Source: an uncultured Pseudomonadota bacterium (lineage in GTDB: Bacteria > Pseudomonadota > Gammaproteobacteria > Burkholderiales > SG8-39). From it: a DNA stretch of 64,000 nt. The stretch lies in the NCBI GenBank assembly GCA_963739205.1, contig CAVTZJ010000003.1, positions 205,902 through 269,901 of the forward strand. Direction: 5' to 3'. Shown in pieces: positions 1-64,000 of this stretch. Below the pieces are notes generated by a model. The model saw nothing but the letters and a program-made list of their open reading frames with translations. It searched no databases and had not been told where the DNA came from. The translations under genes and the position numbers were made by a program. Positions within the stretch are counted from its first letter, which is position 1. The number at the start of each line of letters is the position of its first letter.

Positions 1-1
1 A

Positions 2-502
2 ACCATCGTCGACCTGTCGCGCCTGCAGCTGGAGGCGGCCGTGCCGGCGAGCGAAATCGGCCGCGTGAAGGTCGGGCAGCCGGTGTCGTTCCGCGTCGAC
101 GGCTTCGGCGCGCGCGAGTTCGCCGGGCATATCGAGCGCATCAATCCTTCGACGATCGCCGGCTCGCGCTCGATCAACGTGTACGCGGTGATCGAGAACC
201 CGGAGGGGATGCTGCGCGGCGGCCTGTTCGCCCAGGGCGGCCTGACGCTCGAGCGCGTCGAAGGCGTGCTGCTGATCCCCGCGACGGCGCTGCGCGAGGA
301 GCTGGGCGAGCGCTTCGTCTACCTGCTCGCGGATGGCGTCGTGCGCAAGAGGCCGGTGAAGACCGGGCCCGCCGACGGCGCGGGGCGCGTGCAGGTGCTC
401 GCGGGCCTCACCGCCGGGGACCGCGTCGTGACGCGCGACCTGGGCGCGCTGCGCGAAGGCGCGCCCGCGCGCGTGCTGGACGACGCGCCGCGGCGGGACT
501 AG
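2..502 (+). CDS. RND efflux periplasmic adaptor (membrane fusion protein), 5'-truncated by the window edge
   Basis: Frame open from base 2 (TIVDLSRLQLEAAVPASEIGRVKVGQPV...). MFP C-terminal pattern with LRGGLFAQG and VLAGLTAGDRVV; lies directly upstream of an RND permease. Confidence 0.9.
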   Translation, partial: TIVDLSRLQLEAAVPASEIGRVKVGQPVSFRVDGFGAREFAGHIERINPSTIAGSRSINVYAVIENPEGMLRGGLFAQGGLTLERVEGVLLIPATALREELGERFVYLLADGVVRKRPVKTGPADGAGRVQVLAGLTAGDRVVTRDLGALREGAPARVLDDAPRRD

Positions 503-508
503 CGCCGC

Positions 509-3500
509 ATGTGGTTCACGCGCATCAGCATCGCCAATCCGGTTTTCGCGACCATGATGATGGCCGCGTTGCTGGTGCTGGGGGCCTTCTCCTACTCGCG
601 CCTGCCCGTCGAGCAGTTTCCCGACGTCAGCTTCCCGGTGGTGGTCGTCGAGACGCTCTACCCCGGGGCCTCGCCCGAGAACGTCGAGGAGGAGGTCACG
701 CGCAAGATCGAGGAGTCGGTAAACACCATCAGCGGCATCAAGACGCTCTCGTCCCGCTCCTACGAGGGGCGCTCGGTGGTCATCGTCGAGTTCGACCTGA
801 ACGTCGATCCCAAGCTCGCGGCGCAGGACGTGCGCGAGAAGATCGCCCTGATCCGCTCCGGCTTCCGCGATGAGATCAAGGAACCCAAGGTGAGCCGCTT
901 CAACCCGGACGATTTCCCGATCGCCTCGGTCGCCGTGACCTCGCCCACGCGCAGCCTGCGCGACCTGACCACGCTCGCCGACCAAGTGGTGAAGAAGCGG
1001 CTCGAGAACGTCGCCGGCGTCGGACAGGCGACGCTGGTCGGCGGTCTGATGCGCGAGATCCGCGTCGCGCTGCGCCTCGAGGACCTCGAGGCGCAGAAGG
1101 TCGGCGCCGACCAGGTGATCCAGGCGCTGCGCACCGAGAACCAGGAACTCCCCGCGGGCACGCTGGTAAGCCCGAGCCAGGAAAAGGTGGTGCAGATCAA
1201 GGCGCGCCTGGACACCGCGCAGGACTTCCGCAACCTGATCGTCGCGCGGCGCGGCGGCAGGGCGGTGACGCTGGGACAGCTCGCCGATGTCGAGGACGGC
1301 CAGCAGGACGAGGAAACCGCCGCCCTGATCAACGGCCGGCGCGCGCTGTCGATCGACATCGTCAAGGCGCAGGGCGAGAACACCATCGCGGTGGTCGACG
1401 GCGTGCGCGCCGCGGTGCGCGACATGCAGCGCTTCCTGCCGGCGGACGTCAAGGTCGAGATCGTGCGCGACGCCTCGACCGGCATCCGCAATTCGGTGGC
1501 CGACGTCAAGAGCACGCTCCTCGAGGGCGCCCTGCTCACCATCGCGATCGTGTTCCTGTTCCTCGCCTCCTGGCGCAGCACGGTGATCACCGGACTGACG
1601 CTGCCGATCGCGCTGATCGGCACGTTCCTGTTCATCTACGCGTTCGGCTTCACCCTGAACGTGCTTACGCTGATGGCGCTGTCGCTTTCGGTCGGCCTGC
1701 TGATCGACGACGCCATCGTGGTGCGGGAGAACATCGTGCGCCACGTCGCCTTGGGCGCCGACCACCACCACGCCGCACTCGAGGGCACGCGCGAGATCGG
1801 CCTCGCGGTGCTCGCCACGACTTTTTCCATCGTCGCCGTATTCCTGCCCGTCGGCTTCATGGGCGGCATCATCGGGCGCTTTTTCCACCAGTTCGGCCTG
1901 ACCGTGGTCGCTGCGGTGCTGATCTCGATGTTCGTGTCGTTCACCCTCGATCCGATGCTGTCGTCGATCTGGCACGACCCGCAGGCCGAAGGCCGCTACG
2001 GCAGCGGCCCGCTGGGCAGGCTGCTCGCGTGGTTTCACCGGCTCGTGGACCGCCTGTCCGAAGGCTACCGGCGGCTGCTGGGCTGGAGCCTCGCGCACCG
2101 CAAGACCGTGCTGGCGATCGCCGCAACGAGCTTTCTCGCCAGTTTTCCGCTCATGAAATTCGTCGGCACCGAGTTCGTGCCCGAGCCCGACCTGTCCGAG
2201 CTGCAGGTGCAGTTCAAGACCCCGGTCGGCTCATCGCTGGAACTGACGCAGGCCAAGGCGCAGCAGGCGGAAAGCGCGCTGCGCGAATTTCCGGAGGTCC
2301 GCTACACCTACACCACCATCAACACCGGCGTCGTGCAGGGCAAGAACCGGGTGAACGTGTTCGTGCAGCTGGTGCCGCGCAACGAGCGCAAACGCTCCCA
2401 GGAAGCGCTCACGCGGCCGATGCGCGAGCGCCTGTCGCGCATCGCCGGAATCGAGCTCACCCAGATCGGTGCCTACAAGTCGGTATCGAGCGGCAAGCCG
2501 CTGCAGGTCTCGATCCTCGGCCAGGACAAGGCCGTGATCGCGAGGCTCGGACGCCAAGTGATGAAGACGATGCGCGCCGTGCCCGGCGCGGTCGACGTCG
2601 AGTCGAGCGACGAGGCGCCCAAGCCCGAGATCTCGGTGGAGGTCAAGCGCGAGCTCGCGAGCGACCTCGGGGTCGGCGTGGGCCAGGTCGCCTCGACCCT
2701 GCGGCCGCTGCTCGCGGGCCAGGCGGTCGGCAACTGGCGCGCCCCGGACGACCAGTACTACGACGTGCAGGTGCGCCTAGGCCGCAGCGAGCGCGCGCAG
2801 GTGGCGGACCTGGCGCGCGTGCCGCTCGCCTCGGGGCGCCTGGACACCGACGGCAATCCGAAGATGGTCACGCTGCGCGAGATCGCCAGCGTGCGCGAGA
2901 GCGCCGGGGCGCAGCAGATCAACCGCAAGGAGCAGCTGCGCGAGGTGCTGGTGACCGGAAACGTATTCAACCGGCCCGCGGGCGACGTCGCCAAGGATCT
3001 CAAGGCGAAGATCGACCGCATCCCCCTGCCGCCGGGCTACCGCTTCTCGATGGGAGGATCGTCCAAGGACATCCAAGAGTCGATGTCCTACGCCAGCCAG
3101 GCGCTCGCCCTCGCCGTCATCTTCATCTACCTAATCCTCGCCTCGCAGTTCGCGAGCTTCATGCAGCCTGCCGCGATCATGGTGTCTCTGCCGCTGTCGC
3201 TGATCGGCGTGGTGCTCGCGCTGATCGTGGCGCGCTCGACGCTCAACATCTTCTCCATCATCGGCTTCATCATGCTGATGGGGTTGGTCACCAAGAATGC
3301 CATCCTGCTCGTCGATTTCGTCAACCAGGGGCGCCGCGAAGGCCTCGCGCGCGCCGAGGCCGTCGTGCGCGCGGGCGCGGTGCGGCTGCGCCCGATTCTC
3401 ATGACCACGCTCGCGATGATCTTCGGCATGATTCCGCTCGCGCTCGGCCTGGGCGAAGGCGGCGAGCAACGCGCACCGATGGGCCAGGCGGTGATCGGCG

Positions 3501-3628
3501 GCGTGATCACCTCCAGCCTGCTGACGCTGATCGTGGTGCCGGTGATCTACACCTACCTTGACGACCTCGCGGCCTGGCTGCGCCGGCGGCACCAGGCCGG
3601 CCGCCGCGGGTCCGCTTTGGTAAACTAG
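509..3628 (+). CDS. RND efflux permease, AcrB/AcrD/AcrF (HAE1-like) family
   Basis: 1039 aa. N-terminal ISIANPVFATM..LPVEQFPDVSFPVV, TM4 motif GLLIDDAIVVRENI, TM10 GLVTKNAILLVDF, RLRPILMTT. Confidence 0.97.
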   Translation: MWFTRISIANPVFATMMMAALLVLGAFSYSRLPVEQFPDVSFPVVVVETLYPGASPENVEEEVTRKIEESVNTISGIKTLSSRSYEGRSVVIVEFDLNVDPKLAAQDVREKIALIRSGFRDEIKEPKVSRFNPDDFPIASVAVTSPTRSLRDLTTLADQVVKKRLENVAGVGQATLVGGLMREIRVALRLEDLEAQKVGADQVIQALRTENQELPAGTLVSPSQEKVVQIKARLDTAQDFRNLIVARRGGRAVTLGQLADVEDGQQDEETAALINGRRALSIDIVKAQGENTIAVVDGVRAAVRDMQRFLPADVKVEIVRDASTGIRNSVADVKSTLLEGALLTIAIVFLFLASWRSTVITGLTLPIALIGTFLFIYAFGFTLNVLTLMALSLSVGLLIDDAIVVRENIVRHVALGADHHHAALEGTREIGLAVLATTFSIVAVFLPVGFMGGIIGRFFHQFGLTVVAAVLISMFVSFTLDPMLSSIWHDPQAEGRYGSGPLGRLLAWFHRLVDRLSEGYRRLLGWSLAHRKTVLAIAATSFLASFPLMKFVGTEFVPEPDLSELQVQFKTPVGSSLELTQAKAQQAESALREFPEVRYTYTTINTGVVQGKNRVNVFVQLVPRNERKRSQEALTRPMRERLSRIAGIELTQIGAYKSVSSGKPLQVSILGQDKAVIARLGRQVMKTMRAVPGAVDVESSDEAPKPEISVEVKRELASDLGVGVGQVASTLRPLLAGQAVGNWRAPDDQYYDVQVRLGRSERAQVADLARVPLASGRLDTDGNPKMVTLREIASVRESAGAQQINRKEQLREVLVTGNVFNRPAGDVAKDLKAKIDRIPLPPGYRFSMGGSSKDIQESMSYASQALALAVIFIYLILASQFASFMQPAAIMVSLPLSLIGVVLALIVARSTLNIFSIIGFIMLMGLVTKNAILLVDFVNQGRREGLARAEAVVRAGAVRLRPILMTTLAMIFGMIPLALGLGEGGEQRAPMGQAVIGGVITSSLLTLIVVPVIYTYLDDLAAWLRRRHQAGRRGSALVN
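3618..3626 (+). promoter_or_regulatory. Putative extended -10 promoter (TGG-TAAACT) for pcm-rhodanese-tolC
   Basis: TGnTAAACT overlaps the RND permease stop codon, about 33 nt before the pcm ATG. AT-rich hexamer in a very GC-rich background. Confidence 0.45.
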
Positions 3629-3659
3629 CGGCCCCTCGCACGCAATCCGCCGTGGCCCC

Positions 3660-4313
3660 ATGAATTTCGAACAGGCCCGCTTCAACATGGTCGAGCAGCA
3701 GATCAGGCCCTGGGACGTGCTCGACCAGGACGTGCTCGACTTGCTCTACGTCGTGCCGCGCGAAGAGTTCGTGCCCGAAGCCTGCCGCACGCTCGCCTTC
3801 AGCGACATGGAGATTCCGATCGGCGAAGGCGAGAGCATGTGGCCGCCGAAGATCGAGGCACGCGCACTGCAGGAGCTCGCGGTGCGCAAGACGGACCGCG
3901 TGCTCGAAGTGGGTACCGGCAGCGGCTACCTGACGGCGCTGCTCGCGCACCGCGCGGGGCACGTGGTCTCGGTCGAGATCAAGCCGGCCCTTGCCGCTTT
4001 CGGACGGCGCAATCTCGAGCGGCACGGCGTCGACAACGTCACCCTCGAGCAGGGCGACGCGGCGCGCGGCTGGGCGGCGCATGCCCCCTACGATGTGATC
4101 GTGCTGACCGGCTCGACGCCGGTGCTGCCCAAGGCCTTTCTCGAGCAGCTCGCCCCCGGCGGGCGGCTGTTCGCGGTGGTCGGCGACGCGCCGATCATGG
4201 AAGCAAAGCTGATCACCTGCGTGGCGCCCGGCGCCTACCGCAGCGTCGATGCGTTCGAGACCGTGCTTGCGCCCCTGGTCAACGCGGAGCAGCCGCCCCG
4301 CTTTCGTTTCTAG
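3660..4313 (+). CDS. pcm: Protein-L-isoaspartate O-methyltransferase
   Basis: 217 aa. MNFEQARFNMVEQQIRPWDVLD, VLEVGTGSGY SAM motif, APYDVIVLTGS. Confidence 0.93.
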   Translation: MNFEQARFNMVEQQIRPWDVLDQDVLDLLYVVPREEFVPEACRTLAFSDMEIPIGEGESMWPPKIEARALQELAVRKTDRVLEVGTGSGYLTALLAHRAGHVVSVEIKPALAAFGRRNLERHGVDNVTLEQGDAARGWAAHAPYDVIVLTGSTPVLPKAFLEQLAPGGRLFAVVGDAPIMEAKLITCVAPGAYRSVDAFETVLAPLVNAEQPPRFRF

Positions 4314-4637
4314 ATGACCCAGATCTCGCCCTCGGAGCTGCGCGCCTGGCTCACCGACCCGTCTCGGCCGAAGCCGCAGTTGCTCGACGTGCGCGAGCCG
4401 TGGGAATTCCGCACCTGCCGCATCGACGAATCGCTGCCGATGCCGATGCGCGAGATCCCAGCGCGCATCGCCGAACTGAAGCCCGGGGCCGACACGGTGG
4501 TCATATGCCATCACGGCGCGCGCAGCATGCACGCGGCGTACTTCCTCGAGCGACAGGGTTTCGATAGCGTCTACAACCTGGCCGGCGGGGTCGACGCGTG
4601 GGCGCGCACCGTCGATCCTGCCATGCCCGTCTATTGA
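4314..4637 (+). CDS. Single-domain rhodanese-like sulfurtransferase
   Basis: 107 aa. LLDVREPWEF, active-site loop ICHHGARS, NLAGGVDAW. Confidence 0.92.
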   Translation: MTQISPSELRAWLTDPSRPKPQLLDVREPWEFRTCRIDESLPMPMREIPARIAELKPGADTVVICHHGARSMHAAYFLERQGFDSVYNLAGGVDAWARTVDPAMPVY

Positions 4638-4650
4638 GAGAGGTCGACAC

Positions 4651-5985
4651 ATGAAGCGTTCGCTCCTCGCCCTCACGCTCGCCGTCGCCGCCGCGCTACC
4701 GTGCGGCGCCCAGGCCGAAGACCTGTTGCAGGTGTACCGCGACGCGCGCAGCTACGACGCGCAGTACGCCGCGGCACGCTTTGCGCTCGAGGCCGGGCGC
4801 GAGAAGCTGCCGCAGGGCAGGGCGCTCGTGCTGCCGACCCTGAACCTCACGGGCAGCGCGACCGACACCAACACCGACTTCCAGTCGGACAACCCGACGC
4901 TCAACCCGAGCTTCAACCGCGACGCGCGCGCCTACGGCGCCACGCTCAACTTCTCGCAGCCGATCTACCGCAAGCAGAACTTCATCCAGTACGACGAGGC
5001 CGGCTACCAGGTCAAGCAGGCCGAGGCGAGCTTCTCGCAGGCCAGCCAGGATCTCATCTTGCGCGTCGCGCAGGCCTACTTCGACGTGCTCGGCGCGCAG
5101 GACACGCTCGAGCTGGTGCGCGCGCAGAAGGCAGCGATTTCCGAGCAGCTTGCGCAGGCAAAGCGCAACTTCGAGGTGGGAACCGCGACCATTACCGACA
5201 CGCACGAGGCGCAGGCGCGCTACGACCTCTCCGTATCGCAGGAGATCTCGGCGCAGAACGACCTGGACGTGAAGAAGCGCACGCTGCAGCAGTTCGCGGG
5301 CAAGGAGTACACCGCGCTCACGCCGCTGCGCCCCGACGTGAAGCTCACGATGCCTACGCCGAACGACATGCAGTCCTGGGTCGATATGGCGGAGAAGCAG
5401 AGCTACGCGGTGCAGGTGCAGGATTCGCTCACCGAGATCGCCAGGCTGGAGGCGGACCGCAACCAGGCCGGCCATTACCCCACGCTCGACTTTATCGCGA
5501 GCTACGGCTACCTCGACCAGAACGGCACGCTGTTCACGCCGATCGGCAGTAAGGTGACGAGCGGGCAGGTCGGCGTGCAGCTCGGCCTGCCGATCTACCA
5601 GGGCGGCTCGATCAGCTCGCACGCGCGCGAAGCGGCGTTCAACTACGACAAGGCGAAGCAGGACCTGCAGAATGCGCGGCGCAGCTCGGCGCTCGCAGCG
5701 CAGCAGGCCTTCCTCGCCTCGGTCAACGGTGTCGCGCAGGTGAACGCGCTCGAGCAGGCGCTCGTGTCCTCGAAGAGCGCCCTCGATTCGAACAAGCTCG
5801 GCTACGAGGTCGGCGTGCGCATCAACATCGACGTGCTGAACGCGCAACAGCAGCTCTATCAGACGCGCCGCGACCTGGCGCTCGCGCGCTACACCCTTAT
5901 CACCAGCCGCCTCAAGCTGCAGGCCGCAGGGGGCATCCTGTCCGAGCAAGACCTCGAACGCGTCAACGCGGTGTTGGCGCCCTGA
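4651..5985 (+). CDS. tolC: TolC-family outer membrane channel
   Basis: 444 aa with signal peptide. EDLLQVY, RNFEVGTATITD, GYEVGVRINIDVLNAQQQL; usual pcm-rhodanese-tolC synteny. Confidence 0.95.
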   Translation: MKRSLLALTLAVAAALPCGAQAEDLLQVYRDARSYDAQYAAARFALEAGREKLPQGRALVLPTLNLTGSATDTNTDFQSDNPTLNPSFNRDARAYGATLNFSQPIYRKQNFIQYDEAGYQVKQAEASFSQASQDLILRVAQAYFDVLGAQDTLELVRAQKAAISEQLAQAKRNFEVGTATITDTHEAQARYDLSVSQEISAQNDLDVKKRTLQQFAGKEYTALTPLRPDVKLTMPTPNDMQSWVDMAEKQSYAVQVQDSLTEIARLEADRNQAGHYPTLDFIASYGYLDQNGTLFTPIGSKVTSGQVGVQLGLPIYQGGSISSHAREAAFNYDKAKQDLQNARRSSALAAQQAFLASVNGVAQVNALEQALVSSKSALDSNKLGYEVGVRINIDVLNAQQQLYQTRRDLALARYTLITSRLKLQAAGGILSEQDLERVNAVLAP

Positions 5986-7231
5986 GCAGGATGCGCGCCA
6001 CCGTCAGGTGGCGCTCGGTGGCGCCGCGGTGCGTGGCGCACATGCGCATGCCCGCGAGCGCCATGGCCGCGCGCCGGTCCGCAGAGGCAAGCAGGTCCCG
6101 CGCCGTACGCACCGCCTCGGCGGCGTTCGCGACCTGGATGGCCGCGCCCGCCTCGACCGCGAGCCGTGTCGCATCCGCGAAATTGAACATGTGCGGCCCG
6201 ACGATTGCCGGCACACCCGCGGCGCAGGCCTCGATCAGATTCTGCCCGCCGAGCGGCCGGAACGAGCCGCCGATGATCGCGACCGTCGCGAGCGCGTAGT
6301 AGAAGGGCATCTCGCCCATCGTGTCCCCGAGCAGGATGCGCCGTCCGGCGTGCGGCGCTTCGCCGAGGCTGCGGCGCGCGACCTTCAAGCCGCGCGCCGC
6401 GAGCAGCTCGGCTACGGCGTCGAAGCGCTTCTGGTGTCGCGGCACGATGGCGATCAGCGCTCCGTCGTCCTTGTCGCCAAATGCATCGAGCAGCATCTTT
6501 TCTTCGCCCTCGCGCGTACTGGCGAGCAGGAGCACGTGCCGCCCGCGCAGCGCCGCCATGAGGGCGCGGCCTTCCTCGACCTTCGCGGCGTCTGGCTGCA
6601 CGTCGAATTTGAGATTGCCGCAGACGATCATCTTTCCGGCGCCCAGCGCGCGCAGGCGCCGGGCGGCGACCCGGTCCTGGGCGCAGACGGCCGCAAAGCT
6701 ATCGAAGGCAGGCCGCGTCAGCGCAGCGAAGCGCCGGTAGCCGCGCGCCGACTGGCGCGACATGCGCGCGTTGGCGAGCATCACCGGCACGCCCCGCGCG
6801 CGGCAGACTGCAAGCATGTTGGGCCACACCTCGGTCTCCATCATGATGCCGAGCGCCGGCCGGAAGTGCTTGAGGAAGCGCCGCATCGCCCCGGGCAGGT
6901 CGTATGGCAGATAGGCGCACAGCACTGAGTCGCCGTAGACCTGCTGCACCGTGTCGCGCCCTGCCGCGGTCATGCAAGTCACAAGCACCGCGTGATCCGG
7001 GTAGCGCCTTTGCAGGGCGCGCACCAGCGGCGACGCGGCGCGCGTCTCGCCCACCGAGACTGCGTGCAGCCAGATGACCCTGCGCGCCGGGCGCTCGGCG
7101 TATCGCCCCAGGCGCTCGCCGACGTGCCTGCGGTAGCCCGGCTCGCGCAGTCCGCGCCACCACAGCCGCGCGAGCGCGAATGGCAGCGCGAGCCACAACA
7201 TCAGCGTGTAGAGTCCGCGCGTGCTCAGCAC
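5963..7231 (-). CDS. waaA: Kdo transferase (3-deoxy-D-manno-octulosonic acid transferase)
   Basis: IWLHAVSVGET, METEVWPN, CGNLKFD, LGDTMGEM, GGQNLIEA motifs. GTG start overlaps the waaC stop. Confidence 0.97.
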   Translation of the reverse strand: MLSTRGLYTLMLWLALPFALARLWWRGLREPGYRRHVGERLGRYAERPARRVIWLHAVSVGETRAASPLVRALQRRYPDHAVLVTCMTAAGRDTVQQVYGDSVLCAYLPYDLPGAMRRFLKHFRPALGIMMETEVWPNMLAVCRARGVPVMLANARMSRQSARGYRRFAALTRPAFDSFAAVCAQDRVAARRLRALGAGKMIVCGNLKFDVQPDAAKVEEGRALMAALRGRHVLLLASTREGEEKMLLDAFGDKDDGALIAIVPRHQKRFDAVAELLAARGLKVARRSLGEAPHAGRRILLGDTMGEMPFYYALATVAIIGGSFRPLGGQNLIEACAAGVPAIVGPHMFNFADATRLAVEAGAAIQVANAAEAVRTARDLLASADRRAAMALAGMRMCATHRGATERHLTVARILLRAPTPR

Positions 7232-8172
7232 AGGCGCTCCAGGGCCGCGAGCACCTCTCCGGCGGCAGGCGGCGCGCCGGGCCCGCCGAGGTTCTTCGTG
7301 CGCGCGCCGTAGAGCCCGGTCAGTTCGGAATCTGAGCCGCAGTAGATGCCCACGGTCGGCACACCCAGGGCCACCGCGAGATGCGCAAGGCCGGTATCGA
7401 CTCCCGCCGCGCAGCGCGCCGCGCCGAGCACGCCAGCGAGCTCCGCGAGCGGCATGCGCGGCGGCACGGAAGCGCCTTCGATCCCGGCGGCGACGCGCTC
7501 GCAGCGCGCGTGCTCAGCCTCGCTGCCCCACGGCAGGAGCAGCCGCAGCCCGCGCGCCGCAAGCCCGCGGCCGAGCTCGCGCCAGCGCTCCTCGGCCCAA
7601 AGCTTCTCTGCGCGGCTGGTCATGCTGAGCAGCACTGCATAAGCTCCTTCGGGCGCTTTGCCGGTCGGCCGACCAGCGACGAGGCCATAGTCACAAGGGC
7701 CCTGCAAAGTGTAGCCGAGAGCGGAAGCGCAAAGCTGCCGGTTGCGCTCGACGGCGTGCAGCACGCGCGGCACGCGGTGGCGGCGGTGGTAGAAGCGCGC
7801 CGCGAGCGGCTCGCGCGCGCTCTCGCGGTCCAGCCCGTGCCGCTCCCCCTTTGCGAGCGCCGCGATCGCCGCGCTCTTCATGAGCCCCTGCGTGTCGACC
7901 ACGTAGTCGTAGCGCTCCGCGGCGAGCGCGCGACGGAACGTGCTGATCTCGCGCCACACGGCCGGGTTCCACGCGCGCGCGCGCCAGCGGCGCAGCGCCA
8001 CGGGGATCACCCGCCGCACGTTGCGATGCATCGCGGCGACCGCGGCGAAGCTCTCTTCGACCACCCAGTCGATCGCCGCGCCAGGCAGCGCCCGCGCGGC
8101 GTCGCTCACCGCGGGACAGTGATGCACGACGTCGCCGAGCGAGGAGGTCTTCACGAAGAGGATGCGGGGCAT
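7225..8172 (-). CDS. waaC: LPS heptosyltransferase I (GT9)
   Basis: ILFVKTSSLGDVVH, DWVVEESF, DTQGLMKSA, GVDTGLAHLA; directly upstream of waaA. Confidence 0.95.
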   Translation of the reverse strand: MPRILFVKTSSLGDVVHHCPAVSDAARALPGAAIDWVVEESFAAVAAMHRNVRRVIPVALRRWRARAWNPAVWREISTFRRALAAERYDYVVDTQGLMKSAAIAALAKGERHGLDRESAREPLAARFYHRRHRVPRVLHAVERNRQLCASALGYTLQGPCDYGLVAGRPTGKAPEGAYAVLLSMTSRAEKLWAEERWRELGRGLAARGLRLLLPWGSEAEHARCERVAAGIEGASVPPRMPLAELAGVLGAARCAAGVDTGLAHLAVALGVPTVGIYCGSDSELTGLYGARTKNLGGPGAPPAAGEVLAALERLC

Positions 8173-8179
8173 GGTCGGC

Positions 8180-8201
8180 TAGAATACGGCCGCCGATTCT
8201 A
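8180..8201. promoter_or_regulatory. Overlapping divergent promoters: two facing TAGAAT -10 boxes
   Basis: TAGAAT at 8180-8185 (+) and ATTCTA at 8196-8201 (TAGAAT on -) in the 42-nt gap between divergent waaC and the GT2 gene. Confidence 0.6.
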
Positions 8202-8214
8202 CGGGATAACCCAC

Positions 8215-8985
8215 TTGAGCACCGGCGTCCGCGCCCCCGTCTCCGCCGTCCTCGTCACGCGCAACGCGGCCACCCAGCTCGGTGCCTGCCTGGAGAGCGC
8301 TGCCTTCGCCGACGAGATCGTGGTGGTCGACTCGGGCAGCGAGGACGCAACCTGCGAGGTCGCCGCGCGCCACGGCGCGCGCGTCGTGCACAAGGATTGG
8401 ATGGGCTTCGGCCGCCAGAAGCAATTCGCCGTCGAGCAGGCGCGGCACGACTGGGTGCTGTGCCTGGACGCCGACGAGCGCGTGTCCGAGCCGCTCGCCG
8501 CGAGCATCGCCGGCGCGCTCGCCGCGCCCGTGGCGCCCGTGTACCGCATGGCGCGCAGGAACCGTTTCCTCGGGAAGTGGCTTGCGCACGGCGAGGGCTA
8601 TCCGGACTGGAGCCCGCGCCTCTTTGACCGCCGCGAGGCGCGCTGGAGCGACGACCCGGTGCACGAGAAGGTGCTCTTCGCCGTCACTCCGGGCACGCTC
8701 GCGGGCGACCTGCTGCACGACTCGGCCGAGGACCTCGAAGCCTATCTCGTCAAGCAGAACCGCTACACGACGCTCGCCGCCGAGGAGCTGCTGGCGCGCG
8801 GGCGCGAGGCCGGCGCGGCGCACATGCTCTTTTCGCCCCTGGTGCGCTTCTTCAAGTTCTACATCCTGCGGCTCGGCTTCCTCGACGGCCTGCCGGGCCT
8901 GGTGCACATATCGATCGGCTGCATGAACAGCTACCTCAAGTACGCCAAGCTGATCGAACTGCGCAAGACGAAGAGGAACGCATGA
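8215..8985 (+). CDS. GT2 glycosyltransferase, WaaE/KdtX-like LPS core beta-glucosyltransferase
   Basis: TTG start inferred. VSAVLVTRNAA, DEIVVVDSGSED, GFGRQKQFA, WVLCLDADE, VHEKV, FYILRLGFLDGLPG; stop overlaps the next ATG (ATGA). Confidence 0.88.
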   Translation: MSTGVRAPVSAVLVTRNAATQLGACLESAAFADEIVVVDSGSEDATCEVAARHGARVVHKDWMGFGRQKQFAVEQARHDWVLCLDADERVSEPLAASIAGALAAPVAPVYRMARRNRFLGKWLAHGEGYPDWSPRLFDRREARWSDDPVHEKVLFAVTPGTLAGDLLHDSAEDLEAYLVKQNRYTTLAAEELLARGREAGAAHMLFSPLVRFFKFYILRLGFLDGLPGLVHISIGCMNSYLKYAKLIELRKTKRNA

Positions 8986-9992
8986 ACGTGCTCGTCACCG
9001 GCTGCGCCGGCTTCATCGGCATGCACTGCGCCAAGCGCCTGCTCGAACGCGGTGACGAGGTGACTGGCATCGACAATTTGTCGTCCTACTACCCGGTCAA
9101 GCTCAAGCGCGACCGGCTTGCGCAGCTGCGCGACCAGCGCGACTTCCGTTTCGAGCAGCTCGATCTGGCGGATGCCGAGGCGCTCGGCAAGCTCGTGGCG
9201 CGCCTCAAGCCCGACGCGGTGCTGCACCTCGCGGCCCAGCCGGGGGTGCGCTATGCGCTCGAGAACCCGGGCTCGTACGTGCAAGCCAACCTGGTCGGCT
9301 TCGCCAACCTGCTCGAAGCGCTGCGCCGCCAACCGCCCAAACACCTCGTTTACGCCTCGAGCTCGAGCGTCTACGGGGGCAACGCGCGGCTGCCGTGGTC
9401 CGAAGGCGACAACGTCGACCACCCGGTGAGCCTGTACGCCGCCAGCAAGAAGTCGAACGAGCTGATGGCGCACGTCTACAGTCACCTGTTCGCCATCCCC
9501 ATGACAGGGTTGCGCTACTTCACCGTGTACGGCCCCTGGGGTCGGCCCGACATGTCGCCCGCGCTGTTCGCGCACGCGATCATGGAAGGGCGGCCGATCA
9601 AGGTATTCAACCACGGCGACATGCAGCGCGACTTCACCTATGTCGACGACGTGGTCGAGGGCACGTTGCGCGTGCTGGACGACCCGGCGGCGCCCGACGC
9701 GGCCTTCGACTCGACCGCGCCCAACCCGGCGACCAGCTGGGCGCCGTGGCGCGTGCTGAACGTCGGCAACCACCAGCCGGTCGGGCTGCTCGATTACATC
9801 GCCATGCTCGAGCGCGCGCTCGGCCGCGTGGCGAAGAAGGAATTCGCGCCGATGCAGCCGGGCGACGTGCGCAGCACCTACGCCGACACGCGGCTGCTCG
9901 AGGGCGCGGTCGGCTTCTCGCCCGCGACGCCGCTCGAGGAAGGGCTGGCGCGCTTCGCGGAATGGTTCAAGCGCTACTACGGTTACGCCTGA
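8982..9992 (+). CDS. NAD-dependent epimerase, UDP-glucuronate 4-epimerase (Uge/WbnF-like)
   Basis: VLVTGCAGFIGMH, HLAAQPGVRY, YASSSSVYG, SLYAASKKSNE, YGPWGRPDM, PMQPGDV. Confidence 0.92.
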   Translation: MNVLVTGCAGFIGMHCAKRLLERGDEVTGIDNLSSYYPVKLKRDRLAQLRDQRDFRFEQLDLADAEALGKLVARLKPDAVLHLAAQPGVRYALENPGSYVQANLVGFANLLEALRRQPPKHLVYASSSSVYGGNARLPWSEGDNVDHPVSLYAASKKSNELMAHVYSHLFAIPMTGLRYFTVYGPWGRPDMSPALFAHAIMEGRPIKVFNHGDMQRDFTYVDDVVEGTLRVLDDPAAPDAAFDSTAPNPATSWAPWRVLNVGNHQPVGLLDYIAMLERALGRVAKKEFAPMQPGDVRSTYADTRLLEGAVGFSPATPLEEGLARFAEWFKRYYGYA

Positions 9993-10744
9993 TGGGCGAA
10001 CCGGGCGCAAAGCCGCGCGGCGGTCCGGCGCTGCATTGGTGGCGGCTCAAGCGCAGCCTCGCGCGCCGCTGGCGCGCATGGCGCATGCCGCGCGGCTTCC
10101 GGCGCCTGGGCACGCGCTACGGCGGGTGGTGGGTCTACGGCCCTGCCATCGGCCGCGACCCCTTGCTCGTCGATTGCGGGCTGGGCTTCGACTTGAGCTT
10201 CCCGGAGGCCTTCCTGCGCCGCTTCGGCGGGCGCGCGATAGGCGTCGACCCGAACCCGCGCGCGCTCGAGTACGCGCGCGCGCATCGGCCGGCGAACATG
10301 GAAGTGCGCGCCGCCGCGCTGTGGAGCGAAGCCGGCCGCACGCTCGAGTTCCACATGCCGCGCCGCGCGGAGGACCTGCCGCAGGGCGCCGACGGGGTTT
10401 CGGGCAGCCTGCTGGCGAGCCACGCCTACGTGGGCGAGGAGCGGATCGCGGTGCGCAGCACCTCGCTCGAGGAGCTTCTCGCCCAGGCCGGGCGCGCCGA
10501 ATGCGACGTGCTCAAGCTGGACATCGAGGGGGCCGAATACGAGGTGCTCGAGGCGCTCTGCGCGAGCGGCGCGATCCGGCGTGCGCGCCAGCTTCTCGCC
10601 GAATTCCACCACGGCTGGACCGAACATCCGCTCGAGCACACGCAGGCGCTCGCCGCGAAGATCGAGGCAGCCGGTTTCGAGCTCGCGCACACGGAGAACC
10701 GCAACTACCTGTTCGTCCGGCGCGACACCCGCCATGGCCGCTGA
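9992..10744 (+). CDS. FkbM-family methyltransferase
   Basis: ATG overlaps the upstream TGA. LGTRYGGWW, DCGLGFDLSF, GVDPNP, DVLKLDIEGAEYEVL. Confidence 0.82.
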   Translation: MGEPGAKPRGGPALHWWRLKRSLARRWRAWRMPRGFRRLGTRYGGWWVYGPAIGRDPLLVDCGLGFDLSFPEAFLRRFGGRAIGVDPNPRALEYARAHRPANMEVRAAALWSEAGRTLEFHMPRRAEDLPQGADGVSGSLLASHAYVGEERIAVRSTSLEELLAQAGRAECDVLKLDIEGAEYEVLEALCASGAIRRARQLLAEFHHGWTEHPLEHTQALAAKIEAAGFELAHTENRNYLFVRRDTRHGR

Positions 10745-11756
10745 GCTCACCGCGCCGGGCAGCATTCTATTCATCAACGTCTCGCGCATCGGCGACACGC
10801 TGCTCGCCACGCCCGCCTTGCGCGCGCTCTCCTATGCCTGGCCCAAGGCGCGCATCACCGTGCTCGCGCACCCCAAGCGTGCCGAGATCCTGCAGCACCT
10901 GCCCTTCGTCGCCGAGCTCGGCACGATCACCAAGCAACGCGCCTTCTGGCGCGGCCGATTCAGCGGCCGGCGCTGGGACTTGGCGGTCGCGCTCGGCTTC
11001 GACACGCAACTGGTCGCCTACGCCGAGCGCGTGGCGGACAAGGTTGTCGCGTTTCGCCAGGATGATGTCTATTACAACGACCGCTTGTTCGGCTGCATCG
11101 AGCGGCCAGCGTTTCAAAGCCTGCATTCCGCTTTCTACCCGCTCCTCCTGACGCAATCGATCGGCGTCCCCGATGTTGGACACCGGCTCGCCTACGTCGT
11201 CACGCCGGAAGAGCACGAGTGGGCGCGCGCCGCGCTCGGACGCGTAGTGCCGGTGGGCGCGCGGCCGGTCGTCGGCCTGCAGGTCGCGAGCTTCCCGACC
11301 AAGGGCTACCGCGACTGGCCGGTCGCGCAATTCGCCGCGCTTTGCGCGCGCATCGCCGCGCGTTGGCCGCGCGCGCATTTCGTGCTGCTCGGGGGCAAGC
11401 TCGAGCGGCCGCGCATCGACGAACTGGCGGCTCAGCTCGGCGCGCGCGCAAGCTCGTTCGCCGGCAAGCTCACGCTGCGCCAGAGCGCCGCGGTGATGAG
11501 CCGCCTGGATCTGTACGTTGGAGTGGACACCGGGCCGACGCACATCATGGGCGCGCTCGAGCCGCCGATGGTGGCGCTGTACCACTGCTACTCGCCGAGC
11601 CGGCTGCTCGCGCCGCTCGAGCGCCCCGCATGCTACGTCGTCGATCACCCGCGCGCAGCCGAGGGCTGCGGGCCCGAGACGCCGATGGCGGAAATCGAGG
11701 TCGATACCGTGTGGCAGAAGGTGCTCGAAGCGCTCGCGCCGCATTCCGCGGCATGA
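10734..11756 (+). CDS. GT9 heptosyltransferase-like glycosyltransferase
   Basis: ILFINVSRIGDTLLATP, KLTLRQSAAVM, YVGVDTGPTHIMGAL. Confidence 0.88.
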   Translation: MAAELTAPGSILFINVSRIGDTLLATPALRALSYAWPKARITVLAHPKRAEILQHLPFVAELGTITKQRAFWRGRFSGRRWDLAVALGFDTQLVAYAERVADKVVAFRQDDVYYNDRLFGCIERPAFQSLHSAFYPLLLTQSIGVPDVGHRLAYVVTPEEHEWARAALGRVVPVGARPVVGLQVASFPTKGYRDWPVAQFAALCARIAARWPRAHFVLLGGKLERPRIDELAAQLGARASSFAGKLTLRQSAAVMSRLDLYVGVDTGPTHIMGALEPPMVALYHCYSPSRLLAPLERPACYVVDHPRAAEGCGPETPMAEIEVDTVWQKVLEALAPHSAA

Positions 11757-12822
11757 ACTTCGCGCTCGTCACCACCAACCTGCGAGGGGGCGGTGCGGAG
11801 AAATCCATGTTGCGCCTCGCCGCCGCGCTCGCCGCGCGCGGCCACTGCGTGCGCTTAATCCTGCTCGAGCACCGGGTCGAGCACCAGCTGCCCGCGGGAA
11901 TCGAGCTGCACGTGCTCACGGCGCCCGGCCGAGCGATCGGCAAGGGCTTGCTCGGGCGAATGCTCGCCGCCGTGCGATTGCGCGCGCTCTACCGCAGGCT
12001 CGGCCTGGGCGGCGACTGCCTGACCGTGTCCACCCTGCCGTTCGCCGACCGCGTGGTCGCTGCGGCGCGACTGCCGAACGTCTGGTTTCGCATCGCCAAC
12101 ACGCTGTCGGCCGAGATCGAACGCCTCGCGCCGGCGAAGCGCGCGCGACGGCTTGCGCGCTACCGGCGCCTTTACGAAGGACGCAATCTGGTGGCCGTTT
12201 CGGACGGCGTGGCCGCCGACCTGCGCAATGCGCTCGGCCTTGAGCTCGCGCGCATCGTGCGCATCTACGGCGGCTTCGATCTCGCGGCGCTGCGCGCGGC
12301 GGCAGCGCGCCCCGAGCCCGATCTGCCGCGCGAGCCCTTCGTGCTGCACGCCGGCCGCTTCATGCCGCAGAAGCGCCACGACCTACTGCTCGACGCCTGG
12401 GCCGCGGCGCGGCTTCCGCACAGGCTCGTCCTTCTGACGCAACCTTCCCCGAGCTCGAGTCGTTGATCTCGTCGCGAGGGCTGAAGGAGCGGGTGCTCGT
12501 CGCCGGCTTCCGGCCCAACCCCTATCCATGGATGCGCGCCGCCGAGCTGCTGGTGCTCTGCTCGGACCGCGAGGGCATGCCGAACGTGCTCGTCGAGGCG
12601 CTCGCCTGCGGCACGCGCGTGGTGAGCACCGACTGCCCCTCGGGTCCGCGCGAGGTGCTGCGCGGCGAGCTCGCACGCTGGCTGGTACCGTGCGGCGATG
12701 CCGAAGCGCTTGCACACACTATGCGCGCGGCGCTCGAGGCGCCGCGCCCGGGGCCGGACGCCGTGCCGCCGGAATTTACGGCCTCGCGCATGGCGGCCGA
12801 ATACGAGGCATTGGCGCAATGA
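11753..12822 (+). CDS. GT4 glycosyltransferase (WabH-like N-terminus), split by a 1-nt frameshift near 12447-12450
   Basis: TNLRGGGAEKS N-terminus. One extra C in the CCCC run gives LTQPSPELESLISSRG and joins the C-terminal SDREGMPNVLVEALACG motif. Confidence 0.85.
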
Positions 12823-13643
12823 ACGAACGCTCGCCCAAAGACCGGTTCGAGTTCGGGCGGAACTGGCAGGAGTACTCCACGCTCGTCGACGAGGCTCGCA
12901 TCGCCGAGGCGAAGCGTAGGCTCGCCTCGATGCTCGGAACGAATGACCTCGCCGGGCGCAGCTTCCTGGACGTCGGCTGCGGATCCGGCCTGCATTCGCT
13001 CGCGGCGCTCGGGATGGGTGCCGGACGCGTGGTTGCCATCGACCTCGATCCGCGATCGGTCGCCACGACCGCCGCCTTGCTCGAGCGCTTCGCGCCCGGC
13101 CACCGTGCAGTCGTCAAGGAGATGAGCGCCTTCGACCTCGAGGGTCAACCGTTCGGTCGATTCGACATCGTCTACTCTTGGGGCGTGCTGCACCACACCG
13201 GAGACATGGCGCGCGCCCTCAAAGCGGCTGCGGGCTGTACGAAGCCGGGCGGCCTGTTCGCCGTCGCGCTGTATGGCAAGACACGCTTCTGCGCCATTTG
13301 GAAGCGCATCAAGCGCTGGTACGTCAACGCGTCGCCTGACAAGCAGGCGTGGGCCGAAAGGACCTACGTTCGCCTGTTCGGCGCGTATTTGCTGCTGAGA
13401 GGCAAGCGACTGGCGACGCACATCAGGAACTACGACCGCAAACGCGGGATGGACTTCCACCATGACGTGCGCGACTGGATCGGTGGCTATCCCTATGAAT
13501 CGATCGCGCCCGACGAGCTGGCCGCGCTGCTCGAGCCGCTCGGCTTCGCAATCGTCTGGAAGAAGACGAAGAGACGCTCCGGCCTGTTCGGTTCCGGCAA
13601 CGACGAATACCTTCTGCGATGTGCGGGATCCTCGCCCTTGTAG
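12819..13643 (+). CDS. Class I SAM-dependent methyltransferase
   Basis: ATGA-coupled start. RFEFGRNW, SFLDVGCGSG, FDIVYSWGVLHHTG, DWIGGYPYE. Confidence 0.88.
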   Translation: MNERSPKDRFEFGRNWQEYSTLVDEARIAEAKRRLASMLGTNDLAGRSFLDVGCGSGLHSLAALGMGAGRVVAIDLDPRSVATTAALLERFAPGHRAVVKEMSAFDLEGQPFGRFDIVYSWGVLHHTGDMARALKAAAGCTKPGGLFAVALYGKTRFCAIWKRIKRWYVNASPDKQAWAERTYVRLFGAYLLLRGKRLATHIRNYDRKRGMDFHHDVRDWIGGYPYESIAPDELAALLEPLGFAIVWKKTKRRSGLFGSGNDEYLLRCAGSSPL

Positions 13644-15445
13644 ATACGCCGTGGCAGCAAGCCGGGGTAGCGGCGCTGCGTCCACTCGAGCCGCGCGGCC
13701 CTGACGGAACGGCCTTCTGGGAGAAGGACGGCGCGCTGCTCGGCCACGCGCGGCTCTCGGTCATCGATCTGGAAGGCGGCGCGCAGCCCATGGCGAGCGC
13801 GGACGGCCGCTACGTGCTCGCCTACAACGGCGAGCTGTACAACTTCCGCGCGCTGCGCGCCGAGCTCGAGGCGCGCGGGCACCTGTTCCGCACGCGCTCG
13901 GATACCGAGGTGCTGCTGTGCGCCCTGATCGAGTGGGGCCGCGGCGCGCTCGCCCGGCTGGACGGCATGTTCGCTTTTGCGCTGTGGGACGCGCGCGAGC
14001 GGACGCTCCTCGCCGCGCGCGACCGCCTGGGCATCAAGCCGCTCTTTTATTCGACCCACCAGGGCCTCGCGCTCGCCTCGACGCTCGCGCCGTTCCTCGC
14101 GCTCGAGGGCTTCCCGCGCCGACTCGACTACGAGGCGCTGCGCGACTACCTCGCGTTCCAGACGCCGCTCGCGCCCGCCACCTTTCTCGCCGGGGTGCGC
14201 CAGCTGCCGCCGGCGCACTGGCTGGAATGGCAGGCGGAAGGCGGCGCGGCACGGATCGGGTCCTACTGGAAGATTCCCGATCCGCCCAAAGCGAATGTCC
14301 CGGCGTCCACCGCCGAGCTGGACACTCTGCTGCGTCGTACGGTCGAGGAACAGCTCGTCTCCGATGTACCGCTCGGCGCGTTTCTCTCGGGCGGCATCGA
14401 CAGCAGCCTGATCGTGCACTACATGGCCGAGGCCGGCGCCCGACCTCTGCTCACCTTCAGCGTGCGCTTCCCGGAAGAAGGCTACGACGAATCGCCGGCC
14501 GCACTCGCGGTCGCGCGCCGCTACGGCACCGAGCACCACGTGCTGGAGGCGCCGCGCATCGGCGCCGACGAGCTCGTGCGCGCGCTCGCGTCGCTCGACC
14601 AGCCGCTCGCCGACCCGGCCTTCGTGCCGACCTACGAGCTCGCCGCGCTCACGCGCCGCCACGTCACGGTCGCGCTCTCGGGTGACGGAGGCGACGAGCT
14701 GTTCGGCGGTTACGCGCGCTTCCTCGACACCGAGGACTGCTATCCGGACAGCGCCGCCAAGCGCCTGCTGCGCGCGCTGCTGCGCGCGCGCCTCGCCCCG
14801 GGTGCGCTGCTGCGGCGCAGCCTCGCCGGGCAGGAGGCGCTCCTCTACCGCAAGGTCGAGCTTGGGCCCTGGCCGGTGTCGAGGAAGAGCCTCGCGCGCT
14901 ACCTCGCGCCGCAGGCGCTGGCGCAGAGCCGGCCCGAGGCGACGCTCGAGCGCTGGCGCGCGCTCGCGCGCGCCTTCGGCGGCAGGATGGACAGCGCTGC
15001 GCTGATGCGCGCCGATTTGTGGACCTATCTGAGCGAGAACTGTCTCGCCAAGACCGACCGCGCAAGCATGGCGCACGGGCTGGAAGTGCGCGTGCCGCTG
15101 CTCGGCAACGCGCTCGCCGATTTCGCGCTCGCGCAGCCTGCGGAACGCCACCTCGCGCCCGAGCCGAAGGCGTTGCTGCGCGCGCTCGCGCGCGAGAAAC
15201 TGCCGCGCGAGGTGTGGGACCGGCCGAAGCACGGCTTCTCGGTGCCTCTGCTCGCGAACTTCAACGGCCCGTGGCGCGAGCTGTGCGAGCACGCGGTGGC
15301 GCGCACGGGCGAGCTCGCGCCGTTCCTCGACGCGCGCGCGGTGGCGGCGCTGTGGCGCAGCGCGCGCACCGGCCGTGCCTCGCGGCGGCTCGCCTACACC
15401 TTCGTCGTGCTGCTCCTGTGGCTCGAGCGGCACCGGCTGTCGTGA
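13619..15445 (+). CDS. AsnB-family glutamine amidotransferase (WbpS/WbqG-type glycan amidase rather than housekeeping asparagine synthase)
   Basis: N-terminal MCGI (Ntn Cys), RGPD, YNGELYN, RDRLGIKPLFY, LSGGIDSS, SGDGGDELFGGY, PKHGF; embedded in an LPS operon. Confidence 0.9.
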   Translation: MCGILALVDTPWQQAGVAALRPLEPRGPDGTAFWEKDGALLGHARLSVIDLEGGAQPMASADGRYVLAYNGELYNFRALRAELEARGHLFRTRSDTEVLLCALIEWGRGALARLDGMFAFALWDARERTLLAARDRLGIKPLFYSTHQGLALASTLAPFLALEGFPRRLDYEALRDYLAFQTPLAPATFLAGVRQLPPAHWLEWQAEGGAARIGSYWKIPDPPKANVPASTAELDTLLRRTVEEQLVSDVPLGAFLSGGIDSSLIVHYMAEAGARPLLTFSVRFPEEGYDESPAALAVARRYGTEHHVLEAPRIGADELVRALASLDQPLADPAFVPTYELAALTRRHVTVALSGDGGDELFGGYARFLDTEDCYPDSAAKRLLRALLRARLAPGALLRRSLAGQEALLYRKVELGPWPVSRKSLARYLAPQALAQSRPEATLERWRALARAFGGRMDSAALMRADLWTYLSENCLAKTDRASMAHGLEVRVPLLGNALADFALAQPAERHLAPEPKALLRALAREKLPREVWDRPKHGFSVPLLANFNGPWRELCEHAVARTGELAPFLDARAVAALWRSARTGRASRRLAYTFVVLLLWLERHRLS

Positions 15446-15453
15446 CACGCCCG

Positions 15454-16596
15454 ATGTTCGACACTTGCGTGCAGGTCAACCTGCAGCGCGGTTTCGGCGG
15501 CGGTGAAGTGTACACGGCGGCCTTCGCACATGCGCTGCAGGCCGCAGGCGTCGGGACGCATCTGTTCATCGACCCGCTGGCGCAAGGCTGGGGCGTGCTC
15601 GCGATGCCCGCGGCTCGTATCGAGTCGCTCTCGCGTCCGGAGAGCCTGGTCGAGCGATTGCGCGACGGGCCGCCGCGCTGGCTCGCGTTCCACACCTTTG
15701 CTCCGGCCGAAATCATCGAGGCGCTGCGCGCGCAGGGACACCTCGTCACGGCGTTCGCGCACATGCCGCTCACCGGCCGCACTCCAATCCCGCTACGGCC
15801 GTTCGACCTGGTGCTCGCGGTGTCGCGCTACGTGATCGCGAGCGTGCGCGCCGCGGGCCTCGAGCGCGTGTACCCCGAGCCGCTGTACGGCGTGGCCGAC
15901 CTCGCCCCGCGCGGGGCGGGCGGCGGACCGCTGCGGCAACGCTCGCGCTACGACTGGGACCGAAGGAAATTCCGCGACCGCGTGGCGGGGCTTCTCGAGC
16001 CGCTCGCCGAGCCGTTTCGCCGCCGACCGGTCTACGCGCGCCGCCCCGGATTGACCCTGGGCGTGGTCTCGCGCCTGACGCCGATCAAGCAGTTCCCCGA
16101 GCTTTTCAGCCTTATCGCGCCGGTGCTCGCGCGCCTGCCGCAGGTGAACCTGGAGATCTTCGGCAGCGGCGGCTTCGCCTCCGTGCGCGACCTCGAGCGC
16201 GCGCTCGCGCCGATCAGGGACCGCGTGCGCTTCTGGGGCCATCAGGCCGACGTCGCGGCCGCGTATCGCGCCATCGACTTCCTGCTCGCCGGGCTGCCGG
16301 AGAAGGAGGCGTTGGGCCTCAACGTCATCGAGGCGCAGGCCTGCGGCACGCCGGTGCTCGCGCCCGATGCGCCGCCTTTCGACGAGACGGTGGCGCACGG
16401 CGTCACGGGCCTCAGGTACCGCGACCCGCGCGCCGACGCGGGCGCGGATTTCGAGCGCACGCTGCGCGCGATCCTCTCAGGAGGCTTTCGTTTCGACGCG
16501 CAAGGCGCCCGATCGCATCTCGCGCAGTTCAGCGAAGACGCCTTCGCGCGGCGCGCAGCGGCGCTGCTCGTCTATTTGAAGGCGCTCAGGCCATGA
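15454..16596 (+). CDS. GT4-like glycosyltransferase
   Basis: GFGGGEVY, GVVSRLTPIKQ, FWGHQADV, EALGLNVIEAQACG (EX7E). Alternative GTG start at 15442. Confidence 0.8.
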   Translation: MFDTCVQVNLQRGFGGGEVYTAAFAHALQAAGVGTHLFIDPLAQGWGVLAMPAARIESLSRPESLVERLRDGPPRWLAFHTFAPAEIIEALRAQGHLVTAFAHMPLTGRTPIPLRPFDLVLAVSRYVIASVRAAGLERVYPEPLYGVADLAPRGAGGGPLRQRSRYDWDRRKFRDRVAGLLEPLAEPFRRRPVYARRPGLTLGVVSRLTPIKQFPELFSLIAPVLARLPQVNLEIFGSGGFASVRDLERALAPIRDRVRFWGHQADVAAAYRAIDFLLAGLPEKEALGLNVIEAQACGTPVLAPDAPPFDETVAHGVTGLRYRDPRADAGADFERTLRAILSGGFRFDAQGARSHLAQFSEDAFARRAAALLVYLKALRP

Positions 16597-17666
16597 CGCT
16601 CGCGCTCGGCGCGCAAGCGCGCATCCTGGTCGTGCGCCGCGACAACATCGGCGACCTGGTGTGCACCACGCCGCTCATCGCCGGCCTGCGCGCGCGCTAT
16701 CCGCAGGCGCACCTCGCGGCGCTCGTGAACTCCTACAACGCCGAGGTGCTCGAGGGCAACCCGGCGCTCGACGCGGTGCACGTCTACACGAAGCTCAAGC
16801 ATCGTGGCCCTTCGGAAACCGTGCTAGATGTGATCTCGGGAAAACTCAGACTGTTCGCCGCCCTGCGCCGGCCGCGCTTCGACTGCGTGCTGCTCGCCAA
16901 GTCCGGCTTCGACCGCCAGGGGCTCGCGCTCGCGCGCTGGATCGGACCGCGCGCGGTGGTCGGCTTCGCGCCGCCCGGCGGCCGCGGCGCGCGCGGCCTC
17001 ACCGACCCCGTGCCGCCCGTCGCCGCGGAGACGCTGCACGAAGTCGAGGTGCTCGCGCGCCTGGGCGCCGCGCTCGGCGTAGCCGACGCGCTCGGTCCCT
17101 TGCGTGCCTATCCCTCCGCCGCGCGCGCCGCGGAATGGCGCGCCCGACTTCCCCAGCACAGCGGCGAACGCAAGTGGATCGCACTGCACGTCAGCGCGCG
17201 CGAGCCCGGGCGGCATTGGCCTGCGGAGAAGTTCGCCGCGCTCGCCGCGTCGCTTGCCACCGACGCGCGCCTTGGCTTCGTCCTTCTCTGGGCGCCTGGC
17301 GCCGCTGAAGACCCGCGCCATCCGGGCGACGACGCCAAGGCGCAGGCGATCCGCAGCGCGGTCCCGGCCGGCGTGCCGCTCGTCGCCGCGCCGACCGGGC
17401 GGCTCGGCGACCTCACCGCGGTGCTGTCGCTGTGCGACGCGTTCATCGGCGCCGACGGCGGCGCGCTGCACCTCGCCGCGGCGCTCGGCCTGCCGACGGT
17501 CGCGCTGTTCGAGAACCTCGAGCACAAGAAGCGCCACTGGCATCCCTGGCGCGTGCCCTATGAGCTCGTCGCGCCCACGACGCGCGACATCGCCGACATC
17601 GCCGTCGAGCAGGTCGTCGCAGCCTGGCGCCGGCTCGACGCGCGCGTGACCGAGCGTCGGTTATGA
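16593..17666 (+). CDS. GT9 heptosyltransferase-like glycosyltransferase
   Basis: ILVVRRDNIGDLVCTTP, FIGADGGALHLAAALG, HWHPW. Confidence 0.88.
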   Translation: MTLALGAQARILVVRRDNIGDLVCTTPLIAGLRARYPQAHLAALVNSYNAEVLEGNPALDAVHVYTKLKHRGPSETVLDVISGKLRLFAALRRPRFDCVLLAKSGFDRQGLALARWIGPRAVVGFAPPGGRGARGLTDPVPPVAAETLHEVEVLARLGAALGVADALGPLRAYPSAARAAEWRARLPQHSGERKWIALHVSAREPGRHWPAEKFAALAASLATDARLGFVLLWAPGAAEDPRHPGDDAKAQAIRSAVPAGVPLVAAPTGRLGDLTAVLSLCDAFIGADGGALHLAAALGLPTVALFENLEHKKRHWHPWRVPYELVAPTTRDIADIAVEQVVAAWRRLDARVTERRL

Positions 17667-17679
17667 TCGGCCCCGGCCG

Positions 17680-18880
17680 ATGAATCCGCTCGATCTCGCC
17701 GCCTGGTGTGCCGCGCTGTTCCTCGCCGCGAACCTCTTCCCGCACACCGTCGCGCTGCGGCTCACTTTGCTCGTCCTCGGGCTCGCGTTCGTCGGAGTCG
17801 CACTCGCGCGCGCGAAGCGACCGCTCGATCTCAAGGTCCTCCCTCCGCTTCTCGTTCCGATCCTTCTTTGGGCCGCGTGGGCAGCGCTCTCGATCAAGTG
17901 GTCGGTCGAGCCCGAACGCTCGATGAAGGAATACAAGAACGAAGTGGTGTACGTGTTCCTCGGCTACTGGCTGTGCTGGATCGCCGCGCAGGCTCCGGGC
18001 GCGCGCCGCGCCTTCGGCCTGGCGCTCGGCGCCGGCGCCGACGGCGGGCTGCCTGATCGGCCTCTACGTCTACGCCGTTCCCGTGGCCTCTCCCTGGATC
18101 GAGCGCTTCGCGAACGGTCCGGGCGACCAGTCGAGCGCGCTGCTCACGCTCATGCCGCTCGTGCTCCTGGCGATCTGGCTGGCGCGCAAGGAGCGCGTAT
18201 CGCGCGCCTTGTGGGCTTTGCCGCTGCTCATGCTCGCAGCGGCCTACGCGACGCTGAACCGCACGGTGTGGCTCGGCTTCGCGGCCGAGCTCGTCGTTCT
18301 GGCGGCGCTCCTGTTGCCACGGCACGAGTTCACGCGGCTGCGCGCCTCGCGCCGAGCCAGGGCCGTCGGCGGCATCGCCGCCATCGCGCTGGCCGGCGGG
18401 CTCGCGCTGGCGATGGTGCACGTGCAGGAAGACCGGGTCGCGCTCGCGCCGGGTGCAGTGGTCGCCAAGGATCCGCGTTTCGCGATTTGGGCTGAAGCGC
18501 TCGATTCGATCGGGCAGAAGCCGGTCACGGGGCTGGGATTCGGCCGCGGCATCGACCGCCGCTCGCTCACAGAGGAGCTCGGCAACCGGCAGTACTGGCA
18601 CGCGCATAACCTGCTGCTGGAAACCGCCGTCGAAACCGGGCTGCCGGGCGCAGCACTCTTGCTGGTATTGATTTGCGGGCTCGCCTATCGGGGCTGGCGC
18701 CAGGCACGCGGCGCCGACTTTGCCGCTGCCTTCACCGGCGCCGCGCTGGTCGCCGTCGTGGTCGGCATGTTCCTGCGCAACATGACCGACACGCTGCTCG
18801 TGCGCCAGAACGCTCTGCTCTTCTGGGGCGTCGCGGCGCTGCTTCTCGGCGTCGGCGCGCCGCAGGCGAGGCGCGCCTAG
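17680..18880 (+). CDS. O-antigen ligase family (WaaL-like) membrane protein, frameshift near 18040
   Basis: Polytopic hydrophobic protein; TLNRTVW, PRFAIW..I.QKPVTGLGFG, HAHNLLLETAVETG (Wzy_C). Two frames join at GCC-G-ACG. Confidence 0.85.
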
Positions 18881-20717
18881 CCGTTCTGCGCCCGGTATTC
18901 CGGGATCCAGCGCGCGAGCTGCGCGCGCACCTCGCCTGCGGGATGATTGCCGCCGTCCAGCCACGCCAGCACTTCCTGCGCGAGTCCCGGCTGCGAGGCG
19001 GCGGCCGAGCGCGCGATGCGCAGCTTCGGATGCGGCGTCGGCAAAGTGCGCTCGGCGTCGGCGAGCAGCTCCTCGTAGAGCTTCTCCCCCGGCCGCAGGC
19101 CCGTGTACACGATCCTGATGTCGTCCTCCGAGAACCCGGAAAGGCGAATGAGCTGCCGCGCCAGGTCGACGATGCGCACCGGCTCGCCCATGTCGAGCAC
19201 GAAGATCTCGCCGCTCCTGCCCATGAGCGCCGCCTGCAGCACGAGCTGCGCCGCTTCCGGAATCGACATGAAGTAGCGCTGGATCTCCGGATGCGTGACG
19301 GTCACCGGGCCGCCGCGCGCGATCTGCGCGCGAAAGCGCGGGATCACGCTGCCCGTGGAGCCGAGCACGTTGCCGAAGCGCACGATCACGTACTGCGTGC
19401 GCCCCGCCGCGCGCGCCTGGCACAGCAGCTCCGCCAGGCGCTTGGACGCGCCCATGACGTTGGTCGGATTGACCGCCTTGTCGGTCGATACCAGCACGAA
19501 CTTCTCGCAGCCGGCGCGCTCGGCGGCTTCGGCCACCACCGCGGTCGAGCGCACGTTGTTGGCGACCGCCTCGTAGGCGTTCTCCTCCTCCATCAGCGGC
19601 ACGTGCTTGTAGGCCGCGGCGTGGAACACGACCTGCGGCGCGTGCAGGTCGAAGACGTTGCGCACGCGCGCCTCGGATTTCGCGTCGCCGATCACCGCGA
19701 CGACCGCCAGATCGGGAAAGCGGTCGCGGAATTCCTGCTCGATCGCGTACAGGGCGAACTCGGAGATCTCGAACAGCACGAGCTTCGCCGGCGCGAAGCG
19801 CGCGATCTGGCGGCACAGCTCGGAGCCGATCGACCCCCCGGCGCCGGTCACGAGCACGCGCTTGCCCTCGAGCAGCGTCGCGCAGTCCGGCGTCGTCCAG
19901 CGTCACCGGATCGCGCCCGAGCAGGTCGTCGAGCTCGACGTTGCGCAGCGCCGAGACGCTCACCTTGCCGGCGACGATGTCCGCGTAGGCGGGCACCGTC
20001 ATCACCGAGAGTCCTGCCGCGGCGCACAGGTCCACCGCGCGCTTCCTCGCCGCGTGGCTCGCGCCGGGCATCGCGATCACGGCGTGCGTCACGCCGAAGC
20101 GCTGCGCCGCCGCGCCCGCCGACGCGAGCGGCCCGACCACCTTCACGCCCTGGATCGCCGCACCGTGCAGGCGGGCGTTGTCGTCGAGCAGCGCGACCAC
20201 GCGCCACTGCCCGCTGTTCGCCAGGTCGCGCAGCAGCGCCGCGGCGGCGCTGCCCGCGCCGAGCACCAGCACCGGCGCGGCCTCGGGATGGCGCACCAGG
20301 CCGAGCAGCCGCCCTTCCTTCCAGGCGCGGTACAGCAGCCGGCTGCCGCTCATTGCGCCGACCAGCAGCACCGGCGCGATCAGGTACGCCGAGCGCGGCA
20401 CGGGAAAGCCCACGCGGAAGAAGCTGAACGCCGCGGGCACCGCGAGCGCCGCGACCGCCACCGCGAGCAGGATGCGCTGCAGGTCGGGCAGGCTCGCGTA
20501 GCGCCACAGCCCGCGGTACAGGCCGAAGGAGAGGAACACCGCCGCATTGATCGCCATCACCCACGGCAGGCGGGCGAGCATCAGCTCGGAATAGATAGGG
20601 GGCACGTCGAGATTGAAGCGCAGCCAGAAGGCCGCAATCCACGCCACCGCCGCTGCGAGGATCGTCGTGGACAAACGCGAGCAAGACACGCGCGATGAAT
20701 TGGTGGCGGGGGTTCAC
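18877..20717 (-). CDS. WbpM/PglF/CapD-type UDP-GlcNAc 4,6-dehydratase with N-terminal TM segments, frameshifts at about 20663 and 19879
   Basis: AFVHD..AAAVAWIAAFWLRFN, VLGAGSAA, LLGRDPV, VTGAGGSIGSELCRQ, HAAAYKHVP, STDKAVNPTNVMGASK, VRFGNVLGS, GLRPGEKLYEEL. Confidence 0.92.
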
Positions 20718-21695
20718 GTTTGGGCTCCGCGCTGCGGGCTCGAATCGCGCCCAACGGATGTCCACCCACACGGCGATCGCGACCAGTGCCGCTGTCGCTC
20801 CGACGAGCGCGACGATCTGCAGCGGGACGGTGGCATCGCGCGCGAGCAATGCAATCACCGCGCATCCCAGCATGACCGCGTACTCTATGGCCGCCGTCCC
20901 TCGGTGGCCAAAGCCCATGCGCACGAGCCGTTGGTAGTAGTGGTCGCGGTGCGCCTGCCACACCCGCTCGCGGCGCACGAGCCGCCTGATGAGTGTCAGC
21001 GTCGCATCGCACACGAATGGCGCGAATACAAGTATCGGAAACCAGATCGGCCAGACGCCGTCGTTCCAGCCGATCAGGCCGAGAGACCCGGCCACAAAGC
21101 CGAGCGGCACCGACCCGACGTCACCCATGAAGATGCTCGCCGGATGGAAGTTCTTGGTGAGGAATGCGCCCGATACCGCGGCAAGTACTAGGCAGAGCTC
21201 GGCGAGAGGATGAACGCCGGATAGCGCGGCAGCGGTCGCGTAGGCGCTGAAGCCGATCAACGCCATGCCGCCGGCAAGCCCATCCGAGCCGTCCATGAAG
21301 TTATACAGGTTCGCATACCAAGCGATCGCAAACGAAAACAGCATGAACGGTACCCAGCCCGGAAACCGGAGCTCAAAGAAAAGCATTAGCGATGCCGCCG
21401 CGAGATGCAGTACCAGCCGAACCGCCGTCCGCAACCCAAAGATGTCGTCCAGAAATGAGACCGCGGCCAGCACGCCGGCCAAGCCCAGCGTCGCGACGAA
21501 GCCCGGCCGCCCGACCAAGCAGCCCGCGGCCGCCCCCGCGACGATCGCCAGCCCGCCGGTGCGCGGCACCGGATACTCGTGAAGCGAGCGCTCGTTCGGG
21601 TGGTCGAGCACAACTCGCCTACCGGTTTTTGATAACAGCACGCGCAGGCAAACGAGCGTGATGACGAATGCGACGAGCGCCGGCTGCCAAAGCAT
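20714..21695 (-). CDS. MraY/WecA-family (WbpL-like) undecaprenyl-phosphate sugar-1-phosphate transferase; no in-frame stop before the WbpM start as sequenced
   Basis: PNERSLH..PVPRTGG, NLYNFMDGSDG, IFMGDVGS, AHRDHYYQRL. 3' end inferred from a GTGA overlap. Confidence 0.88.
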
Positions 21696-21702
21696 GCCGC
21701 GC

Positions 21703-21708
21703 ATTCTA
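21703..21708 (-). promoter_or_regulatory. Putative -10 box (TAGAAT) for a leaderless WbpL-like transcript
   Basis: TAGAAT overlaps the upstream gene's TAG and is followed by 7 nt and then the ATG at 21695. Confidence 0.5.
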
Positions 21709-22482
21709 GCCGCCTTGCTCCAAGTACCACTCCGCGGTGGCCTGCAGGCCTTGCTCGAACGCATACGGCGACCGCCACCCGAGCTCGCTGCGAATCGCAC
21801 TGTCGTCGACCTCGAGCGAGCGCGTGAGACGCCGCAACCCCGGGTGAAGCTCGAGCAAGCGAAGCGGGAATGGAAACAGGCGCGCCGGGCGCCGCAGCGC
21901 CCTGCCCAACGCGCGACACAATTGCGGCGTAGATACAGGCTCTCCGTCGCTCACCAAATACGTACGCCCCACAGCCTGCGGGGCTTCGAGGCAGCGGATG
22001 ATCGCATCGCAGAGGTTACCGACGTAAATTAAGCTGCGGCGGTTCTCGATGCACGCGAAGGGCAACGGCCAGCCCCGCGCAATCGCGCGCATCAATGCGA
22101 GGAAATTCGCCTTTACTCGGGGACCGTACACGAGCGGCGGGCGCAGCACTACCACTTCGAGGCCCGAGACCCGCGCCAGCGCCTGCTCCGCAGCATGCTT
22201 CGCGCGACCGTAAACATCGTCGGGCGCCGCGGCCTTGGCCGAGCTGAGATAGACAAATCTGCGTACGCCCGCTACCGCGGCCTTTTCGGCCTGGCGCCGT
22301 GTGCCGTCGACGTTGACGCGCTTAAGCTCCGCCTCGCCCACCGCCGCGTGCGCGACGTTGGCAAGGTGCACGACTGCATCGCACTCCTCGGGCGACGAGC
22401 ACGGCTCATGCCCGGTTGCAGCCAGCGCCGGGCAGAGGTGGCCGCCGATAAATCCTGATGCTCCGGTGACAAGGACGCGCAT
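21706..22482 (-). CDS. NAD-dependent epimerase/dehydratase, WbpV/WbpK-like
   Basis: MRVLVTGASGFIG, YGRAKHAAE, LRPPLVYGPRVKANF, NRRSLIYVGNL. Alternative start at 22503. Confidence 0.88.
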   Translation of the reverse strand: MRVLVTGASGFIGGHLCPALAATGHEPCSSPEECDAVVHLANVAHAAVGEAELKRVNVDGTRRQAEKAAVAGVRRFVYLSSAKAAAPDDVYGRAKHAAEQALARVSGLEVVVLRPPLVYGPRVKANFLALMRAIARGWPLPFACIENRRSLIYVGNLCDAIIRCLEAPQAVGRTYLVSDGEPVSTPQLCRALGRALRRPARLFPFPLRLLELHPGLRRLTRSLEVDDSAIRSELGWRSPYAFEQGLQATAEWYLEQGG

Positions 22483-22643
22483 CGGCGGAGATACTACCGC
22501 CATAGGAGACATGCTCCGCATTCGGCCTGCCAACGAGACACGCCCCCCTTTTTAAAGCTTGAACGAACGGCTCTGCGATGCACTACTAGTCGGGCTGGCA
22601 AAACGCTTCCCCACGGGGCCTGCCTGGGTACCCCAGACCCGCG

Positions 22644-23094
22644 GACCTTCCCTACCTGCGCCTTCCCAGGTATGCCTTGTCTGCCTCCCCGGCGGATTCG
22701 GTGGAATATGTTCCGATGGAGCGCACCCGTTCCGGCACAATGGTGCGCGCGTCGATGCGCTGGAGCGAAGTGGGTTCCGAGTCCGAATTGTGGGATGCTG
22801 GCGACAAGGGTAGGGCCCGCAACGTCACCCGCGGCGATGTCATGCTACGCGACGCGAGCAATGCTACGTGCATGCCGGTAACGCGCTGAGCACTAGATCG
22901 TGGTTTCCGGCATCGCGCGTGGCGACCGGGCGTTCGAAGTGGGGAGGAATCAGTCCCCCTTCATTCCGGTCGAGACCAGGCACCGCCTAGAAGATCCCGG
23001 CTGCGAGCAGCTGCTGATCGTCTACGTTCGTTCCGGCGCATACCTCGGCGACGATGACATCGTGCGCTTCGACAATAGCTACAACCCGCCTTAG
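22644..23094 (+). pseudogene. manC: Decayed manC (mannose-1-phosphate guanylyltransferase/isomerase) remnant with an internal deletion
   Basis: DLPYLRL..SPADSVEYVPMERT..WSEVGSESELW..NVTRGDV resembles the ManC mid-region. RAEH*IVVSG (Trp codon now TAG), IPVETRHRLEDPG and SGAYLGDDDIVRF match the C-terminal cupin. No N-terminal half. Confidence 0.85.
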
Positions 23095-24219
23095 CTACTC
23101 TCCAAGGATTTCGCGGTAGCAATCCTGCAGCGCGCGCACCAAGCGCTCTTGAGAGAAATCGGTGATCGCGCGCTTCTGCGCCGCCACACCCATCTTGATG
23201 CGCAGCGCGTCATCGGCAAGCAAGATACCGAGCTTGTCATGCAAGTCGTTCGCGTTACCTACTTCGAACAGCAGGCCGGTCTGCCCCTCCACCACCGCGT
23301 CCGACACCCCGTAGATGCGCGAGGCCACCGCGGGTAGCTGGGCTGCTGCGGCCTCGACTACCACAGAGCCAAAGCCCTCTCGGTAGCTCGGTAGGCACAG
23401 AATGTCGGCGGCCGCGAAATAGCGTTCGGGCGCGTGGGTGTAGCCTATGGCGCGAACGCGCGCGCCGGCCAGCCGCGCCACCTCTGCGCCGAGGCCTTCC
23501 TCGTCAGGCCCGACCACCACCAGGTTCGCTTCGGGGAAATTCTCTGCCAACCGCGCGAACGCACGTGCCAGGTCTAGCACGCCCTTGTCACGCGTCACGC
23601 GGCCTAGGAACAGGATCACCGGCGCCGTGGCGGCGATGCCGAGCTCCGCACGCACCGCCGTGCGCGCCGCCACGTCCGGCTTGAAGCGTGCCCCATCGAC
23701 GCCGCTGACCGAGCCGGCGCCGAGGACGCGGCAGCGATTCGCGCGGACAATCCCCTCGGCCACCAGGAACTCCCGTTGCGAGTGGCTATCGGCAAGCACC
23801 AGGGTCGTGCGCCGTGCAATGGAGCGGTCAGCGGCGCGCAACAATAAGCGCATCAGCCCCGTGCGTGCCGCCCACACCTGCCCCGTAAAAGTGTGCAGCC
23901 GCGCGGGCACGCCCACCATCGTGCCCGCCCACGACGCCAGCAGGCCGGCCTTCGGCGCGAAGGAATGCACCAGGTCGTAGCGCCGGGCGCGGAAAAGACG
24001 CTCGAGCCGGTACAGCGCCGCCGCATCGCGCCGCGGCTCGATGCGCCGCGGAATTGCGACCGGTTCCACCCGCACGCCGGGCAGTTCGCGCAATGGCACA
24101 TCACCCGGTAAAGTGACGGCGAGCGACACCTCGTAGCGCGAGCGCAGATGCAGCAGGTGTGGCGTCAAAAAGAAGTTGACGATCAGCGGGCTGGTGGTGA
24201 CGAAGCAGACCTTCTTCAT
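23095..24219 (-). CDS. GT4 glycosyltransferase (PglA/CapM-like)
   Basis: VHSFAPKAG, HTFTGQVW, GSVSGVD, FLGRVTRDKG, SYREGFGSVVVEAAA. Confidence 0.9.
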   Translation of the reverse strand: MKKVCFVTTSPLIVNFFLTPHLLHLRSRYEVSLAVTLPGDVPLRELPGVRVEPVAIPRRIEPRRDAAALYRLERLFRARRYDLVHSFAPKAGLLASWAGTMVGVPARLHTFTGQVWAARTGLMRLLLRAADRSIARRTTLVLADSHSQREFLVAEGIVRANRCRVLGAGSVSGVDGARFKPDVAARTAVRAELGIAATAPVILFLGRVTRDKGVLDLARAFARLAENFPEANLVVVGPDEEGLGAEVARLAGARVRAIGYTHAPERYFAAADILCLPSYREGFGSVVVEAAAAQLPAVASRIYGVSDAVVEGQTGLLFEVGNANDLHDKLGILLADDALRIKMGVAAQKRAITDFSQERLVRALQDCYREILGE

Positions 24220-25160
24220 TTGCCGCTCCGTAGGCTCGCCACGAAGCGCCGCAGGCCCTCCTCGATCGACACGCTGAATACGTAGCCGAGTTCCTCGCGG
24301 ATCCGCATGGACGGATACTGCACGCTGCGCGTCAACGCGTCGATGCGCGTTTCCGTGAGAGGAGATCCCGGCACTCTCTGCGCCAGTCGCGCGACCAGCC
24401 GCAGTGGCGCCTCTGGCACGCGCCACGCGGGCGGCGGTCGACCGACCAAAGCAGCGATCGCGCCGACGAAGGCTGCGAGCGACCGGTCATCCGACAAAAT
24501 GTAACAGCCGCTTGCGCGCGGCGATATACCTAAGAGCAGCAAAGCGTCGGCCACGTCATCCACGTACACGTAGTTCGCGATTGCTGGCTTCGATCCAATG
24601 TGCACGTATAGCCCGCGTCGAACGGCCGATACGAGTTGTTCAAGCGAGTTGTTCGGCATCCGCGGGCCAAACACTATCGACGGCCGCAGCGTCACTGCGG
24701 TGAAGGCTCCGGCTGACGACGCGCGCTGGACGAGATCGTCCGCCTCGACCTTGGTGGTCTCGTACTCGCCTTCCGGGTTGATCGCCGACCGTTCGTCGAC
24801 GATGCCCTCGCGTATGCGCCGGCCATAGGCGCCGACGCTGCTCAACTGCACCCACCGCCGCACTCGCCCGGCAGCTGCATCAATCAGCCGCCTAGTTCCC
24901 TCGACATGCAGTCCGCGCATCAGATTGGTGCGGCGCGACTCGCCGGCACAATGAAACACGACAGTCGCGTCGGAAAGGAATTCCCCGAGGGACCCGGAGG
25001 CTGCGGCGAGGTCGCCGCGGAACCACCGAATTCGAACGGGGACACTGCGCCCCTGCTGCCGGCTCAAGACGCGGATTTCCTCAAACTCGCGTGCGCGTGC
25101 CAGGCGCGCGATTAAGGCGTCGCCGATGAATCCCGTGCCCCCGGTGACGGCGGCGATCAT
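24216..25160 (-). CDS. NAD-dependent epimerase/dehydratase
   Basis: VTGGTGFIG, QLSSVGAYG, YETTK (YxxxK), LRPSIVFG. Confidence 0.88.
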   Translation of the reverse strand: MIAAVTGGTGFIGDALIARLARAREFEEIRVLSRQQGRSVPVRIRWFRGDLAAASGSLGEFLSDATVVFHCAGESRRTNLMRGLHVEGTRRLIDAAAGRVRRWVQLSSVGAYGRRIREGIVDERSAINPEGEYETTKVEADDLVQRASSAGAFTAVTLRPSIVFGPRMPNNSLEQLVSAVRRGLYVHIGSKPAIANYVYVDDVADALLLLGISPRASGCYILSDDRSLAAFVGAIAALVGRPPPAWRVPEAPLRLVARLAQRVPGSPLTETRIDALTRSVQYPSMRIREELGYVFSVSIEEGLRRFVASLRSGK

Positions 25161-25171
25161 GTAGGTGCCGC

Positions 25172-26038
25172 TTAGACCGTCCAAATGCGCGGCTTGCCCC
25201 GTGCCAGGCGGTATATGTCCGCGCAACAACCGTAGATCCGGTCGCCGAGCAGCCGCTGGATCCAGCTGCCCAGCCAGCCGGCGACAAGCGCCATGCGCAG
25301 GCGCGCTGGCGTGCCGCGCAGCCCGTTCGCCATGCGCGCACGCTGGATCTCGTGAAGGTTAAGGTAGATGGCACCGGGTTTCGAGCTCATCCCGCCGAAG
25401 CGCATGTCGACGACTACGTGGTCGACGAACTTTGGCTCGCGCGCCAGCACTTCGCGCAGCAACATGTCGTAGTCGCCAGCGATGCGATAGGATTCGTCGA
25501 AGTAGCCGTGTTCCTCGAACAGCGAACGATGGTGCAGCGTGCCGGGGTGCGGAACCATAGTGCCGGCGAGAAACGCTCGTCGCGCCTCCACCCATGGGCG
25601 CCCCAGAGTCTCCACTACCCCGTCCTTCGCGGTCACGAGGTTGACGCGACCGTAAATGACACGCGGCCCGCCAGGTGCCGCCCCAGCCGCGTCAAGCAGG
25701 TGACGCAGCGCGTGCGCGTCGTGGAATCGATCGTCGCAGCCGAGGAAGCAGACCCAGTGGCCGCGGCTGCGGCGCAGGGCCTTGTTCCAAGCCTCGTACA
25801 GCCCTTTGTCCGGCTCGGAAACGAACTCCGTGACCTTTCCCAAACGCACGTTCGTTTCGACGATCCCTCGCGTGCCGTCGGTGGAGGCGCTGTCGATGAC
25901 GACGACCTCGCGCGAGGCCGCGGTTTGTGCCGCGATGCTATCAAGGCAGCGTTGAAGTGTTTGTGCGCCGTTCTTCACGCCGACGACGACGCTGACCTCT
26001 GGCCAGATTCCCGGAGCGCGACGGGGAAGCGAATTCAT
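25172..26038 (-). CDS. GT2 glycosyltransferase (WcaE-like)
   Basis: VSVVVGVKNGA, IDSASTDGT, SEPDKGLYEAWNK, FLGCDD, YRIAGDYD. Confidence 0.9.
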   Translation of the reverse strand: MNSLPRRAPGIWPEVSVVVGVKNGAQTLQRCLDSIAAQTAASREVVVIDSASTDGTRGIVETNVRLGKVTEFVSEPDKGLYEAWNKALRRSRGHWVCFLGCDDRFHDAHALRHLLDAAGAAPGGPRVIYGRVNLVTAKDGVVETLGRPWVEARRAFLAGTMVPHPGTLHHRSLFEEHGYFDESYRIAGDYDMLLREVLAREPKFVDHVVVDMRFGGMSSKPGAIYLNLHEIQRARMANGLRGTPARLRMALVAGWLGSWIQRLLGDRIYGCCADIYRLARGKPRIWTV

Positions 26039-26201
26039 GCAGGATGGAAATCCACTCGGGTCTGAGGCGACTTGGCTATCGCCGCCTGCATCGCGATCGC
26101 CGAGTTGCGAATGGTATCAGTAGGAGCGGAGGTTGCTGGATGCGGGGCGGCAGGGGTCGGCTCCAAGTTGCCGCGAAATCCGATGGATGCAAAAAGCTAC
26201 T

Positions 26202-26218
26202 TGTTCATTGATTGAACT
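26202..26218. promoter_or_regulatory. Palindromic operator candidate 1: TGTTCA-N5-TGAACT
   Basis: Near-perfect inverted repeat in the AT-rich region upstream of the MarR gene; near-duplicate at 26265. Confidence 0.65.
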
Positions 26219-26243
26219 AAATTCATCATTAAAGATCGCTATT

Positions 26244-26256
26244 TATCAATACGTTG
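26244..26256 (+). promoter_or_regulatory. IHF-consensus site TATCAATACGTTG
   Basis: Exact match to WATCAANNNNTTR with an AT-rich tract upstream; sits between the two palindromes. Confidence 0.55.
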
Positions 26257-26264
26257 CATCGCAA

Positions 26265-26281
26265 TGTTCATTTACTGAACA
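26265..26281. promoter_or_regulatory. Palindromic operator candidate 2: TGTTCA-N5-TGAACA
   Basis: Perfect 6-5-6 inverted repeat ending 20 nt before the MarR start codon. Confidence 0.7.
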
Positions 26282-26301
26282 AATGTGAGATCATATGAGG
26301 C

Positions 26302-26652
26302 GTGCTCACCGATGAAACGCGATATCGAATTCTCAAGCTCCTCGAGGCGGACCCCCGAGCGAGCCAGCGAAAGATCGCGGAGGACTTGGGCATCAGCCTT
26401 GGGCGAGTGAACTACTGCCTGCAGGCTTTGATCGAGAAGGGTCTCGTTAAGGCCAACAACTTCCGCAACAGCGCCAACAAACGCGCTTACCTGTACCTGC
26501 TGACGCCCCGGGGCATCGAGGAGAAGGCGATTGTCACCACCAGATTCCTGCGGAGGAAGCTCGAGGAATACGAAACGCTGAAGCGCGAGGTGGAGCAGTT
26601 GCAGCGCGAAGCGTCCGCAGTGAACCTACCCGACGAAGCGAAGAAGGGGTAG
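26302..26652 (+). CDS. EPS-associated MarR-family transcriptional regulator
   Basis: SQRKIAEDLGISLGRVNYCLQALIEKGLVK and NSANKRAYLYLLTPRGIEEK, the signature of the polysaccharide-locus MarR family. Confidence 0.93.
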   Translation: MLTDETRYRILKLLEADPRASQRKIAEDLGISLGRVNYCLQALIEKGLVKANNFRNSANKRAYLYLLTPRGIEEKAIVTTRFLRRKLEEYETLKREVEQLQREASAVNLPDEAKKG

Positions 26653-26657
26653 GCGCC

Positions 26658-27670
26658 GTGCTGCTCAAGGACAAGAAGATTCTGGTCACTGGGGCCGACG
26701 GCTTCATCGGCTCGCACCTGGTTGAGCACCTGGCCGCACAGGGACACGAAGTGAGAGCCTTCGTGCTGTACAACTCGATCGGTTCGCGCGGCTGGCTGGA
26801 TTCCGCGCAGCTCCCGTCGAGCGTCGAATTCGTCGCGGGCGACATACGCGACGCGCACGAGTGTGCGCGCCGCCATGCAAGGCTGCCAGGTAGTGCTGCA
26901 CCTCGCGGCCCTGATTTCGATTCCGTATTCCTACGAGTCGCCCGAGAGCTATGTCGACACCAACGTGCGCGGCACGATCAACGTGCTGCAGGCGGCCCGC
27001 GACCTGCGAGGTCGCGAAAGGGTCGTGCACACCTCGACCAGCGAAGTCTATGGCACGGCGCGCTTCGTGCCGATCACCGAGGAGCATCCGCTGCAGGGGC
27101 AGTCGCCATACTCGGCCTCCAAGATCGGCGGCAGATCAGATGGCGCACTGCGTATCTTCAGCTCTCTTCGGCGTCCCGGTCGCCATCATGCGGCCTTTCA
27201 ACACCTACGGGCCGCGGCAGTCGGCGCGCGCGGTCATTCCGACGGTCATCTCGCAAATCGCCGCGGGCGCACGCTCAGCTGCGCCGCGGCGTCTGCATCC
27301 GACGCGCGACTTCAACTTCGTCGGCGACACGGTGCGCGCCTTCGTTGCCACTGCCCAGGCGGACGCCGCAATCGGCGAGGTCATCAACATCGGCAGCAAT
27401 TTCGAGATTTCGATCGGCGACGCCGCGCGGCTGATCGCGGAGGTGATGGGCGCGCAGGTGACCGTGGAGCTGGATGCCGGGCGGCTGCGCCCGCAGTCCA
27501 GCGAGGTGGAACGGCTGTGGGCGGACAACGCCAAAGCCAGCCGCCTGCTCGGCTGGGAGCCGGAGTTCGGCGGGCGCGAAGGGCTGCGGCGCGGCCTCGA
27601 GACGACCGTGGCGTGGTTCAGGGACGAGGGAAACCTCCGCCTGTACCGCCCGGCCGAATACAGCATCTGA
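26658..27670 (+). CDS. legB: LegB-like NDP-GlcNAc 4,6-dehydratase, several indels between about 26860 and 27300
   Basis: VTGADGFIGSHL, HLAALISIPYSY, HTSTSEVYGTA, QSPYSASK, RPFNTYGPRQSARAVIP, TRDFNFV, spread over three frames. Confidence 0.87.
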
Positions 27671-27675
27671 GCGCC

Positions 27676-28836
27676 ATGATCGACGCTGCCGCGGTAGTCC
27701 GCACCCTCGAAGACGTCCTGCAAGGCGCGGCGCGGCCGGTCGCGCTGCACGAGCCAGTGTTCGGCGGCACCGAGTGGCGCAACGTGAAGGAATGCCTGGA
27801 TACCGGCTGGGTCTCGTCCGTCGGCACCTACGTCGACAAGTTCGAGCGGGACCTGGGCGAGCACGTCGGTGGCTACGCGGTCGCGATGTCGAATGGCACG
27901 TCCGCGCTGCATGCCTGCCTCCTGCTTTCCGGCGTCGAGGCGAATGACGAGGTCCTCGTACCCGCGCTCACGTTCATCGCCACGGCCAATGCGGTGAGCT
28001 ACTGCGGCGCGGTGCCTCATCTCGTCGATAGCACCGAATCAACGCTCGGCATGGATCCGGCGCGGCTCTCCACCTACCTCGCGGGCATCGCCGAGGTGCG
28101 CGACGAGGAATGCCGCAACCGCAAGACGGGGCGCCGGATCAGGGCAGTCATGCCGATGCATACCTTCGGCCATCCTGTGGACCTGGATGCGCTCAGCGAA
28201 GTCGCTGACCGATTCGCGCTGGTGCTGGTCGAGGATGCCGCCGAGTCGCTGGGCACGCGCTACAAGGGCCGGCACACCGGCCCGCTGGGCCGGCTGGGAG
28301 CGCTGAGCTTCAACGGCAACAAGATCATCACGACGGGAGGCGGCGGCGCGCTCGTCACACGTGACGCAGGGCTCGCCGCGCGCGCCAAGCACCTGACCAC
28401 CACGGCGCGCATTCCGCACCGCTGGTCGTTCATCCACGACCAGGTCGGCTACAACTACCGCATGCCCAATATCAACGCGGCCCTGGGCTGCGCGCAGCTC
28501 GAAGCGCTGCCCGAGCTGCTGCGCAGGAAGCGGGCACTCGCCGCGCGGTACGCGGCGGCGTTCGCCGGGACAAAAGGAGCACGTATCTTCGCTGAGCCCG
28601 CATTCGCCAGCAGCAACTACTGGCTGAACGTGCTCGTGCTGGACGAGGAAACCGCGGGCAAGCGCGACGAGATCCTCGAAGCAACGAACGCCGCCGGATT
28701 CCATACGCGCCCGGTGTGGACGCCAATGCACAAGCTGCCCATCTACGCGGACTGCCCACGCATGGACCTGAGCACGGTGGAGAGCCTCGAGCGCAGGATC
28801 GTCTGCCTGCCGAGCGGGCCGAGGCTCGCAAGCTGA
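27676..28836 (+). CDS. legC: LegC-family PLP aminotransferase
   Basis: VALHEPVF, DTGWVSSVG, HTFGHP, EDAAESLG, SFNGNKIITTGGGG, GYNYRMPNINAALG, TRPVW. Confidence 0.93.
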   Translation: MIDAAAVVRTLEDVLQGAARPVALHEPVFGGTEWRNVKECLDTGWVSSVGTYVDKFERDLGEHVGGYAVAMSNGTSALHACLLLSGVEANDEVLVPALTFIATANAVSYCGAVPHLVDSTESTLGMDPARLSTYLAGIAEVRDEECRNRKTGRRIRAVMPMHTFGHPVDLDALSEVADRFALVLVEDAAESLGTRYKGRHTGPLGRLGALSFNGNKIITTGGGGALVTRDAGLAARAKHLTTTARIPHRWSFIHDQVGYNYRMPNINAALGCAQLEALPELLRRKRALAARYAAAFAGTKGARIFAEPAFASSNYWLNVLVLDEETAGKRDEILEATNAAGFHTRPVWTPMHKLPIYADCPRMDLSTVESLERRIVCLPSGPRLAS

Positions 28837-28837
28837 T

Positions 28838-29989
28838 ATGGCAAAGCGCGCCATTTGCGTCGTGACCGGCAGCCGGGCGGACTACGGCCTGCTTTTCTGG
28901 GTCATGAAGGCGATCCAGCAGGACCCCGCGCTGGCACTCCAAGTCGCTGTCACGGGCATGCATTTCGCGCCGGAATTCGGCATGACGCAGCGAGTGATCG
29001 AGGCGGACGGCTTTCCGATCAGCGCGCGCGTCGACTCGCTGCTGTCTGGCGACAGCCCCGCCGCCATCACCAAGTCGATCGGGCTCGGCGTCATCGGCTT
29101 CGCCGACGCCTTCGAGCGATTGCAACCCGAAATTGCCGTGCTGCTAGGCGACCGCTTCGAGATTCTTGCCGCCGCGCAGGCCGCGCTGATGGCGAAGATT
29201 CCGGTCGCGCACATCGCTGGCGGCGACATCACGGAAGGCGCTCTCGACGACGCCATTCGGCACGCCATCACCAAGATGGCGCACCTGCATTTCGTCACGA
29301 ATGCCGCTGCCGCGGCACGCGTGCGGCAACTTGGCGAAGACCCGCGCCGCGTTTTCGACGTCGGCAGCCCCGGCCTCGACACCTTGCGCCACACGAAGCT
29401 GCTGTCGCGCGGCGAGCTCGAAGCCGCGCTCGGCATCTCGCTGCGCCAGCGCAATCTCGTGGTCACGTTTCATCCCGCGACGCTCGCGCGCGGCAGCTCC
29501 GCGCCGCAGCTGTCCGAACTGCTCACCGCGCTGGATACGCTGGGCGATGAGTTCGGCATTGTCTTCACCAAGGCAAATGCCGATGCCGAGGGCAGGACAT
29601 TCAATGCCATGATCGAGGCGCACGTCGCGTCGCGGCCCAATTGCCGCCTGTTCGACTCCCTCGGCCAGCAGCTGTACCTGAGCCTCATGCGCCATGCGGA
29701 CGTCGTGGTGGGCAATTCGTCCAGCGGGCTGTACGAGGCGCCGACGCTGCACAAGCCCGCTGTCAACATCGGCGACCGGCAAAAGGGGCGGCTGCGCGCC
29801 GCGTCAGTCCTGGATTGCGCTCCCAGCGCAGGCGCAATCGAGCGCACCATCCGCGCGGCGCTGACGCTTGACTGCTCGCAGGTGACGAATCCCTACGGCG
29901 ACGGGCACGCCGCCGAACGCATCATCGCTACCCTGAAGTCCGTCGCCGACCCGCAGTCCCTGCTGCAGAAACGGTTTTCCGATGCGTAG
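28838..29989 (+). CDS. neuC: Hydrolysing UDP/GDP-N-acyl-hexosamine 2-epimerase (NeuC/LegG)
   Basis: VTGSRADYGLL, TGMHFAPEFG, LGDRFE, HAITKMAHLHF, GNSSSG, NIGDRQKGR. Confidence 0.95.
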   Translation: MAKRAICVVTGSRADYGLLFWVMKAIQQDPALALQVAVTGMHFAPEFGMTQRVIEADGFPISARVDSLLSGDSPAAITKSIGLGVIGFADAFERLQPEIAVLLGDRFEILAAAQAALMAKIPVAHIAGGDITEGALDDAIRHAITKMAHLHFVTNAAAAARVRQLGEDPRRVFDVGSPGLDTLRHTKLLSRGELEAALGISLRQRNLVVTFHPATLARGSSAPQLSELLTALDTLGDEFGIVFTKANADAEGRTFNAMIEAHVASRPNCRLFDSLGQQLYLSLMRHADVVVGNSSSGLYEAPTLHKPAVNIGDRQKGRLRAASVLDCAPSAGAIERTIRAALTLDCSQVTNPYGDGHAAERIIATLKSVADPQSLLQKRFSDA

Positions 29990-31076
29990 CCGCCGATCCG
30001 TCGGAGACGACGTGTACGTGATCGCCGAAGCCGGCGTCAACCACAACGGCTCGCTCGCGCTGGCACTACAACTGGTCGACGCTGCAGCCGATGCCGGCGC
30101 CGACGCGGTGAAGTTCCAGACCTTCCGCGCAGAGGATCTTGCGACCGCGCAGGCACCCAAGGCCGCTTACCAGGTGAAGACGACCGGGTCGCGCGAATCC
30201 CAGTTCCAGATGCTGAAGAAGCTGGAGCTCAGCCCCTCAGCGCACCGTACGCTGATCGCGCGATGCCAGCGTAGGGGCGTGGACTTCATCTCGTCACCGT
30301 TCGATGCCGCAAGCTTGCGGCTGCTGACCCACACGTTGCGGCTGCCGGTGCTCAAGATACCCTCCGGCGAGATCACGAACGGTCCGCTGCTCTTGCAGGC
30401 CGCTCGCAGCGGGCGGCGCATCATCCTGTCGACCGGCATGAGCGTGCTCGCCGAAATCGAGGCGGCGCTCGGCGTGCTCGCGTTCGGTCTGGTCGGCTCG
30501 AGGCAGGAACCCTCGCGCGCGCAATTCGCGCAGGCCTACCGGTCAGCCGCGGGCCAGCGCCGCCTGCGCGACAAGGTTGTGATCCTGCACTGCGTCACGG
30601 ACTACCCGGCGCGCTTCGAAGACGTGAACCTGCGCGCAATGGATACGCTGCGCACGGCATTCGGCCTGCCAGTGGGCCTCTCGGACCACACGCAAGGCAT
30701 TGCCATGCCGATCGCCGCCGCCGCGCGCGGCGCGCGCGTGATCGAGAAGCACCTCACCCTCGATCACGCCCTGCCCGGCCCGGACCACCGTGCTTCGCTC
30801 GAGCCGGGGGAATTCGCCGCGATGGTGGCGGGTGTGCGTCAGGTCGAAAGTGCGCTCGGCGACGGCCTCAAGCGCCCGACCGCCACCGAATTGCGCAATG
30901 CACGCACCGCGCGCAAGGCGCTCGTCGCGGCGCGCTCCATCGCGCGCGGGGAGCGCTACTCGTCACGCAATCTGACTGCAAAGCGTGCCGGCGGCGGCCG
31001 CTCGCCGCTCGACTACTGGGAACTCATCGGCAAGCCGGCGCAGCGCCGCCTGCGCAAGGACGAGCCCGTCGAATGA
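29982..31076 (+). CDS. neuB: Nonulosonate synthase (NeuB/LegI) with SAF domain
   Basis: IAEAGVNHNG, VKFQTF, KIPSGEITN, ILSTGM, LHCVTDYP, GLSDHT, IEKHLTLD, GPDHRASLEP. Confidence 0.95.
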   Translation: MRSRRSVGDDVYVIAEAGVNHNGSLALALQLVDAAADAGADAVKFQTFRAEDLATAQAPKAAYQVKTTGSRESQFQMLKKLELSPSAHRTLIARCQRRGVDFISSPFDAASLRLLTHTLRLPVLKIPSGEITNGPLLLQAARSGRRIILSTGMSVLAEIEAALGVLAFGLVGSRQEPSRAQFAQAYRSAAGQRRLRDKVVILHCVTDYPARFEDVNLRAMDTLRTAFGLPVGLSDHTQGIAMPIAAAARGARVIEKHLTLDHALPGPDHRASLEPGEFAAMVAGVRQVESALGDGLKRPTATELRNARTARKALVAARSIARGERYSSRNLTAKRAGGGRSPLDYWELIGKPAQRRLRKDEPVE

Positions 31077-31713
31077 GCACTATCCACGTGATCCTCATCG
31101 GCGCGGGCGGGCATGCGCGGGTACTGCTCGACGCCCGACGTCTTCGGGCGCGGCAATTCTCGGCCTCGTCGACAAAGATCCGGCTCTCGTCGGCCAGAAG
31201 GTTCTGGGATACGAAGTTCTGGGCGACGACGAAGTGGTGCGCAAGCACGCACCGGGCAGCGTAAGGCTGGTCAACGCCATTGGCTCCAATAAGACGATGG
31301 ACAAACGCTGGTCAGTCTATGAAGCCTGGCGGAAGGCCGGCTACACTTTTGCGAGCGTCCAGCATCCAAGCGCGATCGTGTCCCGGCACGCCACGGCGGC
31401 AGCGGGCGTTCAAGTCATGGCGGGCGCGGTGGTGCAGGCCTGCGCGAGCATCGGCGAGAACACGATCGTGAATACCGGCGCCACCGTGGACCACGATTGC
31501 GAGATCGGCGCGCACGTCCATCTGGCGCCCGGCGTCACGCTCTCGGGCAACGTCTGGGTCGGCGATGGCACGCATATCGGCACCGGGGCCGCCGTGATTC
31601 AGGGCAGGCGAATCGGCGCGCGCTGCACCGTCGCCGCCGGCGCGGTAGTGGTGAGCGACGTCGCGGATGGCACGACGGTGATGGGCGTACCGGCGGAGGA
31701 GGTGCGCAAGTGA
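31073..31713 (+). CDS. NeuD/PglD-type hexapeptide acetyltransferase, frameshift near 31136
   Basis: ILIGAGGHARV in one frame; VNAIGS, HPSAIVS, IVNTGATVDHDCEIG and hexapeptide repeats in the next. Confidence 0.88.
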
Positions 31714-32762
31714 AGAGTTGGCGACAGTTGCTGATTCCTCCAACGGCGTCAATCCGCGAGGCTATTTCGCGGATTGACGCTGGCAACGCCCAGATCGTTC
31801 TCGTTGCCGACGAGAATGGAACGCTAATGGGCACCATAACCGACGGCGATGTTCGGCGCGGAATTCTTAGAGGTTGCGCTCTCGATGACGCGTCGAGCCG
31901 CATTATGAATTCGCGTCCGCAAACAGCGCACGTCAATGAGTCACGCGAAGCAATCTTGCGAATTATGCGGGACAAGCAAATCCATCAGATCCCGCTGGTC
32001 GATTCCGACGGCAGAGTAGGCGGACTTGAAGTATTGGACGAACTGCTCAGACCGACGCTGAGACCAAATAGCGTGGTGCTTATGGCGGGAGGAATCGGTA
32101 GCCGGCTAAAGCCGCTAACGGATCAAACGCCGAAGCCGATGCTGCAAATTGGCAATAAACCGATACTCGAAACGATTATCGAGAACTTCGCGGAGTACGG
32201 CTTCAGAGAGTTCTACATAGCCGTGAATTACATGAGCGGGGTGGTGACCGACTATTTCGGGGACGGCTCGTCCTGGGGCATTCGCATCAAATACCTTAGG
32301 GAGGATCGGCAGCTCGGCACTGCAGGTGCGCTCAGCCTGCTGACACCGCCGCCCGAAAGCTCGGTCGTAGTCATGAATGGGGACATTCTCACAAAGGTGA
32401 ACTTCCACCATCTGCTGGAGTTTCACGAAGCGAACAACGCTGTCGCAACAATGTGCGTGCGACATCATGAATACCAGATTCCATATGGTGTCGTGTCCAT
32501 TGACGGCGACCGTATAGCAGGAATTCATGAAAAGCCGCGGCATTCTTGCTTAGTCAGTGCCGGCATCTACGTCCTCGAACCTGAGGCGCTCAGGTTCGTG
32601 GATGCCGGATCCAAGATGGACATGCCAACCCTATTCGAGAGACTTGTTCAATCTGGAAAGCGAACGGCTGCATTTCCGATACGCGAGTACTGGCTGGACA
32701 TCGGTCGACTTGAGGATTTTCAGCAGGCGGCGAGCGACTTTCAGCGAGAATTCAATGATTGA
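31710..32762 (+). CDS. CBS-domain nucleotidyltransferase (PtmE-like)
   Basis: GTITDGDVRRG (CBS), MAGGIGSRLKPLT..PKPML, LGTAGAL, VMNGDIL, YWLDIG. Confidence 0.93.
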   Translation: MKSWRQLLIPPTASIREAISRIDAGNAQIVLVADENGTLMGTITDGDVRRGILRGCALDDASSRIMNSRPQTAHVNESREAILRIMRDKQIHQIPLVDSDGRVGGLEVLDELLRPTLRPNSVVLMAGGIGSRLKPLTDQTPKPMLQIGNKPILETIIENFAEYGFREFYIAVNYMSGVVTDYFGDGSSWGIRIKYLREDRQLGTAGALSLLTPPPESSVVVMNGDILTKVNFHHLLEFHEANNAVATMCVRHHEYQIPYGVVSIDGDRIAGIHEKPRHSCLVSAGIYVLEPEALRFVDAGSKMDMPTLFERLVQSGKRTAAFPIREYWLDIGRLEDFQQAASDFQREFND

Positions 32763-33504
32763 TGGCAAGCGCGTAATTGCCGTGATCGCGGCCAGAGGCG
32801 GATCAAAAGGCCTTCCTCGCAAGAATGTAAGGATGGTCGGCGGGCGGCCATTGGTCGCTTGGCCAGTGCTCGCCGCCCGCGGATCAAGGATCGTAGACAG
32901 GGTGATTGTGTCCACCGACGACCCAGAAATTGCGGATGCAGCTCGTCAAGCTGGTGGCGAGTTGCCATTTATCCGCCCCGCCGAATTGTCGTCCGATACG
33001 GCTTCAAGCATGTCAGTGGTGCGGCACGCATTGGATGTGCTTGCAGCAGGTGGTGATGACTATGACTACGTAGTCTTGTTGGAACCCACGTCTCCGCTCA
33101 CTGAGCCAATCGACATCGAACGAGCGCTAACGATGCTCCATTCCTCACGAGCATCTGGGGACGCCGTAGTGGGGGTGGCTCGGGTACATGCCGCCCACCC
33201 TGAGTTCGATGTCCGGCTTGTTGAAGGTGGTCTTATTCGACCATATGCGGCTGGGAACTTCAGTTCATTGAAGCGGCGACAGGACATTGAGGAGCTGTAT
33301 TTCCTGGAGGGCAGTCTTTACTGCTCCGCAGTCGACGCCTTTTTCCGCCATGGAACCTTCTATCACGACCGAACCCTCGGCTACGTAGTCCCGCGGTGGA
33401 AGTCCTTTGAGGTAGACGAACTTCTAGATCTGATCTGTATTGAAGCAATCCTCTCTCGGCGAGAGGAACTGCGATCCGGCGAGAGCACTACCCAGACCTC
33501 GTAG
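32755..33504 (+). CDS. neuA: CMP-nonulosonate synthetase (NeuA/LegF/PtmB)
   Basis: IAARGGSKGLPRKN, VSTDDPEIA, RPAELSSD, LEPTSP, EGSLY. Confidence 0.93.
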   Translation: MIDGKRVIAVIAARGGSKGLPRKNVRMVGGRPLVAWPVLAARGSRIVDRVIVSTDDPEIADAARQAGGELPFIRPAELSSDTASSMSVVRHALDVLAAGGDDYDYVVLLEPTSPLTEPIDIERALTMLHSSRASGDAVVGVARVHAAHPEFDVRLVEGGLIRPYAAGNFSSLKRRQDIEELYFLEGSLYCSAVDAFFRHGTFYHDRTLGYVVPRWKSFEVDELLDLICIEAILSRREELRSGESTTQTS

Positions 33505-33544
33505 CTGATGCCCTCGGACTAAGGCCGAATGGCCGGGAGATGAG

Positions 33545-34735
33545 ATGAAGCGCTGTACAAAGTGTCTTGTGCCAGAGACCGTCGACACCATTTCTTTCGA
33601 CGAAAAGGGTGTCTGTAGCGTATGCCGCCAGGTCGAGATGAAACACGATCGAATCGACTGGATAGAGCGCAGAGGCCAACTCCACGCTCTCATTGACGAG
33701 TTTAGGGGCAAAGGGACGTATGACTGCATCTTGCCGTTTAGCGGCGGGAAGGACAGCACCTTCCAGCTTTGGTATGTCGTGACCCAGTTGGGTTTAAAGC
33801 CCTTGGTCGTGCGCTTCAATCACTGGGGATACCGGCCGTTAGTCGAAGAGAACAACACCAGGACCTTCAAGAAACTCGGCGTCGACGTTGTTGAATTCAC
33901 TCCCAACTGGCACGTGGTTCGCGAACTGATGCTTGAATCGCTTAGGCGCCGCGGCGATTTTTGTTGGCATTGCCATACGGGCATATACGCGGGTGTGATG
34001 CACATGGCGATTCGATTTCAGACTCCGTTGATTATTTGGGGCGAGTCTACGGCGGAGTATCACTCCTGGTACACGTTCGACGAGATGGAGGAAGTGGACG
34101 AGAAGCGCTTTAACCGGATGATGAATCTTGGCATGACGGCAGACGACATGTATGAGTTCTTGCAAGGCCGTGTGGCCAAGCGCGATCTTTGGATGTTTAC
34201 GTATCCGCCGCGCAAGGATTTGGCTCGCATCGGCTGTCGCTCAATCTGTCTCGGCAACTACATCAAATGGGATACAAAGAAGAACGTCGAAGTGATCCAG
34301 CGAGAACTCGAGTGGAAAGGACAGGCGACTGAAGGCGTACCACCAACGTATCCATACGAGAAGATCGAGTGCGCGTTTCAGGGCATGCGCGATTACGCAA
34401 AATTCGTGAAGCGCGGATACGGCCGAACAAACCACTTGGCGAGCATTGACATTAGGCACGACCGCCTGACCCGAGACGCCGGACTAGTGCTTGAGGCGGA
34501 GTACGACGGGAAGCGGCCGGCCTCCATGGAGTGGTTCCTAAAGATACTGGAGATCACCGAGGCTGAGTTCTATCAGATTCTCGAGAAGCACCAAGTGCAT
34601 CCGTGGAAATTCGATCCCAAAGTGGTCGTCACCGGGAAGCCTGTTCCAGACATGGCAAGCTGGGATAGTACGGAGGTAGATCGCTCTGTGGGCCCTCCCA
34701 AGGACAACGAGGGGAAGACCACGAAGTACATATGA
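33545..34735 (+). CDS. N-acetyl sugar amidotransferase, WbuX/PseA/PtmG/WbpG family
   Basis: CTKC..P, CSVC, YDCILPFSGGKDS (PP-loop), IIWGE, KRGYGR, DIRHDRLTRD. Confidence 0.92.
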   Translation: MKRCTKCLVPETVDTISFDEKGVCSVCRQVEMKHDRIDWIERRGQLHALIDEFRGKGTYDCILPFSGGKDSTFQLWYVVTQLGLKPLVVRFNHWGYRPLVEENNTRTFKKLGVDVVEFTPNWHVVRELMLESLRRRGDFCWHCHTGIYAGVMHMAIRFQTPLIIWGESTAEYHSWYTFDEMEEVDEKRFNRMMNLGMTADDMYEFLQGRVAKRDLWMFTYPPRKDLARIGCRSICLGNYIKWDTKKNVEVIQRELEWKGQATEGVPPTYPYEKIECAFQGMRDYAKFVKRGYGRTNHLASIDIRHDRLTRDAGLVLEAEYDGKRPASMEWFLKILEITEAEFYQILEKHQVHPWKFDPKVVVTGKPVPDMASWDSTEVDRSVGPPKDNEGKTTKYI

Positions 34736-35346
34736 TCGCGATTGTCGACTACGGAATGGGAAACATCCGCTCTCTCCATAACGCCCTGCAATTCCTAGGG
34801 TCCGATGTCGAGGTCACATCCAACCCAAGGGACCTACGGCGCGCAGCAAGAATCATTCTTCCTGGTGTGGGTGCATTCGGCGACGCAGTTGACGCGATCC
34901 GGGCGCGCGGACTCGACGAGAGTCTTGATGCTGAAGTCCGGCAACGAGGCAAACCCATGTTGGGCATTTGCCTGGGTATGCAGCTCTTAGCAATGTCGAG
35001 CACCGAACACGGGCTACACGTTGGCCTCGGCTGGTTCAATTCGCGAGTCGAACGCTTCGAGCTTCCCCCCACCTACAAGGTGCCGCATATCGGCTGGAAT
35101 GATATTGAACACCGCATCGACCCTTTGTTTACTGGACTCAGCGGGTCCGAGAAGAACTTCTACTTTGTGCACAGCTACTACATGCATTGCGACAACCCAG
35201 ATGACGTGATCGCGACGTGCGAGTACGGCGTGCGCTTCGCTGCCGCAATTAGATCGGAGAATATCGTCGCCACCCAATTCCACCCGGAGAAGAGCCAGGA
35301 CAACGGCATTCGCCTTCTACGGAACTTCATCGCCTGGAACCCCTAG
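34732..35346 (+). CDS. HisH-like glutaminase subunit (WbuY-type glycan-locus paralogue)
   Basis: DYGMGNI, ILPGVGAF, LGICLGMQ, YFVHSY, QFHPEKSQ. Confidence 0.92.
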   Translation: MIAIVDYGMGNIRSLHNALQFLGSDVEVTSNPRDLRRAARIILPGVGAFGDAVDAIRARGLDESLDAEVRQRGKPMLGICLGMQLLAMSSTEHGLHVGLGWFNSRVERFELPPTYKVPHIGWNDIEHRIDPLFTGLSGSEKNFYFVHSYYMHCDNPDDVIATCEYGVRFAAAIRSENIVATQFHPEKSQDNGIRLLRNFIAWNP

Positions 35347-35347
35347 T

Positions 35348-36124
35348 GTGCTGAAGAAGCGAATTATTCCGAAATTTCTTATAAAGGGCGGACGCCTTGT
35401 AAAGGGCGTGCGATTCCACGAAAACTTCCGTGAGGCGGGCAATCCCGTCTCCACCGCGAAAGTTTACGACGCATATGGTGTCGATGAACTGATCTTTCTC
35501 GATATCGAAGCCAGCGTCGAGAACAGACCAGTTGTCCACGACATCATCGAACGCGTGTCTGAGGAAGTCTTCATGCCCTTCACGGTCGGTGGTGGCGTAC
35601 GAACGCTGGAAGACATCAATCGACTGTTGCGTGCGGGTGCCGACAAGGTCTGCATCAACTCGGCGGCTGTCGAGCGGCCGAATTTGATTCGCGAGGGTGC
35701 AAACCGCTTTGGCGACCAATGCATTACGGTTGCGATCGACTACCGCGAAATCTCCCCCGGCGTGCGCCAGATTTTTTCTCACTGTGGGACCCGCGCCGCA
35801 CCGGTAGACCCACTCGAATGGGCGTTGCGCATGCAGGATGCTCACTGTGGCGAGATCATCATGTGCTCGATTGATCGCGATGGCACATTGTCAGGGTACG
35901 ACCTCGACCTGATAGCTTCCGCAGCCGAACGCTTGGAAGTACCCCTGATTGCCTCTAGTGGCGCCGGTTCCCTGCTCGACTGCCAAGATGCGCTCGAAGC
36001 CGGCGCTTCGGCGGTGACTATAAGCAGCATGTTTCTCTTCACGGACCATAGCCCCATCAAGGTCCGGTCCTACCTAGCGTCAAACGGTGTCAACGTACGC
36101 GCTCAACGCGGCAGCCACAGCTGA
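35348..36124 (+). CDS. HisF-like TIM-barrel subunit (WbuZ/HisF2-type glycan-locus paralogue)
   Basis: KRIIPKFL, LVKG, DELIFLDI, PFTVGGGV, GADKV, SIDRDGT, IASSGAG. Confidence 0.92.
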   Translation: MLKKRIIPKFLIKGGRLVKGVRFHENFREAGNPVSTAKVYDAYGVDELIFLDIEASVENRPVVHDIIERVSEEVFMPFTVGGGVRTLEDINRLLRAGADKVCINSAAVERPNLIREGANRFGDQCITVAIDYREISPGVRQIFSHCGTRAAPVDPLEWALRMQDAHCGEIIMCSIDRDGTLSGYDLDLIASAAERLEVPLIASSGAGSLLDCQDALEAGASAVTISSMFLFTDHSPIKVRSYLASNGVNVRAQRGSHS

Positions 36125-36798
36125 TGAGACGCGTCCGCACAAGTCTTACCGACGCTCAGCTGGCGAACTACGTTGTCCGTCAACTAAACGGCATATTTCC
36201 CGACGAGCGGCCCATCGCGCTAGATGCACTGCACACCGTCCTGCCCACCACGTTGGACCGCATCGAACATTGCTTTACCAAGATCAGCAATAAGTACTTC
36301 TTCGACGGGTCGCAGGCCGTTTTCAGTCACTTGCACGGCGACCAGTATGCGATGTTTCTGTACCTGCTGGCGAACACTGCACATCGTGCAGGGTTGTCGG
36401 ATGAGGTAGCGACGAAGGTTTACTTGCTCAACAAGGCCCTGCACGGAATAGATGCGTTCTACGAGGTGGAACTTCCCTCCATTTTCCTGTTCGTGCACCC
36501 AATTGCTACGGTATTGGGTCGGGGACGGTATTCCGACCATCTTGTTGTCTATCAACGCTGCGGAGTAGGAAGCAACCACGAAATCTATCCAGAATTGGGC
36601 GAGTTCTTGACGATGCATCCGGGAAGCGCCGTGCTCGGAAATTGTCGTATCGGGCGGAACTGCACGATTGCGACGGAGTCGCTCGTCCTGGATCGGGACC
36701 TGCGTGATGACACTGTCTACATCGGCAATCCTAAGAACTTCACGACCCACGAATTGCGAGCTCGGTTTGCTGCGTGGCGCGCGACTCCAAATGCATAG
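36124..36798 (+). CDS. Serine-acetyltransferase-like left-handed beta-helix acyltransferase
   Basis: Helical N-terminal region (HGDQYAMFLYLLAN), then FVHPIATVLG and GSAVLGNCRIGRNCTI hexapeptide repeats. Confidence 0.72.
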   Translation: MRRVRTSLTDAQLANYVVRQLNGIFPDERPIALDALHTVLPTTLDRIEHCFTKISNKYFFDGSQAVFSHLHGDQYAMFLYLLANTAHRAGLSDEVATKVYLLNKALHGIDAFYEVELPSIFLFVHPIATVLGRGRYSDHLVVYQRCGVGSNHEIYPELGEFLTMHPGSAVLGNCRIGRNCTIATESLVLDRDLRDDTVYIGNPKNFTTHELRARFAAWRATPNA

Positions 36799-36800
36799 CC

Positions 36801-38099
36801 ATGACGAAATCTTTTGACGCCCGACTTCAAGCAGTCATACCTGGTGGGGCCCACACATACTCGCGAGGCGCAGACCAGTTCCCGTCCAATGCCCCGCAGA
36901 TCCTGGCGCGCGGCAAAGGCGCCTACGTCTACGACGACCAGGGCCGGCGCTATCTCGATTACGGCATGGCGCTGCGCGCGGTCAACATCGGCTATGCCGA
37001 GGAGGAGATCGACGAGGCCGCGATCCGCGAAATCCGCAACGGCAACAACCTGACCCGGCCGTCGCTGATCGAGTTGCAGGCCGCAGAGCTGTTCACCGGC
37101 CTGATCGATTCGGCCGACATGGTGAAGTTCACCAAGAACGGCTCCACGTCGGTGTCCGCGGCGGTGAAGCTGGCGCGCGCATTCACCGGCCGGGATCTGG
37201 TGGCGCGCTGTGCCGAGCATCCGTTCTTCTCCTACGACGACTGGTTCATCGGCTCGACCCCGCTGACCCGGGGAATACCGCGCGCGGTGATCGAGCAAAC
37301 GCTGCAGTTCCGCTTCAACGACGCCGCATCGCTGCGTGCGCTGTTCGACCGGCACCCGGGCCAGATCGCCTGTGCAGTGCTCGAGGCGGCGACGAATGCG
37401 CACCCGGATCAGGGCTTCCTCCAGGAGGTGCAGGCGCTTTGCCGGCAGCATGGAGCGGTGCTGATCCTCGACGAGATGATCACGGGATTCCGCTGGCACC
37501 TGAAAGGCGCCCAGCACTACTACGGGTTGCGTCCGGACCTGTGCACCTTCGGCAAGGCCATGGCGAATGGCTTCTCGGTGTCCTGCGTCGCCGGGCGCCG
37601 GGACATCATGGAGCTCGGCGCCATCGAGCCCGCGGGCCGCGAGCGCATGTTCCTGCTGTCGACCACGCACGGGGCGGAAATGGCCGGCATGGGCGCGTTC
37701 GTCGCCACGGTCAAGTTCCTCCAGCGCGAGCCCGTCGTCGAGCATCTCTGGCGCTACGGGCAGCAGCTGATCGACCTGATCAACGGCGCCGCGCGCGAGT
37801 TCGGCGTCGAAGCGAGCCTCAGCGCAGCCGGCGTGCCCTGCTCGCCGCATTACGCGACCCTGGACCGCGCCGGCAACCCGTCGCTGGAGCTGCGCACGCT
37901 GTTCGGGCAGGAGATGGTGCGCCACGGCGTGCTGATGCCATGGATCGCGCTCAGCTACCGGCATGGCCCGGAGGAGCTCGAGCTCACGGGGCGCGCCCTG
38001 CGCGCGACCCTCGAGGTATACAGAAAGGCGCTCGATCAAGGGCCCCAGGCGTTCCTGCTGGGGCCGGCGATCAAGCCCGTGTTCCGGAAATTCAACTGA
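36801..38099 (+). CDS. Class III PLP aminotransferase, glutamate-1-semialdehyde aminomutase-like
   Basis: IPGGAHTYSRG, GKGAYVYD, KFTKNGS, DEMITGFR, TFGKAMANG (PLP Lys), STTHG. Glycan-locus context argues against hemL. Confidence 0.9.
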   Translation: MTKSFDARLQAVIPGGAHTYSRGADQFPSNAPQILARGKGAYVYDDQGRRYLDYGMALRAVNIGYAEEEIDEAAIREIRNGNNLTRPSLIELQAAELFTGLIDSADMVKFTKNGSTSVSAAVKLARAFTGRDLVARCAEHPFFSYDDWFIGSTPLTRGIPRAVIEQTLQFRFNDAASLRALFDRHPGQIACAVLEAATNAHPDQGFLQEVQALCRQHGAVLILDEMITGFRWHLKGAQHYYGLRPDLCTFGKAMANGFSVSCVAGRRDIMELGAIEPAGRERMFLLSTTHGAEMAGMGAFVATVKFLQREPVVEHLWRYGQQLIDLINGAAREFGVEASLSAAGVPCSPHYATLDRAGNPSLELRTLFGQEMVRHGVLMPWIALSYRHGPEELELTGRALRATLEVYRKALDQGPQAFLLGPAIKPVFRKFN

Positions 38100-38869
38100 T
38101 GCTGCGCGATAAAGTCGTTGTGATCACCGGCGGTGCCGGTCTGCTCGGGCGCAGTTTCTGCCGCGCCGTGCTGCAAAACGGCGCGAGCTGCCTGGTCGCG
38201 GACCTGGACGAAGAGCGTGGCACGCGAGCCGCCGCAGACCTCGGCGGCGAGTTCGGCGCGCAGCGCGCCGCCTATTGCCAGGTCGACATCAACGACCCCT
38301 CTTCAGTGGACGCATTGCTCGACACCGCCCGACAGCGCTTCGGCCGCATCGACGCGCTGGTCAACAACGCGTATCCGCGCAACGGCAACTACGGGCGCAA
38401 GTTCGAGGAGGTCACACGCGCGGATTTCTGCGACAACGTATCCCTGCACCTCGGCGGCTACTTTCTCGTGTCACAGAAGTTCATCGCGCGCTTCCGCGCC
38501 CAGGGGCACGGCAACATCGTGAACATGGCCTCGGTGTACGGCTTTCTCGCGCCGCGCTTCGAAATCTATCGCGGCACGACCATGACCATGCCGGTGGAGT
38601 ACGCCGTCATAAAGGCTGGGGTGCTGCAGCTTACGAAGTACTTGGCCCGCTATCTTGCGGGCGAAAACATTCGAGTTAATGCGATCAGTCCAGGTGGGGT
38701 CGCAGATGCGCAACCCGACTCCTTTCTAGCGGGCTATCGCTCGTTCTGCCTAAACAAGGGGATGCTAAGCGAGTGCGACATTTGTGGGGCACTCGTGTTT
38801 CTTCTCTCCGACCAATCACGCTACATGAACGGACAGAACATCGTGGTCGATGATGGGTTCAGCCTCTAG
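38099..38869 (+). CDS. SDR oxidoreductase, PtmA (flagellin modification protein A)-like
   Basis: VITGGAGLLG, LVNNAYPRN, NMASVYG, PVEYAVIKAG (YxxxK), NAISPGG, GQNIVVDDGFSL. Confidence 0.9.
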   Translation: MLRDKVVVITGGAGLLGRSFCRAVLQNGASCLVADLDEERGTRAAADLGGEFGAQRAAYCQVDINDPSSVDALLDTARQRFGRIDALVNNAYPRNGNYGRKFEEVTRADFCDNVSLHLGGYFLVSQKFIARFRAQGHGNIVNMASVYGFLAPRFEIYRGTTMTMPVEYAVIKAGVLQLTKYLARYLAGENIRVNAISPGGVADAQPDSFLAGYRSFCLNKGMLSECDICGALVFLLSDQSRYMNGQNIVVDDGFSL

Positions 38870-38896
38870 CTGGATCGAGACGAATCGCTTCTTCCA

Positions 38897-40189
38897 ATGA
38901 GCTTCCACGTGAAGCGCATCCTGATAATCATGAACAAAGCCAGTCGTGAGGAGCCGATCATGGCTGCGATTCGCGACAGGGTGTTGGCTTTCGATTCCAA
39001 AATTGACGTTCGAATTGTCCGCTTTGAGGACGTGTTTGGCGACCTTGTGCTTGATTTCCGACCGAATGTAATTCTCACGTTTCCGCTCACCAGCATCGGT
39101 ACTGCTGACTTGCTCTATGTCTTCAAGTGGTACTGCGGCGCGGCGGTGGTGTCTTTGCGCGCCGAAGGTGTGGTCAATCCAGACTCACCAAGCAATATTG
39201 CCGACCATGTCGGCTACGACGAGTATGGACCTGAGTTAGTCGATTGGGAGGTGTTCTGGGGTCCAGGAATGGCCAACATCGTGGGTGCGATCCTTGTTGA
39301 GCGGAGAAAGCTTTCGTCCTCGCAAAGATTGCGATACTTCGGATATCCAAGGCTCGAGCGCTACTTCATGCAGAACGAAGAGAAATGTCTGAATGACGTG
39401 ACGCACTTAGTGAGCGAGGCGATACGCGCTTCCGGGAGGGAGCAATCCGTGCTGGTGGCGACGGGCTTTCACTTTGCCAATTACACGCGCGACGAGCTTT
39501 ATGCGGCGAAGGATCTTGACGCAGCCAGTCGGGAAGCAGAGCTGCTCGCGATGATTGAAGCCTCCAAAGTGTTTCGCCAGACCTGGATTGACGGCTTACG
39601 CCGCGCGGCGAACGAGCATCCAGAAGTCCAGTTCATACTGAAGAAGCACCCGAGCGAAAAGACGAACGACTATGCCAGTCTGCAAGGGCTCCCGAATCTC
39701 CTGTATGTGTCCCAGGACGTGGATATTGCAGATCTCATGGAGAGGGCTTCGTTGTTCCTTCACTACGGATCTACCACGCTCGCGGACGCCTACCTTGCGG
39801 GTGTGCCGTCGGTCTACCTGTACTCGGACGACGAGCGGTGCAGGCGGGTGTACAACGATATGGGTTGGCCTTCGACCGAGTCGCGCCGGGTAGTCGACAT
39901 CCCTTTGGTAATCAATGATTTTCTGTCGGGCGGAATTCAGTTTCGGAAGACGCCAGAGGTGTCAGCGCTTCTTGAGTATCACTTCAATATCCAAGAGGGA
40001 AGACCCTACCAACCATCGCGAGAGATTGCAGAACTGCTGCTCATGCCGGGCAAGCCGCAGAAGCCTTCTCCAAGTGACCGATACTTCAGGCGTGCCATAG
40101 CAAGGCACCTGTATCTGCGCGCACGTAGGGCGATTGGCCGGCTGATCAGGCGACTGCTCCGCCGTGCACGAGGTAAATCAGCGCTATGA
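38897..40189 (+). CDS. Hypothetical surface-carbohydrate protein with GT-B-like features; candidate nonulosonate transferase
   Basis: 430 aa, low-GC codon use. RAEG, FWGP, GYPRLE, LKKHP, HYGSTT, AYLAGVP motifs; follows the CMP-nonulosonate pathway genes. Confidence 0.6.
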   Translation: MSFHVKRILIIMNKASREEPIMAAIRDRVLAFDSKIDVRIVRFEDVFGDLVLDFRPNVILTFPLTSIGTADLLYVFKWYCGAAVVSLRAEGVVNPDSPSNIADHVGYDEYGPELVDWEVFWGPGMANIVGAILVERRKLSSSQRLRYFGYPRLERYFMQNEEKCLNDVTHLVSEAIRASGREQSVLVATGFHFANYTRDELYAAKDLDAASREAELLAMIEASKVFRQTWIDGLRRAANEHPEVQFILKKHPSEKTNDYASLQGLPNLLYVSQDVDIADLMERASLFLHYGSTTLADAYLAGVPSVYLYSDDERCRRVYNDMGWPSTESRRVVDIPLVINDFLSGGIQFRKTPEVSALLEYHFNIQEGRPYQPSREIAELLLMPGKPQKPSPSDRYFRRAIARHLYLRARRAIGRLIRRLLRRARGKSAL

Positions 40190-42035
40190 ATTCAAGCTTC
40201 GGACACTCATCGAACACTTCACCAATAGGGCGCGACCTTCCTTGAGATTTCTGATTGCGTATGTAGAACAACACCTGATCATCCGACTAGCGGCAGCAGC
40301 GATTTGCCTAGCTGCACTGGACATGGCGGGTGTGGCGGTGGTGTTCCCTTACCTGTCGGTGCTGACCGTTGAGTCCCCGGATGTTGGCGAGGGTTTGTTG
40401 GCGCGGCTCTATGTATGGACGGGTGCCGCGTCTCGTCAGCAGTTCCTCGTCGCAGTATCTGCGGCCCTGGCGGGATTCTTCCTTCTCAAGTTCGCGATCG
40501 CCTACCTCGCGAACCGCGTCAAATACCGGACCAACGCGCGCATCACCACCGGCCTGTCTGACGACCTGTTCAGGCGCCTGCTGGGCGCCGATTACTCGTT
40601 TCTCGCCAACCACAGCGTGTCCGAGATGACCGGCGTGATCAACGCCGAGACCATCCACGCAACGCTGTGCCTGGATGCGTGGGTCTCGATCGCGACCGAG
40701 GCCCTGTTTCTTCTGTTGATCCTCGCCACCATCACCGCAATCGACGTGCGGCTCGCCGCGCTGCTGGTGGCGGGCTTGGCGGTGCTTACCGCGATCCTCT
40801 ACGTCGGCGTGATCAGGCCGACAACGCGCCTGGGCGCCCAGCAGACGCAGATCCACCTGCGCCAGTACCGCTTCCTCTACAGCGTCGTCAACGCCCTGAA
40901 GGACATCAAGATCCTGGGCCTCGAGCGCGCATCCGAGGCGGAGCACCGCGACCTGAACACGCGCTACGCCGGTGCGATCGCCTCCTTCTACGTCTACCAG
41001 ACGCTGCCGCGCGCCGTTCTCGAGCTCCTGGTGATGGTGGGGCTGGTAGGCGCATCGGTGCTGGTGGTGCTGACCGACCAGGACCTCAAGGCGGCCGTTC
41101 CCGTGATCGGCCTGCTCGCCGTGGCCGCGTGGCGCGTGGTGCCCTCCTACAGCCGGATCATCGGCGCCTACGGCACCTACAAGTACTACAAGCCCTCGCT
41201 CGGCGTGGTGCAGCGCCTGTACGAGGACTTGGGCGGCGCGCAGGTGCGGCAGCGCGCCGCGCCGCTTGCCTTCGAGCATGCGCTGGAAATCCACGACCTG
41301 CATTTCTCCCACGGCGACAAGGCGGTGCTCGCCGGCGTGTCGCTCACGATCGCCAAGGGCCGTGCCATCGGCATCGTCGGCCTTTCCGGCTCCGGCAAGA
41401 CCACGTTCCTCGACGTGCTGGCCGGCTTGCGCCGCCCGCAACGCGGCCGCTTCCTCCTCGATGGCAAGGACTTCGATCCGTTCGAAGCCGATACCTTGCG
41501 CCGGCTGTTCGGCTACGTGCCGCAGAACGTCACGCTCATCGACGACAGCATCGCCTTCAACATCTCCTTCGAGCGCCAGCCGGACCGGGAACGCCTGGAG
41601 CGGGCGATGCGCGTTGCGCGCATCGACGAGTTCATCGCCTCGTTGCCCGAGCGATTCGAGACCCAGGTCGGGGAGAACGGCGTGCGCGTGTCCGGCGGCC
41701 AGAAGCAGCGCATCGGCATTGCGCGCGCCCTGTACCGCGACCCGCAGTTGCTCATCTTCGACGAAGCCACCAGTTCCCTGGACAACGTAACGGAACGCGA
41801 GCTGAGCGCGGAGATCGCGGGCCTGTCGGGAAGCAAGACGCTGATCATCGTCGCTCACCGGCTGAGCACAGTGGAGCGCTGCGACCAGATTCACGTCTTC
41901 GATCAGGGCCGCGTCGTGGGCAGCGGCACACATGCAACGCTGCTGCAATCCTGCCCCGAATACCGCGCCCTGTACCTGGCGCAGGAGCCGGGCACGGCGG
42001 ACGCGGACCAGGCACGCATGGCGAGGGCCTCGTGA
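40186..42035 (+). CDS. ABC transporter (fused TMD+NBD), PglK/WlaB/HepA-like glycan flippase; start probably hit by a 1-nt indel
   Basis: Multiple TM helices, GLSGSGKT, VPQN, SGGQKQRIGIARA, IFDEATSSLD, AHRL. The ATGA-coupled ATG at 40186 is one frame off the body. Confidence 0.9.
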
Positions 42036-42706
42036 TCCGGCGCGTTCTGCATCGCCTGCGGCGTGATTGGCACGCCGCGCGCGAAGCTGCCAACGCACGC
42101 AGGCGAAGCGCGAGGCGGCGCGCGCTCGAGCAGCGCCTCGCGGACAAGGGCATCCGCAAGCTGAATCTCGCCTGCGGCAACCAGAAAGTGCCCGGCTTCT
42201 TCGGCATCGACCTGGTGGACGGCGCGGACCTGCGCCTGGACCTGGCGCACATGGACCTGCCATTCCCCGACGCGAGCCTCGAGGCGGTGGTGTGCATGTC
42301 GGCGATCAATTACTTCACGCGCGCGCGCGCGCAGCAGCTGGTGCGCGAGACGCACCGCGTGCTGCGCGCCGGCGGTGTGTGCCGGATGGGCGTGCAGGAC
42401 ATGAAGTCGCTCGCCGAGCGCTACGTGCGCGGCGACCGGGAGCTCTTCTTTCAGAAACTTGCCGACGGCCGCGACCGCTTCGAGGGCCCGACCCTCGGCG
42501 ACAAGTTCGCGGCATGGTTCTACGGCTATGCCGTCGGCGCACACCGTTGCGAGTACTTCTACGATTTCGAGTCGCTCGCACATCTGTTCCGCGAAGCGGG
42601 CTTCAGCGTCATCGAGCGCAAGGCATTCCGCGAAAGCCGCATCGCGGAGGTCGAGCTGCTCGACAACCGCGCCGACCAGATGTTCTTCCTCGAGGCAATC
42701 AAGTGA
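42032..42706 (+). CDS. Class I SAM-dependent methyltransferase
   Basis: GTGA-coupled start. KLNLACG, LPFPDASLE, THRVLRAGG. Confidence 0.82.
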   Translation: MIRRVLHRLRRDWHAAREAANARRRSARRRALEQRLADKGIRKLNLACGNQKVPGFFGIDLVDGADLRLDLAHMDLPFPDASLEAVVCMSAINYFTRARAQQLVRETHRVLRAGGVCRMGVQDMKSLAERYVRGDRELFFQKLADGRDRFEGPTLGDKFAAWFYGYAVGAHRCEYFYDFESLAHLFREAGFSVIERKAFRESRIAEVELLDNRADQMFFLEAIK

Positions 42707-43923
42707 CCGCCGTGCCTTCCGTGCTGCAACGCGCACGCCGCGGCGCTCGCACCTGGCTGCACGCGGCAAAGAGCCTCGGTCCCGCCCAGATGTCGCTCGG
42801 CTTGCGCTACGCGATGAGCCTGCCGTTTCCTGCTCGCAGCGACCGGGAGCACCTGGAAGCGACCGTGCAATGGCTCTGCGCCGCCCACGACGCGGCCGGC
42901 GGCGACGGCGTGTCGGCCGCCTTCAGCCTGACGAGCGGATGGGACGTCGCCTACCCTGAAACCAGCGGCTACATCCTCGCTACGTTCCTCGCCTGCGGGG
43001 ATTACCTGGAGGATGCGACGCTGCCCGCGCGTGCGCGCCGCATCGGCGACTGGGAAATCGCCATCCAGGCGCCCAACGGCGGCGTGCTGTCGCGCCCGGG
43101 AAAGCCGGAAACGCGGGTGTTCAATACCGGGCAGGTGGTACTCGGCTGGCTCGCCTTGTTCGAGCGCACGCAAGACGCGCGCTATCTCGAGGCGGCGCGG
43201 CGCGCGGGCGACTACCTGCTTGGCCTGCAGGAGGCGGACGGCACCTGGCAGCGCGACACCTATTGCGGCGCGCGCACCTATCACGCACGCACCGACTGGG
43301 GCCTGCTCAGGCTCGCACGGCTGAGCGGCGATACCCGCTACGCCGAAGCGGCCCGACGCAACCTGCGCTGGGTGATGCGACAGCAGCAGGACAACGGCTG
43401 GTTCCGCAATTGCGGCTTCAATCAGGACGATCCGATCACGCACGTCATCGACTACACGCTGATCGGCGTGCTCGAGTGCGCGCTGCTCGAGCCCGGCGCC
43501 TTCGACCGCGGCCCGGCGGATCTGATTGCGCGCAGCGCGGAGGCGATCTGCGGCATCGTCGCGCAGGCCGGCATCGGCGGCATCGCCGGCATGATTCCAG
43601 CCTCATTCGACTCCAGCTGGCGCAGCCGCGACCGGGACTCGTGCCTGACCGGCAACGCGCAGCTCGCCTATACGCTGCTGCGGCTTCATGGCCTCGCGCC
43701 CAATCCGGGCTACGTCGCTGCCGCAGATTCGCTGATCGCGGCGCTCAAGGGCACGCAGGCGCTCGGCAGCGCGCCGGCCAGCGTGCGCGGCGCGCTGCCC
43801 GGAAGTTTTCCGATGCACAGCGGCTACCTCGCCAACGGCTACCCGAACTGGGGGGCCAAGTTCTTCGCCGACGCGCTGCTCGCCAGCCTGACGCGCGCGC
43901 GCCCGGTCGCGGTCGCCGCCTGA
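42703..43923 (+). CDS. Hypothetical alpha/alpha-barrel protein with QW-type (prenyltransferase/squalene cyclase-like) repeats
   Basis: QAPNGG, QEADGTW, QQDNGWF repeats; YPETSGY, VFNTGQV, LTGNAQ, YPNWGAKFFAD. Confidence 0.65.
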   Translation: MTAVPSVLQRARRGARTWLHAAKSLGPAQMSLGLRYAMSLPFPARSDREHLEATVQWLCAAHDAAGGDGVSAAFSLTSGWDVAYPETSGYILATFLACGDYLEDATLPARARRIGDWEIAIQAPNGGVLSRPGKPETRVFNTGQVVLGWLALFERTQDARYLEAARRAGDYLLGLQEADGTWQRDTYCGARTYHARTDWGLLRLARLSGDTRYAEAARRNLRWVMRQQQDNGWFRNCGFNQDDPITHVIDYTLIGVLECALLEPGAFDRGPADLIARSAEAICGIVAQAGIGGIAGMIPASFDSSWRSRDRDSCLTGNAQLAYTLLRLHGLAPNPGYVAAADSLIAALKGTQALGSAPASVRGALPGSFPMHSGYLANGYPNWGAKFFADALLASLTRARPVAVAA

Positions 43924-43935
43924 GAGAAAGTCCCC

Positions 43936-44670
43936 ATGGCCCTGCTCTCCTATCCCAAGCGACTCATGCACCGCCTCGGAAACCTCTACGCCAGGGAGAT
44001 CTGCCGGCGCGAATTCCTGGCCCAGGAATTTCTCGGCATCAACGAGCGGCCGGTCGAGTACCGGTTCGTGTTCGAGCAGCTCACCCAGGCCTTCCCGAAG
44101 ACCGTGCTCGACGTCGGCACGGGCAGAACCGCGCTGCCGCAGCTCATGCGCACTTGCGGCTTCCTGGTCACCGCCATCGACAACATCAGGGACTACTGGC
44201 CGAGCGGCATGGTCAATCGCCATTACCACGTCCTCGACGACGACATCCTTGCGCCCAATACCGGCGGGCCGTTCGATTTCATCACCTGCGTGAGCACCCT
44301 CGAGCACATCCGCGATCACGCGCGCGCGATGCGCAACATGCTCTCGCTCCTGAGGCCAGGCGGGCGACTGGTGGTGACGTTCCCCTACAACGAGAAGAGC
44401 TACGTGGAGAACGTCTACGCCTTGCCCGGCTCCATCGGCGCCGACAAGTATCCGTTCGTCACGCAGGTGTTCTCGCGGAACCAGCTCGAGCAATGGACGC
44501 GCGACGGCGGCGCGCAGATCGTCGCGCAGGAGTATTGGCGCTACTTCGACGGCGCGTACTGGACCATCGGGCGGCGCGTCGTGCCGCCGGTGCGGGTCGA
44601 CGCGGGCGACCTGCACCAGATTTCGTGCGTCGCGCTGGTGAAGGGCGCGGCCGCAGTCCGCGCGCCGTGA
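43936..44670 (+). CDS. Class I SAM-dependent methyltransferase
   Basis: NERPVEY, VLDVGTG, ITCVSTLEHI, LLRPGGRLVVTFP. Confidence 0.85.
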   Translation: MALLSYPKRLMHRLGNLYAREICRREFLAQEFLGINERPVEYRFVFEQLTQAFPKTVLDVGTGRTALPQLMRTCGFLVTAIDNIRDYWPSGMVNRHYHVLDDDILAPNTGGPFDFITCVSTLEHIRDHARAMRNMLSLLRPGGRLVVTFPYNEKSYVENVYALPGSIGADKYPFVTQVFSRNQLEQWTRDGGAQIVAQEYWRYFDGAYWTIGRRVVPPVRVDAGDLHQISCVALVKGAAAVRAP

Positions 44671-45875
44671 AGATCCTCTACCTGGCCAACGGCTTGCCGC
44701 ACTACTTCAACCTGGTTCTGAGCAAGCTCAACGCCACCCCGGGCATGGAGGTCGTCGTGGTCGCGCCGCGCGGACCTGGCCGGCACATCGGCGACGGCGT
44801 GTTCCAGTCGCGCGACGGGATCGGCTTTCGCATCATCGAACTGGAGGAATACGCCAATCGGCTGTTCGCGGGCTTCCGCGGCCTGCCCCGCCTGCTGTTG
44901 CGCGAGCGTCCCGACGTCATCGTGTTCCCGGAGTACCTGCTCACGGGATTCTTCCTGCACCCCGGGCTCGCGCTCGCGCGCATGCTCGTCGGCGCAAAGC
45001 TGGTGCAGAAGTCCATCCCGTTCCTGCTCCCGGATTACGAGACAGCGCGCAAACGGCTGCGCGGGCCCTTGCCGCGGCCTGCGACGCCAATCGGCAGGCT
45101 GCTACAAGCGGTCGGCCTGCGCGAGGTGATGCTGCGTGCCGCGCTGGCGCTGCGCGCCTACTGCTATCGCCGGCTGGCCGCGCACGTGAATTACGTCGAC
45201 GCGGCCAGGGAAATCTACGGCAGCTACGGGGTTGCGCCCGACCGGATCTGCGTGACGCGCAATTCGCCCGATACCGACGCAATGCGCCGCACCGAGGCCG
45301 CGCTGCAAAGGGCCGGCGATGCGCCGGTGCGCCTGCCTTTTCGCCTGCTGCACGTAGGGCGCCTGGTCACCGAAAAGCGCGTCAACCTCCTGCTCGAGGC
45401 CATGCCGCTGGTGCGCGCGCGGCTGCCGCAGGCGGAACTGGTGATCGTCGGCGACGGGCCGCAGCGCGCCGCGTACGAGGCGCAGGCCGCGCGGCTGGGC
45501 CTCGCCGGCGCCGTGCGTTTCGTCGGTGCCGTCTACGATCCGCTGGTGCTCGGCCGGCACTTTCTGTCTGCCTCGGTGTTCGTGCTGCCAGGACTCGGCG
45601 GGCTCTCCATCAACGAAGCGATGTTCTACGGCATGGCCATCGTCTGCTCCGCCGGCGACGGCACGGAGAAGTTCCTCGTGCGCGAGGGCTACAATGGCAC
45701 CTTCTTCCGCACCGACGACCGCGACAGCCTCGCCGAGGCGATCCTGAGGCTGATGGCCGATCCGCAGGAACTGCTGCGCATGGGTGCCCGCTCCCGCGGC
45801 ATCATCGAGCGCGAAGTCAACATCCACACCGTGATCGACGCCTACCGCAAGGCGTTCTCCCGCGCATGCGCCTAG
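44667..45875 (+). CDS. GT4 glycosyltransferase
   Basis: HVGRLVTEKRV, VGDGP, PGLGGLSINEAM, DGTEKFLV. Confidence 0.88.
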   Translation: MKILYLANGLPHYFNLVLSKLNATPGMEVVVVAPRGPGRHIGDGVFQSRDGIGFRIIELEEYANRLFAGFRGLPRLLLRERPDVIVFPEYLLTGFFLHPGLALARMLVGAKLVQKSIPFLLPDYETARKRLRGPLPRPATPIGRLLQAVGLREVMLRAALALRAYCYRRLAAHVNYVDAAREIYGSYGVAPDRICVTRNSPDTDAMRRTEAALQRAGDAPVRLPFRLLHVGRLVTEKRVNLLLEAMPLVRARLPQAELVIVGDGPQRAAYEAQAARLGLAGAVRFVGAVYDPLVLGRHFLSASVFVLPGLGGLSINEAMFYGMAIVCSAGDGTEKFLVREGYNGTFFRTDDRDSLAEAILRLMADPQELLRMGARSRGIIEREVNIHTVIDAYRKAFSRACA

Positions 45876-46996
45876 ACCGCCGGAAAATCCTCATCGTCGT
45901 GGGCACGCGACCAGAGGCGATCAAGATCGCGCCCGTGCTGCGTGCCCTGCGCAGCGCCGGGCACGCGGCGCAAGTGGAAGTCTGCGTCACGCGGCAGCAC
46001 AGCGAGCTGCTCGATCCGGTGCTCGAGCTCTTCGGCGTTCGCCCGGCGTTCGACCTGGCGCTGATGAAACCGAACCAGAGCCTCGCGGCCCTGACCTCCC
46101 GCGCGCTCGTCGCGCTGGACGAGGTGTACGCGTCGTTCGGCCCCGGCGTGGTGGTCGTGCAGGGCGATACCACCACGGCGCTGGCGGCCAGCCTGTCGGC
46201 GTTCTACCGGCGGCTGCCTGTCGCGCACGTCGAGGCCGGGCTCCGCACGGCCGACCTGATGGCGCCCTGGCCCGAGGAGCTGAATCGAAGGTTGACGGGC
46301 GTGATGGCGTCGATTCATTTCGCGCCCACGGAGCGGGCGCGGCAGAACCTCCTGCGCGAAGGCGTGGCGGCGGAGCGCATCCATGTGACCGGCAACACCG
46401 CGGTCGATGCCATCCTCAGCGTCGTGGAACGCCTGCGCGGGGAGGTGGACTTGCGGACGCAGCTGGAGCGCAAGTTTAGCTTTCTCGATCCGCAGCGGCG
46501 TCTGATCCTCGTTACCGGGCATCGCCGCGAGAGCTTCGGCGGCGGCTTCGAGCGCATTTGCGCAGCGCTCGCCGAGCTTTCGCGCAGGGCGGACGTGCAA
46601 ATCGTGTACCCGGTGCACCTTAACCCCAACGTGCGCGGCCCGGTGTTCGGTATCCTAGGCGGCTTGCGCAATGTGCATCTCATCGAGCCGGTGGACTACC
46701 TGGCGTTCGCTTACCTGATGACGCGCAGCCATCTCATCATTTCCGATTCCGGCGGCGTGCAGGAGGAGGCGCCATCGCTGGCCAAGCCGGTGCTGGTCAT
46801 GCGCGATGTCACCGAGCGGCAGGAGGCCGTGGAAGCGGGCGTCGTCAGGCTCGTCGGCACGGACGTCACGCGCATCGTCGGCGGCGCCGAGCGCCTGCTG
46901 GACGACGCCGCCGACTACGCGAACATGGCGCGCGGCATCAATCCGTTCGGCGATGGCCGCGCCGCCGAGCGCATCGCCGGCATCCTCGTCCAATGA
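45866..46996 (+). CDS. wecB: Non-hydrolysing UDP-GlcNAc 2-epimerase
   Basis: GTRPEAIK, QGDTTT, HVEAGLRT, TGHRRESFG, SDSGGVQEEAPSL, NPFGDG. Confidence 0.96.
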   Translation: MRLDRRKILIVVGTRPEAIKIAPVLRALRSAGHAAQVEVCVTRQHSELLDPVLELFGVRPAFDLALMKPNQSLAALTSRALVALDEVYASFGPGVVVVQGDTTTALAASLSAFYRRLPVAHVEAGLRTADLMAPWPEELNRRLTGVMASIHFAPTERARQNLLREGVAAERIHVTGNTAVDAILSVVERLRGEVDLRTQLERKFSFLDPQRRLILVTGHRRESFGGGFERICAALAELSRRADVQIVYPVHLNPNVRGPVFGILGGLRNVHLIEPVDYLAFAYLMTRSHLIISDSGGVQEEAPSLAKPVLVMRDVTERQEAVEAGVVRLVGTDVTRIVGGAERLLDDAADYANMARGINPFGDGRAAERIAGILVQ

Positions 46997-48252
46997 CTGC
47001 TTCCGATATGCGCATGCGAAAACTGGGCGTGATCGGCCTGGGCTACATCGGCCTGCCGACTGCGGCCTTGTTTGCCTCCCGGGGCTTCGAGGTCGCGGGA
47101 ATCGACGTCGCCGCCAACGTGGTGGACACCGTCAATCGCGGCGGCGTGCATATCGTTGAGCCGGGGCTCGACATCGCCGTCCGTTCCGCCGTCGCTTCCG
47201 GGTCGCTGCGCGCCTCGACGAAGCCCGAGCCCTGCGATGCGTTCATCATCGCGGTGCCGACGCCTTTCCGCGACGGTCACGTGCCGGACCTGCGCTTCAT
47301 CGAGGCGGCGACGCAGTCGCTCGCTCCCGTCTTGCGCGCAGGCAATCTGGTAGTGCTCGAGTCCACTTCGCCCGTGGGAACCACCCGGGACATGGCAATC
47401 GCGCTGCAGCGCCTGCGCCCCGATCTGCGCTTTCCGGCGCCGGGCCAGGCGGCCGAGGACGTTTTCGTGGCCCATTGCCCGGAGCGCGTGCTGCCGGGCA
47501 ACGTGATGCGCGAGCTGATCCAGAACGACCGGGTCGTCGGCGGCCTGAGCGCGCGCAGCACGGAGCGCGCGATCGCCCTCTACCGCAATCTGGTCGAGGG
47601 AGAGTGCGTCGCGACGGACGCCGAGACCGCCGAAATGGTGAAGCTGACCGAGAACGCGTTCCGCGACGTGAACATCGCGTTTGCGAACGAGCTGTCGGTC
47701 ATCTGCGGGCGTCTCGATCTGAACGTCTGGGACGTGATCCGCCTGGCGAATCGGCATCCGCGCGTGAACATCCTGCGGCCGGGACCAGGCGTCGGCGGGC
47801 ATTGCATCGCCGTGGATCCCTGGTTCATCGTGCACTCTGCGCCGCAGGAGACCAGGCTCATCCGCGCCGCGCGTGAAGTCAACGACGCCAAGCCGCAGGT
47901 AGTGCTCGACGAGGTCGCGCGCGCGGCCAAGGCTTTCGCATCGCCGGTGATCGCCTGCCTGGGCCTCGCGTTCAAGCCCGACATCGACGACTTGCGCGGG
48001 AGCCCAGCACTCGCCATCGTCGCGGAACTGGGCCGCGCCGGCCTCGGCCGGTTGCTGGTCGTCGAGCCCCATATCGGCGCGCTGCCGACGCCGCTCGCGC
48101 AGCTCGCCGGCCTCGAGCTGGCAGAGGTGAACCAGGCAGTGTCCAAGGCCGACATCGTGGTCTTCCTGGTCAATCACAGGGCTTTCGCGGCAATTGAGCT
48201 GGAACAACTGAAGGGCAAGTCGGTCGTGAACGCCTGCGGGTGGCGCCGGTGA
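46993..48252 (+). CDS. wecC: UDP-ManNAc dehydrogenase
   Basis: GLGYIGLPTA, LESTSPVG, HCPERVLPG, EMVKLTEN, GVGGHCIAVDPWF, AFKPDIDDLR. Confidence 0.96.
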   Translation: MTASDMRMRKLGVIGLGYIGLPTAALFASRGFEVAGIDVAANVVDTVNRGGVHIVEPGLDIAVRSAVASGSLRASTKPEPCDAFIIAVPTPFRDGHVPDLRFIEAATQSLAPVLRAGNLVVLESTSPVGTTRDMAIALQRLRPDLRFPAPGQAAEDVFVAHCPERVLPGNVMRELIQNDRVVGGLSARSTERAIALYRNLVEGECVATDAETAEMVKLTENAFRDVNIAFANELSVICGRLDLNVWDVIRLANRHPRVNILRPGPGVGGHCIAVDPWFIVHSAPQETRLIRAAREVNDAKPQVVLDEVARAAKAFASPVIACLGLAFKPDIDDLRGSPALAIVAELGRAGLGRLLVVEPHIGALPTPLAQLAGLELAEVNQAVSKADIVVFLVNHRAFAAIELEQLKGKSVVNACGWRR

Positions 48253-49016
48253 GCGCGCTCACGGCGGCGGTGCGGGGCTGGATACGGCGGCTCGGCGTGG
48301 ATGTCGTGCGCTACCACGGCTTCGGCCAGGAGCCGCTGCCCGCGGATTTTGACACCAAGGCCGCAGACATCATCCGCAGGGTACGCCCATACACGATGAC
48401 GTCGCCGGAACGCCTGTTTTCGCTGATCCACGCGGTCCGCTACGTGTCGGCGGCATCCATCCCTGGGGACGTCGTCGAGTGCGGAGTCTGGCGGGGCGGC
48501 AGCATGATGGCCTCCGCGCTGACGTTGCTGGAGTGTTCCGATACGCAACGCGAGCTGCATCTTTTCGACACTTTCGAGGGAATGAGCCCGCCCACCGCTC
48601 TCGACGTGACAGTAGACGGGCAGACGGCTAGCGACCTGCTCGCGTCGCCGCGCACCTCCGACCCCGAGTCCCCGTGGTGCTATGCGGGAATCGACGACGT
48701 GCGAGCCGCGATGTGCAGCACCGGGTATCCCTTGGAGCGCATCCATTACGTACAGGGACGGGTCGAAGACACTATTCCAGGAAACGTGCCGGCGCGGATC
48801 GCGATTCTGCGGCTGGATACCGACTGGTACGAGTCCACGCGCCACGAGCTGGAGCACCTATACCCATTGCTCAGCCCGGGGGGCGTGCTGGTCCTGGATG
48901 ACTACGGCCACTGGGCCGGATGCCGAAAAGCCGTCGACGAGTATCTGGACGCGCACGGCATTAAGCTTTTCCTCACTCGGGTTGACTATACCGGGCGCAT
49001 CGCCATCAAGCCCTGA
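48249..49016 (+). CDS. TylF/MycF/NovP-family sugar O-methyltransferase
   Basis: VECGVWRGGS, FDTFEG, LRLDTDWYEST, LDDYGHWAG. Confidence 0.93.
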   Translation: MSALTAAVRGWIRRLGVDVVRYHGFGQEPLPADFDTKAADIIRRVRPYTMTSPERLFSLIHAVRYVSAASIPGDVVECGVWRGGSMMASALTLLECSDTQRELHLFDTFEGMSPPTALDVTVDGQTASDLLASPRTSDPESPWCYAGIDDVRAAMCSTGYPLERIHYVQGRVEDTIPGNVPARIAILRLDTDWYESTRHELEHLYPLLSPGGVLVLDDYGHWAGCRKAVDEYLDAHGIKLFLTRVDYTGRIAIKP

Positions 49017-49885
49017 TGAATTCAGAACTCGAGACGACGCGTGACGTGCCGATGCGATTGCTGAATTTTGGCTGCGGCAGCACCTACCACCCGGACTGGA
49101 TTAATCTTGACGCGGCGCCGATCTCTCCCGAGGTGATCGCGCACGACTTGCATTGCCGATTCCCTTACGCAGCGGATTCGTTCGACGGGGTCTACGGCTC
49201 TCACGTCCTCGAGCATCTGGAGCCGCAGGTCGGTGTGCGGCTGTTGCAGGAGTGCTACCGGCTGCTGAAACCGGGCGGTATCGTGAGAATCGTGGTGCCG
49301 GATCTCGAAACGATCGCCAAGCTTTATCTGCAGTCTCTCGAGGGCGCGCTGGTCGGAGACGCCGACGCGCGAATGCGATATGAATGGATCATGCTGGAAC
49401 TATACGATCAGGCAACGAGAAGCAGCCCCGGCGGGGAAATGGGAGCTTACTTGCGCCGCAGCATGAGCGAGCGTACCGCGAGATTCGTCGCAAGCCGTGT
49501 AGGTGACCAAGCGATAAGGCAGGCGGACGCCCATATTCGGTACCAGCCTACTCGTGCGCGCATCCTTCGGCGCCTGCGATCGGCAGAGGCTAGCCTGCGC
49601 AGAAAGCTCGCGTCGGCGTGCGCGTTTCTCTTCCTGGGGCCCGAGGGAAGCGCTGCCCTGCACGAAGGCCTATTCCGGCGCAGCGGAGAGGTTCACCGTT
49701 TCATGTATGACCGCTTCTCTCTGGCGCAAGCCTTGGAGCGCGCCGGATTCGTCGGCGCGCGGACCCGCGCGGCGGACGAAAGCGACATTCCGAACTTTGC
49801 CCGTTACGGGCTGGAGACCGTGAACGGTTATTCGCGCAAGCCCGACTCACTGTACGCCGAAGCAAAAAAACCTCGACAGACTTGA
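49016..49885 (+). CDS. Class I SAM-dependent methyltransferase
   Basis: LNFGCG, FDGVYGSHVLEH, LLKPGGIVRIVVPD, GEVHRFMYD. Confidence 0.85.
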   Translation: MNSELETTRDVPMRLLNFGCGSTYHPDWINLDAAPISPEVIAHDLHCRFPYAADSFDGVYGSHVLEHLEPQVGVRLLQECYRLLKPGGIVRIVVPDLETIAKLYLQSLEGALVGDADARMRYEWIMLELYDQATRSSPGGEMGAYLRRSMSERTARFVASRVGDQAIRQADAHIRYQPTRARILRRLRSAEASLRRKLASACAFLFLGPEGSAALHEGLFRRSGEVHRFMYDRFSLAQALERAGFVGARTRAADESDIPNFARYGLETVNGYSRKPDSLYAEAKKPRQT

Positions 49886-49910
49886 AGTCTCCCGCCCTCA
49901 CCAATTCCGC

Positions 49911-50897
49911 ATGCGCCATTACTGCACCCTCTTCGACCGCAATTACGCCGCTCGCGGCCTGGCATTACATCACTCGTTGTTGCGCCATTGCGGTCGCTTC
50001 ATGCTACACGTATTGTGTCTCGACGTTTCCACGCGCAACGCCTTGGCCGCTCTATCGCTCCCGCACATCAATTTGATAGACATCGCAACCTTGGAGAACT
50101 GGGATCGCGACCTAGGGGCAGCACGCAACAATCGCTCCTTGCTCGAGTTCTACTTCACCTGCAAGCCCTTCCTGCTGGCGTATCTGCTGGAACGCGATCC
50201 AGGGATTCACAGGATCGATTATCTGGACGCCGACTTGTCCTTCTTCTCGGACCCCGCCGAGTTAGAGCAGGAATACGCTGGAAGTCCAGTGGCCTTGACC
50301 CCCCATCGCTTCGGTAAGCGCCACGCGGCACTGAAGCAATACGGCGAGTTTAACGCCGGGTGGCTGAGCGTAAGCGCGGACGCCGACGGGCGGCGGTTTA
50401 TCCGGTGGTGGAAAGAGCGTTGCATCGAGTGGTGCCGCTTGGTGGTAGAGGACAATCGCTTCGCCGATCAGAAGTATCTCGATCAGGTGCCTAGGCTGTA
50501 TCCGCAGGCACTCAAGATATCGCATCCAGGGGCGAATCTGGCGCCGTGGAACATAGACGGGCGACGCATAGAATTGACGCAGGGCGGCGTGGAGGTCGAC
50601 GGGCGACCGCTCGTGTTTTTTCATTTCCATGGCATCAAGCGCATGATGTTCGGCGCCTATGAAAGCGGCATGCACGAATACGGCGTCGCGCTGACTAGAG
50701 CGACGCGCATAGGAATTTTTCGGCCTTACGTCAAGCAGCTGGCGGCCCGCAACCGGCAGATTGCGGCATTGCCGGAATCGCTTCGCGCGCCCCTGCAAGG
50801 TGAGCGGGTCGCGCTCGGCGCGAGGGGACTGGCGCGCCAGATGCTGTGCACGGCGCGCGCTGTCGCCCGGCGAACCAGCGTATTCGCGGTAGCCTAA
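49911..50897 (+). CDS. Putative GT-A fold glycosyltransferase of an uncharacterised family
   Basis: YCTLFDRNY, YFTCKP, YLDAD (DXD), TPHRF, YGEFNAGW, DQKYLD, NLAPWN, FFHFHG. Confidence 0.7.
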   Translation: MRHYCTLFDRNYAARGLALHHSLLRHCGRFMLHVLCLDVSTRNALAALSLPHINLIDIATLENWDRDLGAARNNRSLLEFYFTCKPFLLAYLLERDPGIHRIDYLDADLSFFSDPAELEQEYAGSPVALTPHRFGKRHAALKQYGEFNAGWLSVSADADGRRFIRWWKERCIEWCRLVVEDNRFADQKYLDQVPRLYPQALKISHPGANLAPWNIDGRRIELTQGGVEVDGRPLVFFHFHGIKRMMFGAYESGMHEYGVALTRATRIGIFRPYVKQLAARNRQIAALPESLRAPLQGERVALGARGLARQMLCTARAVARRTSVFAVA

Positions 50898-50900
50898 TAG

Positions 50901-51626
50901 ATGATTGTGGGCAGCGGCCTGATAGCGCAGGCCTTTTCACCTTTCGAACGCAACCCGGACGTGGTGATATTTGCTTCGGGTGTGTCGGATTCTACGGAGA
51001 TACGGCCGGCCGCCTTCAGCCGCGAGAGGGAGTTACTCGCTCGAACCCTCGCGGAGACCCACGATCCCTTGGTCGTGTACTTCGGCACCTGCAGCATTTG
51101 TGACCCTGAGCGGCGCGACACGCCCTACGTGCGCCACAAGCTGGCCATGGAATCGATGCTCATGGAGTCGCCAAACCCATGGATGGTGCTGCGGCTGCCC
51201 CTGGCCATAGGTCCCGGACATCGCGGGAATACCTTAGCAAACTTTCTATATGACCGGATTGTGCGTGGGGAGCCGTTCGAGGTGTGGGCTGGGGCGACTC
51301 GGTATCCTGTCGATGTCGAGGACGCATTCCGGATCGCGTCCCGATTGGTCGAAGACCGGACGATGTGGCGTCACACGATTAACATTGCGTTGCGCGCATT
51401 CCGCATCCTCGATTTTGTGCGCGTCCTAGAAGATATCGCGGGGAGGCCCGCGACATACACGCTGGCACAGAAGGGCCGACACTACGAGGTGCATTGCCCC
51501 GAGATCGCGCATCTCGTGGATCAACTGCAGATCGACCGCAGCCAAGCCTACTTGGAACGGGTGCTGCGCAAGTACTTCAAACCAGGCGCGCCGCCGAGCT
51601 TCGAGGCTCCTGCATCGCTGCGCTGA
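50901..51626 (+). CDS. Short NAD-dependent epimerase/dehydratase-like protein
   Basis: MIVGSGLIA, FASGVSDS, YFGTCS, YVRHK (YxxxK). Confidence 0.7.
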   Translation: MIVGSGLIAQAFSPFERNPDVVIFASGVSDSTEIRPAAFSRERELLARTLAETHDPLVVYFGTCSICDPERRDTPYVRHKLAMESMLMESPNPWMVLRLPLAIGPGHRGNTLANFLYDRIVRGEPFEVWAGATRYPVDVEDAFRIASRLVEDRTMWRHTINIALRAFRILDFVRVLEDIAGRPATYTLAQKGRHYEVHCPEIAHLVDQLQIDRSQAYLERVLRKYFKPGAPPSFEAPASLR

Positions 51627-51642
51627 CCAAGGACCTACCTGT

Positions 51643-52389
51643 ATGCTTCGAAAAATATCACGCGCCGTCAAGAAACTCATTCGCGGCCTTCTGTTGAGTG
51701 CCGGCTATAGGATTTACCGCGCCGGCGGCCCGCCGGACCGTTGCACCATGGAAGGGGCCTTCGCCGCTCTTCTGCGTCGCAAGCATTCCATCAGGACAGT
51801 CGTCGACATCGGCGCGTCGAACGGGAGCTGGTCCGGCGAACTCTTGCGGTATTTCCCTGATTGCAGATACCTGTTAATCGAGGCGCAGCCGGTGCACGAA
51901 ATGGCGCTGCGCGAGTTTTGCGGGCAACACGTGAATGCGGAGTTCGTGCTCGCCGCCGCGGGCGAGCGCGAAGGACGGATCCATTTCGACGCGAGCGAGC
52001 CGCTGGGTGGCCAAGCGTCCAACACCCCGTTTGAGGCGAACGACATCGAGGTCCCAGTAGTCACCCTAGACAGGATGCTCGACTCCAGGAAGCTCGCCGG
52101 ACCTTATCTCCTGAAATTCGATACCCACGGATACGAAATACCGATTCTAAGCGGTGCGAAGGATACGCTCGCCCACACAGAAGTCATCATCATGGAGTGC
52201 TACAACTTCCGCATTGCGCCCGAGTGCCTGACATTCGACGAGATGTGCCGCTACCTAGGCGAGCGTGGATTTCGGTGCATCGATCTCGTCGCACCCATGC
52301 ACCGCCCTTACGACGACTCGTTCTGGCAGATGGACCTGGTTTTCGTCCGCAATGACCGCCCCGAGTTCTCGCATCTTGGGTATCGGTAG
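51643..52389 (+). CDS. FkbM-family methyltransferase
   Basis: VVDIGASNG, IEAQP, LKFDTHGYE, QMDLVF. Confidence 0.88.
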   Translation: MLRKISRAVKKLIRGLLLSAGYRIYRAGGPPDRCTMEGAFAALLRRKHSIRTVVDIGASNGSWSGELLRYFPDCRYLLIEAQPVHEMALREFCGQHVNAEFVLAAAGEREGRIHFDASEPLGGQASNTPFEANDIEVPVVTLDRMLDSRKLAGPYLLKFDTHGYEIPILSGAKDTLAHTEVIIMECYNFRIAPECLTFDEMCRYLGERGFRCIDLVAPMHRPYDDSFWQMDLVFVRNDRPEFSHLGYR

Positions 52390-52433
52390 CGCGTCGATAC
52401 GCGATCGATTCCGGCATGAGTGCCGCGTGCTGC

Positions 52434-53279
52434 CTATGGATTCAGGTACGGCACCCGCCGCCACTCCTGGCGCGTGTGATCATAGAGGATCAGCATCGAG
52501 CGATCCGCCAATGACTTGCTGATACGTTCCGGCATCACCCGAAGAACGCGCTCGGAAACGCAATGCATGCGGTCGACGATGGAAATCGGTCGCGAGAAAG
52601 TCTTTAGTTCGCGCAGGTATCCTTCTAAGTTCTCGGAGATCTGCCCTTTGTGTATGCGGAATCCGCCAATGTGCCCGCGTACCACGCACAACTCCGCAAT
52701 CGTAGAAAAGCACCTCCACAAGTAAGCGTCGCCCGCATAGCGCAGCGTGCTCAAAAACTGGAAGTCGACGCTGGAGTGCAGCGAGCGTCGCCAGACTGTG
52801 GATTCCTGCTGAATGAACGGCAGCAACGTACCATACGCCCCGCACTGGATGAGCTGCCTGCGGTAGCGGAACGGAAGCGAACACCGCGTCAGCTGCGACC
52901 GGTCGTTGTAAGTCACGGAATATCCGGTCACCCATTCGACGCGAGGGAGCTCGAAGCATTCCGCGGCGATGCCCAGTCCCGCCGAATTGAAGAAATCACC
53001 CGCGTTGAGATACGCGACATAGTCGCCTGTCGCCCGTTGCAACCCATTTGCCAAAGCTGAGTACAGGCCCGCGTCCGGCTCCGATACCAGCGTGACGCCG
53101 TGTCTCTCATAGGGCCGCAGGAGCTCTAGGGTCCCGTCGGTTGATGCTCCATCGTGGATCAGGTACTCAAGCTCGCATTGTCCCGACCGAAAGACCGACT
53201 GCGAGAGAACTGAGTTGACGGTTTCTTCGATATAGCGGGCGGCGTTCTTGCAGGCCGTAACGACAGTGAACTTGGCCAT
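52434..53279 (-). CDS. GT2 glycosyltransferase
   Basis: FTVVTACKNAA, DGASTDGT, SEPDAGLYSALANG, YLNAGD, IQQESTVWR. Confidence 0.9.
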   Translation of the reverse strand: MAKFTVVTACKNAARYIEETVNSVLSQSVFRSGQCELEYLIHDGASTDGTLELLRPYERHGVTLVSEPDAGLYSALANGLQRATGDYVAYLNAGDFFNSAGLGIAAECFELPRVEWVTGYSVTYNDRSQLTRCSLPFRYRRQLIQCGAYGTLLPFIQQESTVWRRSLHSSVDFQFLSTLRYAGDAYLWRCFSTIAELCVVRGHIGGFRIHKGQISENLEGYLRELKTFSRPISIVDRMHCVSERVLRVMPERISKSLADRSMLILYDHTRQEWRRVPYLNP

Positions 53280-53295
53280 TGGATGGCGAGGCCCG

Positions 53296-54267
53296 TTAGG
53301 CCATTGCCTGCGCTTCGAAGCGTCCAAGGAAGTCACGATAGGAAAGCGCAATTCCTTCGGCTATGGGCACCCGTGGCGCCCATCCAAGATGCGAAAGGCG
53401 TGACACGTCGAGCAGCTTGCGCGGCGTGCCGTCAGGCTTAGACGCGTCGAACCGCAAGGTGCCCTTGAAACCGACAATGCGCGCGACCAGTTCCGCCAGC
53501 TCGCGAATGGTGAGATCGGAGCCAGAGCCGATGTTGATGAGTGGCGGATAGGTGCCGATTGCTGCTTTGAACAGCGTTTCGTCGAGCCGCAGCAGCGACA
53601 CGCAGGCGTCCGCCATGTCGTCGCTGTAGAGAAACTCGCGCAATGGCTTGCCCGTCCCCCAGACAACCAATTCCTCGTCGCCGCGCAGTTTCGCCTCGTG
53701 CGCCTTGCGGATAAGCGCGGGCAGCACGTGCGAGGTTTGCAGGTCGTAGTTGTCGCCCGGGCCGTAAAGGTTCGTAGGCATTGCCGCCAGGTATTGCGTG
53801 CCGTACTGGCGGTTATAGGCCGAGCACATCTCGATCCCGGCGATCTTGGCAAGCGCGTACGGCCGGTTCGTGGGCTCGAGCGGGCCGGTGAGCAGGTACT
53901 CTTCCTTAATCGGCTGAGGACAGTCGCGCGGATAAATGCACGACGATCCCAGAAAAAGCACCCGCTTCACGCCCGCGCGCCAGGCCTCGTGAATGACGTT
54001 CGTCTGGATTGCGAGGTTCTCGCGGATGAACTCTGCCGGCTGAGTGTTGTTGGCGACAATGCCCCCCACCTTCGCCGCTGCGAGCAGCACGTGCTGCGGT
54101 CGCTCGGTCTCGAAGAAGTGCTGAACAGCCGCCGGATCGGTGAGCTCGAGCTCGGCATGCGAGCGCAGCACAAGGTTGTCGTAGCCCGCCGCACGCAGCC
54201 GCCGCACGAGTGCCGACCCCGCAAGCCCGCGATGCCCGGCGACGTAGATTTTTACGGACTTATCCAC
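53296..54267 (-). CDS. fcl: GDP-L-fucose synthase
   Basis: [55 protein letters not shown]. Confidence 0.96.
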
Positions 54268-54268
54268 G

Positions 54269-55357
54269 TTACTCGTGCTGCCTGTGGATGCGGTGACCGT
54301 GCCTCTTCACCAGCGCATCTCGCTCGGCCTCGCGCAGATCTTCGCGCGTCATTTCCCCGACCAGCGCATCGAAGGAGGTCTTCGCCGTCCAACCGAGCTT
54401 TTCCTTCGCCTTCGACGGATCGCCGAGGAGCGTGTCCACCTCAGCGGGCCGGAAGTAGCGCCGGTCCACGGCGACGACCGTCTCGCCCTTGCCGTCCACG
54501 GCGTGCTCGTCGGCGCCATTGCCGCGCCATTGCAGCTTCATTTCGAGCTTTTGCGCCGCAAGGTTGACGAAATCGCGCACGCTGTACTGCTTTCCGGTCG
54601 CGATGACGAAATCCTCGGCCTGCGGCTGCTGCAAGATCAGCCACTGGGCTTCGATGTAGTCGCGCGCATGGCCCCAGTCGCGGCGCGCGTCGAGGTTGCC
54701 GAGGTAGAGGCAGTCCTGCAGGCCGAGCTTGATGCGCGCCAGCGCGCGCGTGATCTTGCGCGACACGAAGGTCTCGCCGCGGATCGGCGATTCGTGGTTG
54801 AAGAGGATGCCGTTGCAGGCGTACATCCCGTACGACTCGCGGTAGTTCACCGTGATCCAGTAGGCGTAAAGCTTCGCCGCACCGTACGGCGACCGGGGAT
54901 AGAACGGGGTCGTTTCCCGTTGCGGCGTCTCCACCACCTTTCCGAAGAGCTCCGAGGTCGACGCCTGATAGAACCGCGTCTTCTTCTCCATGCCGAGAAT
55001 GCGGACCGCCTCCAGCAGGCGCAGCGTACCGATGCCGTCGGAATCGGCCGTGTATTCGGGCTCCTCGAAAGACACCGCGACGTGGCTCTGCGCGGCCAGG
55101 TTGTAGATCTCGTCCGGCTGGGACTGCTGCACGATTCTCGTCAGGCTGGACGAGTCCGTCATGTCGCCGTAATGGAGGATCAGCCGTCGGTCGGGTTCGT
55201 GCGGGTCCTGGTAAAGGTGGTCGATCCGCTGCGTGTTGAAGCTGGAGGCGCGGCGCTTGATCCCGTGCACCACGTAGCCCTTCGCGAGCAAAAACTCGGC
55301 GAGATAGGCGCCGTCCTGGCCGGTAATGCCGGTTATCAATGCGACCTTTTTGCTCAT
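54269..55357 (-). CDS. gmd: GDP-mannose 4,6-dehydratase
   Basis: [49 protein letters not shown]. Confidence 0.97.
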
Positions 55358-56193
55358 CGTGGCGCGAATGTTACCTCGGCCAGCGCCCCTTCCCACGGCG
55401 CGAGCGCCAATCCGTGGTCCTTGAGCAATCTCGTGCAGTCCAGCCGCGAGTTGCGCGGCCGCCTGGCAGGCGTCGGATAGTCCTCGGTGCGAATCGCCGT
55501 GACGGGCGCCGCAATCCCGGCCTGCGCCAGGATCGCGCGTGCGAACCCGCACCAGCTTGCCGCACCCGCGGCGCACAGTTGATACAGCCCGCGCGCGCCG
55601 GCGCGCACAAGCTGCGCCGTCGCCTGCGCAATCGCGAAGCTTGCGGTCGGCGCCCCGATCTGATCGTCGATCACGCGCAGATCCCGCCCCTCTTTCGCGA
55701 GTCTCAAGATGGTGAGAAGGAAGTTCTTGCCCCGCGCGCCGTACACCCAGCTCGTGCGCAGGATCAGGTGCCTGCACCCCACTGCCTGAATCGCCCGCTC
55801 CCCCTCGAGCTTCGTCTTGCCGTACACGTTGATCGGGTTCGGCGGATCGTCCTCGACGTACGGCGTCGCCTTCTCGCCGTCGAACACGTAGTCGGTCGAG
55901 TAATGCACGAGCAGCGCGCCGAGGCGCTTCGCCTCTTCGGCGAGCACGCCGGGAGCGAAGCCGTTGATGCGCATCGCGAGCTCGGGCTCGGATTCGGCCT
56001 TGTCCACCGCGGTGTAGGCGGCGGCGTTGACGATCACTTCGGGCTTCGCCTCGCGCACCACGCGCCGGATCTGGTCCGGGTCGGCGAGGTCGAGCGTGCT
56101 GCGGTCGGTGGCGATCACTTCGCCGAGCGGCGCGAGCTTTCTCTCGAGCTCCCAGCCGACCTGGCCGTTCCTTCCGGTGAGCACGATTCTCAA
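55354..56193 (-). CDS. rfbD: dTDP-4-dehydrorhamnose reductase
   Basis: TTG start overlapping the rfbC stop. [40 protein letters not shown]. Confidence 0.94.
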
Positions 56194-56735
56194 GGGTAGG
56201 TCTCGGCTTCCGCGAAGGCCTTGCCGCGCGCGTCCTTGTCGCTCATGAGCGGCTGGCCCTCGAGCGGCCATAGAACGTCGACCGAGCGGTCGTTCCAGGC
56301 GAGCGTGCGCTCGTGCTCGGGCGCGTAGTAGTCGGTCGTCTTGTAGCTGACGATCGCCTGCTCGGAGAGCACCAGGAAGCCGTGCGCGAAGCCCGGCGGG
56401 ATCCAGATCATCGGCCGCGCGCTTGGGGAGAGGATGGCGCCGGTCCACTTGCCGAACGTCGGCGAGCTGCGGCGCAGGTCGACCGCTACGTCGTAGATCT
56501 CGCCCACCGCGACGCGCACCAGCTTGCCCTGCGGCTGCCTGATCTGGTAGTGCAGGCCGCGCAGCACGTTGCGCGCCGAGAGCGATTCGTTGTCCTGCAC
56601 GAATTCGACGTCGAGACCCGTGACTTCGCGGAACGTGCGGCGGTTGTAGCTCTCGTAGAAATTCCCGCGCGAGTCGCTGAACACCTTCGGCTCGAGGATC
56701 AGCACCCCGGGCAGGTCGGTCTGGGTCGCCTTCAT
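56190..56735 (-). CDS. rfbC: dTDP-4-dehydrorhamnose 3,5-epimerase
   Basis: [31 protein letters not shown]. Confidence 0.96.
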
Positions 56736-57612
56736 TTAGAACAGCCTCTCGCTCAGCACGCTCTTCAGGTATTGCCCGTAGCCGCTCTTCTCCAGCGGCT
56801 TGGCGAGCGCTTCCAGCTGCCGCGCGTCGATGAATCCCATGCGGTAGGCGATCTCCTCCGGGCAGGCGATCTTCAGCCCCTGCCGGCGCTCGATGGTCTC
56901 GATGAAGGCCGAGGCTTCGAGCAGCGTCTCGTGCGTGCCGGTGTCGAGCCAGGCGAAGCCGCGGCTCATCGGCATCACCTCGAGCTCGCCCTGCTGCAGG
57001 TAGGCGCGGTTGACGTCGGTGATCTCGAGCTCGCCGCGCGCCGAGGGCCTGAGCTCGGCGGCGATGTCGAGCACCCGGTTGTCGTAGAAGTAGAGCCCGA
57101 CCACGGCGTAGCGCGACTTCGGATGCTTCGGCTTTTCCTCGATGCTCACGGCCTTGCCGCGCTCGTCGAACTCGACCACGCCGTAGCGCTGGGGATCCTT
57201 CACCGGGTAGGCGAACACGGTGCGCGCCGCGCTCGCGCTTGGCCGCGCGCTGCAGGAGTTCCGACAGCTCGTTGCCGTAGAAGATGTTGTCGCCGAGCAC
57301 CAGCGCGACCCGACTCGCTGCCGACGAATTCGCGCCCCACGATGAAGGCCTGCGCGATGCCCTCGGGCTTCGGCTGCACGCGTAGGAGAGGCGAATGCCC
57401 CACTGCGTGCCGTCGCCGAGCAGATCGCGGAAGCGCGGCGTGTCCTGCGGCGTCGAGATGACGAGGATGTCGCGGATGCCGGCGAGCATCAGCGTCGAGA
57501 GCGGGTAGTACACCATCGGCTTGTCGTACACGGGCAGCAGCTGTTTCGAGACGACCTGCGTCACCGGATAGAGGCGCGTGCCCGAGCCGCCGGCGAGGAT
57601 GATGCCCTTCAT
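56736..57612 (-). CDS. rfbA: Glucose-1-phosphate thymidylyltransferase, indels at about 57380, 57315 and 57225
   Basis: [53 protein letters not shown], across frames. Confidence 0.93.
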
Positions 57613-58677
57613 GCGTTCACCCTGTTACCGTAGTTCTGTTCGATCCAGCCGCGGTAGGCGCCGCTCGTCACTTCCTCGACCCACGCGCGGTTGTCGAGGT
57701 ACCAGCGCACCGTCTTCGCGAGCCCCGTCTCGAAGCTCTCCTTCGGCCGCCAGCCTAGCTCGCGCGCGAGCTTGCCCGCGTCCATGGCGTAGCGCCGGTC
57801 GTGTCCGGGGCGGTCGGCGACGAACTCGATGAGGTCCGCGTAGCGGCCTTGCGCGCGCGGCCTCGCCTCGTCCAGCAGCGCGCACAACGTGCGCACCACG
57901 TCGAGGTTCTTCTTCTCCGCCGCGCCGCCGATGTTGTAGATCTCGCCCGGCTTGCCGCGCTCGAGCACCAGCCGCACGGCATCGCAGTGGTCGAGCACGT
58001 ACAGCCAGTCGCGCACGTTCGCGCCGTCGCCGTACACCGGCAGCTTCTTGCCGGCGAGCGCGTTGTGGATCACGAGCGGGATCAGCTTCTCCGGGAACTG
58101 GAACGGGCCGTAGTTGTTCGAGCAGTTCGTGGTGAGCGTCGGCAGTCCGTAGGTGTGGTGATACGCGCGTACCAGGTGATCGGACGCCGCCTTCGAGGCC
58201 GCGTAGGGACTGTTCGGCGCGTACTGCGTCTGTTCGGTGAACGCCGGATCGCCCGCGCCGAGCGAGCCGTACACCTCGTCGGTCGAGACGTGCAGGAAGC
58301 GGAACGCGTCGCGCTCGGCGCCCGGCAGCGCCTGCCACCAGGCGCGCGCCTCCTCGAGCAGGCAGAAAGTTCCGACGACGTTCGTCTGCACGAAGTCGGC
58401 CGGCCCGTGGATCGAGCGGTCGACGTGGCTCTCGGCGGCAAAGTGCACCACGGCGCGCGGACGGTGCTCGCTTAGCAGGCGCCGCACGAGCTCGCGGTCG
58501 CCGATGTCGCCGCACACGAAAACGTGGCGCGCGTCGCCTTGCGAGCGAGGAAAGGCTGCGCAGGTTGCCGGCGTAGGTGAGCTTGTCGAGATTGACGATC
58601 GTCTCGCCCGTCGCGGCGATCGTGGACAGGACGAAATTCGCGCCGATGAACCCCGCGCCGCCGGTGACGAGAATCAT
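57609..58677 (-). CDS. rfbB: dTDP-glucose 4,6-dehydratase, frameshift near 58540
   Basis: [56 protein letters not shown]. Confidence 0.95.
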
Positions 58678-58683
58678 GTGCGG

Positions 58684-58689
58684 ATTTTA
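58684..58689 (-). promoter_or_regulatory. Putative -10 box (TAAAAT) for a leaderless rfbB transcript
   Basis: TAAAAT followed by 6 nt and then the rfbB ATG at 58677, in a 28-nt intergenic gap with no Shine-Dalgarno. Confidence 0.55.
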
Positions 58690-58705
58690 GACTACGGCGG
58701 CGCGG

Positions 58706-59803
58706 CTAAGGCTTGCCGGCGACGCTCGCGTAGATCGACTCCATGCGATCGAGCATCGTCTTTTCCGAAAAGCGTGCCGCGCAATGCGTCCGCGCCGCAT
58801 CGCCAAGCCGCCGGGCGAGGCCCGGATCGCCGATCAGGCGCTCGAGCGCCGCGGCGAGCGCGTGGGCGTTCTGCTGCGGCACGACGAGCGCGGTGGCCTC
58901 GTGGCCCGCGAGCTCCGAGATGCTGCCCGCGGTGGTGGTGACGCAGGGAAGCCCGACGAGCATCGCCTGCACCAGCGCCTGCGGCACGCCCTCGTTCGCG
59001 TAGGAGGGCAGCGCGAAGACGTCCAGCGCCTGCAGCCAGGGCACCACGTCGGCCTGGTTGCCGGCGAAGCGCGTGCGCCCCGCGAGGCCGAGCTTCTCGA
59101 CCTGGGCTTCGAGCGTCTCGCGCATCGGCCCGTCGCCGACGATCACCAGCCCCACGCTCTCCCGGAGCCGGGCGACGGCGTCGATCAGGTAGCGGTGGCC
59201 TTTCCAGCTCCTCAGCGTCGCGACGATGCCGACGAGCGTCTTGTCCGCCGGCAGGCCGAGCGCGGCGCGCGCCGCCGCCCGGTCGCCGGGCCGGAAGCGC
59301 TCGGTGTCGACACCGGTCGGCACCGAGTCGATCCTCGCGCCGTCGAAGCCGTTCACCTCGACCAGCTGGCGCTTGAGCGCTTCGCCCGTGGTGACGATGC
59401 GGCTCGCGACGCGCTCGTAGAGCCAGCGCGTGGCGGGGTTCTTCGGCACGGGCGCGGAAATGTGGCGCGTGCGCACCACGGGAAAGGGCCTCCCGAGCGT
59501 GGTGAGCGCGAGGCCGACGAGCCACGAGTCGGTCGAGCTGTGCGTGTTGACGACGTCGCAGCGCTCCGTGCGGAACCAGTCGATGAGCGCGCGCAAGCCG
59601 CGCACCCGCTTCTTGCCGATCGGCAGCGCGACCGCCGGCACGCCCCAATTCGGCGCCTCGGCGTGGATGCGCGCCTCGGCCGGGCACAGCAGCTTCACAT
59701 CGTGGCCGCGCGCGATCAGGCCGCGCGCTTCCGACAGGATGCGGATCTCCTGGCCGCCCCAGCCGAGGGAGGCCTCGGTGTGCACGATCGCCAGCCGCCT
59801 CAT
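58706..59803 (-). CDS. GT4 LPS-core glycosyltransferase
   Basis: HTEASLGWGGQE, HSSTDSW, RTRHIS, ATLRSWKGH, PSYANEGVPQALVQAM. Confidence 0.9.
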   Translation of the reverse strand: MRRLAIVHTEASLGWGGQEIRILSEARGLIARGHDVKLLCPAEARIHAEAPNWGVPAVALPIGKKRVRGLRALIDWFRTERCDVVNTHSSTDSWLVGLALTTLGRPFPVVRTRHISAPVPKNPATRWLYERVASRIVTTGEALKRQLVEVNGFDGARIDSVPTGVDTERFRPGDRAAARAALGLPADKTLVGIVATLRSWKGHRYLIDAVARLRESVGLVIVGDGPMRETLEAQVEKLGLAGRTRFAGNQADVVPWLQALDVFALPSYANEGVPQALVQAMLVGLPCVTTTAGSISELAGHEATALVVPQQNAHALAAALERLIGDPGLARRLGDAARTHCAARFSEKTMLDRMESIYASVAGKP

Positions 59804-61569
59804 GCCGCGGCGCGTTCGGTCGCGTACTGGATGCGGTAGAGCTTCGCGTAGACGCCGTCGCGCGCGAGCAGCTCGGCATGGCGGCCGGCCTCGACGATCC
59901 TGCCGCGCTCGAGCACCACGATGCGGTCGGCGTGCTCGATGGTCGACAGGCGGTGCGCGATGACGATTGTGGTGCGCCCGCGCATCAGCGTCTCGAGCGC
60001 AGCCTGCACGTGGCGCTCGGACTCGGAGTCGAGCGCCGAGGTCGCTTCGTCGAGGATCAGCACCGGCGCGTCCTTGAGCAGCGCGCGCGCGATCGCCAGG
60101 CGCTGGCGCTGACCGCCCGAGAGCCGCAGGCCGTTCTCGCCGATGAGCGTGTTCAGGCCCTCGGGCGTCTCGCGGATGTACTGCATCGCGTGCGCAGCTT
60201 CCGCCGCGGCGATCACCTCGCGCTCGCTCGCGCCGCCCAGCTTGCCGTAAGCGATGTTGGCGTAGATGCTGTCGTTGAACAGCACCACGTCCTGGCTCAC
60301 CAGCGCGACGTTGGCGCGCAGGCTGTCGAGCGTGAGCGACTGGATGTCGTGGCCGTCGAGCAGGATCCTGCCCGAGCTCGGGCTGTAGAAGCGCGGCAGG
60401 AGGTTGACGAGCGTGGTCTTGCCGCCGCCCGAGGCGCCCACCAGCGCCACCGTCTCGCCCGGGCGCACGCGCAGGTCGATGTCGGCGAGCGCTGGCTCCG
60501 TGCGCGCCGGGTAAACGAAGCTCACTTTTTCGTAGGTGATCTCGCCGCGCGCGCGCGCGAGCACGACCGTGCCGTGGTCCTCTTCGATCGGCGTGTCGAC
60601 CATGCCGAACACGCTCTCGGCGGCGGCCAGCCCGCGCTGCAGCGGCGCGTTCACGTCGGTCAGGCGCTTCAGCGGCGCGAGCAGCATCAGCATCGCGGTG
60701 ATGAACGAGGTGAATTCGCCCACCGTGGTGCGCGCCGCGAGCGACTCGCGCAGCGCCATGTAGACGATGATCGAGATCGCCACCGAGGCGAGGATCTGCG
60801 TGATCGGCACCGTCGCGGCCGCCGGAACGGTCTGGCGCATGTTGTAGCCGCGCACCAGCTGGTTCGCTCTTTCGAAGCGGCGCGACTCGTAGTCCTGGCC
60901 GCCGAACACCTTGACCACCTTGTGGCACTCGATCGTCTCTTCGAGCACGTGCGCGAGGTTGCCCATCGCGAACTGCGCGCCGCGTGCCATGCCGCGCAGC
61001 CGCTTGGAAAACAGCCGCACCACGAGCGCGACGAGCGGCCCGACCGCGAGCGCGATCAGGGTCAGCTTCCAGTTGAGGTAGAAGAGCCACCCGAGCAGTC
61101 CCACGACCGCGATCGAGTCCTTGACCGCCACGGTCAGCACGCTGGTCGCGGCGGCCGTGACGCCGGAGACGTCGTAGGTGACCTTGGAAAGCAGCATCCC
61201 CGAACTGTTGTCGTCGAAGTATTTCGTCGGGAAGCGCACCAGGCGCGCGAACATCGCCGCGCGCAGATCGAGCACCACGCGATTCGCCACCCAAGCCATC
61301 GCGTACGACGAGCTGAACGAGAACAGGCCGCGCAGGATGAAGATCCCGATCAGCGCGCCGGCGAAGGCGAGCGGCGAGAGCGTCGGCCGCCCGCTCATGG
61401 CGGCGAATCCCCCGTCGAGCAGCGGCTTCATGAGCGCGGGCAGGAGCGGCTCGGTCGCGGCGGTCAGCATCATGCCGAGCACCGCCAGCGCGAAAACCTT
61501 GGCGTGCGGCCGCACGTAGGATAGGAGCCTCAGGTACAGCTCGCGGCTCTCGTGCAGCGGCTTGCTCAT
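59800..61569 (-). CDS. msbA: Lipid A-core flippase
   Basis: YLRLLSYV, PALMKPLLD, APLKRLTDVN, GASGGGKT, LSGGQRQR, LDEATSALD. Confidence 0.96.
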   Translation of the reverse strand: MSKPLHESRELYLRLLSYVRPHAKVFALAVLGMMLTAATEPLLPALMKPLLDGGFAAMSGRPTLSPLAFAGALIGIFILRGLFSFSSSYAMAWVANRVVLDLRAAMFARLVRFPTKYFDDNSSGMLLSKVTYDVSGVTAAATSVLTVAVKDSIAVVGLLGWLFYLNWKLTLIALAVGPLVALVVRLFSKRLRGMARGAQFAMGNLAHVLEETIECHKVVKVFGGQDYESRRFERANQLVRGYNMRQTVPAAATVPITQILASVAISIIVYMALRESLAARTTVGEFTSFITAMLMLLAPLKRLTDVNAPLQRGLAAAESVFGMVDTPIEEDHGTVVLARARGEITYEKVSFVYPARTEPALADIDLRVRPGETVALVGASGGGKTTLVNLLPRFYSPSSGRILLDGHDIQSLTLDSLRANVALVSQDVVLFNDSIYANIAYGKLGGASEREVIAAAEAAHAMQYIRETPEGLNTLIGENGLRLSGGQRQRLAIARALLKDAPVLILDEATSALDSESERHVQAALETLMRGRTTIVIAHRLSTIEHADRIVVLERGRIVEAGRHAELLARDGVYAKLYRIQYATERAAA

Positions 61570-62549
61570 TTCTTTTCCGTCGCCTTCGGCCCGCTGTCGA
61601 TGCGCTGCACGAACTCGGCCGCCTCGGGACTGCCGTTCTTCGCCGCCTCGACCATCCAGGCGTAGGCCTGTCGCTCGTCCTTTTCCACGCCTTCGCCGTT
61701 CGCGTACAGCAGGCCGAGCTGGAACTGCGCGGGCGCGAAGTCCTGGTTGGCGCTGCGTTGAAGCCAGACGAGGGCCTTCTTCTGATCGCGCTTTTCTCCC
61801 AGCGCTCCCTTCCAGTACACCGCGAAGAGCACGTACTGCGCGTTCGGATAGCGCTGCTCGGCCGACTTGCGCAGCCACTCGAGCGCCTTGGCGTCGTTCT
61901 TGTCGACGCCGACGCCGTCCACGTACATCAGGCCGAGCTCGAATTGCGCTTCGCGCAGACCCGCCTCCGCCGCCTTGCCGATCAGCTGCAGTCCCTTCGC
62001 CGGGTCCTTGGCGACGCCGCGGCCGTCGCGATACATCTTGCCGAGCAGGAACTCGCCGAACGGCTCGTTCTGCGCGACCGCCTTGTCGAGCCAGGACTTC
62101 GCCTGCGGCAGGTCCTGCGCCGTGCCCTGGCCCTCGATCAGCATGTAGGCGAGGTTCGACTGCGAGCGCGCGTACCCCTTGTCGGCGGCGGCGCGGAACC
62201 ACTTGAGCGCCTCGGGGACGTTCCTCAGCTTGCCCGGCGCGCGCGCGTACATCACCGCCAGGTTGTGCATCGAAGGCACGTCGCCTTGCTCTGCCGCCTT
62301 GCGGAACCACTCGATCGCGTACTCGTCGTTGCGCGGTACGCCGCGGCCCGAGCTGTACAGCGTGCCGAGCAGCCGCTGCGCGACCGGGTCGCCCGCTTTC
62401 GCGTGGCGCTCGAGCTCGGTGCCGGACTTGACGTCGCCCTTGGCCGCCTTTTCGCCGAGCGCGTTCGCCTGGTCTTCGGTCAGGGAGGTCGCGCACGAGG
62501 CCGTGCTCACGAGCGCGATGGCGAGCAACAGGGCGAAGCGCAGCTTCAT
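61566..62549 (-). CDS. Sel1-like repeat protein with signal peptide (possible lipoprotein)
   Basis: Seven SLRs (e.g. AQFELGLMYVDGVGVDKNDAKALEWLRKSAEQ). N-terminus MKLRFALLLAIALVSTASC. Confidence 0.92.
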   Translation of the reverse strand: MKLRFALLLAIALVSTASCATSLTEDQANALGEKAAKGDVKSGTELERHAKAGDPVAQRLLGTLYSSGRGVPRNDEYAIEWFRKAAEQGDVPSMHNLAVMYARAPGKLRNVPEALKWFRAAADKGYARSQSNLAYMLIEGQGTAQDLPQAKSWLDKAVAQNEPFGEFLLGKMYRDGRGVAKDPAKGLQLIGKAAEAGLREAQFELGLMYVDGVGVDKNDAKALEWLRKSAEQRYPNAQYVLFAVYWKGALGEKRDQKKALVWLQRSANQDFAPAQFQLGLLYANGEGVEKDERQAYAWMVEAAKNGSPEAAEFVQRIDSGPKATEKK

Positions 62550-63700
62550 GCGGGCACGCTCCCGCCGGCGAGCGAGGTGTACAGCGCGACCAGCCGCGTG
62601 GCCATGTCGGAAAGCGTGAAGCGCTCCGCGGTGGCGCGCGCCGCCGCGCTGAATCGCGCGCCGTCGCGCAGCGCGTCGTCGGCTTCGCTCATCAGGCGCG
62701 CGAGGCCGGCGGGGTCGTCCGGCTCGCAGATCCAGCCGTTCTCGCCCGGGCGCAGGATTTCGGCCGCGCCGCAGCGCCGGCTGACGATCGCGGGCAGGCC
62801 CGCCGCCAGCGCCTCGAGCGCGGCGTTCGGAAAGGGGTCATAACGGGTCGGAAGCATAAAGCAATCCGCGGCCGCGTAGAGCGGCCGCACGTCCTCGAGC
62901 GCGCCGGCGAAGCGCACCCGCTCCGCCACCCCGGCGCGCGCCGCCCGCGCGGCAAAGCGCGCCGCGTCCCGGTCGCGCCCGACGACCGCCAGCCGCAGGT
63001 GCGGGTTGCCGGTCGCGGCAAGCGCGTCGATCGCCGCGGCGAGGCCCTTCCTCGCGAAGCCCGAGCCGACGAACAGGAACACAGTATCGCGCGGCTGCGC
63101 GCCGAGCGCCGCGCGGGCCGGGCCGCGCAGCGCGTCGCGGTTGCGCGGGTGGAAATGCTCGGCATCGACGCCGCTGTGCACCACGTGCAGCTTCTGCGGA
63201 TCGATGCGAAACATCCGCGCGATCTCGTCGCGCACCATGCGCGAGTTGCAGATCACCGCGCGCAGCCGGGGGTGCTCGAACATGTGCTTTTCCATCGCGC
63301 ACACGTAGCGGTGGTAGGGGTTGAGCGCGATGCCGAGCCGCTCGCCGAAGCCTGCGCTCGCGCGCCTGATCTCGAGCCAGCGGCGATGCACGCCGTCGCC
63401 GGCGCGGTACACGCTGCAGCCCGGGATGCGCTCGTGCGACTGAACCAGGTCGAAGCCGCGTGCGAGCCAGGCCTTGCGTGCGGCGCGCGCGAAGGACCAG
63501 TCGCGCCACAGGCTGCCGAGGTAGAAAGGATCGACGCCCAGCACGCGCCGCGCGCCCCAGCCTTCCCAGCGGCGCGCGATCAGCGTGACGTCGACCCCCG
63601 CGCGCTCGAGCGCCGGCAGCGCCGCCGCGACGAAGCGCTCGGCGCCGCCGTAGGCGTTGTAGCGCTGGCGCACGATCGCCAGGCTCAGGCGCCGGCTCAC
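62546..63700 (-). CDS. GT4 LPS-core glycosyltransferase, WabG-like (candidate GalA transferase)
   Basis: AIVRQRYNAYGGAERF, VQSHERIPGC, YRAGDGVH, FVGSGFARKG, YDPFPNAALEA; follows waaQ as in Klebsiella/Serratia. Confidence 0.85.
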   Translation of the reverse strand: MSRRLSLAIVRQRYNAYGGAERFVAAALPALERAGVDVTLIARRWEGWGARRVLGVDPFYLGSLWRDWSFARAARKAWLARGFDLVQSHERIPGCSVYRAGDGVHRRWLEIRRASAGFGERLGIALNPYHRYVCAMEKHMFEHPRLRAVICNSRMVRDEIARMFRIDPQKLHVVHSGVDAEHFHPRNRDALRGPARAALGAQPRDTVFLFVGSGFARKGLAAAIDALAATGNPHLRLAVVGRDRDAARFAARAARAGVAERVRFAGALEDVRPLYAAADCFMLPTRYDPFPNAALEALAAGLPAIVSRRCGAAEILRPGENGWICEPDDPAGLARLMSEADDALRDGARFSAAARATAERFTLSDMATRLVALYTSLAGGSVPA

Positions 63701-64000
63701 GCCGCCGATTCCGCGAGCAGGCTGGCGGCGGCCGCGTGCACCTTGTCCACCGCGAGCGTGGTCAGGCATTCGCTCAGCTTGCCTCCGCCGCAGCCGTCGT
63801 TGCCGCATGGACGGCAGCTGTGGTCGCTCGCCACCACGCGGTGCGCGACGTTCCACGGCCCCCAGTCGAGCTCGCCGCTCGGCCCGAACAGCGCCACGGT
63901 CGGCGTGCCCATGGCCGCGGCGAGGTGCATCGGCATCGAGTCCACGCCGATAAAGAGGCGCGCACGCGCGGTGAGCGCGCCGAGCTCCTTCACGCCGAGC
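63697..64000 (-). CDS. waaQ: GT9 heptosyltransferase III C-terminus, partial
   Basis: FIGVDSMPMHLAAAMG, LFGPS..WGPW, CRPCGNDGCGGGKLSECL. Confidence 0.75.
   Translation of the reverse strand, partial: LGVKELGALTARARLFIGVDSMPMHLAAAMGTPTVALFGPSGELDWGPWNVAHRVVASDHSCRPCGNDGCGGGKLSECLTTLAVDKVHAAAASLLAESAA

Follow-up and report, generated by a model that had tools for sequence, protein, structure and literature searches.

Autoregulated repressors of the MarR type bind a palindromic site, often two per promoter, that lies over their own -10 box or transcription start. Self-repression of this kind, with palindromic operators placed over the repressor's own promoter, is textbook knowledge, and two-operator loops that depend on an architectural protein are also known. 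In the Gal repressosome of E. coli, GalR occupies the operators OE and OI, which are 113 bp apart, and HU sits at the apex. The family TIGR04176 (MarR_EPS) belongs to the same broad class of winged-helix regulators, and its members head variable surface-glycan or exopolysaccharide loci in many, mostly uncultured, bacteria. A full-text literature search returned no published operator, ligand, regulon, or regulatory study of TIGR04176, and within the library searched two papers name the family, both in gene lists; this agrees with a first-pass annotation of the DNA described here, whose author was aware of no operator for this MarR subfamily. The pairing of regulator and operator that we describe appears to be unpublished; the operator is new information about the family and no departure from it.

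The window, by which we mean the whole 64-kb stretch of DNA that was analyzed, carries a MarR_EPS gene preceded by two copies of a 17-bp palindrome. By sequence, the arrangement resembles that of the autoregulated MarR repressors: a 17-bp palindrome, often present as two sites, which in relatives of this locus lies over the -10 box or the start. There is also a resemblance to the Gal repressosome, in that two operators flank a promoter (in relatives, the -10 box is found between them), a candidate site for an architectural protein is found near their midpoint, and the operator spacing is strictly conserved among MarR_EPS loci with a split operator pair. The MarR_EPS operators differ from those of the Gal system in being 63 to 65 bp apart, in having IHF as the candidate protein, and in that the candidate site overlaps the -10 box. 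The mechanism that we propose, a self-repressing winged-helix protein, is ordinary; an operator pair at a constant distance of 65 bp, with a conserved element at its center, would be its one less ordinary feature.

The regulator and its putative operators

The features of the region, in window coordinates, are as follows.

25172-26038, minus strand: divergent GT2 glycosyltransferase gene, the first of a minus-strand chain of GT2, epimerase, and GT4 genes
26039-26301, no strand: divergent intergenic region, whose right-hand part is the most AT-rich of the window
26202-26218, no strand: distal putative operator, TGTTCAttgatTGAACT (also written TGTTCATTGATTGAACT), with the core GTTCA-N5-TGAAC
26244-26256, plus strand: candidate IHF element, TATCAATACGTTG, which fits WATCAANNNNTTR; its ATCAA core is at 26245-26249
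26254-26259, plus strand: hexamer TTGCAT, homologous to the -10 box of relatives but a weak match, placed by column alignment of the 22 loci with 65-bp spacing
26254-26264, no strand: small lineage-specific palindrome, TTGCatcGCAA
26265-26281, no strand: proximal putative operator, TGTTCAtttacTGAACA (also written TGTTCATTTACTGAACA), a perfect palindrome
26302-26652, plus strand: MarR_EPS regulator gene, 116 amino acids, GTG start, with an in-frame TGA just upstream
26302-52389, plus strand: compact gene chain on one strand, with the regulator gene at its head, a predicted 26-kb operon
26658-27670, plus strand: legB, NAD-dependent 4,6-dehydratase, the first biosynthetic gene, 5 nt after the regulator stop codon

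The two palindromes, each of 17 bp, are 63 bp apart from start to start in the window sequence, exactly where the first-pass annotation had placed them. Both are upstream of the regulator gene, the distal one by 100 bp and the proximal one by 37 bp, and 20 bp separate the end of the proximal palindrome from the GTG start. When up to one mismatch was allowed, these two were the sole matches in 64 kb, each being found on both strands, where shuffled sequences give an expectation of 0.09. The core GTTCA-N5-TGAAC, which comprises 10 defined bases of the operator consensus YGTTCA-N5-TGAACR, occurs in just two copies in the whole 3.9-Mb genome (68% GC), and both are here. The annotation had also described this as the most AT-rich stretch of the window, and the 100-bp segment of lowest GC content does start at position 26187, with 30% GC against a window mean of 66.5% and 44% for the next-lowest segment. 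Judged from sequence, the palindromes are very probably docking sites of the regulator that is encoded directly downstream.

The regulator scores 159.6 bits with the TIGR04176 MarR_EPS profile (cutoff, 88), spanning profile positions 2 to 103 of 105, and it shares with the family both its size (about 105 to 116 amino acids) and its place at the head of a surface-glycan locus. It also matches the Pfam families PF01047 (MarR; 25.8 bits, cutoff 24.6) and HTH_24 (61.3 bits). The AlphaFold model, which is that of a monomer (pLDDT 86), has helices at residues 4 to 16, 22 to 29, and 33 to 45, a beta wing at residues 49 to 67, and a last helix at residues 69 to 107, and thus has the winged helix-turn-helix of the MarR type. 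Nearly all of the top 50 matches that Foldseek retrieved from the PDB belong to the MarR family; the nearest solved folds are those of L. lactis ZitR, S. aureus MepR, P. aeruginosa MexR, HcaR, and E. coli MarR, the protein that acts at marO, with TM scores of 0.5 to 0.66.

Matches in the PDB align from about residue 36 to 40 of the target proteins. In the model, no helix precedes the helix-turn-helix unit; helix 1 begins at residue 4 and leads straight into it, whereas canonical MarR proteins have an N-terminal helix that, paired with the C-terminal helices, contributes to the dimer interface and the ligand pocket. A single long C-terminal helix after the helix-turn-helix is a further difference from canonical MarR. 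The usual ligand pocket, between the dimerization and DNA-binding domains, may be absent, and on the evidence of the model the regulator is a trimmed form of the MarR fold that would work like a MarR repressor. Among 44 homologues, invariant residues are found in the recognition helix (S32, G34, N37, C39, and A42) and in the wing (K50, N53, F54, Y63, and Y65), and this invariance of the DNA-reading residues matches that of the operator site. The recognition-helix cysteine, Cys39 of the motif VNYC, is present in 44/44 homologues and is another departure from canonical MarR; we infer that it is a possible candidate for a redox or ligand sensor.

Recurrence of the palindrome at homologous loci

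Homologous loci were compared from two sources, genomes (48 loci) and metagenomes (80 loci). The operator site recurs before about 170 related regulator genes, spanning many taxa. In the genome set, the proximal site is present in 36 of 46 loci, and the core is matched 54 times within 7.2 kb of 160-bp upstream regions, compared with 7 times within 248 kb of flanking DNA; six of those seven flank matches lie farther upstream of the regulator gene, at loci that lack the proximal site. In the metagenome set, the exact core is found upstream of the regulator in 79 of 80 loci. An unbiased count of all 5-mer inverted dyads with gaps of 0 to 10 placed GTTCA-N5-TGAAC at the top rank; it is present in 91 of the 93 unique upstream regions, and the coding controls contain no copy. 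Motif discovery upstream of the homologues, which the first-pass annotation had put forward as a check, therefore gave a positive answer in both sets and by dyad rank. The position of the proximal operator is also kept in most close relatives, at -33 to -40 from the start codon.

The surroundings of the motif are otherwise variable. The gene that follows the regulator encodes LegB in the window, and elsewhere an ABC exporter, a PseB-like dehydratase, a DegT aminotransferase, or Wzm; the genes upstream of the regulator differ between loci in both identity and orientation. The regulator gene is the only constant partner of the motif among the compared loci. Genome-wide copy number of the 10-base core, counted in 41 relatives, did not tell genomes that encode the regulator from those that do not. 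In same-genus genomes of the latter kind, the core is at background level (0 to 3 copies), so that only its position relative to the gene is informative. In two same-order relatives that have the regulator gene, no exact core was found beside the gene among the matches listed. Recurrence at the homologues, together with the lack of any further copy in this genome, favors by a wide margin the reading in which MarR_EPS itself binds the palindromes. The earlier proposal that the adjacent MarR protein binds them and controls the operon that it heads gains strong support from this recurrence, which is comparative in kind.

Promoter geometry and readings of the operator pair

Three operator layouts were distinguished among the loci: a single site, two abutting sites (17 bp apart), and a split pair. 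Paired operators were seen only at spacings of 17 bp or 63 to 66 bp. Single-site loci share the consensus CTTGATTT-N17-TCTAAT, which ends 8 nt before the operator; loci with abutting sites, mostly of the Gallionella type, have TTGACT-N17-TTCAAT, with the -10 box inside the first operator; and split-site loci have an extended -10 box, TGnTAnnAT, which ends 5 nt before the proximal operator. Among relatives, the start of the proximal site is 5 to 8 nt past a recognizable -10 box, and the site hence covers the expected transcription start. Since the operator covers the -10 box or the expected start in every layout, its position is that of a repressor. The split class comprises 24 unique loci including the window; 22 of them have a spacing of 65 bp and one has a spacing of 66 bp, whereas in the window it is 63 bp. 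A separation of exactly six helical turns, as the annotation had it, is thus correct for the window but does not extend to its relatives.

The promoter of the window itself is less readily recognized. The hexamer TTGCAT has no A at position 2, the TG that precedes the -10 box in relatives has been lost, and a consensus promoter scan of positions 25950 to 26400 found no sigma-70-like site; the promoter may be weak, different, or degraded. Readings of the conserved blocks as sites for sigma-54, sigma-E/AlgU, or FNR/CRP were rejected on inspection, as the spacings do not fit, and an Rfam search of the region gave no match. The small palindrome TTGC-ATC-GCAA, which had also been reported between the operators, is indeed there. 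Its pattern, TTGC-N3-GCAA, was found only in the window and in a closely related metagenome contig, L056 (as TTGCgggGCAA); the other split loci carry the -10 box at this place.

We consider it likely that the palindromes are MarR_EPS operators through which the protein represses both its own gene and the 26-kb chain, with the distal site most likely acting cooperatively. One MarR_EPS dimer would occupy each palindrome, whose half-site centers are 10 bp apart and would be read in two successive major grooves. Protein bound at the proximal operator, where relatives start transcription of the regulator gene, would block initiation, so that MarR_EPS would repress its own gene and the downstream chain for a legionaminic-acid glycan. 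The distal operator, centered near -58, would most likely strengthen repression by cooperating with the proximal site, and it may act on the divergent glycosyltransferase genes as well. Binding, repression, and co-transcription of the chain are what we infer from sequence. With a defined 17-bp operator, three layouts, and a clear promoter geometry, the MarR_EPS family becomes directly testable, and in annotation the operator can serve as a sequence mark of where MarR_EPS-headed operons begin.

A homologue of the distal operator is present in all 24 unique split-type loci. The 27 nt beside it are unconserved, yet its spacing from the proximal operator is strictly maintained; a conserved length over an unconserved spacer points to a physical relation between the two operators and argues against two unrelated switches. 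Four loci (L008, L085, L099, and L101) retain both the 65-bp layout and the ATCAA block despite having a co-directional upstream gene, which in L008, L099, and L101 ends 4 to 46 bp before the distal operator. The spacing is also kept in L058 and L077, where the upstream genes are distant. One subgroup of split loci (L057, L058, L067, L072, L076, and L077) has a second ATCAA-N4-TTA, located 14 nt upstream of the distal operator and preceded by a conserved GATTTCCGGGC; the central ATCAA-N4-TTA is degenerate in most of these loci. This arrangement suggests a second promoter-operator unit.

The block between the operators that is best conserved is ATCAA, the core of the candidate IHF element. The IHF consensus is present at 26244-26256, as the first-pass annotation claimed, but the match is not significant by itself, with one occurrence in the window and at least one in 21 of 100 shuffled sequences. 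In an alignment of the 22 loci spaced at 65 bp, the five ATCAA columns hold A in 18, T in 21, C in 22, A in 22, and A in 21, and they are followed by a conserved t.tG-T-TA..AT. Across the split class, WATCAANNNNTTR is matched exactly in 12 of 24 unique loci and with up to one mismatch in 18 of 24, with column and strand unchanged in every case, and an exact match is absent within 200 bp upstream in every single-site and abutting-site locus. The element starts 2 to 3 bp beyond the operator midpoint; by the geometry of the IHF-H' complex (PDB 1IHF), the center of the bend would fall within about 1 to 2 bp of that midpoint. The 25 nt on the 5' side of TATCAATACGTTG are 76% A+T. Both IHF subunits are encoded in the genome, alpha (TIGR00987, 151.2 bits) and beta (TIGR00988, 135.3 bits), with cutoffs of about 120.

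These features would fit a repression loop, in which IHF bound to the central WATCAA-N4-TTR makes a U-turn that brings the operator-bound dimers opposite each other and wraps the promoter into the complex; we regard such a loop as plausible, though less likely than not. The fixed column and strand of the element, its restriction to the split class, its place near the midpoint and the A/T-rich tract that precedes it, the presence of ihfA and ihfB, and a 65-bp spacing that is strict irrespective of the upstream gene all speak for it, and a loop of 65 bp needs a bending protein, as is established from DNA mechanics. The TTR of the candidate site, however, coincides with the T-TA of the conserved extended -10 box, so that WATCAA alone is independent evidence of IHF. 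An IHF site over the -10 box would, moreover, compete with RNA polymerase itself, with no looping required. The ATCAA-N4-TTA module also occurs outside any loop, in the subgroup with a second copy upstream of the distal operator, and in single-operator relatives the same offset from the operator is taken by TTCAA, a weaker and moderately conserved motif. Finally, loci of the split and the single layout are mixed within one clade of poor resolution, and shared ancestry inflates the counts; a protein tree built from 100 columns resolved too few branches for independent origins of the split layout to be counted, and its well-supported branches force at least two changes of layout. Looping by IHF, as the annotation proposed it, is thus supported in part, by the near-central module, the conserved spacing, and the encoded protein, but is weakened by the overlap with the -10 box and by the module's occurrence outside the operator pair.

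It is somewhat unlikely that the two operators act independently and without a loop, the proximal one on the regulator gene and the plus-strand chain, and the distal one at a second promoter, either that of the divergent GT2 gene or one upstream, with ATCAA as a promoter-associated element. In the window, the divergent GT2 gene starts 164 bp from the distal operator, which is upstream of it. In two other loci the distal operator contains the GT2 start codon (L017, positions 745-761, and L081, positions 971-987; ATGAAC, Met-Asn on the minus strand), and in loci of the L064 type this codon is 48 bp away. A start codon inside or near the distal operator implies that the divergent transcript begins to the right of, or at, that operator, as independent action would have it. 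The subgroup in which ATCAA-N5-TA precedes both operators, each with a -10-like hexamer, is in keeping with the same reading. Against it stand the four loci that keep 65 bp and ATCAA next to a co-directional gene, the lack of a conserved minus-strand -10 box between the operators, and the strict spacing over an unconserved spacer, which two independent sites would not be expected to show. The distal operator possibly co-regulates the divergent GT2 chain. We also considered ATCAA as the -35 box (TTGATA) of a leftward promoter; as a general explanation this was rejected, given that a conserved minus-strand -10 box is missing and that four split loci have no divergent gene.

A more far-reaching version of the looping idea treats the split layout as a portable "repressosome cassette," made up of the distal operator, 27 nt, WATCAA, the extended -10 box, and the proximal operator over 65 bp, with an IHF U-turn joining the dimers. 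We think this unlikely; if true, it would mean tight cooperative silencing of horizontally acquired surface-glycan islands, for which C39 could be the release switch. It is highly improbable that the palindromes are bound by some other factor, whether a global regulator or a different protein encoded at the locus, for although the co-occurrence of motif and gene is correlative, a global regulator would have more than the two sites found in this genome, no other gene is constant beside the motif, and the 16 same-genus genomes without the regulator hold the core at chance level only.

The glycan gene chain and its genomic setting

Self-repression by MarR_EPS, the reading that we prefer, would place the whole same-strand chain under the control of the regulator. 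The chain encodes LegB, an aminotransferase, NeuC, NeuB, NeuD, a cytidylyltransferase, WbuX, HisH/HisF-like proteins, a PglK-like ABC flippase, WecB/WecC, and methyltransferases. NeuC, NeuB, NeuD, and the cytidylyltransferase are of the legionaminic-acid type, and WbuX and the HisH/HisF-like proteins form an amidino module. With the genes from LegB to WecB/WecC downstream of the regulator and the divergent GT2 and GT4 genes upstream, the setting is that of a surface-glycan locus, as is typical of MarR_EPS.

The legB gene is split over three frames, which cover positions 1 to 66, 64 to 152, and 149 to 296 of the TIGR04180 profile. The L056 contig, which is 96% identical to the window in DNA sequence and encodes a 100% identical regulator, has an open legB reading frame, and relative to it the window has eight extra single bases, located in three patches. 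Clustered substitutions occur in the same patches, several adjacent to GATC or GCGC. The frameshifts reflect either a real pseudogene, in which case the operon may be decaying, or indel errors in the assembly.

None of the 16 same-genus genomes (G001 to G016) carries the MarR_EPS gene, and most of the family lacks it too. Its absence from the whole of the genus sample marks the locus as accessory, and the glycan locus that it heads looks horizontally acquired.

Eight of the more distant loci (L036, L040, L041, L043, L044, L048, L049, and L055) have a conserved same-strand element, GGCGGTAGC(G/A)(T/C)GCC, upstream of the regulator gene. An example is at positions 2911-2924 of L041; where a palindrome was seen nearby (as in L041 and L043), the element lies downstream of it. 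A search of Rfam with distant loci that carry the element gave no hit, and a sigma-54 promoter would require another spacing. The element may act as a leader RNA or may be bound by a second factor.

Follow-up and report, generated by a model that had tools for sequence, protein, structure and literature searches.

Nonulosonic acids are capping sugars of bacterial LPS, capsules and flagella, and they shape recognition by phages and the immune system. Enzymes of the WbuX family, together with HisH/HisF partners, convert acetamido into acetamidino groups. In Shewanella, Kdo8N is made by oxidation (KdnB) and then transamination (KdnA) at C8 of Kdo. The WbpB/WbpE/WbpD and GnnA/GnnB routes to 3-acetamido sugars oxidise, aminate and N-acetylate a nucleotide sugar, the last step with an LbH acetyltransferase, while the GSA-aminomutase-like class III aminotransferases of aminoglycoside 6'-amination (GenQ/GenB1, NeoQ/NeoB) aminate an oxidised sugar carbon. 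In Acinetobacter baumannii KL49, the ElaABC system epimerises CMP-Leg5,7Ac2 at C8; ElaC is the C8 reductase of CMP-legionaminate, and the paper on its crystal structure lists the residues that bind CMP-8-keto-Leg5,7Ac2 (PMC13656337).

We analysed a window of 64,000 nucleotides from an uncultured Pseudomonadota bacterium, for which an earlier note had proposed a legionaminate core, an amidino module and a trio of enzymes that oxidise, aminate and acylate the sugar. All of the genes it listed were found at 26658-38869 on the plus strand, tightly packed (adjacent genes are separated by -8 to +40 nt), but the LegB sequence runs through three frames and that of NeuD through two. Together they form a CMP-legionaminic acid cluster within an LPS/EPS locus, with two tailoring units. 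It has in common with KL49 a CMP-synthetase and the contact residues of an ElaC-type short-chain dehydrogenase (SDR), and related loci also hold an ElaA-type Gfo/Idh/MocA oxidase in the same gene order; however, the present genome lacks ElaA and adds a CysE-fold acyltransferase and a class III aminotransferase, the latter absent from KL49. The trio routes to 3-acetamido sugars differ in using DegT-family aminotransferases, UDP-sugars and PglD/WlbB-type LbH proteins, with neither a class III aminotransferase nor a CysE fold. The aminoglycoside enzymes act on pseudo-oligosaccharides with an aldehyde acceptor and are distant in sequence from the cluster aminotransferase. The likeness to the Kdo8N pathway, where an ulosonic acid is oxidised at its C8 hydroxyl and then transaminated as we propose below, is one of logic alone, since the enzymes of that pathway are of other families and their substrate is an eight-carbon sugar with a primary alcohol at this position.

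Core legionaminate genes and their interrupted frames

Directly 5' of the cluster lies a MarR-family EPS-associated regulator on the same strand (26302..26652; TIGR04176 160 bits, cut-off 88). The CMP-legionaminic acid pathway is represented by a LegC aminotransferase of the DegT family (27676..28836; TIGR04181 514.8 bits, cut-off 420), a NeuC/LegG hydrolysing 2-epimerase (28838..29989; TIGR03568 451 bits), a NeuB/LegI nonulosonate synthase (29982..31076; TIGR03569 456.6 bits, cut-off 399.7), a NeuD/LegH-type N-acetyltransferase (31073..31713; TIGR03570 206.5 bits, matching from model position 20 on), a PtmE-like protein with CBS and sugar-1-phosphate nucleotidyltransferase domains (31710..32762; Pfam CBS and NTP_transferase) and a CMP-nonulosonate synthetase of the NeuA/LegF/ElaB type (32755..33504; Pfam CTP_transf_3). 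A PseI-type identity for the synthase was rejected, as the PseI model gave just 251 bits against 456.6 for TIGR03569; the CMP-synthetase scored 146 bits with the PseF model, under its cut-off. Downstream of the tailoring genes, also on the plus strand, are a candidate nonulosonate transferase (38897..40189), with sub-threshold matches to the BFO_1060 family of glycosyltransferases (94 bits) and TIGR04396 (88 bits), and a fused PglK/MsbA-like ABC exporter (40164..42035; ABC_membrane and ABC_tran, PglK model 279 bits, under cut-off).

An intact LegB was not found: the NAD-dependent 4,6-dehydratase gene (26658..27670) encodes its 336 residues across three frames, broken at ~26859-26862 and ~27129-27131, for which tblastn with intact homologues gave matches over their residues 1-69, 71-158 and 159-336. 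By frame comparison, the first 21 codons of NeuD (MSTIHVILIGAGGHARVLLDA) sit in a different frame from the remainder. With LegB changing frame twice and NeuD once, the cluster could be decaying and the organism making no legionaminate. We regard this as rather unlikely, because every LegB residue is still encoded, the twelve other cluster genes are intact, and a WbpM-like gene outside the cluster is frame-shifted too. Moreover, metagenome contigs 93-96% identical to this region lack the extra LegB bases (single bases at 26858 and 27128-27165), which are concentrated within a 160-bp patch resembling poorly polished consensus. The frame breaks are therefore probably assembly indel errors.

A widespread aminotransferase-dehydrogenase pair

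The class III (GSA-aminomutase-like) aminotransferase (36801..38099) belongs to the PRK06209 family (NF004856 671.8 bits, cut-off 486), with LILDEMITGFRW and TFGKAMANG readable in its translation (PLP lysine and DExxTGFR motif). Enzymes of aminoglycoside 6'-amination are among its closest solved relatives (7lld, 9au3). The possibility, raised in the earlier note, that it acts as HemL is excluded: it scores 203 bits with TIGR00713 (cut-off 527), the HemL motif GVNSPVRAF is replaced, and a true HemL (613 bits) lies elsewhere in the genome, making the cluster enzyme a dedicated paralogue.

We confirmed relatives of the aminotransferase in 584 genome stretches that span many phyla and include both legionaminic and pseudaminic acid clusters; they are 50-87% identical across phyla and nearly always lie inside nonulosonate clusters. 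Across 80 loci, again from many phyla, it neighbours the CMP-synthetase gene (detected in 57) and the SDR usually comes next (59), with PtmE adjoining the module in 53. An ElaA-like Gfo/Idh/MocA gene is found close to the aminotransferase in 34 loci, mostly directly upstream, so that in these loci the aminotransferase is in effect an insertion into an ElaB-ElaA-ElaC cassette. The accessory module occurs in roughly 1-5% of sampled genomes of the host phylum as well as in many other phyla. Culturable candidates for carrying it are Rubrivivax rivuli KYPY4, Massilia cavernae K1S02-61 and Rhizobacter sp. Root1221. Thus the trio is neither one evolutionary unit nor a peculiarity of this genome; the aminotransferase-SDR pair is a widespread accessory module. 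Of 24 genomes that have a strict LegC, only 2 carry the aminotransferase, which marks it as a tailoring rather than a core step.

Glutamine transaminases paired with an omega-amidase make amination irreversible. A YafV/Nit-type omega-amidase-like gene is present in 19 of the 80 loci, mostly starting 3 bp past the aminotransferase, the same arrangement as in the MtnE/MtnU pair of methionine salvage and with E. coli YafV. This fits a real, glutamine-driven amination. Unlike those pairs, the present genome has no omega-amidase of the aminotransferase-coupled type, and the amino acceptor would be a sugar.

The ElaC/PtmA-family SDR (38099..38869; PRK09186 349 bits, cut-off 255) was compared with ElaC through published residue numbers rather than by aligning the ElaC sequence. 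Eleven residues (S145, Y147, I156, Y157, M164, P165, Y168, K172, Q205, F209 and Y213) are identical in ElaC numbering, and Y92/Y98 correspond to ElaC Y91/Y97, displaced by one. Among 52 aminotransferase-linked SDRs the contact residues are invariant or nearly so, with variation at positions 92, 98, 156 and 164. Since the SDR carries the substrate-contact residues of ElaC, C8 of the CMP-sugar is a well-founded prediction for its site of action. The earlier note's placement of the SDR at C8 thereby gains substance, whereas its oxidative direction would depart from ElaC, which is described as a reductase only. A search of the 3.9-Mb genome found no ElaA-type Gfo/Idh/MocA oxidase (best tblastn E 0.41). 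As a candidate for the PtmA equivalog, Campylobacter flagellin modification protein A, the SDR was rejected (NF050062 264 bits, cut-off 350).

These observations bear on two other assignments of the pair. PtmA and PtmF of Campylobacter were reportedly assigned by Schoenhofen (2009) to amino-sugar precursor supply in the GDP-GlcNAc branch, and a literature summary places both in the GDP-GlcNAc segment (PMC4481668). The pair might accordingly act early, making a dedicated amino-sugar precursor for that branch, as the frequent neighbourhood of PtmE would suggest and as would suit the amidase through glutamine dependence. This is very improbable, for an orthologue 54% identical to the aminotransferase sits in a true PseB-PseC-PseG-PseI cluster, a UDP-based pseudaminic acid pathway in which no PtmE homologue was detected; the substrate should therefore be a feature common to Pse and Leg rather than the GDP-GlcNAc supply. 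The rarity of the aminotransferase among LegC genomes and an SDR pocket fitting a CMP-nonulosonate binder point the same way.

Alternatively, the SDR, aminotransferase and acyltransferase could assemble or modify an N-acyl side chain and leave the backbone alone; a hydroxyacyl or ketoacyl substituent that is oxidised, transaminated and N-acetylated would yield, for example, the N-acetyl-alanyl group of Leg5Ac7AcAla. Vibrio vulnificus CMCP6 is reported to produce Leg5Ac7AcAla through a pathway termed non-canonical, and a 'second aminotransferase' is part of a similar cluster in Aliivibrio wodanis (PMC7371886). Two of our Vibrio loci (L019, L020) contain the aminotransferase-amidase-SDR set. We nonetheless consider a side-chain role improbable, because the cluster has no ligase or acyltransferase able to install a lactoyl or pyruvoyl precursor and the pocket residues of the SDR are those that in ElaC hold the two N-acetyl groups and C8.

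The amidino unit and the CysE-fold acyltransferase

The first tailoring unit comprises a WbuX-type N-acetyl sugar amidotransferase (33545..34735; TIGR03573 371 bits, cut-off 203), a HisH-like glutaminase subunit (34732..35346; TIGR01855 228 bits) and a HisF/WbuZ-like subunit (35348..36124) whose scores of 275 (WbuZ), 231 (AglZ/HisF2) and 253 bits (hisF) all fall slightly below the cut-offs (299.7 for WbuZ). The last two are dedicated paralogues apart from the histidine operon, with a housekeeping hisH at C3:763838-764464 and a housekeeping hisF also elsewhere in the genome. By its WbuX score and these paralogues the unit resembles the WbuX/WbuY/WbuZ, PtmG and PseA systems, and would turn an acetamido into an acetamidino group. 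It differs in that 14 of 15 sampled loci of the present WbuX clade have the CysE-fold acyltransferase and the aminotransferase alongside, an arrangement undescribed for the O145 and Campylobacter systems.

The acyltransferase (36124..36798) is a left-handed beta-helix protein of an uncharacterised family, with weak hexapeptide and CysE/EpsC matches. In a Foldseek search of the PDB with its AlphaFold model (pLDDT 94), the top 50 matches were all serine acetyltransferases (TM 0.57-0.70, 13-19% identity), and His125, within a VHP motif, is invariant. It is not CysE by sequence (TIGR01172 28.9 bits, cut-off 210.65); the fold alone is common to both. It accompanies WbuX/HisH/HisF in 14 of the 15 loci and has their low G+C, indicating that it is mostly co-inherited with them and not with the aminotransferase-SDR pair, which is of a different lineage. 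The N-acylation of the new amine foreseen in the earlier note thus became ambiguous. In its favour, three loci with no amidino unit detected nearby (L005, L013 and the distant L091) have aminotransferase and acyltransferase side by side; but the predicted serine O-acetyltransferase fold makes O-acetylation an equally good reading.

Legionaminate of Legionella is 8-O-acetylated. The product could be an ordinary Leg5Am7Ac or its 8-epimer, possibly O-acetylated at C8 or C4 by the CysE-fold protein, with the SDR epimerising C8 alone or with a host enzyme and the aminotransferase an auxiliary that adds no nitrogen to the sugar. The exclusively O-acetyltransferase-like fold and the inheritance of the acyltransferase with the amidino genes would suit such a product; C8 epimerisation is documented for ElaC-type SDRs (PMC13656337), and O-acetylated Leg5Am7Ac is a known structure (PMC3694923). 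This explanation is nevertheless unlikely: it leaves an aminotransferase so conserved across phyla without a function, the genome offers no ElaA-type oxidase for two-enzyme epimerisation, and the omega-amidase gene coupled to the aminotransferase in related loci is a sign of real amination.

A candidate route to an 8-amino nonulosonate

We propose that, as a second tailoring unit, the ElaC-type SDR and the PRK06209-family aminotransferase act at C8 of the CMP-activated sugar. Because the genome lacks an ElaA-type oxidase, the SDR would run oxidatively to give an 8-keto intermediate, which the aminotransferase would turn into the 8-amino-8-deoxy derivative. The CysE-fold acyltransferase might then acylate the new amine or a neighbouring hydroxyl, and the product would pass to the BFO_1060-like transferase and be exported. 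Of the earlier scheme, an SDR directed at C8 and an aminotransferase distinct from HemL stand; a single three-gene unit does not. Gene identities, synteny, distribution and SDR pocket conservation are observed, and from these oxidation and transamination at C8, possibly with acylation, are plausible though tentative. We infer which way the SDR runs, what accepts the amino group, which atom is acylated and what the finished sugar looks like. On a broader reading, which is conceivable but somewhat doubtful, the SDR-PRK06209 pair, partnered by either an ElaA-type oxidase or a CysE-fold acyltransferase, would mark a widespread route to 8-amino-8-deoxy (5,7,8-triamino) legionaminic and pseudaminic acids.

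Oxidation of a secondary alcohol by an SDR is thermodynamically uphill. The present genome lacks an amidase that could pull this step forward, and in loci that combine ElaA-like, aminotransferase and SDR genes, a route of amination alone would leave the SDR no evident task; both observations count against the proposal.

Our literature search found no report of an 8-amino nonulosonate or of such a route to one. For the unacylated 8-amino product (C13H23N3O7), the computed mass of 333.1536 Da is that of Leg5Am7Ac as well, so surveys by mass alone would have recorded it as an acetamidino sugar; in the present cluster, further acetylation and amidination would bring the product to 374.18 or 375.16 Da. 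Should the module add a third nitrogen, it would establish a new backbone class among sialic-acid-like sugars, and mass-spectrometric surveys would read differently, since 8-amino and acetamidino forms have the same mass. PRK06209-family genes are named glutamate-1-semialdehyde aminomutase in genome annotation, a family name that is annotation only; were our reading true, this systematic misannotation would be corrected.

Gene content and setting of the cluster

Thirteen closely packed genes occupy the forward strand at 26658-38869; neighbours overlap by up to 8 nt or are separated by up to 40 nt. The earlier note had listed here the genes for CMP-legionaminate, an amidino unit (WbuX/HisH/HisF) and a trio of acyltransferase, aminotransferase and SDR with overlapping or short junctions, and HMM scans confirmed that all are present. 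LegC scored 515 bits on TIGR04181 (cut-off 420), NeuC 451 bits, the NeuB-type synthase 457 bits (251 on the PseI model) and WbuX 371 bits (cut-off 203); NeuD, a PtmE-like CBS-nucleotidyltransferase, the CMP-synthetase and paralogues of HisH and HisF were also recognized by HMM scan. Within the trio, the acyltransferase (36124-36798) displayed only weak hexapeptide and CysE/EpsC similarity, the class III aminotransferase (AT, 36801-38099) reached 672 bits on NF004856/PRK06209 (cut-off 486), and the SDR (38099-38869) reached 349 bits on PRK09186 (cut-off 255) and 264 on the Campylobacter PtmA model, under its cut-off of 350.

The cluster region is an LPS/EPS locus: a MarR_EPS regulator is located upstream, a BFO_1060-like candidate nonulosonate transferase followed by a fused ABC exporter lies downstream, and the flanking genes encode glycosyltransferases, WecB, WecC and GDP-fucose functions. 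The candidate transferase (38897-40189, 430 aa) had no match in Pfam, and its scores on two models, TIGR04396 and the BFO_1060 family glycosyltransferase, were sub-threshold. BFO_1060 is the Tannerella forsythia transferase for a legionaminic acid derivative, and the protein is a candidate transferase for the cluster product. The closest WbuX-type loci from other genomes (L096-L098) yielded no homologue of it.

Identity, partners and distribution of the aminotransferase

That the AT is HemL, an outcome which the earlier note had named as refuting its idea, was rejected: the protein belongs to NF004856, the HemL motif GVNSPVRAF is replaced, and a genuine HemL is encoded elsewhere in the genome (613 bits on TIGR00713). 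Public sources label the AT family glutamate-1-semialdehyde 2,1-aminomutase despite its nonulosonate-cluster setting and the separate HemL, which is likely a systematic misannotation. A role in GDP-GlcNAc supply was also rejected, mainly because one AT orthologue sits inside a genuine PseB-PseC-PseG-PseI pseudaminic acid cluster (L059). No member of the AT family was found in the PDB.

When one genome per species was scanned for the AT, at least 599 stretches matched, at least 584 of which proved to hold relatives, and homologues at 70-87% identity occur across many lineages. Culturable carriers include Rubrivivax rivuli KYPY4, Massilia cavernae K1S02-61 and Rhizobacter sp. Root1221, whose gene order is that of the cluster, Vibrio tapetis with an AT-amidase-SDR set, and Bdellovibrio sp. 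HCB-110 of the ElaA type. An AT-like gene occurs in 22 of 400 sampled genomes of the phylum and in just 2 of the 24 that have a strict LegC; the AT is therefore accessory rather than a core step. Partner genes were counted in 80 fetched loci chosen by the presence of the AT. An SDR was near the AT in 59 and a CMP-synthetase gene in 57. The trio is not confined to this genome. A Gfo/Idh/MocA oxidoreductase, mostly directly upstream, was present in 34 of the 80, a CysE-like acyltransferase in 22, a carbon-nitrogen hydrolase in 19 and a WbuX orthologue (at least 40% identical) in 15. Oxidoreductase and acyltransferase hardly ever occur together (33 loci with the oxidoreductase only, 21 with the acyltransferase only, 1 with both). 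Because the partner types are intermixed on the AT tree, the AT probably performs the same job in all contexts. Fusions of NeuA to AT or of AT to SDR were sought in the 80 loci and none was found.

The hydrolase is of the YafV/Nit type (L004:11290-12075, L019:11314-12117 and 17 further loci), and in most cases its gene lies between AT and SDR, typically starting 3 bp past the AT. Its best models are PRK10438 amidohydrolase, the E. coli YafV family, and deaminated-glutathione amidase. Glutamine-dependent transamination leaves a keto-amide, which omega-amidases remove; the hydrolase of the related loci is probably an omega-amidase that makes such a transamination irreversible.

Proposed modification at C8

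The closest known system is ElaABC of the Acinetobacter baumannii KL49 cassette, in which ElaB is the CMP-synthetase, ElaA a Gfo/Idh/MocA oxidase and ElaC an SDR acting as C8 reductase. A 2026 crystal structure assigned catalysis and binding of CMP-8-keto-Leg5,7Ac2 to ElaC residues S145, Y147, I156, Y157, M164, P165, Y168, K172, Q205, F209, Y213, Y91 and Y97 (PMC13656337). Compared by published numbering, the cluster SDR has identical residues at identical numbers, with Y92 and Y98 replacing Y91 and Y97, and a set of 52 AT-linked SDRs shows little or no variation at most of these positions (92, 98, 156 and 164 are variable). The presence and general conservation of these contacts point to C8 of a CMP-nonulosonate as the predicted site of action of the SDR. 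In the related loci the upstream oxidoreductase corresponds to ElaA, and many of these loci thus resemble an ElaB-ElaA-ElaC cassette with the AT inserted between oxidase and reductase. A whole-genome search found neither ElaA-like nor YafV-like genes in this genome.

The best-supported reading is oxidation, amination and acylation, together with acetamidine formation, on CMP-legionaminate. The SDR would oxidize the C8 hydroxyl, the AT would convert the resulting ketone to an amine, and the acyltransferase would then act, as an N- or O-acetyltransferase, on the new amine or on an adjacent hydroxyl; one acetamidine would be made by WbuX together with HisH/HisF. A similar logic is found in Kdo8N synthesis, in the WbpB/E/D route and in aminoglycoside 6'-amination. 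The oxidize/aminate/acylate idea of the earlier note is thereby partly supported: its site, through the SDR pocket, and the amination gain real support, but the trio as a local feature of the genome did not stand.

A literature search found no publication on the AT, on class III aminotransferases in nonulosonate loci or on a triamino nonulosonate. By calculation, the unacylated 8-amino product and Leg5Am7Ac (the acetamidino form of legionaminate) have exactly equal mass; if the former exists, mass-only surveys could therefore have overlooked it. The calculated masses are 333.154 for the free amine (C13H23N3O7), 375.164 for a tri-N-acetyl product and 374.180 for one carrying a single amidino group. 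What makes the case interesting is how widespread the module is, more than anything specific to this genome.

The acyltransferase, mosaic origin and broken frames

The acyltransferase gave a confident structure model (pLDDT 94), and the histidine of its VHP motif is invariant; the top 50 matches of the model in the PDB are all serine O-acetyltransferases, and no close relative was found there. In the 400 genomes of the phylum, a single close orthologue of WbuX turned up, its contig being fragmented, and the acyltransferase has only 7 homologues, all distant (28-38% identical) and in other polysaccharide contexts, of which L091 is the sole informative one. Co-inheritance ties the acyltransferase to WbuX, as it accompanies 14 of the 15 WbuX orthologues in the 80 AT-selected loci, and adjacency ties it to the AT in loci where no amidino unit was found nearby (L005, L013 and the distant L091). 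This nesting is consistent with a linear route in which an amine becomes an acetamide and then an acetamidine; it is no proof of one, since the sampling was conditional on the AT.

L091:4077-18634 is itself a pseudaminic acid cluster with two SpsF-like cytidylyltransferases, in which a distant class III aminotransferase (30% identical) is directly followed by the CysE-fold homologue (32%) and then PseG; it also holds a Gfo/Idh/MocA gene, a second aminotransferase (DegT) and a GNAT. In L097, a close relative of the cluster, genes for a formyltransferase and a PIG-L deacetylase separate NeuC from LegB (2757-4277), an order resembling the deacetylase/formyltransferase one that is reported from Kuenenia for formylated nonulosonates (bioRxiv 10.64898/2026.04.20.719630).

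G+C content is about 67% from LegC to NeuD, 54-57% from PtmE through the acyltransferase (31710-36798), 61-67% across AT-SDR (36801-38869; AT 66.8%, SDR 61.5%) and 55% in the transferase gene. The loci closest in WbuX (77-82%), HisF (74-80%) and acyltransferase (62-68%) share the gene order of the cluster, yet their AT is only 55-58% and their SDR only 34-35% identical to the cluster copies; the three loci retrieved from metagenomes with WbuX are closely related and mutually non-independent. With the AT of an oxidoreductase-type locus, the cluster AT shares 79% identity. The G+C mosaic and discordant identities show an AT-SDR pair exchanged by recombination at the acyltransferase/AT junction, with AT-SDR as one swappable unit and NeuA-WbuX-HisH-HisF-acyltransferase as another.

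Two cluster genes are frame-shifted. LegB (26658-27670) comprises three ORF pieces separated by two single-base frame changes and aligning with residues 1-69, 71-158 and 159-336 of intact homologues, and the initial 21 codons of NeuD (31073-31140) are out of frame with the remainder by one single-base change. Recent pseudogenisation is a possible explanation. We read the changes as assembly indel errors rather than pathway decay, because the remaining cluster genes are intact, a WbpM-like gene outside the cluster (about 19905-19925) is shifted too, and relatives lack the extra LegB bases: in a comparison with contigs of related soil and wetland metagenomes, from organisms other than the source, the base at 26858 is absent in three unrelated metagenomes (93-96% identical), one of which also lacks seven single bases at 27008-27165. 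Indel density in this stretch of the assembly seems to be about 1 per 5 kb. The interval 42036-43923, which separates the ABC exporter from a GT1 glycosyltransferase, has no clean open frame and only weak sub-threshold Pfam matches to pectate-lyase, GH127 and squalene-cyclase-like repeats; a further gene with a broken frame may lie here.

Follow-up and report, generated by a model that had tools for sequence, protein, structure and literature searches.

A candidate legionaminic acid-type nonulosonate transferase of predicted GT-B fold encoded between a nonulosonate operon and a PglK-like ABC exporter

To our knowledge, dedicated transferases for legionaminic (Leg) and pseudaminic (Pse) acids are barely known and very few in number. 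At present, chemoenzymatic work borrows promiscuous sialyltransferases instead. The described enzymes closest to the gene product analyzed here come from Tannerella forsythia, in which the Pse5Am7Gra transferase Tanf_01245 and the Leg-derivative transferase TFUB4_00887, both of family NF046086, act on ManNAcA as acceptor, and deletion of either gene strips the O-glycan of its terminal Pse or Leg derivative (PMC5420450). A second family, TIGR04396, is uncharacterised and has been seen beside neuABC in Herbaspirillum (PMC6679464). For the GT-B sialyltransferases of GT38 and GT80, mutagenesis and structures have assigned catalysis and CMP-Neu5Ac binding to an E-G and an HP motif, the latter binding CMP-Neu5Ac in both NmB-polyST and PmST1 (PMC2169525). 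Retaining ulosonic-acid transferases include KpsC (GT107), WbbB (GT99), the Pse transferase KpsS1 (GT118), and KrkA (GT140) (PMC12887879).

Here, we analyzed a gene at positions 38897..40189 of a 64,000-nt stretch of DNA (the window), whose product most likely attaches a legionaminic acid derivative, a sialic-acid-like bacterial sugar, to a surface glycan, as judged from sequence comparisons. With a probability of roughly 0.7, we read it as a GT-B transferase that would place a CMP-activated Leg-type nonulosonate (NulO) on a lipid-linked glycan, because family homology, fold, motifs, position next to NulO genes in several phyla, and genome content agree. The first-pass annotation had arrived at a nonulosonate transferase, and we infer the same from the homology to BFO_1060, the GT-B model, the motifs, the synteny with NulO genes, and a genome with one NeuB and one candidate. 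The genes of the locus are as follows.

28838-29989, + strand: NeuC-like enzyme (TIGR03568, 451 bits, above cut-off)
29982-31076, + strand: NeuB-like enzyme (TIGR03569, 457 bits, above cut-off)
30985-31713, + strand: acetyltransferase (Hexapep)
about 31800-32762, + strand: PtmE-like CBS-nucleotidyltransferase (CBS and NTP_transferase)
about 32770-33504, + strand: CMP-NulO synthetase (CTP_transf_3)
33545..38869, + strand: NulO-tailoring genes (WbuX amidotransferase, HisH/HisF homologues, acetyltransferase, class-III aminotransferase, PtmA-like SDR)
38897..40189, + strand: candidate nonulosonate (Leg-derivative) transferase gene, ATG start, 430 aa, predicted GT-B (alignment of homologues, AF2, NCBIfam)
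40186..42035, + strand: PglK/MsbA-like fused ABC exporter (Pfam ABC_membrane and ABC_tran)
42703-43923, + strand: alpha/alpha-barrel protein (Pfam)
43936-44670, + strand: methyltransferase (Pfam)
about 44701-45875 (start approximate), + strand: GT4 glycosyltransferase (Pfam)
45866..48252, + strand: WecB-like UDP-GlcNAc 2-epimerase and WecC-like UDP-ManNAc dehydrogenase (Pfam Epimerase_2 and UDPG_MGDP_dh)

The open reading frame proposed previously is real, with the same extent and length; it lies on the + strand and starts with ATG. Its start at 38897 is supported because homologues open with the same conserved first strand, 'RILxVLNKPNRE'; the public gene call (P0002, 409 aa) begins at Met22 and thereby loses this strand. 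As had been noted when the gene was placed at the end of the pathway, it follows the NeuC-to-PtmA-like gene series on the same strand, beginning 27 nt past the last gene of the NulO operon (the PtmA-like SDR, end 38869). Profile matches to the tailoring genes comprise TIGR03573 (371 bits), GATase, His_biosynth, NF004856 (672 bits), and NF006619 (346 bits). The legB-like dehydratase gene heading the operon (region 26650-27700) reads in three frames, as if frameshifted; if these frameshifts are real and not an assembly error, the strain may not make the donor.

Downstream, the TGA of the candidate overlaps the ATG of the ABC exporter as ATGA (40186-40189). The exporter matches the PglK NCBIfam model with E=8e-83, below its cut-off, and neighbours the candidate homologue in six further loci (L001, L003, L005, L006, L010, and L011), while in L004 it is inverted and distant. 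The order barrel protein, methyltransferase, GT4 is kept in L001, L003, L005, and L006 and inverted in L004, and the whole block from candidate to GT4 recurs in genomes of Geobacteraceae, Gemmatimonadales, and Nitrospira as well as in metagenome contigs. WecB/WecC-like genes are present in L001, L002, and L006 and were not seen in L003, L004, and L005; they possibly supply UDP-ManNAcA, and by analogy this could be the acceptor sugar. On the upstream side, NulO genes precede the candidate homologue in all five close-clade loci with visible upstream DNA (L001, L002, L003, L005, and L006), and the candidate directly adjoins the NulO locus, an arrangement also found in L001, L003, L005, and L006. 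The association extends to the distant members P0067 and P0137, which have NeuB and a CMP-synthetase no more than 10 kb away, and to TIGR04396, where eight of nine loci carry NeuB and/or CMP-NulO synthetase genes within 10 kb.

The whole genome encodes one NeuB and one copy of the candidate gene, and all 16 genomes of the same genus that we compared lack both. The earlier statement that no recognisable sialyltransferase or Maf gene is present holds as far as whole-genome profile searches reach: there is no match to PF01973 (Maf), PF05159 (Capsule_synth), or PF07388 (A-2_8-polyST). PF07922 and PF06002 gave no genome match either, but these two negatives are weak because no control genome matched them. 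Two other routes for a nonulosonate were rejected, namely Maf- or FlmG-type flagellin glycosylation, because the complete genome has neither a flagellin N-domain nor Maf, and a capsule route of the KpsS/KpsC type, because of the missing Capsule_synth match.

Family searches place the candidate near, yet outside, the two named families. No Pfam family matches it even at E<=10, including Glyphos_transf, Epimerase_2 (PF02350), and PF05159, and phmmer against PDB sequences returned nothing useful. The label of an unclassified family given by the first-pass annotation holds only in part: Pfam has no match, but two NCBIfam models of relatives match with E-values of about 1e-25 to 1e-27, both below cut-off. 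NF046086 (BFO_1060 family glycosyltransferase) scores 94.3 bits (E=8.2e-27) over residues 47-348, which cover positions 39-328 of its 365-position profile, against a cut-off of 200 bits, and the candidate is therefore not a member by NCBI's criterion; ten other representatives of its subfamily score 64-117 bits. TIGR04396 (surface carbohydrate biosynthesis protein) scores 87.8 bits (E=8.3e-25), below its cut-off of 125 bits, whereas true members from the same phylum reach 196-410 bits. Alignment of 63 subfamily representatives with eight true TIGR04396 members by hhalign gave 99.7% probability (E=9e-26, 359 columns), with coinciding E-G, FWG, GxPR, HPxE, and (S/C)-T columns, and in a tree the eight members form one group that is split from the 63 representatives by a long branch (100/99 support). 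Since it is homologous to TIGR04396 yet cleanly apart in the tree, the candidate's subfamily of about 234 clusters is, on sequence grounds, a third, unnamed branch beside NF046086 and TIGR04396, and hence not wholly unclassified. These data add comparative evidence for regarding the TIGR04396 and BFO_1060 families as one NulO-linked GT-B superfamily. No named BFO_1060 protein emerged when P0137, which lies nearest to NF046086 among the representatives, was used to search for homologues. The subfamily profile matched KpsC chains best among PDB sequences (E=1.4e-3, 87 residues including K-x-HP), and the distant member P0171 has a sub-threshold match to PF05159.

Conserved motifs and other sequence features of the candidate are as follows.

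39158..39169, + strand: R88-A89-E90-G91, x-E-G motif at the C-terminal end of strand beta4, N-terminal domain
39242..39262, + strand: D116-x-E-x-F-W-G122 motif, N-terminal domain (conservation, TIGR04396 alignment)
39461..39472, + strand: T189-G-F-H192 loop after the first strand of the C-terminal domain
39641..39658, + strand: K249-K-H251-P252-S-E254, HP motif, proposed CMP-phosphate/leaving-group site
39761..39775, + strand: H289-Y-G-S292-T293 loop at the N-terminus of helix 295-301 (conservation, AF2)
40076..40186, + strand: C-terminal basic amphipathic helix, residues 394-430 (composition, hydrophobic moment, AF2)

All three motifs that had been picked out from the sequence (A89-E90-G91, K249-K250-H251-P252, and Y290-G291-S292-T293-T294) are present and conserved beyond chance. 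R88/E90/G91, K249/H251/P252, and Y290-T293 do not vary among 20 close homologues. In the wider set of 63 subfamily representatives with 19-50% identity, this holds for E90, D116, G149, K249, H251, P252, and S292, with G91, W121, G122, F191, E254, H289, Y290, G291, and T293 conserved in at least 90%. The acidic-Gly motif had been likened to the D/E-D/E-G of bacterial sialyltransferases; its E-G part is conserved, but the form is x-E-G with Ala or Thr first (A-E-G in the candidate, T-E-G in the subfamily consensus). E90 aligns with the invariant E85 of TIGR04396, and the counterpart of E90-G91 in NmB-polyST, E153/G154, is essential (PMC2169525). By analogy, we propose x-E-G as catalytic base or acceptor site. 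The D116-G122 motif aligns with 'Vd..f.WG' of TIGR04396, in which W114 is invariant, and the T189-G-F-H192 loop is invariant in the close clade. The HP motif, a putative CMP-phosphate/leaving-group site by the same analogy, lines up in TIGR04396 with the invariant R-P-H-P-x-E and in KpsC with 'vKvHP'. S292/T293, flanked in the AF2 model by strand 286-289 and helix 295-301, would be a phosphate-binding S/T pair as expected from GT-B architecture. The C-terminal helix carries 14 R/K among its 37 residues, contains the peak of the helical hydrophobic moment of the protein, and is modelled as one single helix spanning 395-427; with no TM-like segment in the 430 aa scanned, it probably serves as a peripheral membrane anchor.

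The AF2 model (pLDDT 87.6, pTM 0.84) has two Rossmann-like domains, and all 175 Foldseek matches in the PDB at E<=0.001 are GT-B proteins, among them the polysialyltransferase 5wcn (E=5.6e-8). Thus, the GT-B fold on which the first-pass annotation had made its reading depend is predicted with confidence. The predicted fold does not, however, separate a CMP-NulO transferase from other GT-B chemistries, and the C-terminal domain folded alone matched generic GT1, epimerase, and TagF-like domains.

Accordingly, other GT-B activities have to be weighed. The candidate could serve an ordinary NDP-sugar or another glycan step, with the NulO being moved by a GT4 or GT2 of the locus or by an unrecognised protein such as that encoded at 49824-50897. 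Many GT1 and GT4 NDP-sugar transferases are among its fold matches, several ORFs of the locus have no family assignment, and its own transferase activity is predicted from sequence and modelled fold. On the other hand, the candidate is homologous to the BFO_1060/TIGR04396 superfamily, which is tightly tied to NulO genes, and it has the HP and E-G motifs that CMP-ulosonate enzymes carry. The other glycosyltransferases among the ORFs scanned (17.9-59.9 kb) are of GT2 and GT4 types only, and no GT2 or GT4 enzyme is known to use a CMP-NulO donor. We therefore consider this explanation unlikely.

A TagB/TagF-like phosphotransferase, which would transfer a phospho-alditol or phosphonate from a CDP/CMP donor to a glycan with release of CMP, is less probable still. 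CDD assigns the relatives from Tannerella a domain of the TagB superfamily (PMC5420450), and the Foldseek matches include TarL (8va1) and a capsule polymerase with a TagF-like module (8a0m/8a0c) with E-values of about 1e-7 to 1e-4. Moreover, the distant member P0137 adjoins IspD and Zn-ADH genes and P0150 sits in a PEP-mutase cluster; because some distant members thus adjoin CDP-alditol-like or phosphonate genes, either in place of NulO genes or in addition to them, the superfamily may use several CMP/CDP-activated donors. Against such an activity of the candidate itself speak the lack of a Glyphos_transf or any other Pfam match, the lack of CDP-glycerol, CDP-ribitol, phosphonate, or TagD/TarI/TarJ-like genes among the ORFs scanned from 17.9 to 59.9 kb, and the NulO pathway as constant upstream neighbour in the close clade. 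Least plausible is a sugar-nucleotide 2-epimerase or hydrolase-like enzyme (NeuC/WecB-type GT-B) acting on a precursor: although the best 28 Foldseek PDB matches are UDP-GlcNAc 2-epimerases (E about 1e-9, TM about 0.5), such TM scores are as expected for any GT-B pair, the candidate has no Epimerase_2 sequence match, the locus already has NeuC-type and WecB-type enzymes (377-451 bits on their own models), and its relatives by sequence either carry a transferase annotation or have been shown to be transferases.

For the preferred nonulosonate transferase, we infer donor, acceptor, residue roles, membrane binding, and stereochemistry (inverting versus retaining) within the following scheme. The enzyme would be cytoplasmic and peripherally membrane-bound, and its donor would be the CMP-activated legionaminic-acid-type nonulosonate that the operon immediately upstream produces. 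By analogy with GT-B sialyltransferases, H251-P252, S292/T293, and K249/E254 of the C-terminal domain may keep the CMP phosphate in place and stabilise the leaving group. In the N-terminal domain, E90 from the x-E-G loop, possibly aided by D116, would position or deprotonate the acceptor hydroxyl. Transfer onto a lipid-linked oligosaccharide, possibly to ManNAcA or a residue added by the GT4, would precede flipping of the glycan into the periplasm by the neighbouring PglK-like ABC transporter.

The candidate matters because so few such transferases are known. With the subfamily now defined, its invariant residues offer targets for mutagenesis and its fold is modelled with confidence, and the conserved neighbourhood, with the donor pathway upstream and exporter and acceptor-building genes downstream, yields testable candidates for the installation of Leg derivatives. 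In this genome without flagellin, the candidate would explain how the single NulO pathway is linked to a surface glycan.

Compared with the T. forsythia enzymes, the candidate is homologous over about 300 residues (the NF046086 match), is of similar length (430 aa versus 442-445 aa), and likewise lacks a TM segment. Both have an HP motif; of the D/E-D/E-G motif of the T. forsythia enzymes, the candidate has E-G, with Ala as the first residue instead of D/E. In both cases a CMP-Pse/CMP-Leg locus immediately precedes the gene, an amidino-type NulO modification is shared, as predicted for the candidate, and ManNAcA genes are found in the same locus. T. forsythia belongs to the Bacteroidota, whereas the host of the candidate is a high-GC Gram-negative, where a PglK-like ABC exporter gene is coupled with it, and the T. 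forsythia enzymes are proven genetically, whereas the candidate is known from its sequence and model. Identity to TIGR04396 is about 15%, and its members carry R-P-H-P-x-E and C-T in place of the K-x-H-P-x-E and S-T of the subfamily.

The GT38, GT52, and GT80 (PmST1) sialyltransferases have the GT-B fold, as predicted for the candidate, and probably share with it a CMP-nonulosonate donor, with a Leg derivative expected here instead of Neu5Ac. The spacing between the N-domain acidic-Gly and the C-domain HP motif is 161 residues in the candidate, compared to 125 in NmB-polyST and 170 in PmST1 (PMC2169525). In contrast to these enzymes, the candidate has no detectable sequence-family membership (no Pfam match) and the x-E-G form of the motif. 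The retaining ulosonic-acid transferases use CMP-activated ulosonic acid donors and have a modified GT-B fold, which we count, by analogy, as a likeness to the candidate. For the CMP-Kdo-dependent KpsC, the similarity to the subfamily is marginal (87 residues), and the candidate lacks a Capsule_synth match. In the case of WbbB, ABC export is potentiated by the terminal Kdo cap, which the pairing of the candidate and ABC exporter genes may parallel. The ABC partner of the candidate is of the fused PglK/MsbA type and not Wzm/Wzt.

A wider, speculative proposal that we regard as unlikely goes further: the subfamily and the fused PglK-like exporter would be obligate partners, coupled in translation, in a module of five genes (transferase, ABC exporter, alpha/alpha-barrel protein, methyltransferase, and GT4) that has spread over at least four phyla. 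Terminal capping with the Leg-type nonulosonate would then be the step that permits a short, methylated, lipid-linked glycan to be exported, and the subfamily would found a new CAZy family of legionaminyltransferases. If this were true, the capping would be a functional analogue of the WbbB beta-Kdo cap, with another transferase family and another ABC architecture.

The candidate ORF runs uninterrupted from an ATG at 38897 to 40189 on the + strand in the window translation, encodes 430 aa and shows the codon-position pattern of a coding frame (GC3 0.65 vs GC2 0.41). At E≤1e-3 it matches 48 database proteins, most of which align over ≥90% of its length with 40-57% identity, so that the ORF described in the first-pass annotation is borne out. 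The public gene call, P0002 (409 aa), begins at Met22 (window position 38960 rather than 38897) and thereby loses the first beta-strand and an "NK..RE" motif that are kept in all full-length homologues. Because the homologues share this first strand, conserved as "RILxVLNKPNRE" at their start, we favor the initial start at 38897. The candidate starts 27 nt past the last gene of a nonulosonate (NulO) operon on the same strand, and thus indeed sits at the end of the pathway.

Genes of the locus, in order
26658 onward, +, legB/legC-like pair at the head of the upstream NulO operon, legB-like from 26658 (family searches)
upstream, next, +, NeuC-type hydrolysing epimerase (451 bits, above cut-off)
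upstream, next, +, NeuB-type synthase (457 bits, above cut-off)
upstream, next, +, hexapeptide acetyltransferase
upstream, next, +, PtmE-type CBS-nucleotidyltransferase
upstream, next, +, CMP-NulO synthetase
upstream, next, +, WbuX/HisH/HisF amidino module
upstream, next, +, second acetyltransferase
upstream, next, +, class-III aminotransferase
ends 38869, +, PtmA-like SDR, last gene before the candidate
38897-40189, +, candidate transferase
downstream of the ABC exporter, +, alpha/alpha-barrel protein, methyltransferase and GT4 (module 38897-45875)
downstream of GT4, WecB and WecC (UDP-ManNAcA supply), further methyltransferases

The TGA of the candidate and the ATG of the next gene, a fused PglK/MsbA-like ABC exporter, form an overlapping ATGA (40186-40189). 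This 4-nt overlap is also found in the related loci L001, L006 and L010. Moreover, the transferase gene is followed by those for ABC exporter, barrel, methyltransferase and GT4, in this order, also in L001, L002, L003 (a Geobacteraceae MAG), L005 (a Nitrospira MAG), L006 and L010 as well as on metagenome contigs, and the five genes are present with the downstream ones inverted in L004 (a Gemmatimonadales MAG). In each of the module loci L001-L006 with visible upstream DNA, NulO genes lie immediately 5′ of the transferase gene. The conserved transferase-exporter pairing merits testing.

In the 3.9-Mb genome (100% complete), NeuB and the candidate each occur exactly once, and the other glycosyltransferases among the ORFs scanned at 17.9-59.9 kb are of GT2 and GT4 types only, neither of which is known to use CMP-NulO donors. 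Genome-wide searches gave no match to flagellin N-domain, Maf, Capsule_synth or polysialyltransferase, and none to GT52 or CST-I, the latter two being weak negatives as control genomes gave none either; within this limit, the lack of a recognisable sialyltransferase or Maf gene noted for the operon extends to the whole genome. Flagellin glycosylation is excluded, as the complete genome lacks both a flagellin N-domain and Maf.

The candidate has no Pfam match even at E≤10, and a plain sequence search of the PDB returned nothing significant. It does have two clear, sub-threshold NCBIfam relatives, NF046086 ("BFO_1060 family glycosyltransferase"; E=8.2e-27, 94 bits, below the 200-bit cut-off) and TIGR04396 ("surface carbohydrate biosynthesis protein"; E=8.3e-25, 88 bits, below the 125-bit cut-off), so that the description as an unclassified family holds for Pfam and only in part for NCBIfam. 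All ten sampled members of its subfamily, for which HMMER, run exhaustively over 1.84 billion representatives, found only 234 clusters at E≤1e-3, likewise score below both cut-offs. For comparison, we took from same-phylum genomes eight proteins that are true members of TIGR04396 (196-410 bits). Profile-profile alignment of 63 diverse subfamily representatives with these proteins gave 99.7% probability (E=9e-26, 359 columns), superposing E-G, D..FWG, G-x-P-R, (K/R)-x-H-P-x-E and (S/C)-T. In a maximum-likelihood tree, a long branch (100/99 support) parts the eight from all 63 representatives, and the candidate falls into a small clade with P0012, P0044, P0050, P0051 and P0052. Taken together, the sub-threshold scores, profile homology and clean tree split place the candidate, at the sequence level, in an unnamed third branch beside NF046086 and TIGR04396 within one superfamily. 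Since both curated thresholds are failed, we do not file it in either named family; it would only work like them.

Among solved structures, the CMP-Kdo-dependent transferase KpsC is the best relative at the sequence-profile level (E=1.4e-3, 87 residues, "ivKlHP" of the family aligned with "vKvHP"). Nonulosonate transferases are the only genetically tested members of the superfamily. BFO_1060 is the strain 92A2 orthologue of Tannerella forsythia Tanf_01245 and TFUB4_00887, whose deletion leaves the S-layer O-glycan without its terminal Pse5Am7Gra or Leg derivative, with restoration upon complementation; HP and D/E-D/E-G motifs and a GT-B/TagB-like domain were noted by the authors (PMC5420450). 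Because these enzymes use ManNAcA as acceptor (PMC5420450), ManNAcA is also plausible as the acceptor of the candidate. Fusions of the GT-B domain among P0055, P0056, P0106, P0122 and P0171, to radical-SAM/SPASM and class-I methyltransferase domains (1102-1321 aa), to GT2 and methyltransferase (1012 aa) or to an FkbM methyltransferase (759 aa), would fit a role in glycan assembly.

Among the distant members, P0067 adjoins an ABC gene, with NeuB and CMP-synthetase ≤7 kb away; P0137 (L008) has the same two genes 5-7 kb off; and the P0092 locus holds an ABC exporter, methyltransferase, barrel, epimerase and GT4. Eight of the nine TIGR04396 loci carry NeuB and/or CMP-synthetase homologues within 10 kb. 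Based on these gene neighborhoods, the superfamily as a whole is linked to CMP-activated ulosonic acids. For some branches, the neighbors hint at a different CMP/CDP-activated donor: P0137 is also near an IspD/Zn-ADH pair (CDP-ribitol-like) and LIC12162-family gene(s), and P0150 (L011), next to an ABC gene, sits in a PEP-mutase/cytidylyltransferase/TPP-decarboxylase (phosphonate) cluster. Two same-phylum genomes harbor tandem TIGR04396 pairs beside NeuC, NeuB and CMP-synthetase (L024, G052:C14; L025, G203:C11), which may reflect two transfers of NulO to each glycan, or two linkages in it.

An AlphaFold2 model built with a 20-sequence alignment was confident (pLDDT 87.6, pTM 0.84) and shows two Rossmann-like alpha/beta domains (~7-147 and ~184-331), with a long helix at the C-terminus. 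Foldseek against the PDB returned 175 matches at E≤0.001, GT-B proteins throughout, led by UDP-GlcNAc 2-epimerases (E~1e-9, TM~0.5) and followed by GT1 enzymes, polysialyltransferase 5wcn (E=5.6e-8), capsule polymerase 8a0m and TarL; the C-terminal domain folded alone gave the same generic mix. The proposed GT-B fold is thus the predicted one. These matches are non-discriminating, and the modeled fold by itself does not identify the donor. Together with superfamily homology, motifs, NulO context and genome content, it supports the original transferase interpretation, and our best inference, with a probability of roughly 70%, is that the candidate is a Leg-type nonulosonate transferase from a divergent, unnamed GT-B subfamily akin to the Tannerella Pse/Leg transferases and TIGR04396. 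This makes it useful as a concrete legionaminyltransferase candidate.

NeuB and the candidate are each absent from 16 of 16 same-genus genomes, and GC content drops to 55-58% at 32-36 kb and 38-40 kb vs 68-73% elsewhere in the window, which points to joint acquisition of pathway and transferase. Within the operon, GC3 alternates between 0.65-0.69 (WbuX, HisH, acetyltransferase, candidate) and 0.86-0.87 (aminotransferase, ABC gene); together with the GC drop, these values suggest that modules acquired horizontally form a mosaic here. The legB-like 4,6-dehydratase (26658-~27650) requires three successive frames, A to ~26855, B at ~26863-27135 ("...PYSASKIGG") and C from ~27140 ("ADQMAHCV...RPFNTYGPRQS...") to a stop near 27650, with two apparent +1 shifts within 300 nt, near 26860 and 27135. 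They represent either pseudogenisation or assembly indels; if real, the strain may lack donor synthesis. A convergent minus-strand block (52434-58674) encodes GT2, NAD-epimerase/reductase, GDP-mannose 4,6-dehydratase (513 bits) and an RmlC-type 3,5-epimerase, so that glycan(s) made from this region probably also include 6-deoxyhexoses.

The candidate lacks TM-like segments. With 14 Arg/Lys and the highest amphipathic moment of the protein, its final 37 residues suggest that the C-terminal helix is a peripheral anchor on the cytoplasmic membrane face, where CMP-NulO would meet undecaprenyl-linked acceptors. The three motifs named earlier, A89-E90-G91, K249-K250-H251-P252 and Y290-G291-S292-T293-T294, are not chance tripeptides: R88/E90/G91, K249/H251/P252 and Y290-T293 are invariant in 20 close homologues, and E90, D116, G149, K249, H251, P252 and S292 in the 63 representatives (19-50% identity), where G91, W121, G122, F191, E254, H289, Y290, G291 and T293 are ≥90% conserved. 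In the model, E90-G91 ends strand beta4 of the N-terminal domain, H251-P252 follows a C-terminal-domain strand, and S292, with T293, lies where GT-B enzymes usually bind phosphate, at the N-terminal end of helix 295-301. K249, H251, E254, S292 and T293 of the C-domain would bind CMP and stabilise the leaving group, and E90, perhaps with D116, would act on the acceptor hydroxyl.

Judged by sequence, transfer by the candidate may be either inverting, as in sialyltransferases, or retaining, as in GT99, GT107, GT118 and GT140 (PMC12887879). The Neisseria polysialyltransferase requires E153 and G154 of its D/E-D/E-G motif, and its Km for CMP-Neu5Ac is affected by H278 and P279 of its HP motif; H311 of PmST1 forms a hydrogen bond with the CMP phosphate, and D141 of PmST1 is in contact with acceptor and sialic acid (PMC2169525). 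The spacing between both motifs is comparable, with 161 residues in the candidate, 125 in NmB-polyST and 170 in PmST1. In contrast to the D/E-D/E-G enzymes, the candidate subfamily carries Ala or Thr instead of an acidic residue at the first motif position, so that its motif reads x-E-G; this difference need not matter, since the D140 side chain of PmST1 is directed into the protein core (PMC2169525).

What the first reader, a model, noticed from the sequence alone, without database searches (positions are those of the whole stretch)
42703..43923. QW-repeat alpha/alpha-barrel protein embedded in a glycan operon
About 406 aa with three QxxxGx(W/V) repeats of the type seen in prenyltransferase/squalene-hopene cyclase barrels, and conserved-looking YPETSGY, FNTGQV, CLTGNAQ and NWGAKFF motifs. 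No obvious signal peptide. It is GTGA-coupled between two methyltransferases and upstream of GT4-wecB-wecC. No standard O-antigen pathway needs such a fold. Inference: an unrecognised glycan-tailoring enzyme, e.g. a uronate C5-epimerase for ManNAcA, a hydrolase/lyase, or a prenyl-handling enzyme.
Basis: partly seen in the sequence, partly recalled or inferred. Interest (0 to 1): 0.65.

Follow-up and report, generated by a model that had tools for sequence, protein, structure and literature searches.

The report
Orphan sugar-tailoring barrel enzyme, methyltransferase-coupled
This gene encodes a cytoplasmic helical-barrel protein of a large, uncharacterised family that always sits beside, or is fused to, enzymes that decorate cell-surface sugars; it is most likely a sugar-modifying enzyme, possibly an epimerase, but its chemistry is untested.

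Summary
The ORF is real: 42703-43923 (+), 406 aa, with a GTG start that overlaps the upstream stop. The AlphaFold2 model (pLDDT 94) is a single 12-helix (alpha/alpha)6 barrel. No Pfam or NCBIfam family is matched convincingly, and the best PDB folds share only 10-15% identity. These are GH88 hydrolases, cellobiose/GlcNAc 2-epimerases and GH76.

The family is large, with over 2000 clusters at 50% identity. It occurs in Bacteria, candidate-phyla-radiation (CPR) lineages, haloarchaea and Asgard archaea. It has its own invariant residues: E86, T87, H247, Y251, C314, Q320, K386 and D390. These lie at or just before the starts of the inner helices (K386 and D390 within the last one).

The firm result is context. 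A four-gene module (small methyltransferase, barrel, second methyltransferase, GT4) is conserved as a unit, including in CPR lineages. The barrel also occurs fused to either methyltransferase, to formyltransferases, to GT4 and to radical-SAM domains.

Linkage to wecB/wecC is not conserved among the closest homologues, but it recurs in all three haloarchaeal loci examined.

Best guess (about 0.35): an epimerase or isomerase acting on a lipid-linked glycan residue, whose product the partner transferase then fixes. This rests on analogy with AglQ, Agl32 and VpsJ, to which kinship is only superfamily-level. The main rival is a GH127-like cysteine glycosidase.

The parts
42703..43923 (+). Target gene: 406-aa cytoplasmic (alpha/alpha)6-barrel protein of an orphan family. 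NCBI's annotation pipeline (PGAP) names homologues 'prenyltransferase/squalene oxidase repeat-containing protein'.
   Evidence: Translation. AF2 model with pLDDT 94 and 12 barrel helices. Foldseek matches. Family size. Invariant residues.
42032..42706 (+). Small class-I methyltransferase-like protein, 224 aa, with motif I LNLACG. It is the barrel's conserved upstream partner and is fused to the barrel in other genomes.
   Evidence: Weak Methyltransf_11 and NCBIfam methyltransferase hits. Sequence. Lies within 300 bp of the barrel in 15 loci. 47-68% identical across module-bearing loci. Fusion proteins P0139, P0133 and P0140.
43936..44670 (+). Methyltransf_23-type SAM methyltransferase, 244 aa. 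It is the barrel's conserved downstream partner.
   Evidence: Pfam E = 4e-18. Directly downstream in 12 loci. Fused to the C-terminus of the barrel in the 601-aa protein of L097.
44667..45875 (+). GT4 glycosyltransferase, the fourth gene of the conserved module.
   Evidence: Pfam Glycos_transf_1. NCBIfam GT4 hits. GTGA start junction. Conserved at position +2 at 33-56% identity.
40164..42035 (+). Fused membrane-domain/ATPase ABC exporter, PglK/MsbA-like, a candidate flippase for a lipid-linked glycan. It lies upstream of the module in several homologous loci.
   Evidence: Pfam ABC_tran and ABC_membrane. The best NCBIfam hit is PglK, below its cut-off. Conserved upstream in L001, L002, L005 and L007.
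38897..40189 (+). 430-aa protein with sub-threshold matches to the BFO_1060-family glycosyltransferase and to TIGR04396. It is a candidate nonulosonate transferase.
   Evidence: NCBIfam hits of 94 and 88 bits, both below cut-off. Conserved upstream of the ABC gene in homologous loci.
45866..46996 (+). WecB, the non-hydrolysing UDP-GlcNAc 2-epimerase.
   Evidence: TIGR00236 at 461 bits, above cut-off.
46993..48252 (+). WecC-type UDP-ManNAc dehydrogenase.
   Evidence: All three UDPG_MGDP_dh domains. 54-59% identical to the copies in L010, L013 and L097.
48240..49016 (+). TylF-type O-methyltransferase. It recurs downstream of the module in homologous loci.
   Evidence: Pfam TylF E = 1.6e-44. Present in L001, L002, L008 and L009.

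Best explanation
The gene encodes a soluble, cytoplasmic, single-domain (alpha/alpha)6 'six-hairpin' enzyme. It belongs to a large orphan family that works as part of a glycan-tailoring module.

In this operon, a lipid-linked oligosaccharide is built on the inner face of the membrane. The glycan contains a legionaminic-type nonulosonate and probably ManNAcA.

Proposed mechanism: the GT4 adds a residue. The barrel then changes the configuration of that residue, or of a neighbouring one, by epimerisation or isomerisation. The candidate acid/base residues are the family-invariant C314, H247, Y251 and K386, which lie in the inner-helix start motifs (K386 one turn into the last helix). The two flanking SAM methyltransferases then methylate the product and so fix an otherwise reversible step. 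Finally the PglK-like ABC exporter flips the finished glycan.

What is shown: the fold, the cytoplasmic location, the family and its invariant residues, the conserved four-gene module, and the domain fusions.

What is inferred: the substrate, the epimerase chemistry, the product-trapping logic, and the roles of individual residues.

The confidence given (0.35) is for the specific epimerase-plus-trap mechanism. The broader claim, a cytoplasmic glycan-tailoring component coupled to methyltransferases and a GT4, I hold at about 0.85.
For: Fold:
- The AF2 model has pLDDT 94 and pTM 0.93 and shows 12 barrel helices.
- The best PDB matches are GH88, cellobiose 2-epimerases and other AGE-family epimerases, and GH76, at TM 0.60-0.66 and 10-15% identity.

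Orphan status:
- Only short, marginal or sub-threshold Pfam and NCBIfam hits, and no PDB sequence match.

Family and invariants:
- 2054 representatives at 50% identity.
- Found in Bacteria, CPR phyla, haloarchaea and Asgard archaea.
- Family-wide invariants are E86, T87, Y84, Y90, Q122, T142, H247, Y251, C314, Q320, Y375, K386 and D390. They lie in the conserved motifs that open the six inner helices, as judged from the helix boundaries of the model.

Module:
- The order methyltransferase-like, barrel, MT23, GT4 is conserved as a unit at comparable identities. This holds in Nitrospira, Geobacteraceae, Elusimicrobiota, Gemmatimonadales and five CPR lineages.
- 50 of 63 long loci carry a methyl-, formyl- or acetyl-transferase of the partner types. 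These sit at position -1 or +1 in most loci where they were mapped.

Fusions:
- methyltransferase-like + barrel
- barrel + MT23
- radical-SAM/SPASM + methyltransferase + barrel
- GT4 + barrel and barrel + GT4
- barrel + LicD + GT4
- barrel + formyltransferase

Operon: GTGA-coupled junctions, and no promoter-like site inside 38-53 kb; terminator-like hits are no more than expected from shuffles.

Analogy:
- Three other orphan six-hairpin proteins in glycan loci have genetic evidence, or a proposal, for epimerisation of lipid-linked glycan residues, each followed by tailoring.
- Agl32/VNG1058H converts GlcA to IdoA, and sulfation follows (PMC12624080, PMC13308652).
- AglQ is co-transcribed with the aglP gene (PMC3827465); that AglP is a SAM methyltransferase rests on my own knowledge.
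- VpsJ is proposed to convert ManNAcA to L-GulNAcA, after which glycine and acetyl groups are added (PMC13463779).

Acidic sugars:
- wecB and wecC lie directly downstream here and in all three haloarchaeal loci.
- 34 of 63 loci carry a marker of an acidic sugar, such as a dehydrogenase, AsnB, a CapK-like ligase or nonulosonate genes.
Against: - Kinship to AglQ/Agl32 and to VpsJ is only superfamily-level. hhalign gives 96% probability and E = 2e-9 over 160-171 columns with a shifted hairpin register. The match to a GH127 glycosidase scores the same and is longer (239 columns).
- Most of the closest homologous loci lack wecB/wecC within 10 kb. ManNAcA therefore cannot be the universal substrate.
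- In haloarchaea and Acidobacteria a heparinase II/III-like protein sits next to the barrel. By my own knowledge that is the fold of dermatan-sulfate epimerase, so it is an alternative candidate for any uronate C5-epimerase role.
- Two of the partner classes, formyltransferase and AAC(3)-like acetyltransferase, act on amines. The epimerase model does not explain this.
- The catalytic residues of AGE-type epimerases are not recognisable: there is only one invariant His.
- No member of the family has been studied experimentally, and no paper was found.
Confidence: 0.35

Rival explanations
1. It is a GH127-like cysteine glycosidase, transglycosylase or lyase. It would trim, remodel or set the length of the nascent glycan in the cytoplasm. 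A comparable case is MmpH, which cuts methylmannose polysaccharide inside a methyltransferase/glycosyltransferase cluster.
For: - The most frequent Pfam near-hit across the family is the GH127 catalytic domain. The score is 24.0 bits against a cut-off of 24.9 here, and it passes the cut-off in relatives.
- hhalign against a GH127 protein gives the longest in-register alignment, 239 columns. Invariant H247 falls on the GH127 'PIGH' motif and invariant C314 on the Cys of its 'NETC' motif.
- The top structural matches are hydrolases: GH88, GH105 and GH76. MmpH (7qsj) is among them.
- The order methyltransferase, barrel, methyltransferase, GT4 resembles my recollection of the mycobacterial MMP cluster. 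That comparison was not tested here.
Against: - The protein has only one conserved Cys. By my recollection of GH127, it would need the Zn site Cys3-Glu and the nucleophile Cys; the GH127 middle and C-terminal domains seen in real GH127 proteins are also absent.
- The protein is cytoplasmic, and it is fused to biosynthetic transferases. A hydrolase inside an assembly line for a short lipid-linked glycan is hard to rationalise.
- No pair of carboxylates typical of six-hairpin glycosidases is evident. D390 lies about two turns into the last helix (residues 382-396).
Confidence: 0.2
2. It is a non-catalytic, or only substrate-presenting, subunit. The aromatic-lined barrel would bind the polyprenyl-linked glycan, or its terminal sugar, and hand it to soluble methyl-, formyl- or acetyl-transferases and GT4 enzymes.
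For: - The partner at the neighbouring position changes between subfamilies (methyltransferase, formyltransferase, AAC(3)-like acetyltransferase), while the barrel stays the same.
- Fusions to each kind of transferase except the AAC(3)-like acetyltransferase were found.
- The family has seven invariant Trp plus several invariant Tyr and Phe.
- Homologues are annotated 'prenyltransferase/squalene oxidase repeat'.
Against: Invariant polar residues (E86, T87, H247, C314, Q320, K386, D390) lie in the inner-helix start motifs, which suggests catalysis rather than binding alone. No isoprenoid-binding or Zn motif is present.
Confidence: 0.15
3. It is a true prenyltransferase, a class II terpene cyclase or a LanC-type thioether-forming enzyme.
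For: Weak hits to SQHop_cyclase_C, LANC_like and squalene cyclase models. The genome's paralogue nearly reaches the Prenyltrans cut-off.
Against: - No DxDD motif, and a single barrel instead of two.
- No CHG or WCxG motif of LanC, and only one conserved Cys.
- All scores are below the curated cut-offs.
- The alignments cover only the generic hairpin motif.
- The genomic context is glycan assembly, not terpenoid or peptide biosynthesis.
Confidence: 0.03

Closest known systems
Halobacterium salinarum Agl32 (VNG1058H) and Haloferax volcanii AglQ, archaeal N-glycan epimerases
   Same: - Both are soluble, single-domain six-hairpin barrels encoded inside glycan-assembly gene clusters.
- They have an AGE-like or GH88-like fold but lack AGE catalytic residues.
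- Agl32 acts on the assembled dolichol-phosphate-linked tetrasaccharide; for AglQ the substrate level is unresolved.
- The step is followed by tailoring: sulfation after Agl32, and aglQ is co-transcribed with aglP, which by my own knowledge encodes a SAM methyltransferase (PMC12624080, PMC13308652, PMC3827465).
- A 'PET' motif opens an inner helix in both families: YPETSGY here and (D/E)PETPVR there. AglQ T38 in that motif is functionally important.
   Different: - It is a different sequence family. The family profile hits these proteins only at E = 1e-6 to 1e-4 per genome, over about 65 residues.
- hhalign gives 160 columns in a shifted register, no better than the GH127 control.
- H247 is matched by a mostly conserved His, but in that shifted register; C314, Y251 and K386 could not be compared.
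Vibrio cholerae VpsJ, a proposed new-class C5-epimerase converting ManNAcA to L-GulNAcA on the lipid-linked disaccharide
   Same: - An orphan barrel with AGE-like fold hits, sitting between a GT4 (VpsI) and other glycan genes.
- It is proposed to act after ManNAcA transfer and before tailoring (PMC13463779).
- The window also carries wecB and wecC.
- The genome's paralogue sits next to a CapK-like ligase, just as VpsJ lies close to the CapK-like VpsH.
   Different: - It is not a member of the same family. VpsJ-like proteins score only E = 1e-7 to 1e-3 per genome.
- hhalign skips a hairpin. H247 and C314 are not conserved; only Y251 is.
- This genome has no WecG/VpsK-type transferase.
- VpsJ's own activity is proposed from a deletion phenotype, not shown biochemically.
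GH127 / DUF1680 beta-L-arabinofuranosidases (HypBA1 type)
   Same: This is the closest known family by profile comparison: 239 columns in register, with H247 and C314 aligned to conserved GH127 His and Cys positions. It is also the recurrent Pfam near-hit.
   Different: The score is below the Pfam cut-off. The protein has no middle or C-terminal beta domains and, by my recollection of GH127, lacks its Cys3-Glu zinc site and nucleophile Cys. It is cytoplasmic and biosynthetic in context rather than catabolic.
AGE superfamily (GlcNAc 2-epimerase, cellobiose 2-epimerase) and GH88 unsaturated glucuronyl hydrolase
   Same: These are the best structural matches, at TM 0.63-0.66 over about 390 columns.
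   Different: Identity is 10-15%. PF07221 gives no hit and GH88 scores 13 bits against a cut-off of 26.6. The family has only one invariant His, whereas AGE enzymes use a His pair (PMC13308652).

Membership tests
Class II terpene cyclase / squalene-hopene cyclase | DxDD catalytic motif, and two fused alpha/alpha barrels | tested here: not met
   No D.DD motif in the sequence. The model is a single 12-helix barrel of 406 aa. SQHop_cyclase_C scores 20.2 bits against a cut-off of 26.1.
Class II terpene cyclase / squalene-hopene cyclase | QW repeat motifs | tested here: inconclusive
   Two exact QxxxGx(W/V) matches and one QxxxGW variant, at hairpin spacing. They align to cyclase QW regions only weakly, with per-domain E-values of 5 or more. 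The motif is shared widely across the superfamily.
LanC-like lanthionine cyclase | Zn ligands Cys-Cys-His (WCxG and CHG motifs) | tested here: not met
   Neither motif is present. Only C314 is conserved family-wide. LANC_like scores 16.0 bits against a cut-off of 23.2.
GH127 beta-L-arabinofuranosidase | Pfam PF07944 above cut-off, plus the GH127 middle and C-terminal domains | tested here: not met
   24.0 bits against a cut-off of 24.9, covering model positions 121-232 only. The protein is a single domain. True GH127 proteins in the same searches score 282-303 bits and carry all three domains.
GH127 beta-L-arabinofuranosidase | Cys3-Glu zinc site and a nucleophile Cys | tested here: not met
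   Only one family-wide Cys exists. It aligns with the 'ETC' Cys of GH127. No other conserved Cys is present. The residue roles in GH127 come from my own knowledge.
AGE superfamily 2-epimerases/isomerases | (alpha/alpha)6 fold | tested here: met
   Foldseek TM 0.63-0.66 to 3wkf, 5zhb, 4z4l, 3vw5 and 3gt5.
AGE superfamily 2-epimerases/isomerases | Sequence family (PF07221), and the catalytic His pair with Glu | tested here: not met
   P0001 gives no PF07221 hit even at E = 10. H247 is the only invariant His.
D-glucuronyl C5-epimerase (GlcE, PF06662) | C5-epim_C domain above cut-off, plus the N-terminal beta domains | tested here: not met
   12.6 bits against a cut-off of 23.3. The profile hits PDB 6hzz only at E = 0.41. 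The model has no beta domains.
AglQ/Agl32 archaeal glycan epimerase family | Sequence membership | tested here: not met
   Presumed family members were recovered from Halobacteriales genomes (alignment A4). They are identified by the HDPET motif, which matches AglQ H34/E37/T38, and by a C-terminus like that of VNG1058H. The barrel-family profile matches them only at E = 4e-6 to 7e-4. hhalign gives 160 columns in a shifted register.
AglQ/Agl32 archaeal glycan epimerase family | Functional hallmarks: a soluble single barrel in a glycan-assembly cluster, next to a tailoring enzyme | tested here: met
   Compare PMC3827465 and PMC12624080.
AglQ/Agl32 archaeal glycan epimerase family | Epimerase activity on a lipid-linked glycan | not testable with these tools
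   This needs a knockout with glycan NMR or mass spectrometry, or an in vitro assay.
VpsJ-type proposed ManNAcA C5-epimerase | Sequence membership, and a position between VpsI (GT4) and VpsK (WecG) | tested here: not met
   GT4 / VpsJ-like / WecG trios were found in Enterobacterales genomes. The profile matches them only at E = 3e-7 to 1e-3. hhalign shows that H247 and C314 are not conserved. The window's own genome has no WecG family protein.

The most novel reading that the evidence does not exclude
This is a founding member of a fourth, much larger and pan-domain family of six-hairpin enzymes. These would epimerise sugar residues on lipid-linked glycans using a Cys/His (or Lys/Tyr) acid-base pair. 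They would be physically coupled, often fused, to an irreversible 'trapping' transferase (methyl, formyl, acetyl or glycosyl). This would be a general design principle for making rare sugar configurations after glycosyl transfer, in Bacteria, CPR lineages, haloarchaea and Asgard archaea.
Probability: 0.3. Interest if true: 0.75.

Novelty: new variant of a known kind. Interest (0 to 1): 0.58.

Why it matters
Rare sugar configurations such as L-GulNAcA and IdoA, and heavy methylation, shape how surface glycans are seen by phages, immune systems and neighbouring cells. For many glycans the enzymes that make these features after glycosyl transfer are unknown.

This family has over 2000 clusters at 50% identity across Bacteria and Archaea. 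It is currently mis-named as a prenyltransferase or squalene cyclase repeat protein, and no member has been characterised.

The conserved four-gene module and the natural fusions define a compact, testable unit. If the barrel is an epimerase, many glycan gene clusters would gain an assignment for an unexplained step. The recent single-organism findings on Agl32, AglQ and VpsJ would also be extended to a general mechanism. If it proves to be a cytoplasmic hydrolase or a substrate-presenting subunit, that would also be new for assembly of lipid-linked glycans.

Tried and rejected
1. A zinc site formed by C188, C237 and C314. All three are invariant among close homologues, but only C314 survives family-wide. 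Rejected.
2. Terpene cyclase, prenyltransferase and LanC. Their defining motifs are absent. Rejected.
3. A Tat or Sec signal. The N-terminus is basic and contains 'RR', but it has no hydrophobic region, is modelled as helices and is not conserved in the family. Rejected.
4. PF25840, listed for most homologues. It turned out to be 'Ulvan_lyase_N', only as a faint hit, and it is not in the local Pfam copy. Uninformative.
5. It is not conserved among the closest homologues.
6. Membership in the VpsJ family. I found VpsJ-like proteins by synteny in 401 Enterobacterales genomes. They are only remote relatives.
7. Retrieving Hbt. salinarum VNG1058H by a primer-derived DNA pattern in 401 Halobacteriales genomes. 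No match was found. Its family was instead recovered through weak profile hits.
8. Calibrating the hhalign scores against GH127 and LanC proteins. The matches to AglQ and VpsJ proved no more specific than these controls.
9. PDB searches with the two methyltransferases, looking for MMP-cluster MeT1-like relatives. Only generic hits appeared.
10. Literature searches for PF25840 and for 'squalene oxidase repeat' together with polysaccharide terms. Nothing was found.
11. Three-dimensional distances between the invariant residues could not be measured, because model coordinates are not exposed.
Full report
**Observation**

The ORF at 42703-43923 (+) is open and encodes 406 aa. Its GTG start overlaps the TGA of the upstream gene. 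Homologues of 85-93% identity start at the same residue.

Two QxxxGx(W/V) motifs lie at 122 and 176, and a QxxxGW variant lies at 228. Their spacing of 52-54 residues matches the hairpin period. Two or more exact matches occur in only 0.5% of shuffles.

There is no signal peptide and no membrane segment.

The operon is tightly coupled. GTGA junctions lie at 42032, 42703 and 44667, and a 12-nt spacer precedes 43936. No promoter-like site lies inside 38-53 kb, and terminator-like hits are no more frequent than in shuffled sequence.

**What the protein is**

Pfam and NCBIfam give only short, marginal or sub-threshold hits to many six-hairpin families. These are Pec_lyase, GH127, SQHop_cyclase_C, LanC, GH76, GH88 and C5-epim_C. 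PDB sequence searches give nothing significant beyond the generic hairpin motif.

The AlphaFold2 model, built on 44 homologues, is very confident (pLDDT 94, pTM 0.93). It shows a single barrel of 12 helices preceded by two N-terminal helices. Foldseek against the PDB returns GH88 unsaturated glucuronyl hydrolases, cellobiose 2-epimerases and other AGE-family epimerases, GH76, GH105 and MmpH. TM-scores are 0.55-0.66 and identity only 10-15%. The protein is therefore an orphan family inside the six-hairpin superfamily.

**The family**

More than 800 close relatives were found, and 2054 representatives at 50% identity. Members occur in these groups:
- Nitrospira, Geobacteraceae and Elusimicrobiota
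- Gemmatimonadota, Acidobacteriota and Latescibacterota
- Planctomycetota and Bacteroidota
- several CPR phyla
- haloarchaea and Asgard archaea

The NCBI annotation pipeline (PGAP) names members 'prenyltransferase/squalene oxidase repeat-containing protein' or 'terpene cyclase/mutase family protein'.

Across 145 representatives the conserved polar residues are Y84, E86, T87, Y90, Q122, T142, H247, Y251, C314, Q320, Y375, K386 and D390. Seven Trp are also conserved. Judged by the helix boundaries of the model, these residues lie in the conserved motifs that open the six inner helices (K386 and D390 within the last helix). That is the usual catalytic face of this fold (the mapping is my inference).

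Of the three Cys that are invariant among close relatives, only C314 is universal. A Cys3 zinc site is therefore excluded. No DxDD or LanC motif exists.

**Genomic context in the window**

The window holds a long glycan operon. In order, it contains:
- legionaminic-type nonulosonate genes (NeuC-like, NeuB, CBS-nucleotidyltransferase, CMP-transferase)
- an amidino unit (WbuX, HisH, HisF)
- an acetyltransferase and an aminotransferase
- a BFO_1060/TIGR04396-like candidate nonulosonate transferase
- a PglK-like ABC exporter
- the small methyltransferase, the barrel, the Methyltransf_23 methyltransferase and GT4
- WecB and WecC
- a TylF methyltransferase and further methyltransferases

**Context of homologues**

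In loci whose barrel is 35-58% identical, the four genes methyltransferase-like, barrel, MT23 and GT4 travel together at similar identities. This includes five CPR lineages. The small methyltransferase is even better conserved than the barrel. The ABC exporter and the candidate nonulosonate transferase lie upstream in several of these loci. True wecB/wecC lie within 10 kb in only three.

More distant subfamilies replace the neighbouring partner:
- A formyltransferase, with GT, AsnB-like amidotransferase and heparinase II/III-like genes nearby. This type is seen in Acidobacteriota and others.
- An AAC(3)-like N-acetyltransferase plus a GNAT acetyltransferase. This type is seen in Gemmatimonadota, Latescibacterota and Asgard archaea.

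All three haloarchaeal loci examined show the order wecB, wecC-like dehydrogenase, sulfatase-family gene, heparinase II/III-like gene, barrel, a small ORF and GT4, at least in part.

Of 63 loci of 15 kb or more, 50 contain one of the four partner transferase types and 34 contain a marker of an acidic sugar. No control set was available, so these are frequencies, not enrichments.

**Fusions**

The following natural fusions were found:
- methyltransferase-like + barrel
- barrel + MT23 (601 aa, in a phosphonate-bearing glycan locus)
- radical-SAM/SPASM + methyltransferase + barrel (1000-1500 aa)
- GT4 + barrel and barrel + GT4
- barrel + LicD + GT4
- barrel + formyltransferase

These fusions are the strongest evidence that the barrel acts in the same pathway step as these transferases, on the cytoplasmic side.

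**Comparison with the literature**

Three orphan six-hairpin proteins in glycan clusters have recently been linked to epimerisation of glycan residues after, or around, their transfer to the lipid carrier.

- Hbt. salinarum Agl32 (VNG1058H). Its deletion replaces IdoA by GlcA and abolishes the later sulfation. Its fold is AGE-like but lacks AGE, GlcE and DS-epimerase catalytic residues (PMC12624080, PMC13308652).
- Hfx. volcanii AglQ. It is soluble and co-transcribed with aglP, and T38 and K52 are important for its function (PMC3827465). That AglP is a SAM methyltransferase rests on my own knowledge.
- V. cholerae VpsJ. It is proposed as a new class of C5-epimerase that turns lipid-linked ManNAcA into L-GulNAcA before glycine and acetyl groups are added (PMC13463779).

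I tested membership in these families directly.

VpsJ-like proteins were found by synteny, as GT4 / ~390-aa protein / WecG trios, in a sample of 401 Enterobacterales genomes. AglQ/Agl32-like proteins were found in 401 Halobacteriales genomes. The latter are identified by an HDPET motif matching AglQ H34/E37/T38 and by C-termini like the primer-derived end of VNG1058H.

The barrel-family profile reaches both groups only weakly. hhalign gives 96% probability and E = 2e-9 over 160-171 columns with a shifted hairpin register. A GH127 protein gives the same score over 239 in-register columns, with H247 and C314 aligned to conserved GH127 His and Cys positions. A LanC-like protein gives 94.5%. VpsJ-like and AglQ-like proteins match each other at only 22% probability.

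The kinship is therefore at superfamily level only. The functional analogy rests on fold, location and context, not on family membership.

**Interpretation**

With high confidence (about 0.85), this is a cytoplasmic enzyme-like component of a glycan-tailoring module that is functionally coupled to SAM methyltransferases and a GT4.

The specific chemistry is unproven. I favour an epimerase or isomerase whose reversible product is fixed by the partner transferase (about 0.35). The reasons are:
- the analogy with Agl32, AglQ and VpsJ, where tailoring depends on or accompanies the proposed epimerisation;
- the difficulty of placing a hydrolase inside a cytoplasmic assembly line;
- the swap of partner transferases around a constant barrel;
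- the presence of uronate or nonulosonate pathways in many loci;
- an invariant set of Cys, His, Lys and Tyr, of the kind used as acid/base pairs by sugar epimerases (for example GDP-mannose 3,5-epimerase; this comes from my own knowledge).

The weaknesses of this view are:
- there is no specific homology to the known epimerases;
- a heparinase II/III-like candidate epimerase sits next to the barrel in some lineages;
- the formyl- and acetyl-transferase partners are specific for amines, which the model does not explain;
- wecB/wecC are absent near most of the closest homologues.

The rivals are a GH127-like cysteine glycosidase or trimming enzyme (0.2), a substrate-presenting subunit (0.15), and a cyclase, prenyltransferase or LanC-type enzyme (0.03 or less).

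**Distribution in the genus**

The window's copy is absent from 16 genomes of the same genus, and part of the operon has lower G+C. This fits a variable, possibly acquired glycan island.

A second, more distant family member lies about 200 kb upstream in the same contig. It sits in an exosortase-type exopolysaccharide locus, in the order CapK-like ligase, barrel, formyltransferase, Wzy_C. It is split by a frameshift in this genome but is intact in two genomes of the same genus that were checked (G817, G809); a third (G813) has a similar match that was not examined.

Noticed in passing
L098 6719-7976 (= G000:C3:6719-7976, about 200 kb upstream of the window, minus strand): A second family member (35-48% identical over the two aligned pieces) lies in an exosortase (EpsH) exopolysaccharide locus. 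The order is AsnB-like, GT4, GT4, CapK-like ligase, barrel, formyltransferase, Wzy_C, Wzz. In this genome it is split into two reading frames near 7626-7642. Two genomes of the same genus (G817, G809) carry an intact orthologue that is 81-89% identical.
   Followed up: yes
window 38897-40189: This 430-aa protein has no Pfam hit. It matches the NCBIfam BFO_1060-family glycosyltransferase (94 bits) and TIGR04396 'surface carbohydrate biosynthesis protein' (88 bits), both below cut-off. It is conserved upstream of the ABC exporter in homologous loci, which fits a nonulosonate transferase.
   Followed up: partly
window 45866-48252 and the whole genome G000: WecB and WecC (UDP-ManNAcA synthesis) are present, but the genome has no WecG/TagA/CpsF-family transferase (PF03808). 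ManNAcA must be transferred by another enzyme, perhaps the adjacent GT4, as the haloarchaeal gene order also suggests.
   Followed up: partly
L085 8973-15456 (Gemmatimonadota), and similar loci L016-L036: A distant subfamily of the barrel sits in a different setting: AAC(3)-like N-acetyltransferase, barrel, GNAT acetyltransferase, ribose-5-phosphate isomerase, TRAP transporter (DctPQM). This looks more like uptake or salvage than glycan assembly, so the family may not have a single function.
   Followed up: no
L021 6620-11110 (Geobacter sp. UBA4057); P0133, P0140, P0142, P0151: Giant proteins of 1000-1500 aa combine radical-SAM/SPASM, a methyltransferase-like domain and the barrel. Their N-terminal region (up to about 500 aa in the largest) gave no Pfam hit at E <= 1e-5.
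   Followed up: no
L086 618-3074; L099 7184-8938; L131 8181-10004: Large heparinase II/III-like ('alginate lyase family') proteins are encoded in these biosynthetic loci, next to the barrel in the two haloarchaeal loci and about 7 kb upstream of it in the Acidobacteriota locus. Whether they carry a signal peptide was not checked. By my own knowledge this fold is shared with dermatan-sulfate epimerase 1, so they are candidate uronate C5-epimerases themselves.
   Followed up: no
L097 8793-19899 (an Enterobacterales genome): This glycan locus combines WecC with phosphonate biosynthesis genes (PEP mutase/cytidylyltransferase fusion, phosphonopyruvate decarboxylase, Fe-ADH, CDP-alcohol transferase), an AsnB-like gene and a barrel-methyltransferase fusion.
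   Followed up: no
window 32000-40000 against its flanks: G+C drops to 55-58% in the nonulosonate and amidino part of the operon, against 68-72% in the flanks. The barrel cassette is absent from 16 genomes of the same genus. This suggests a mosaic, horizontally acquired glycan island.
   Followed up: partly
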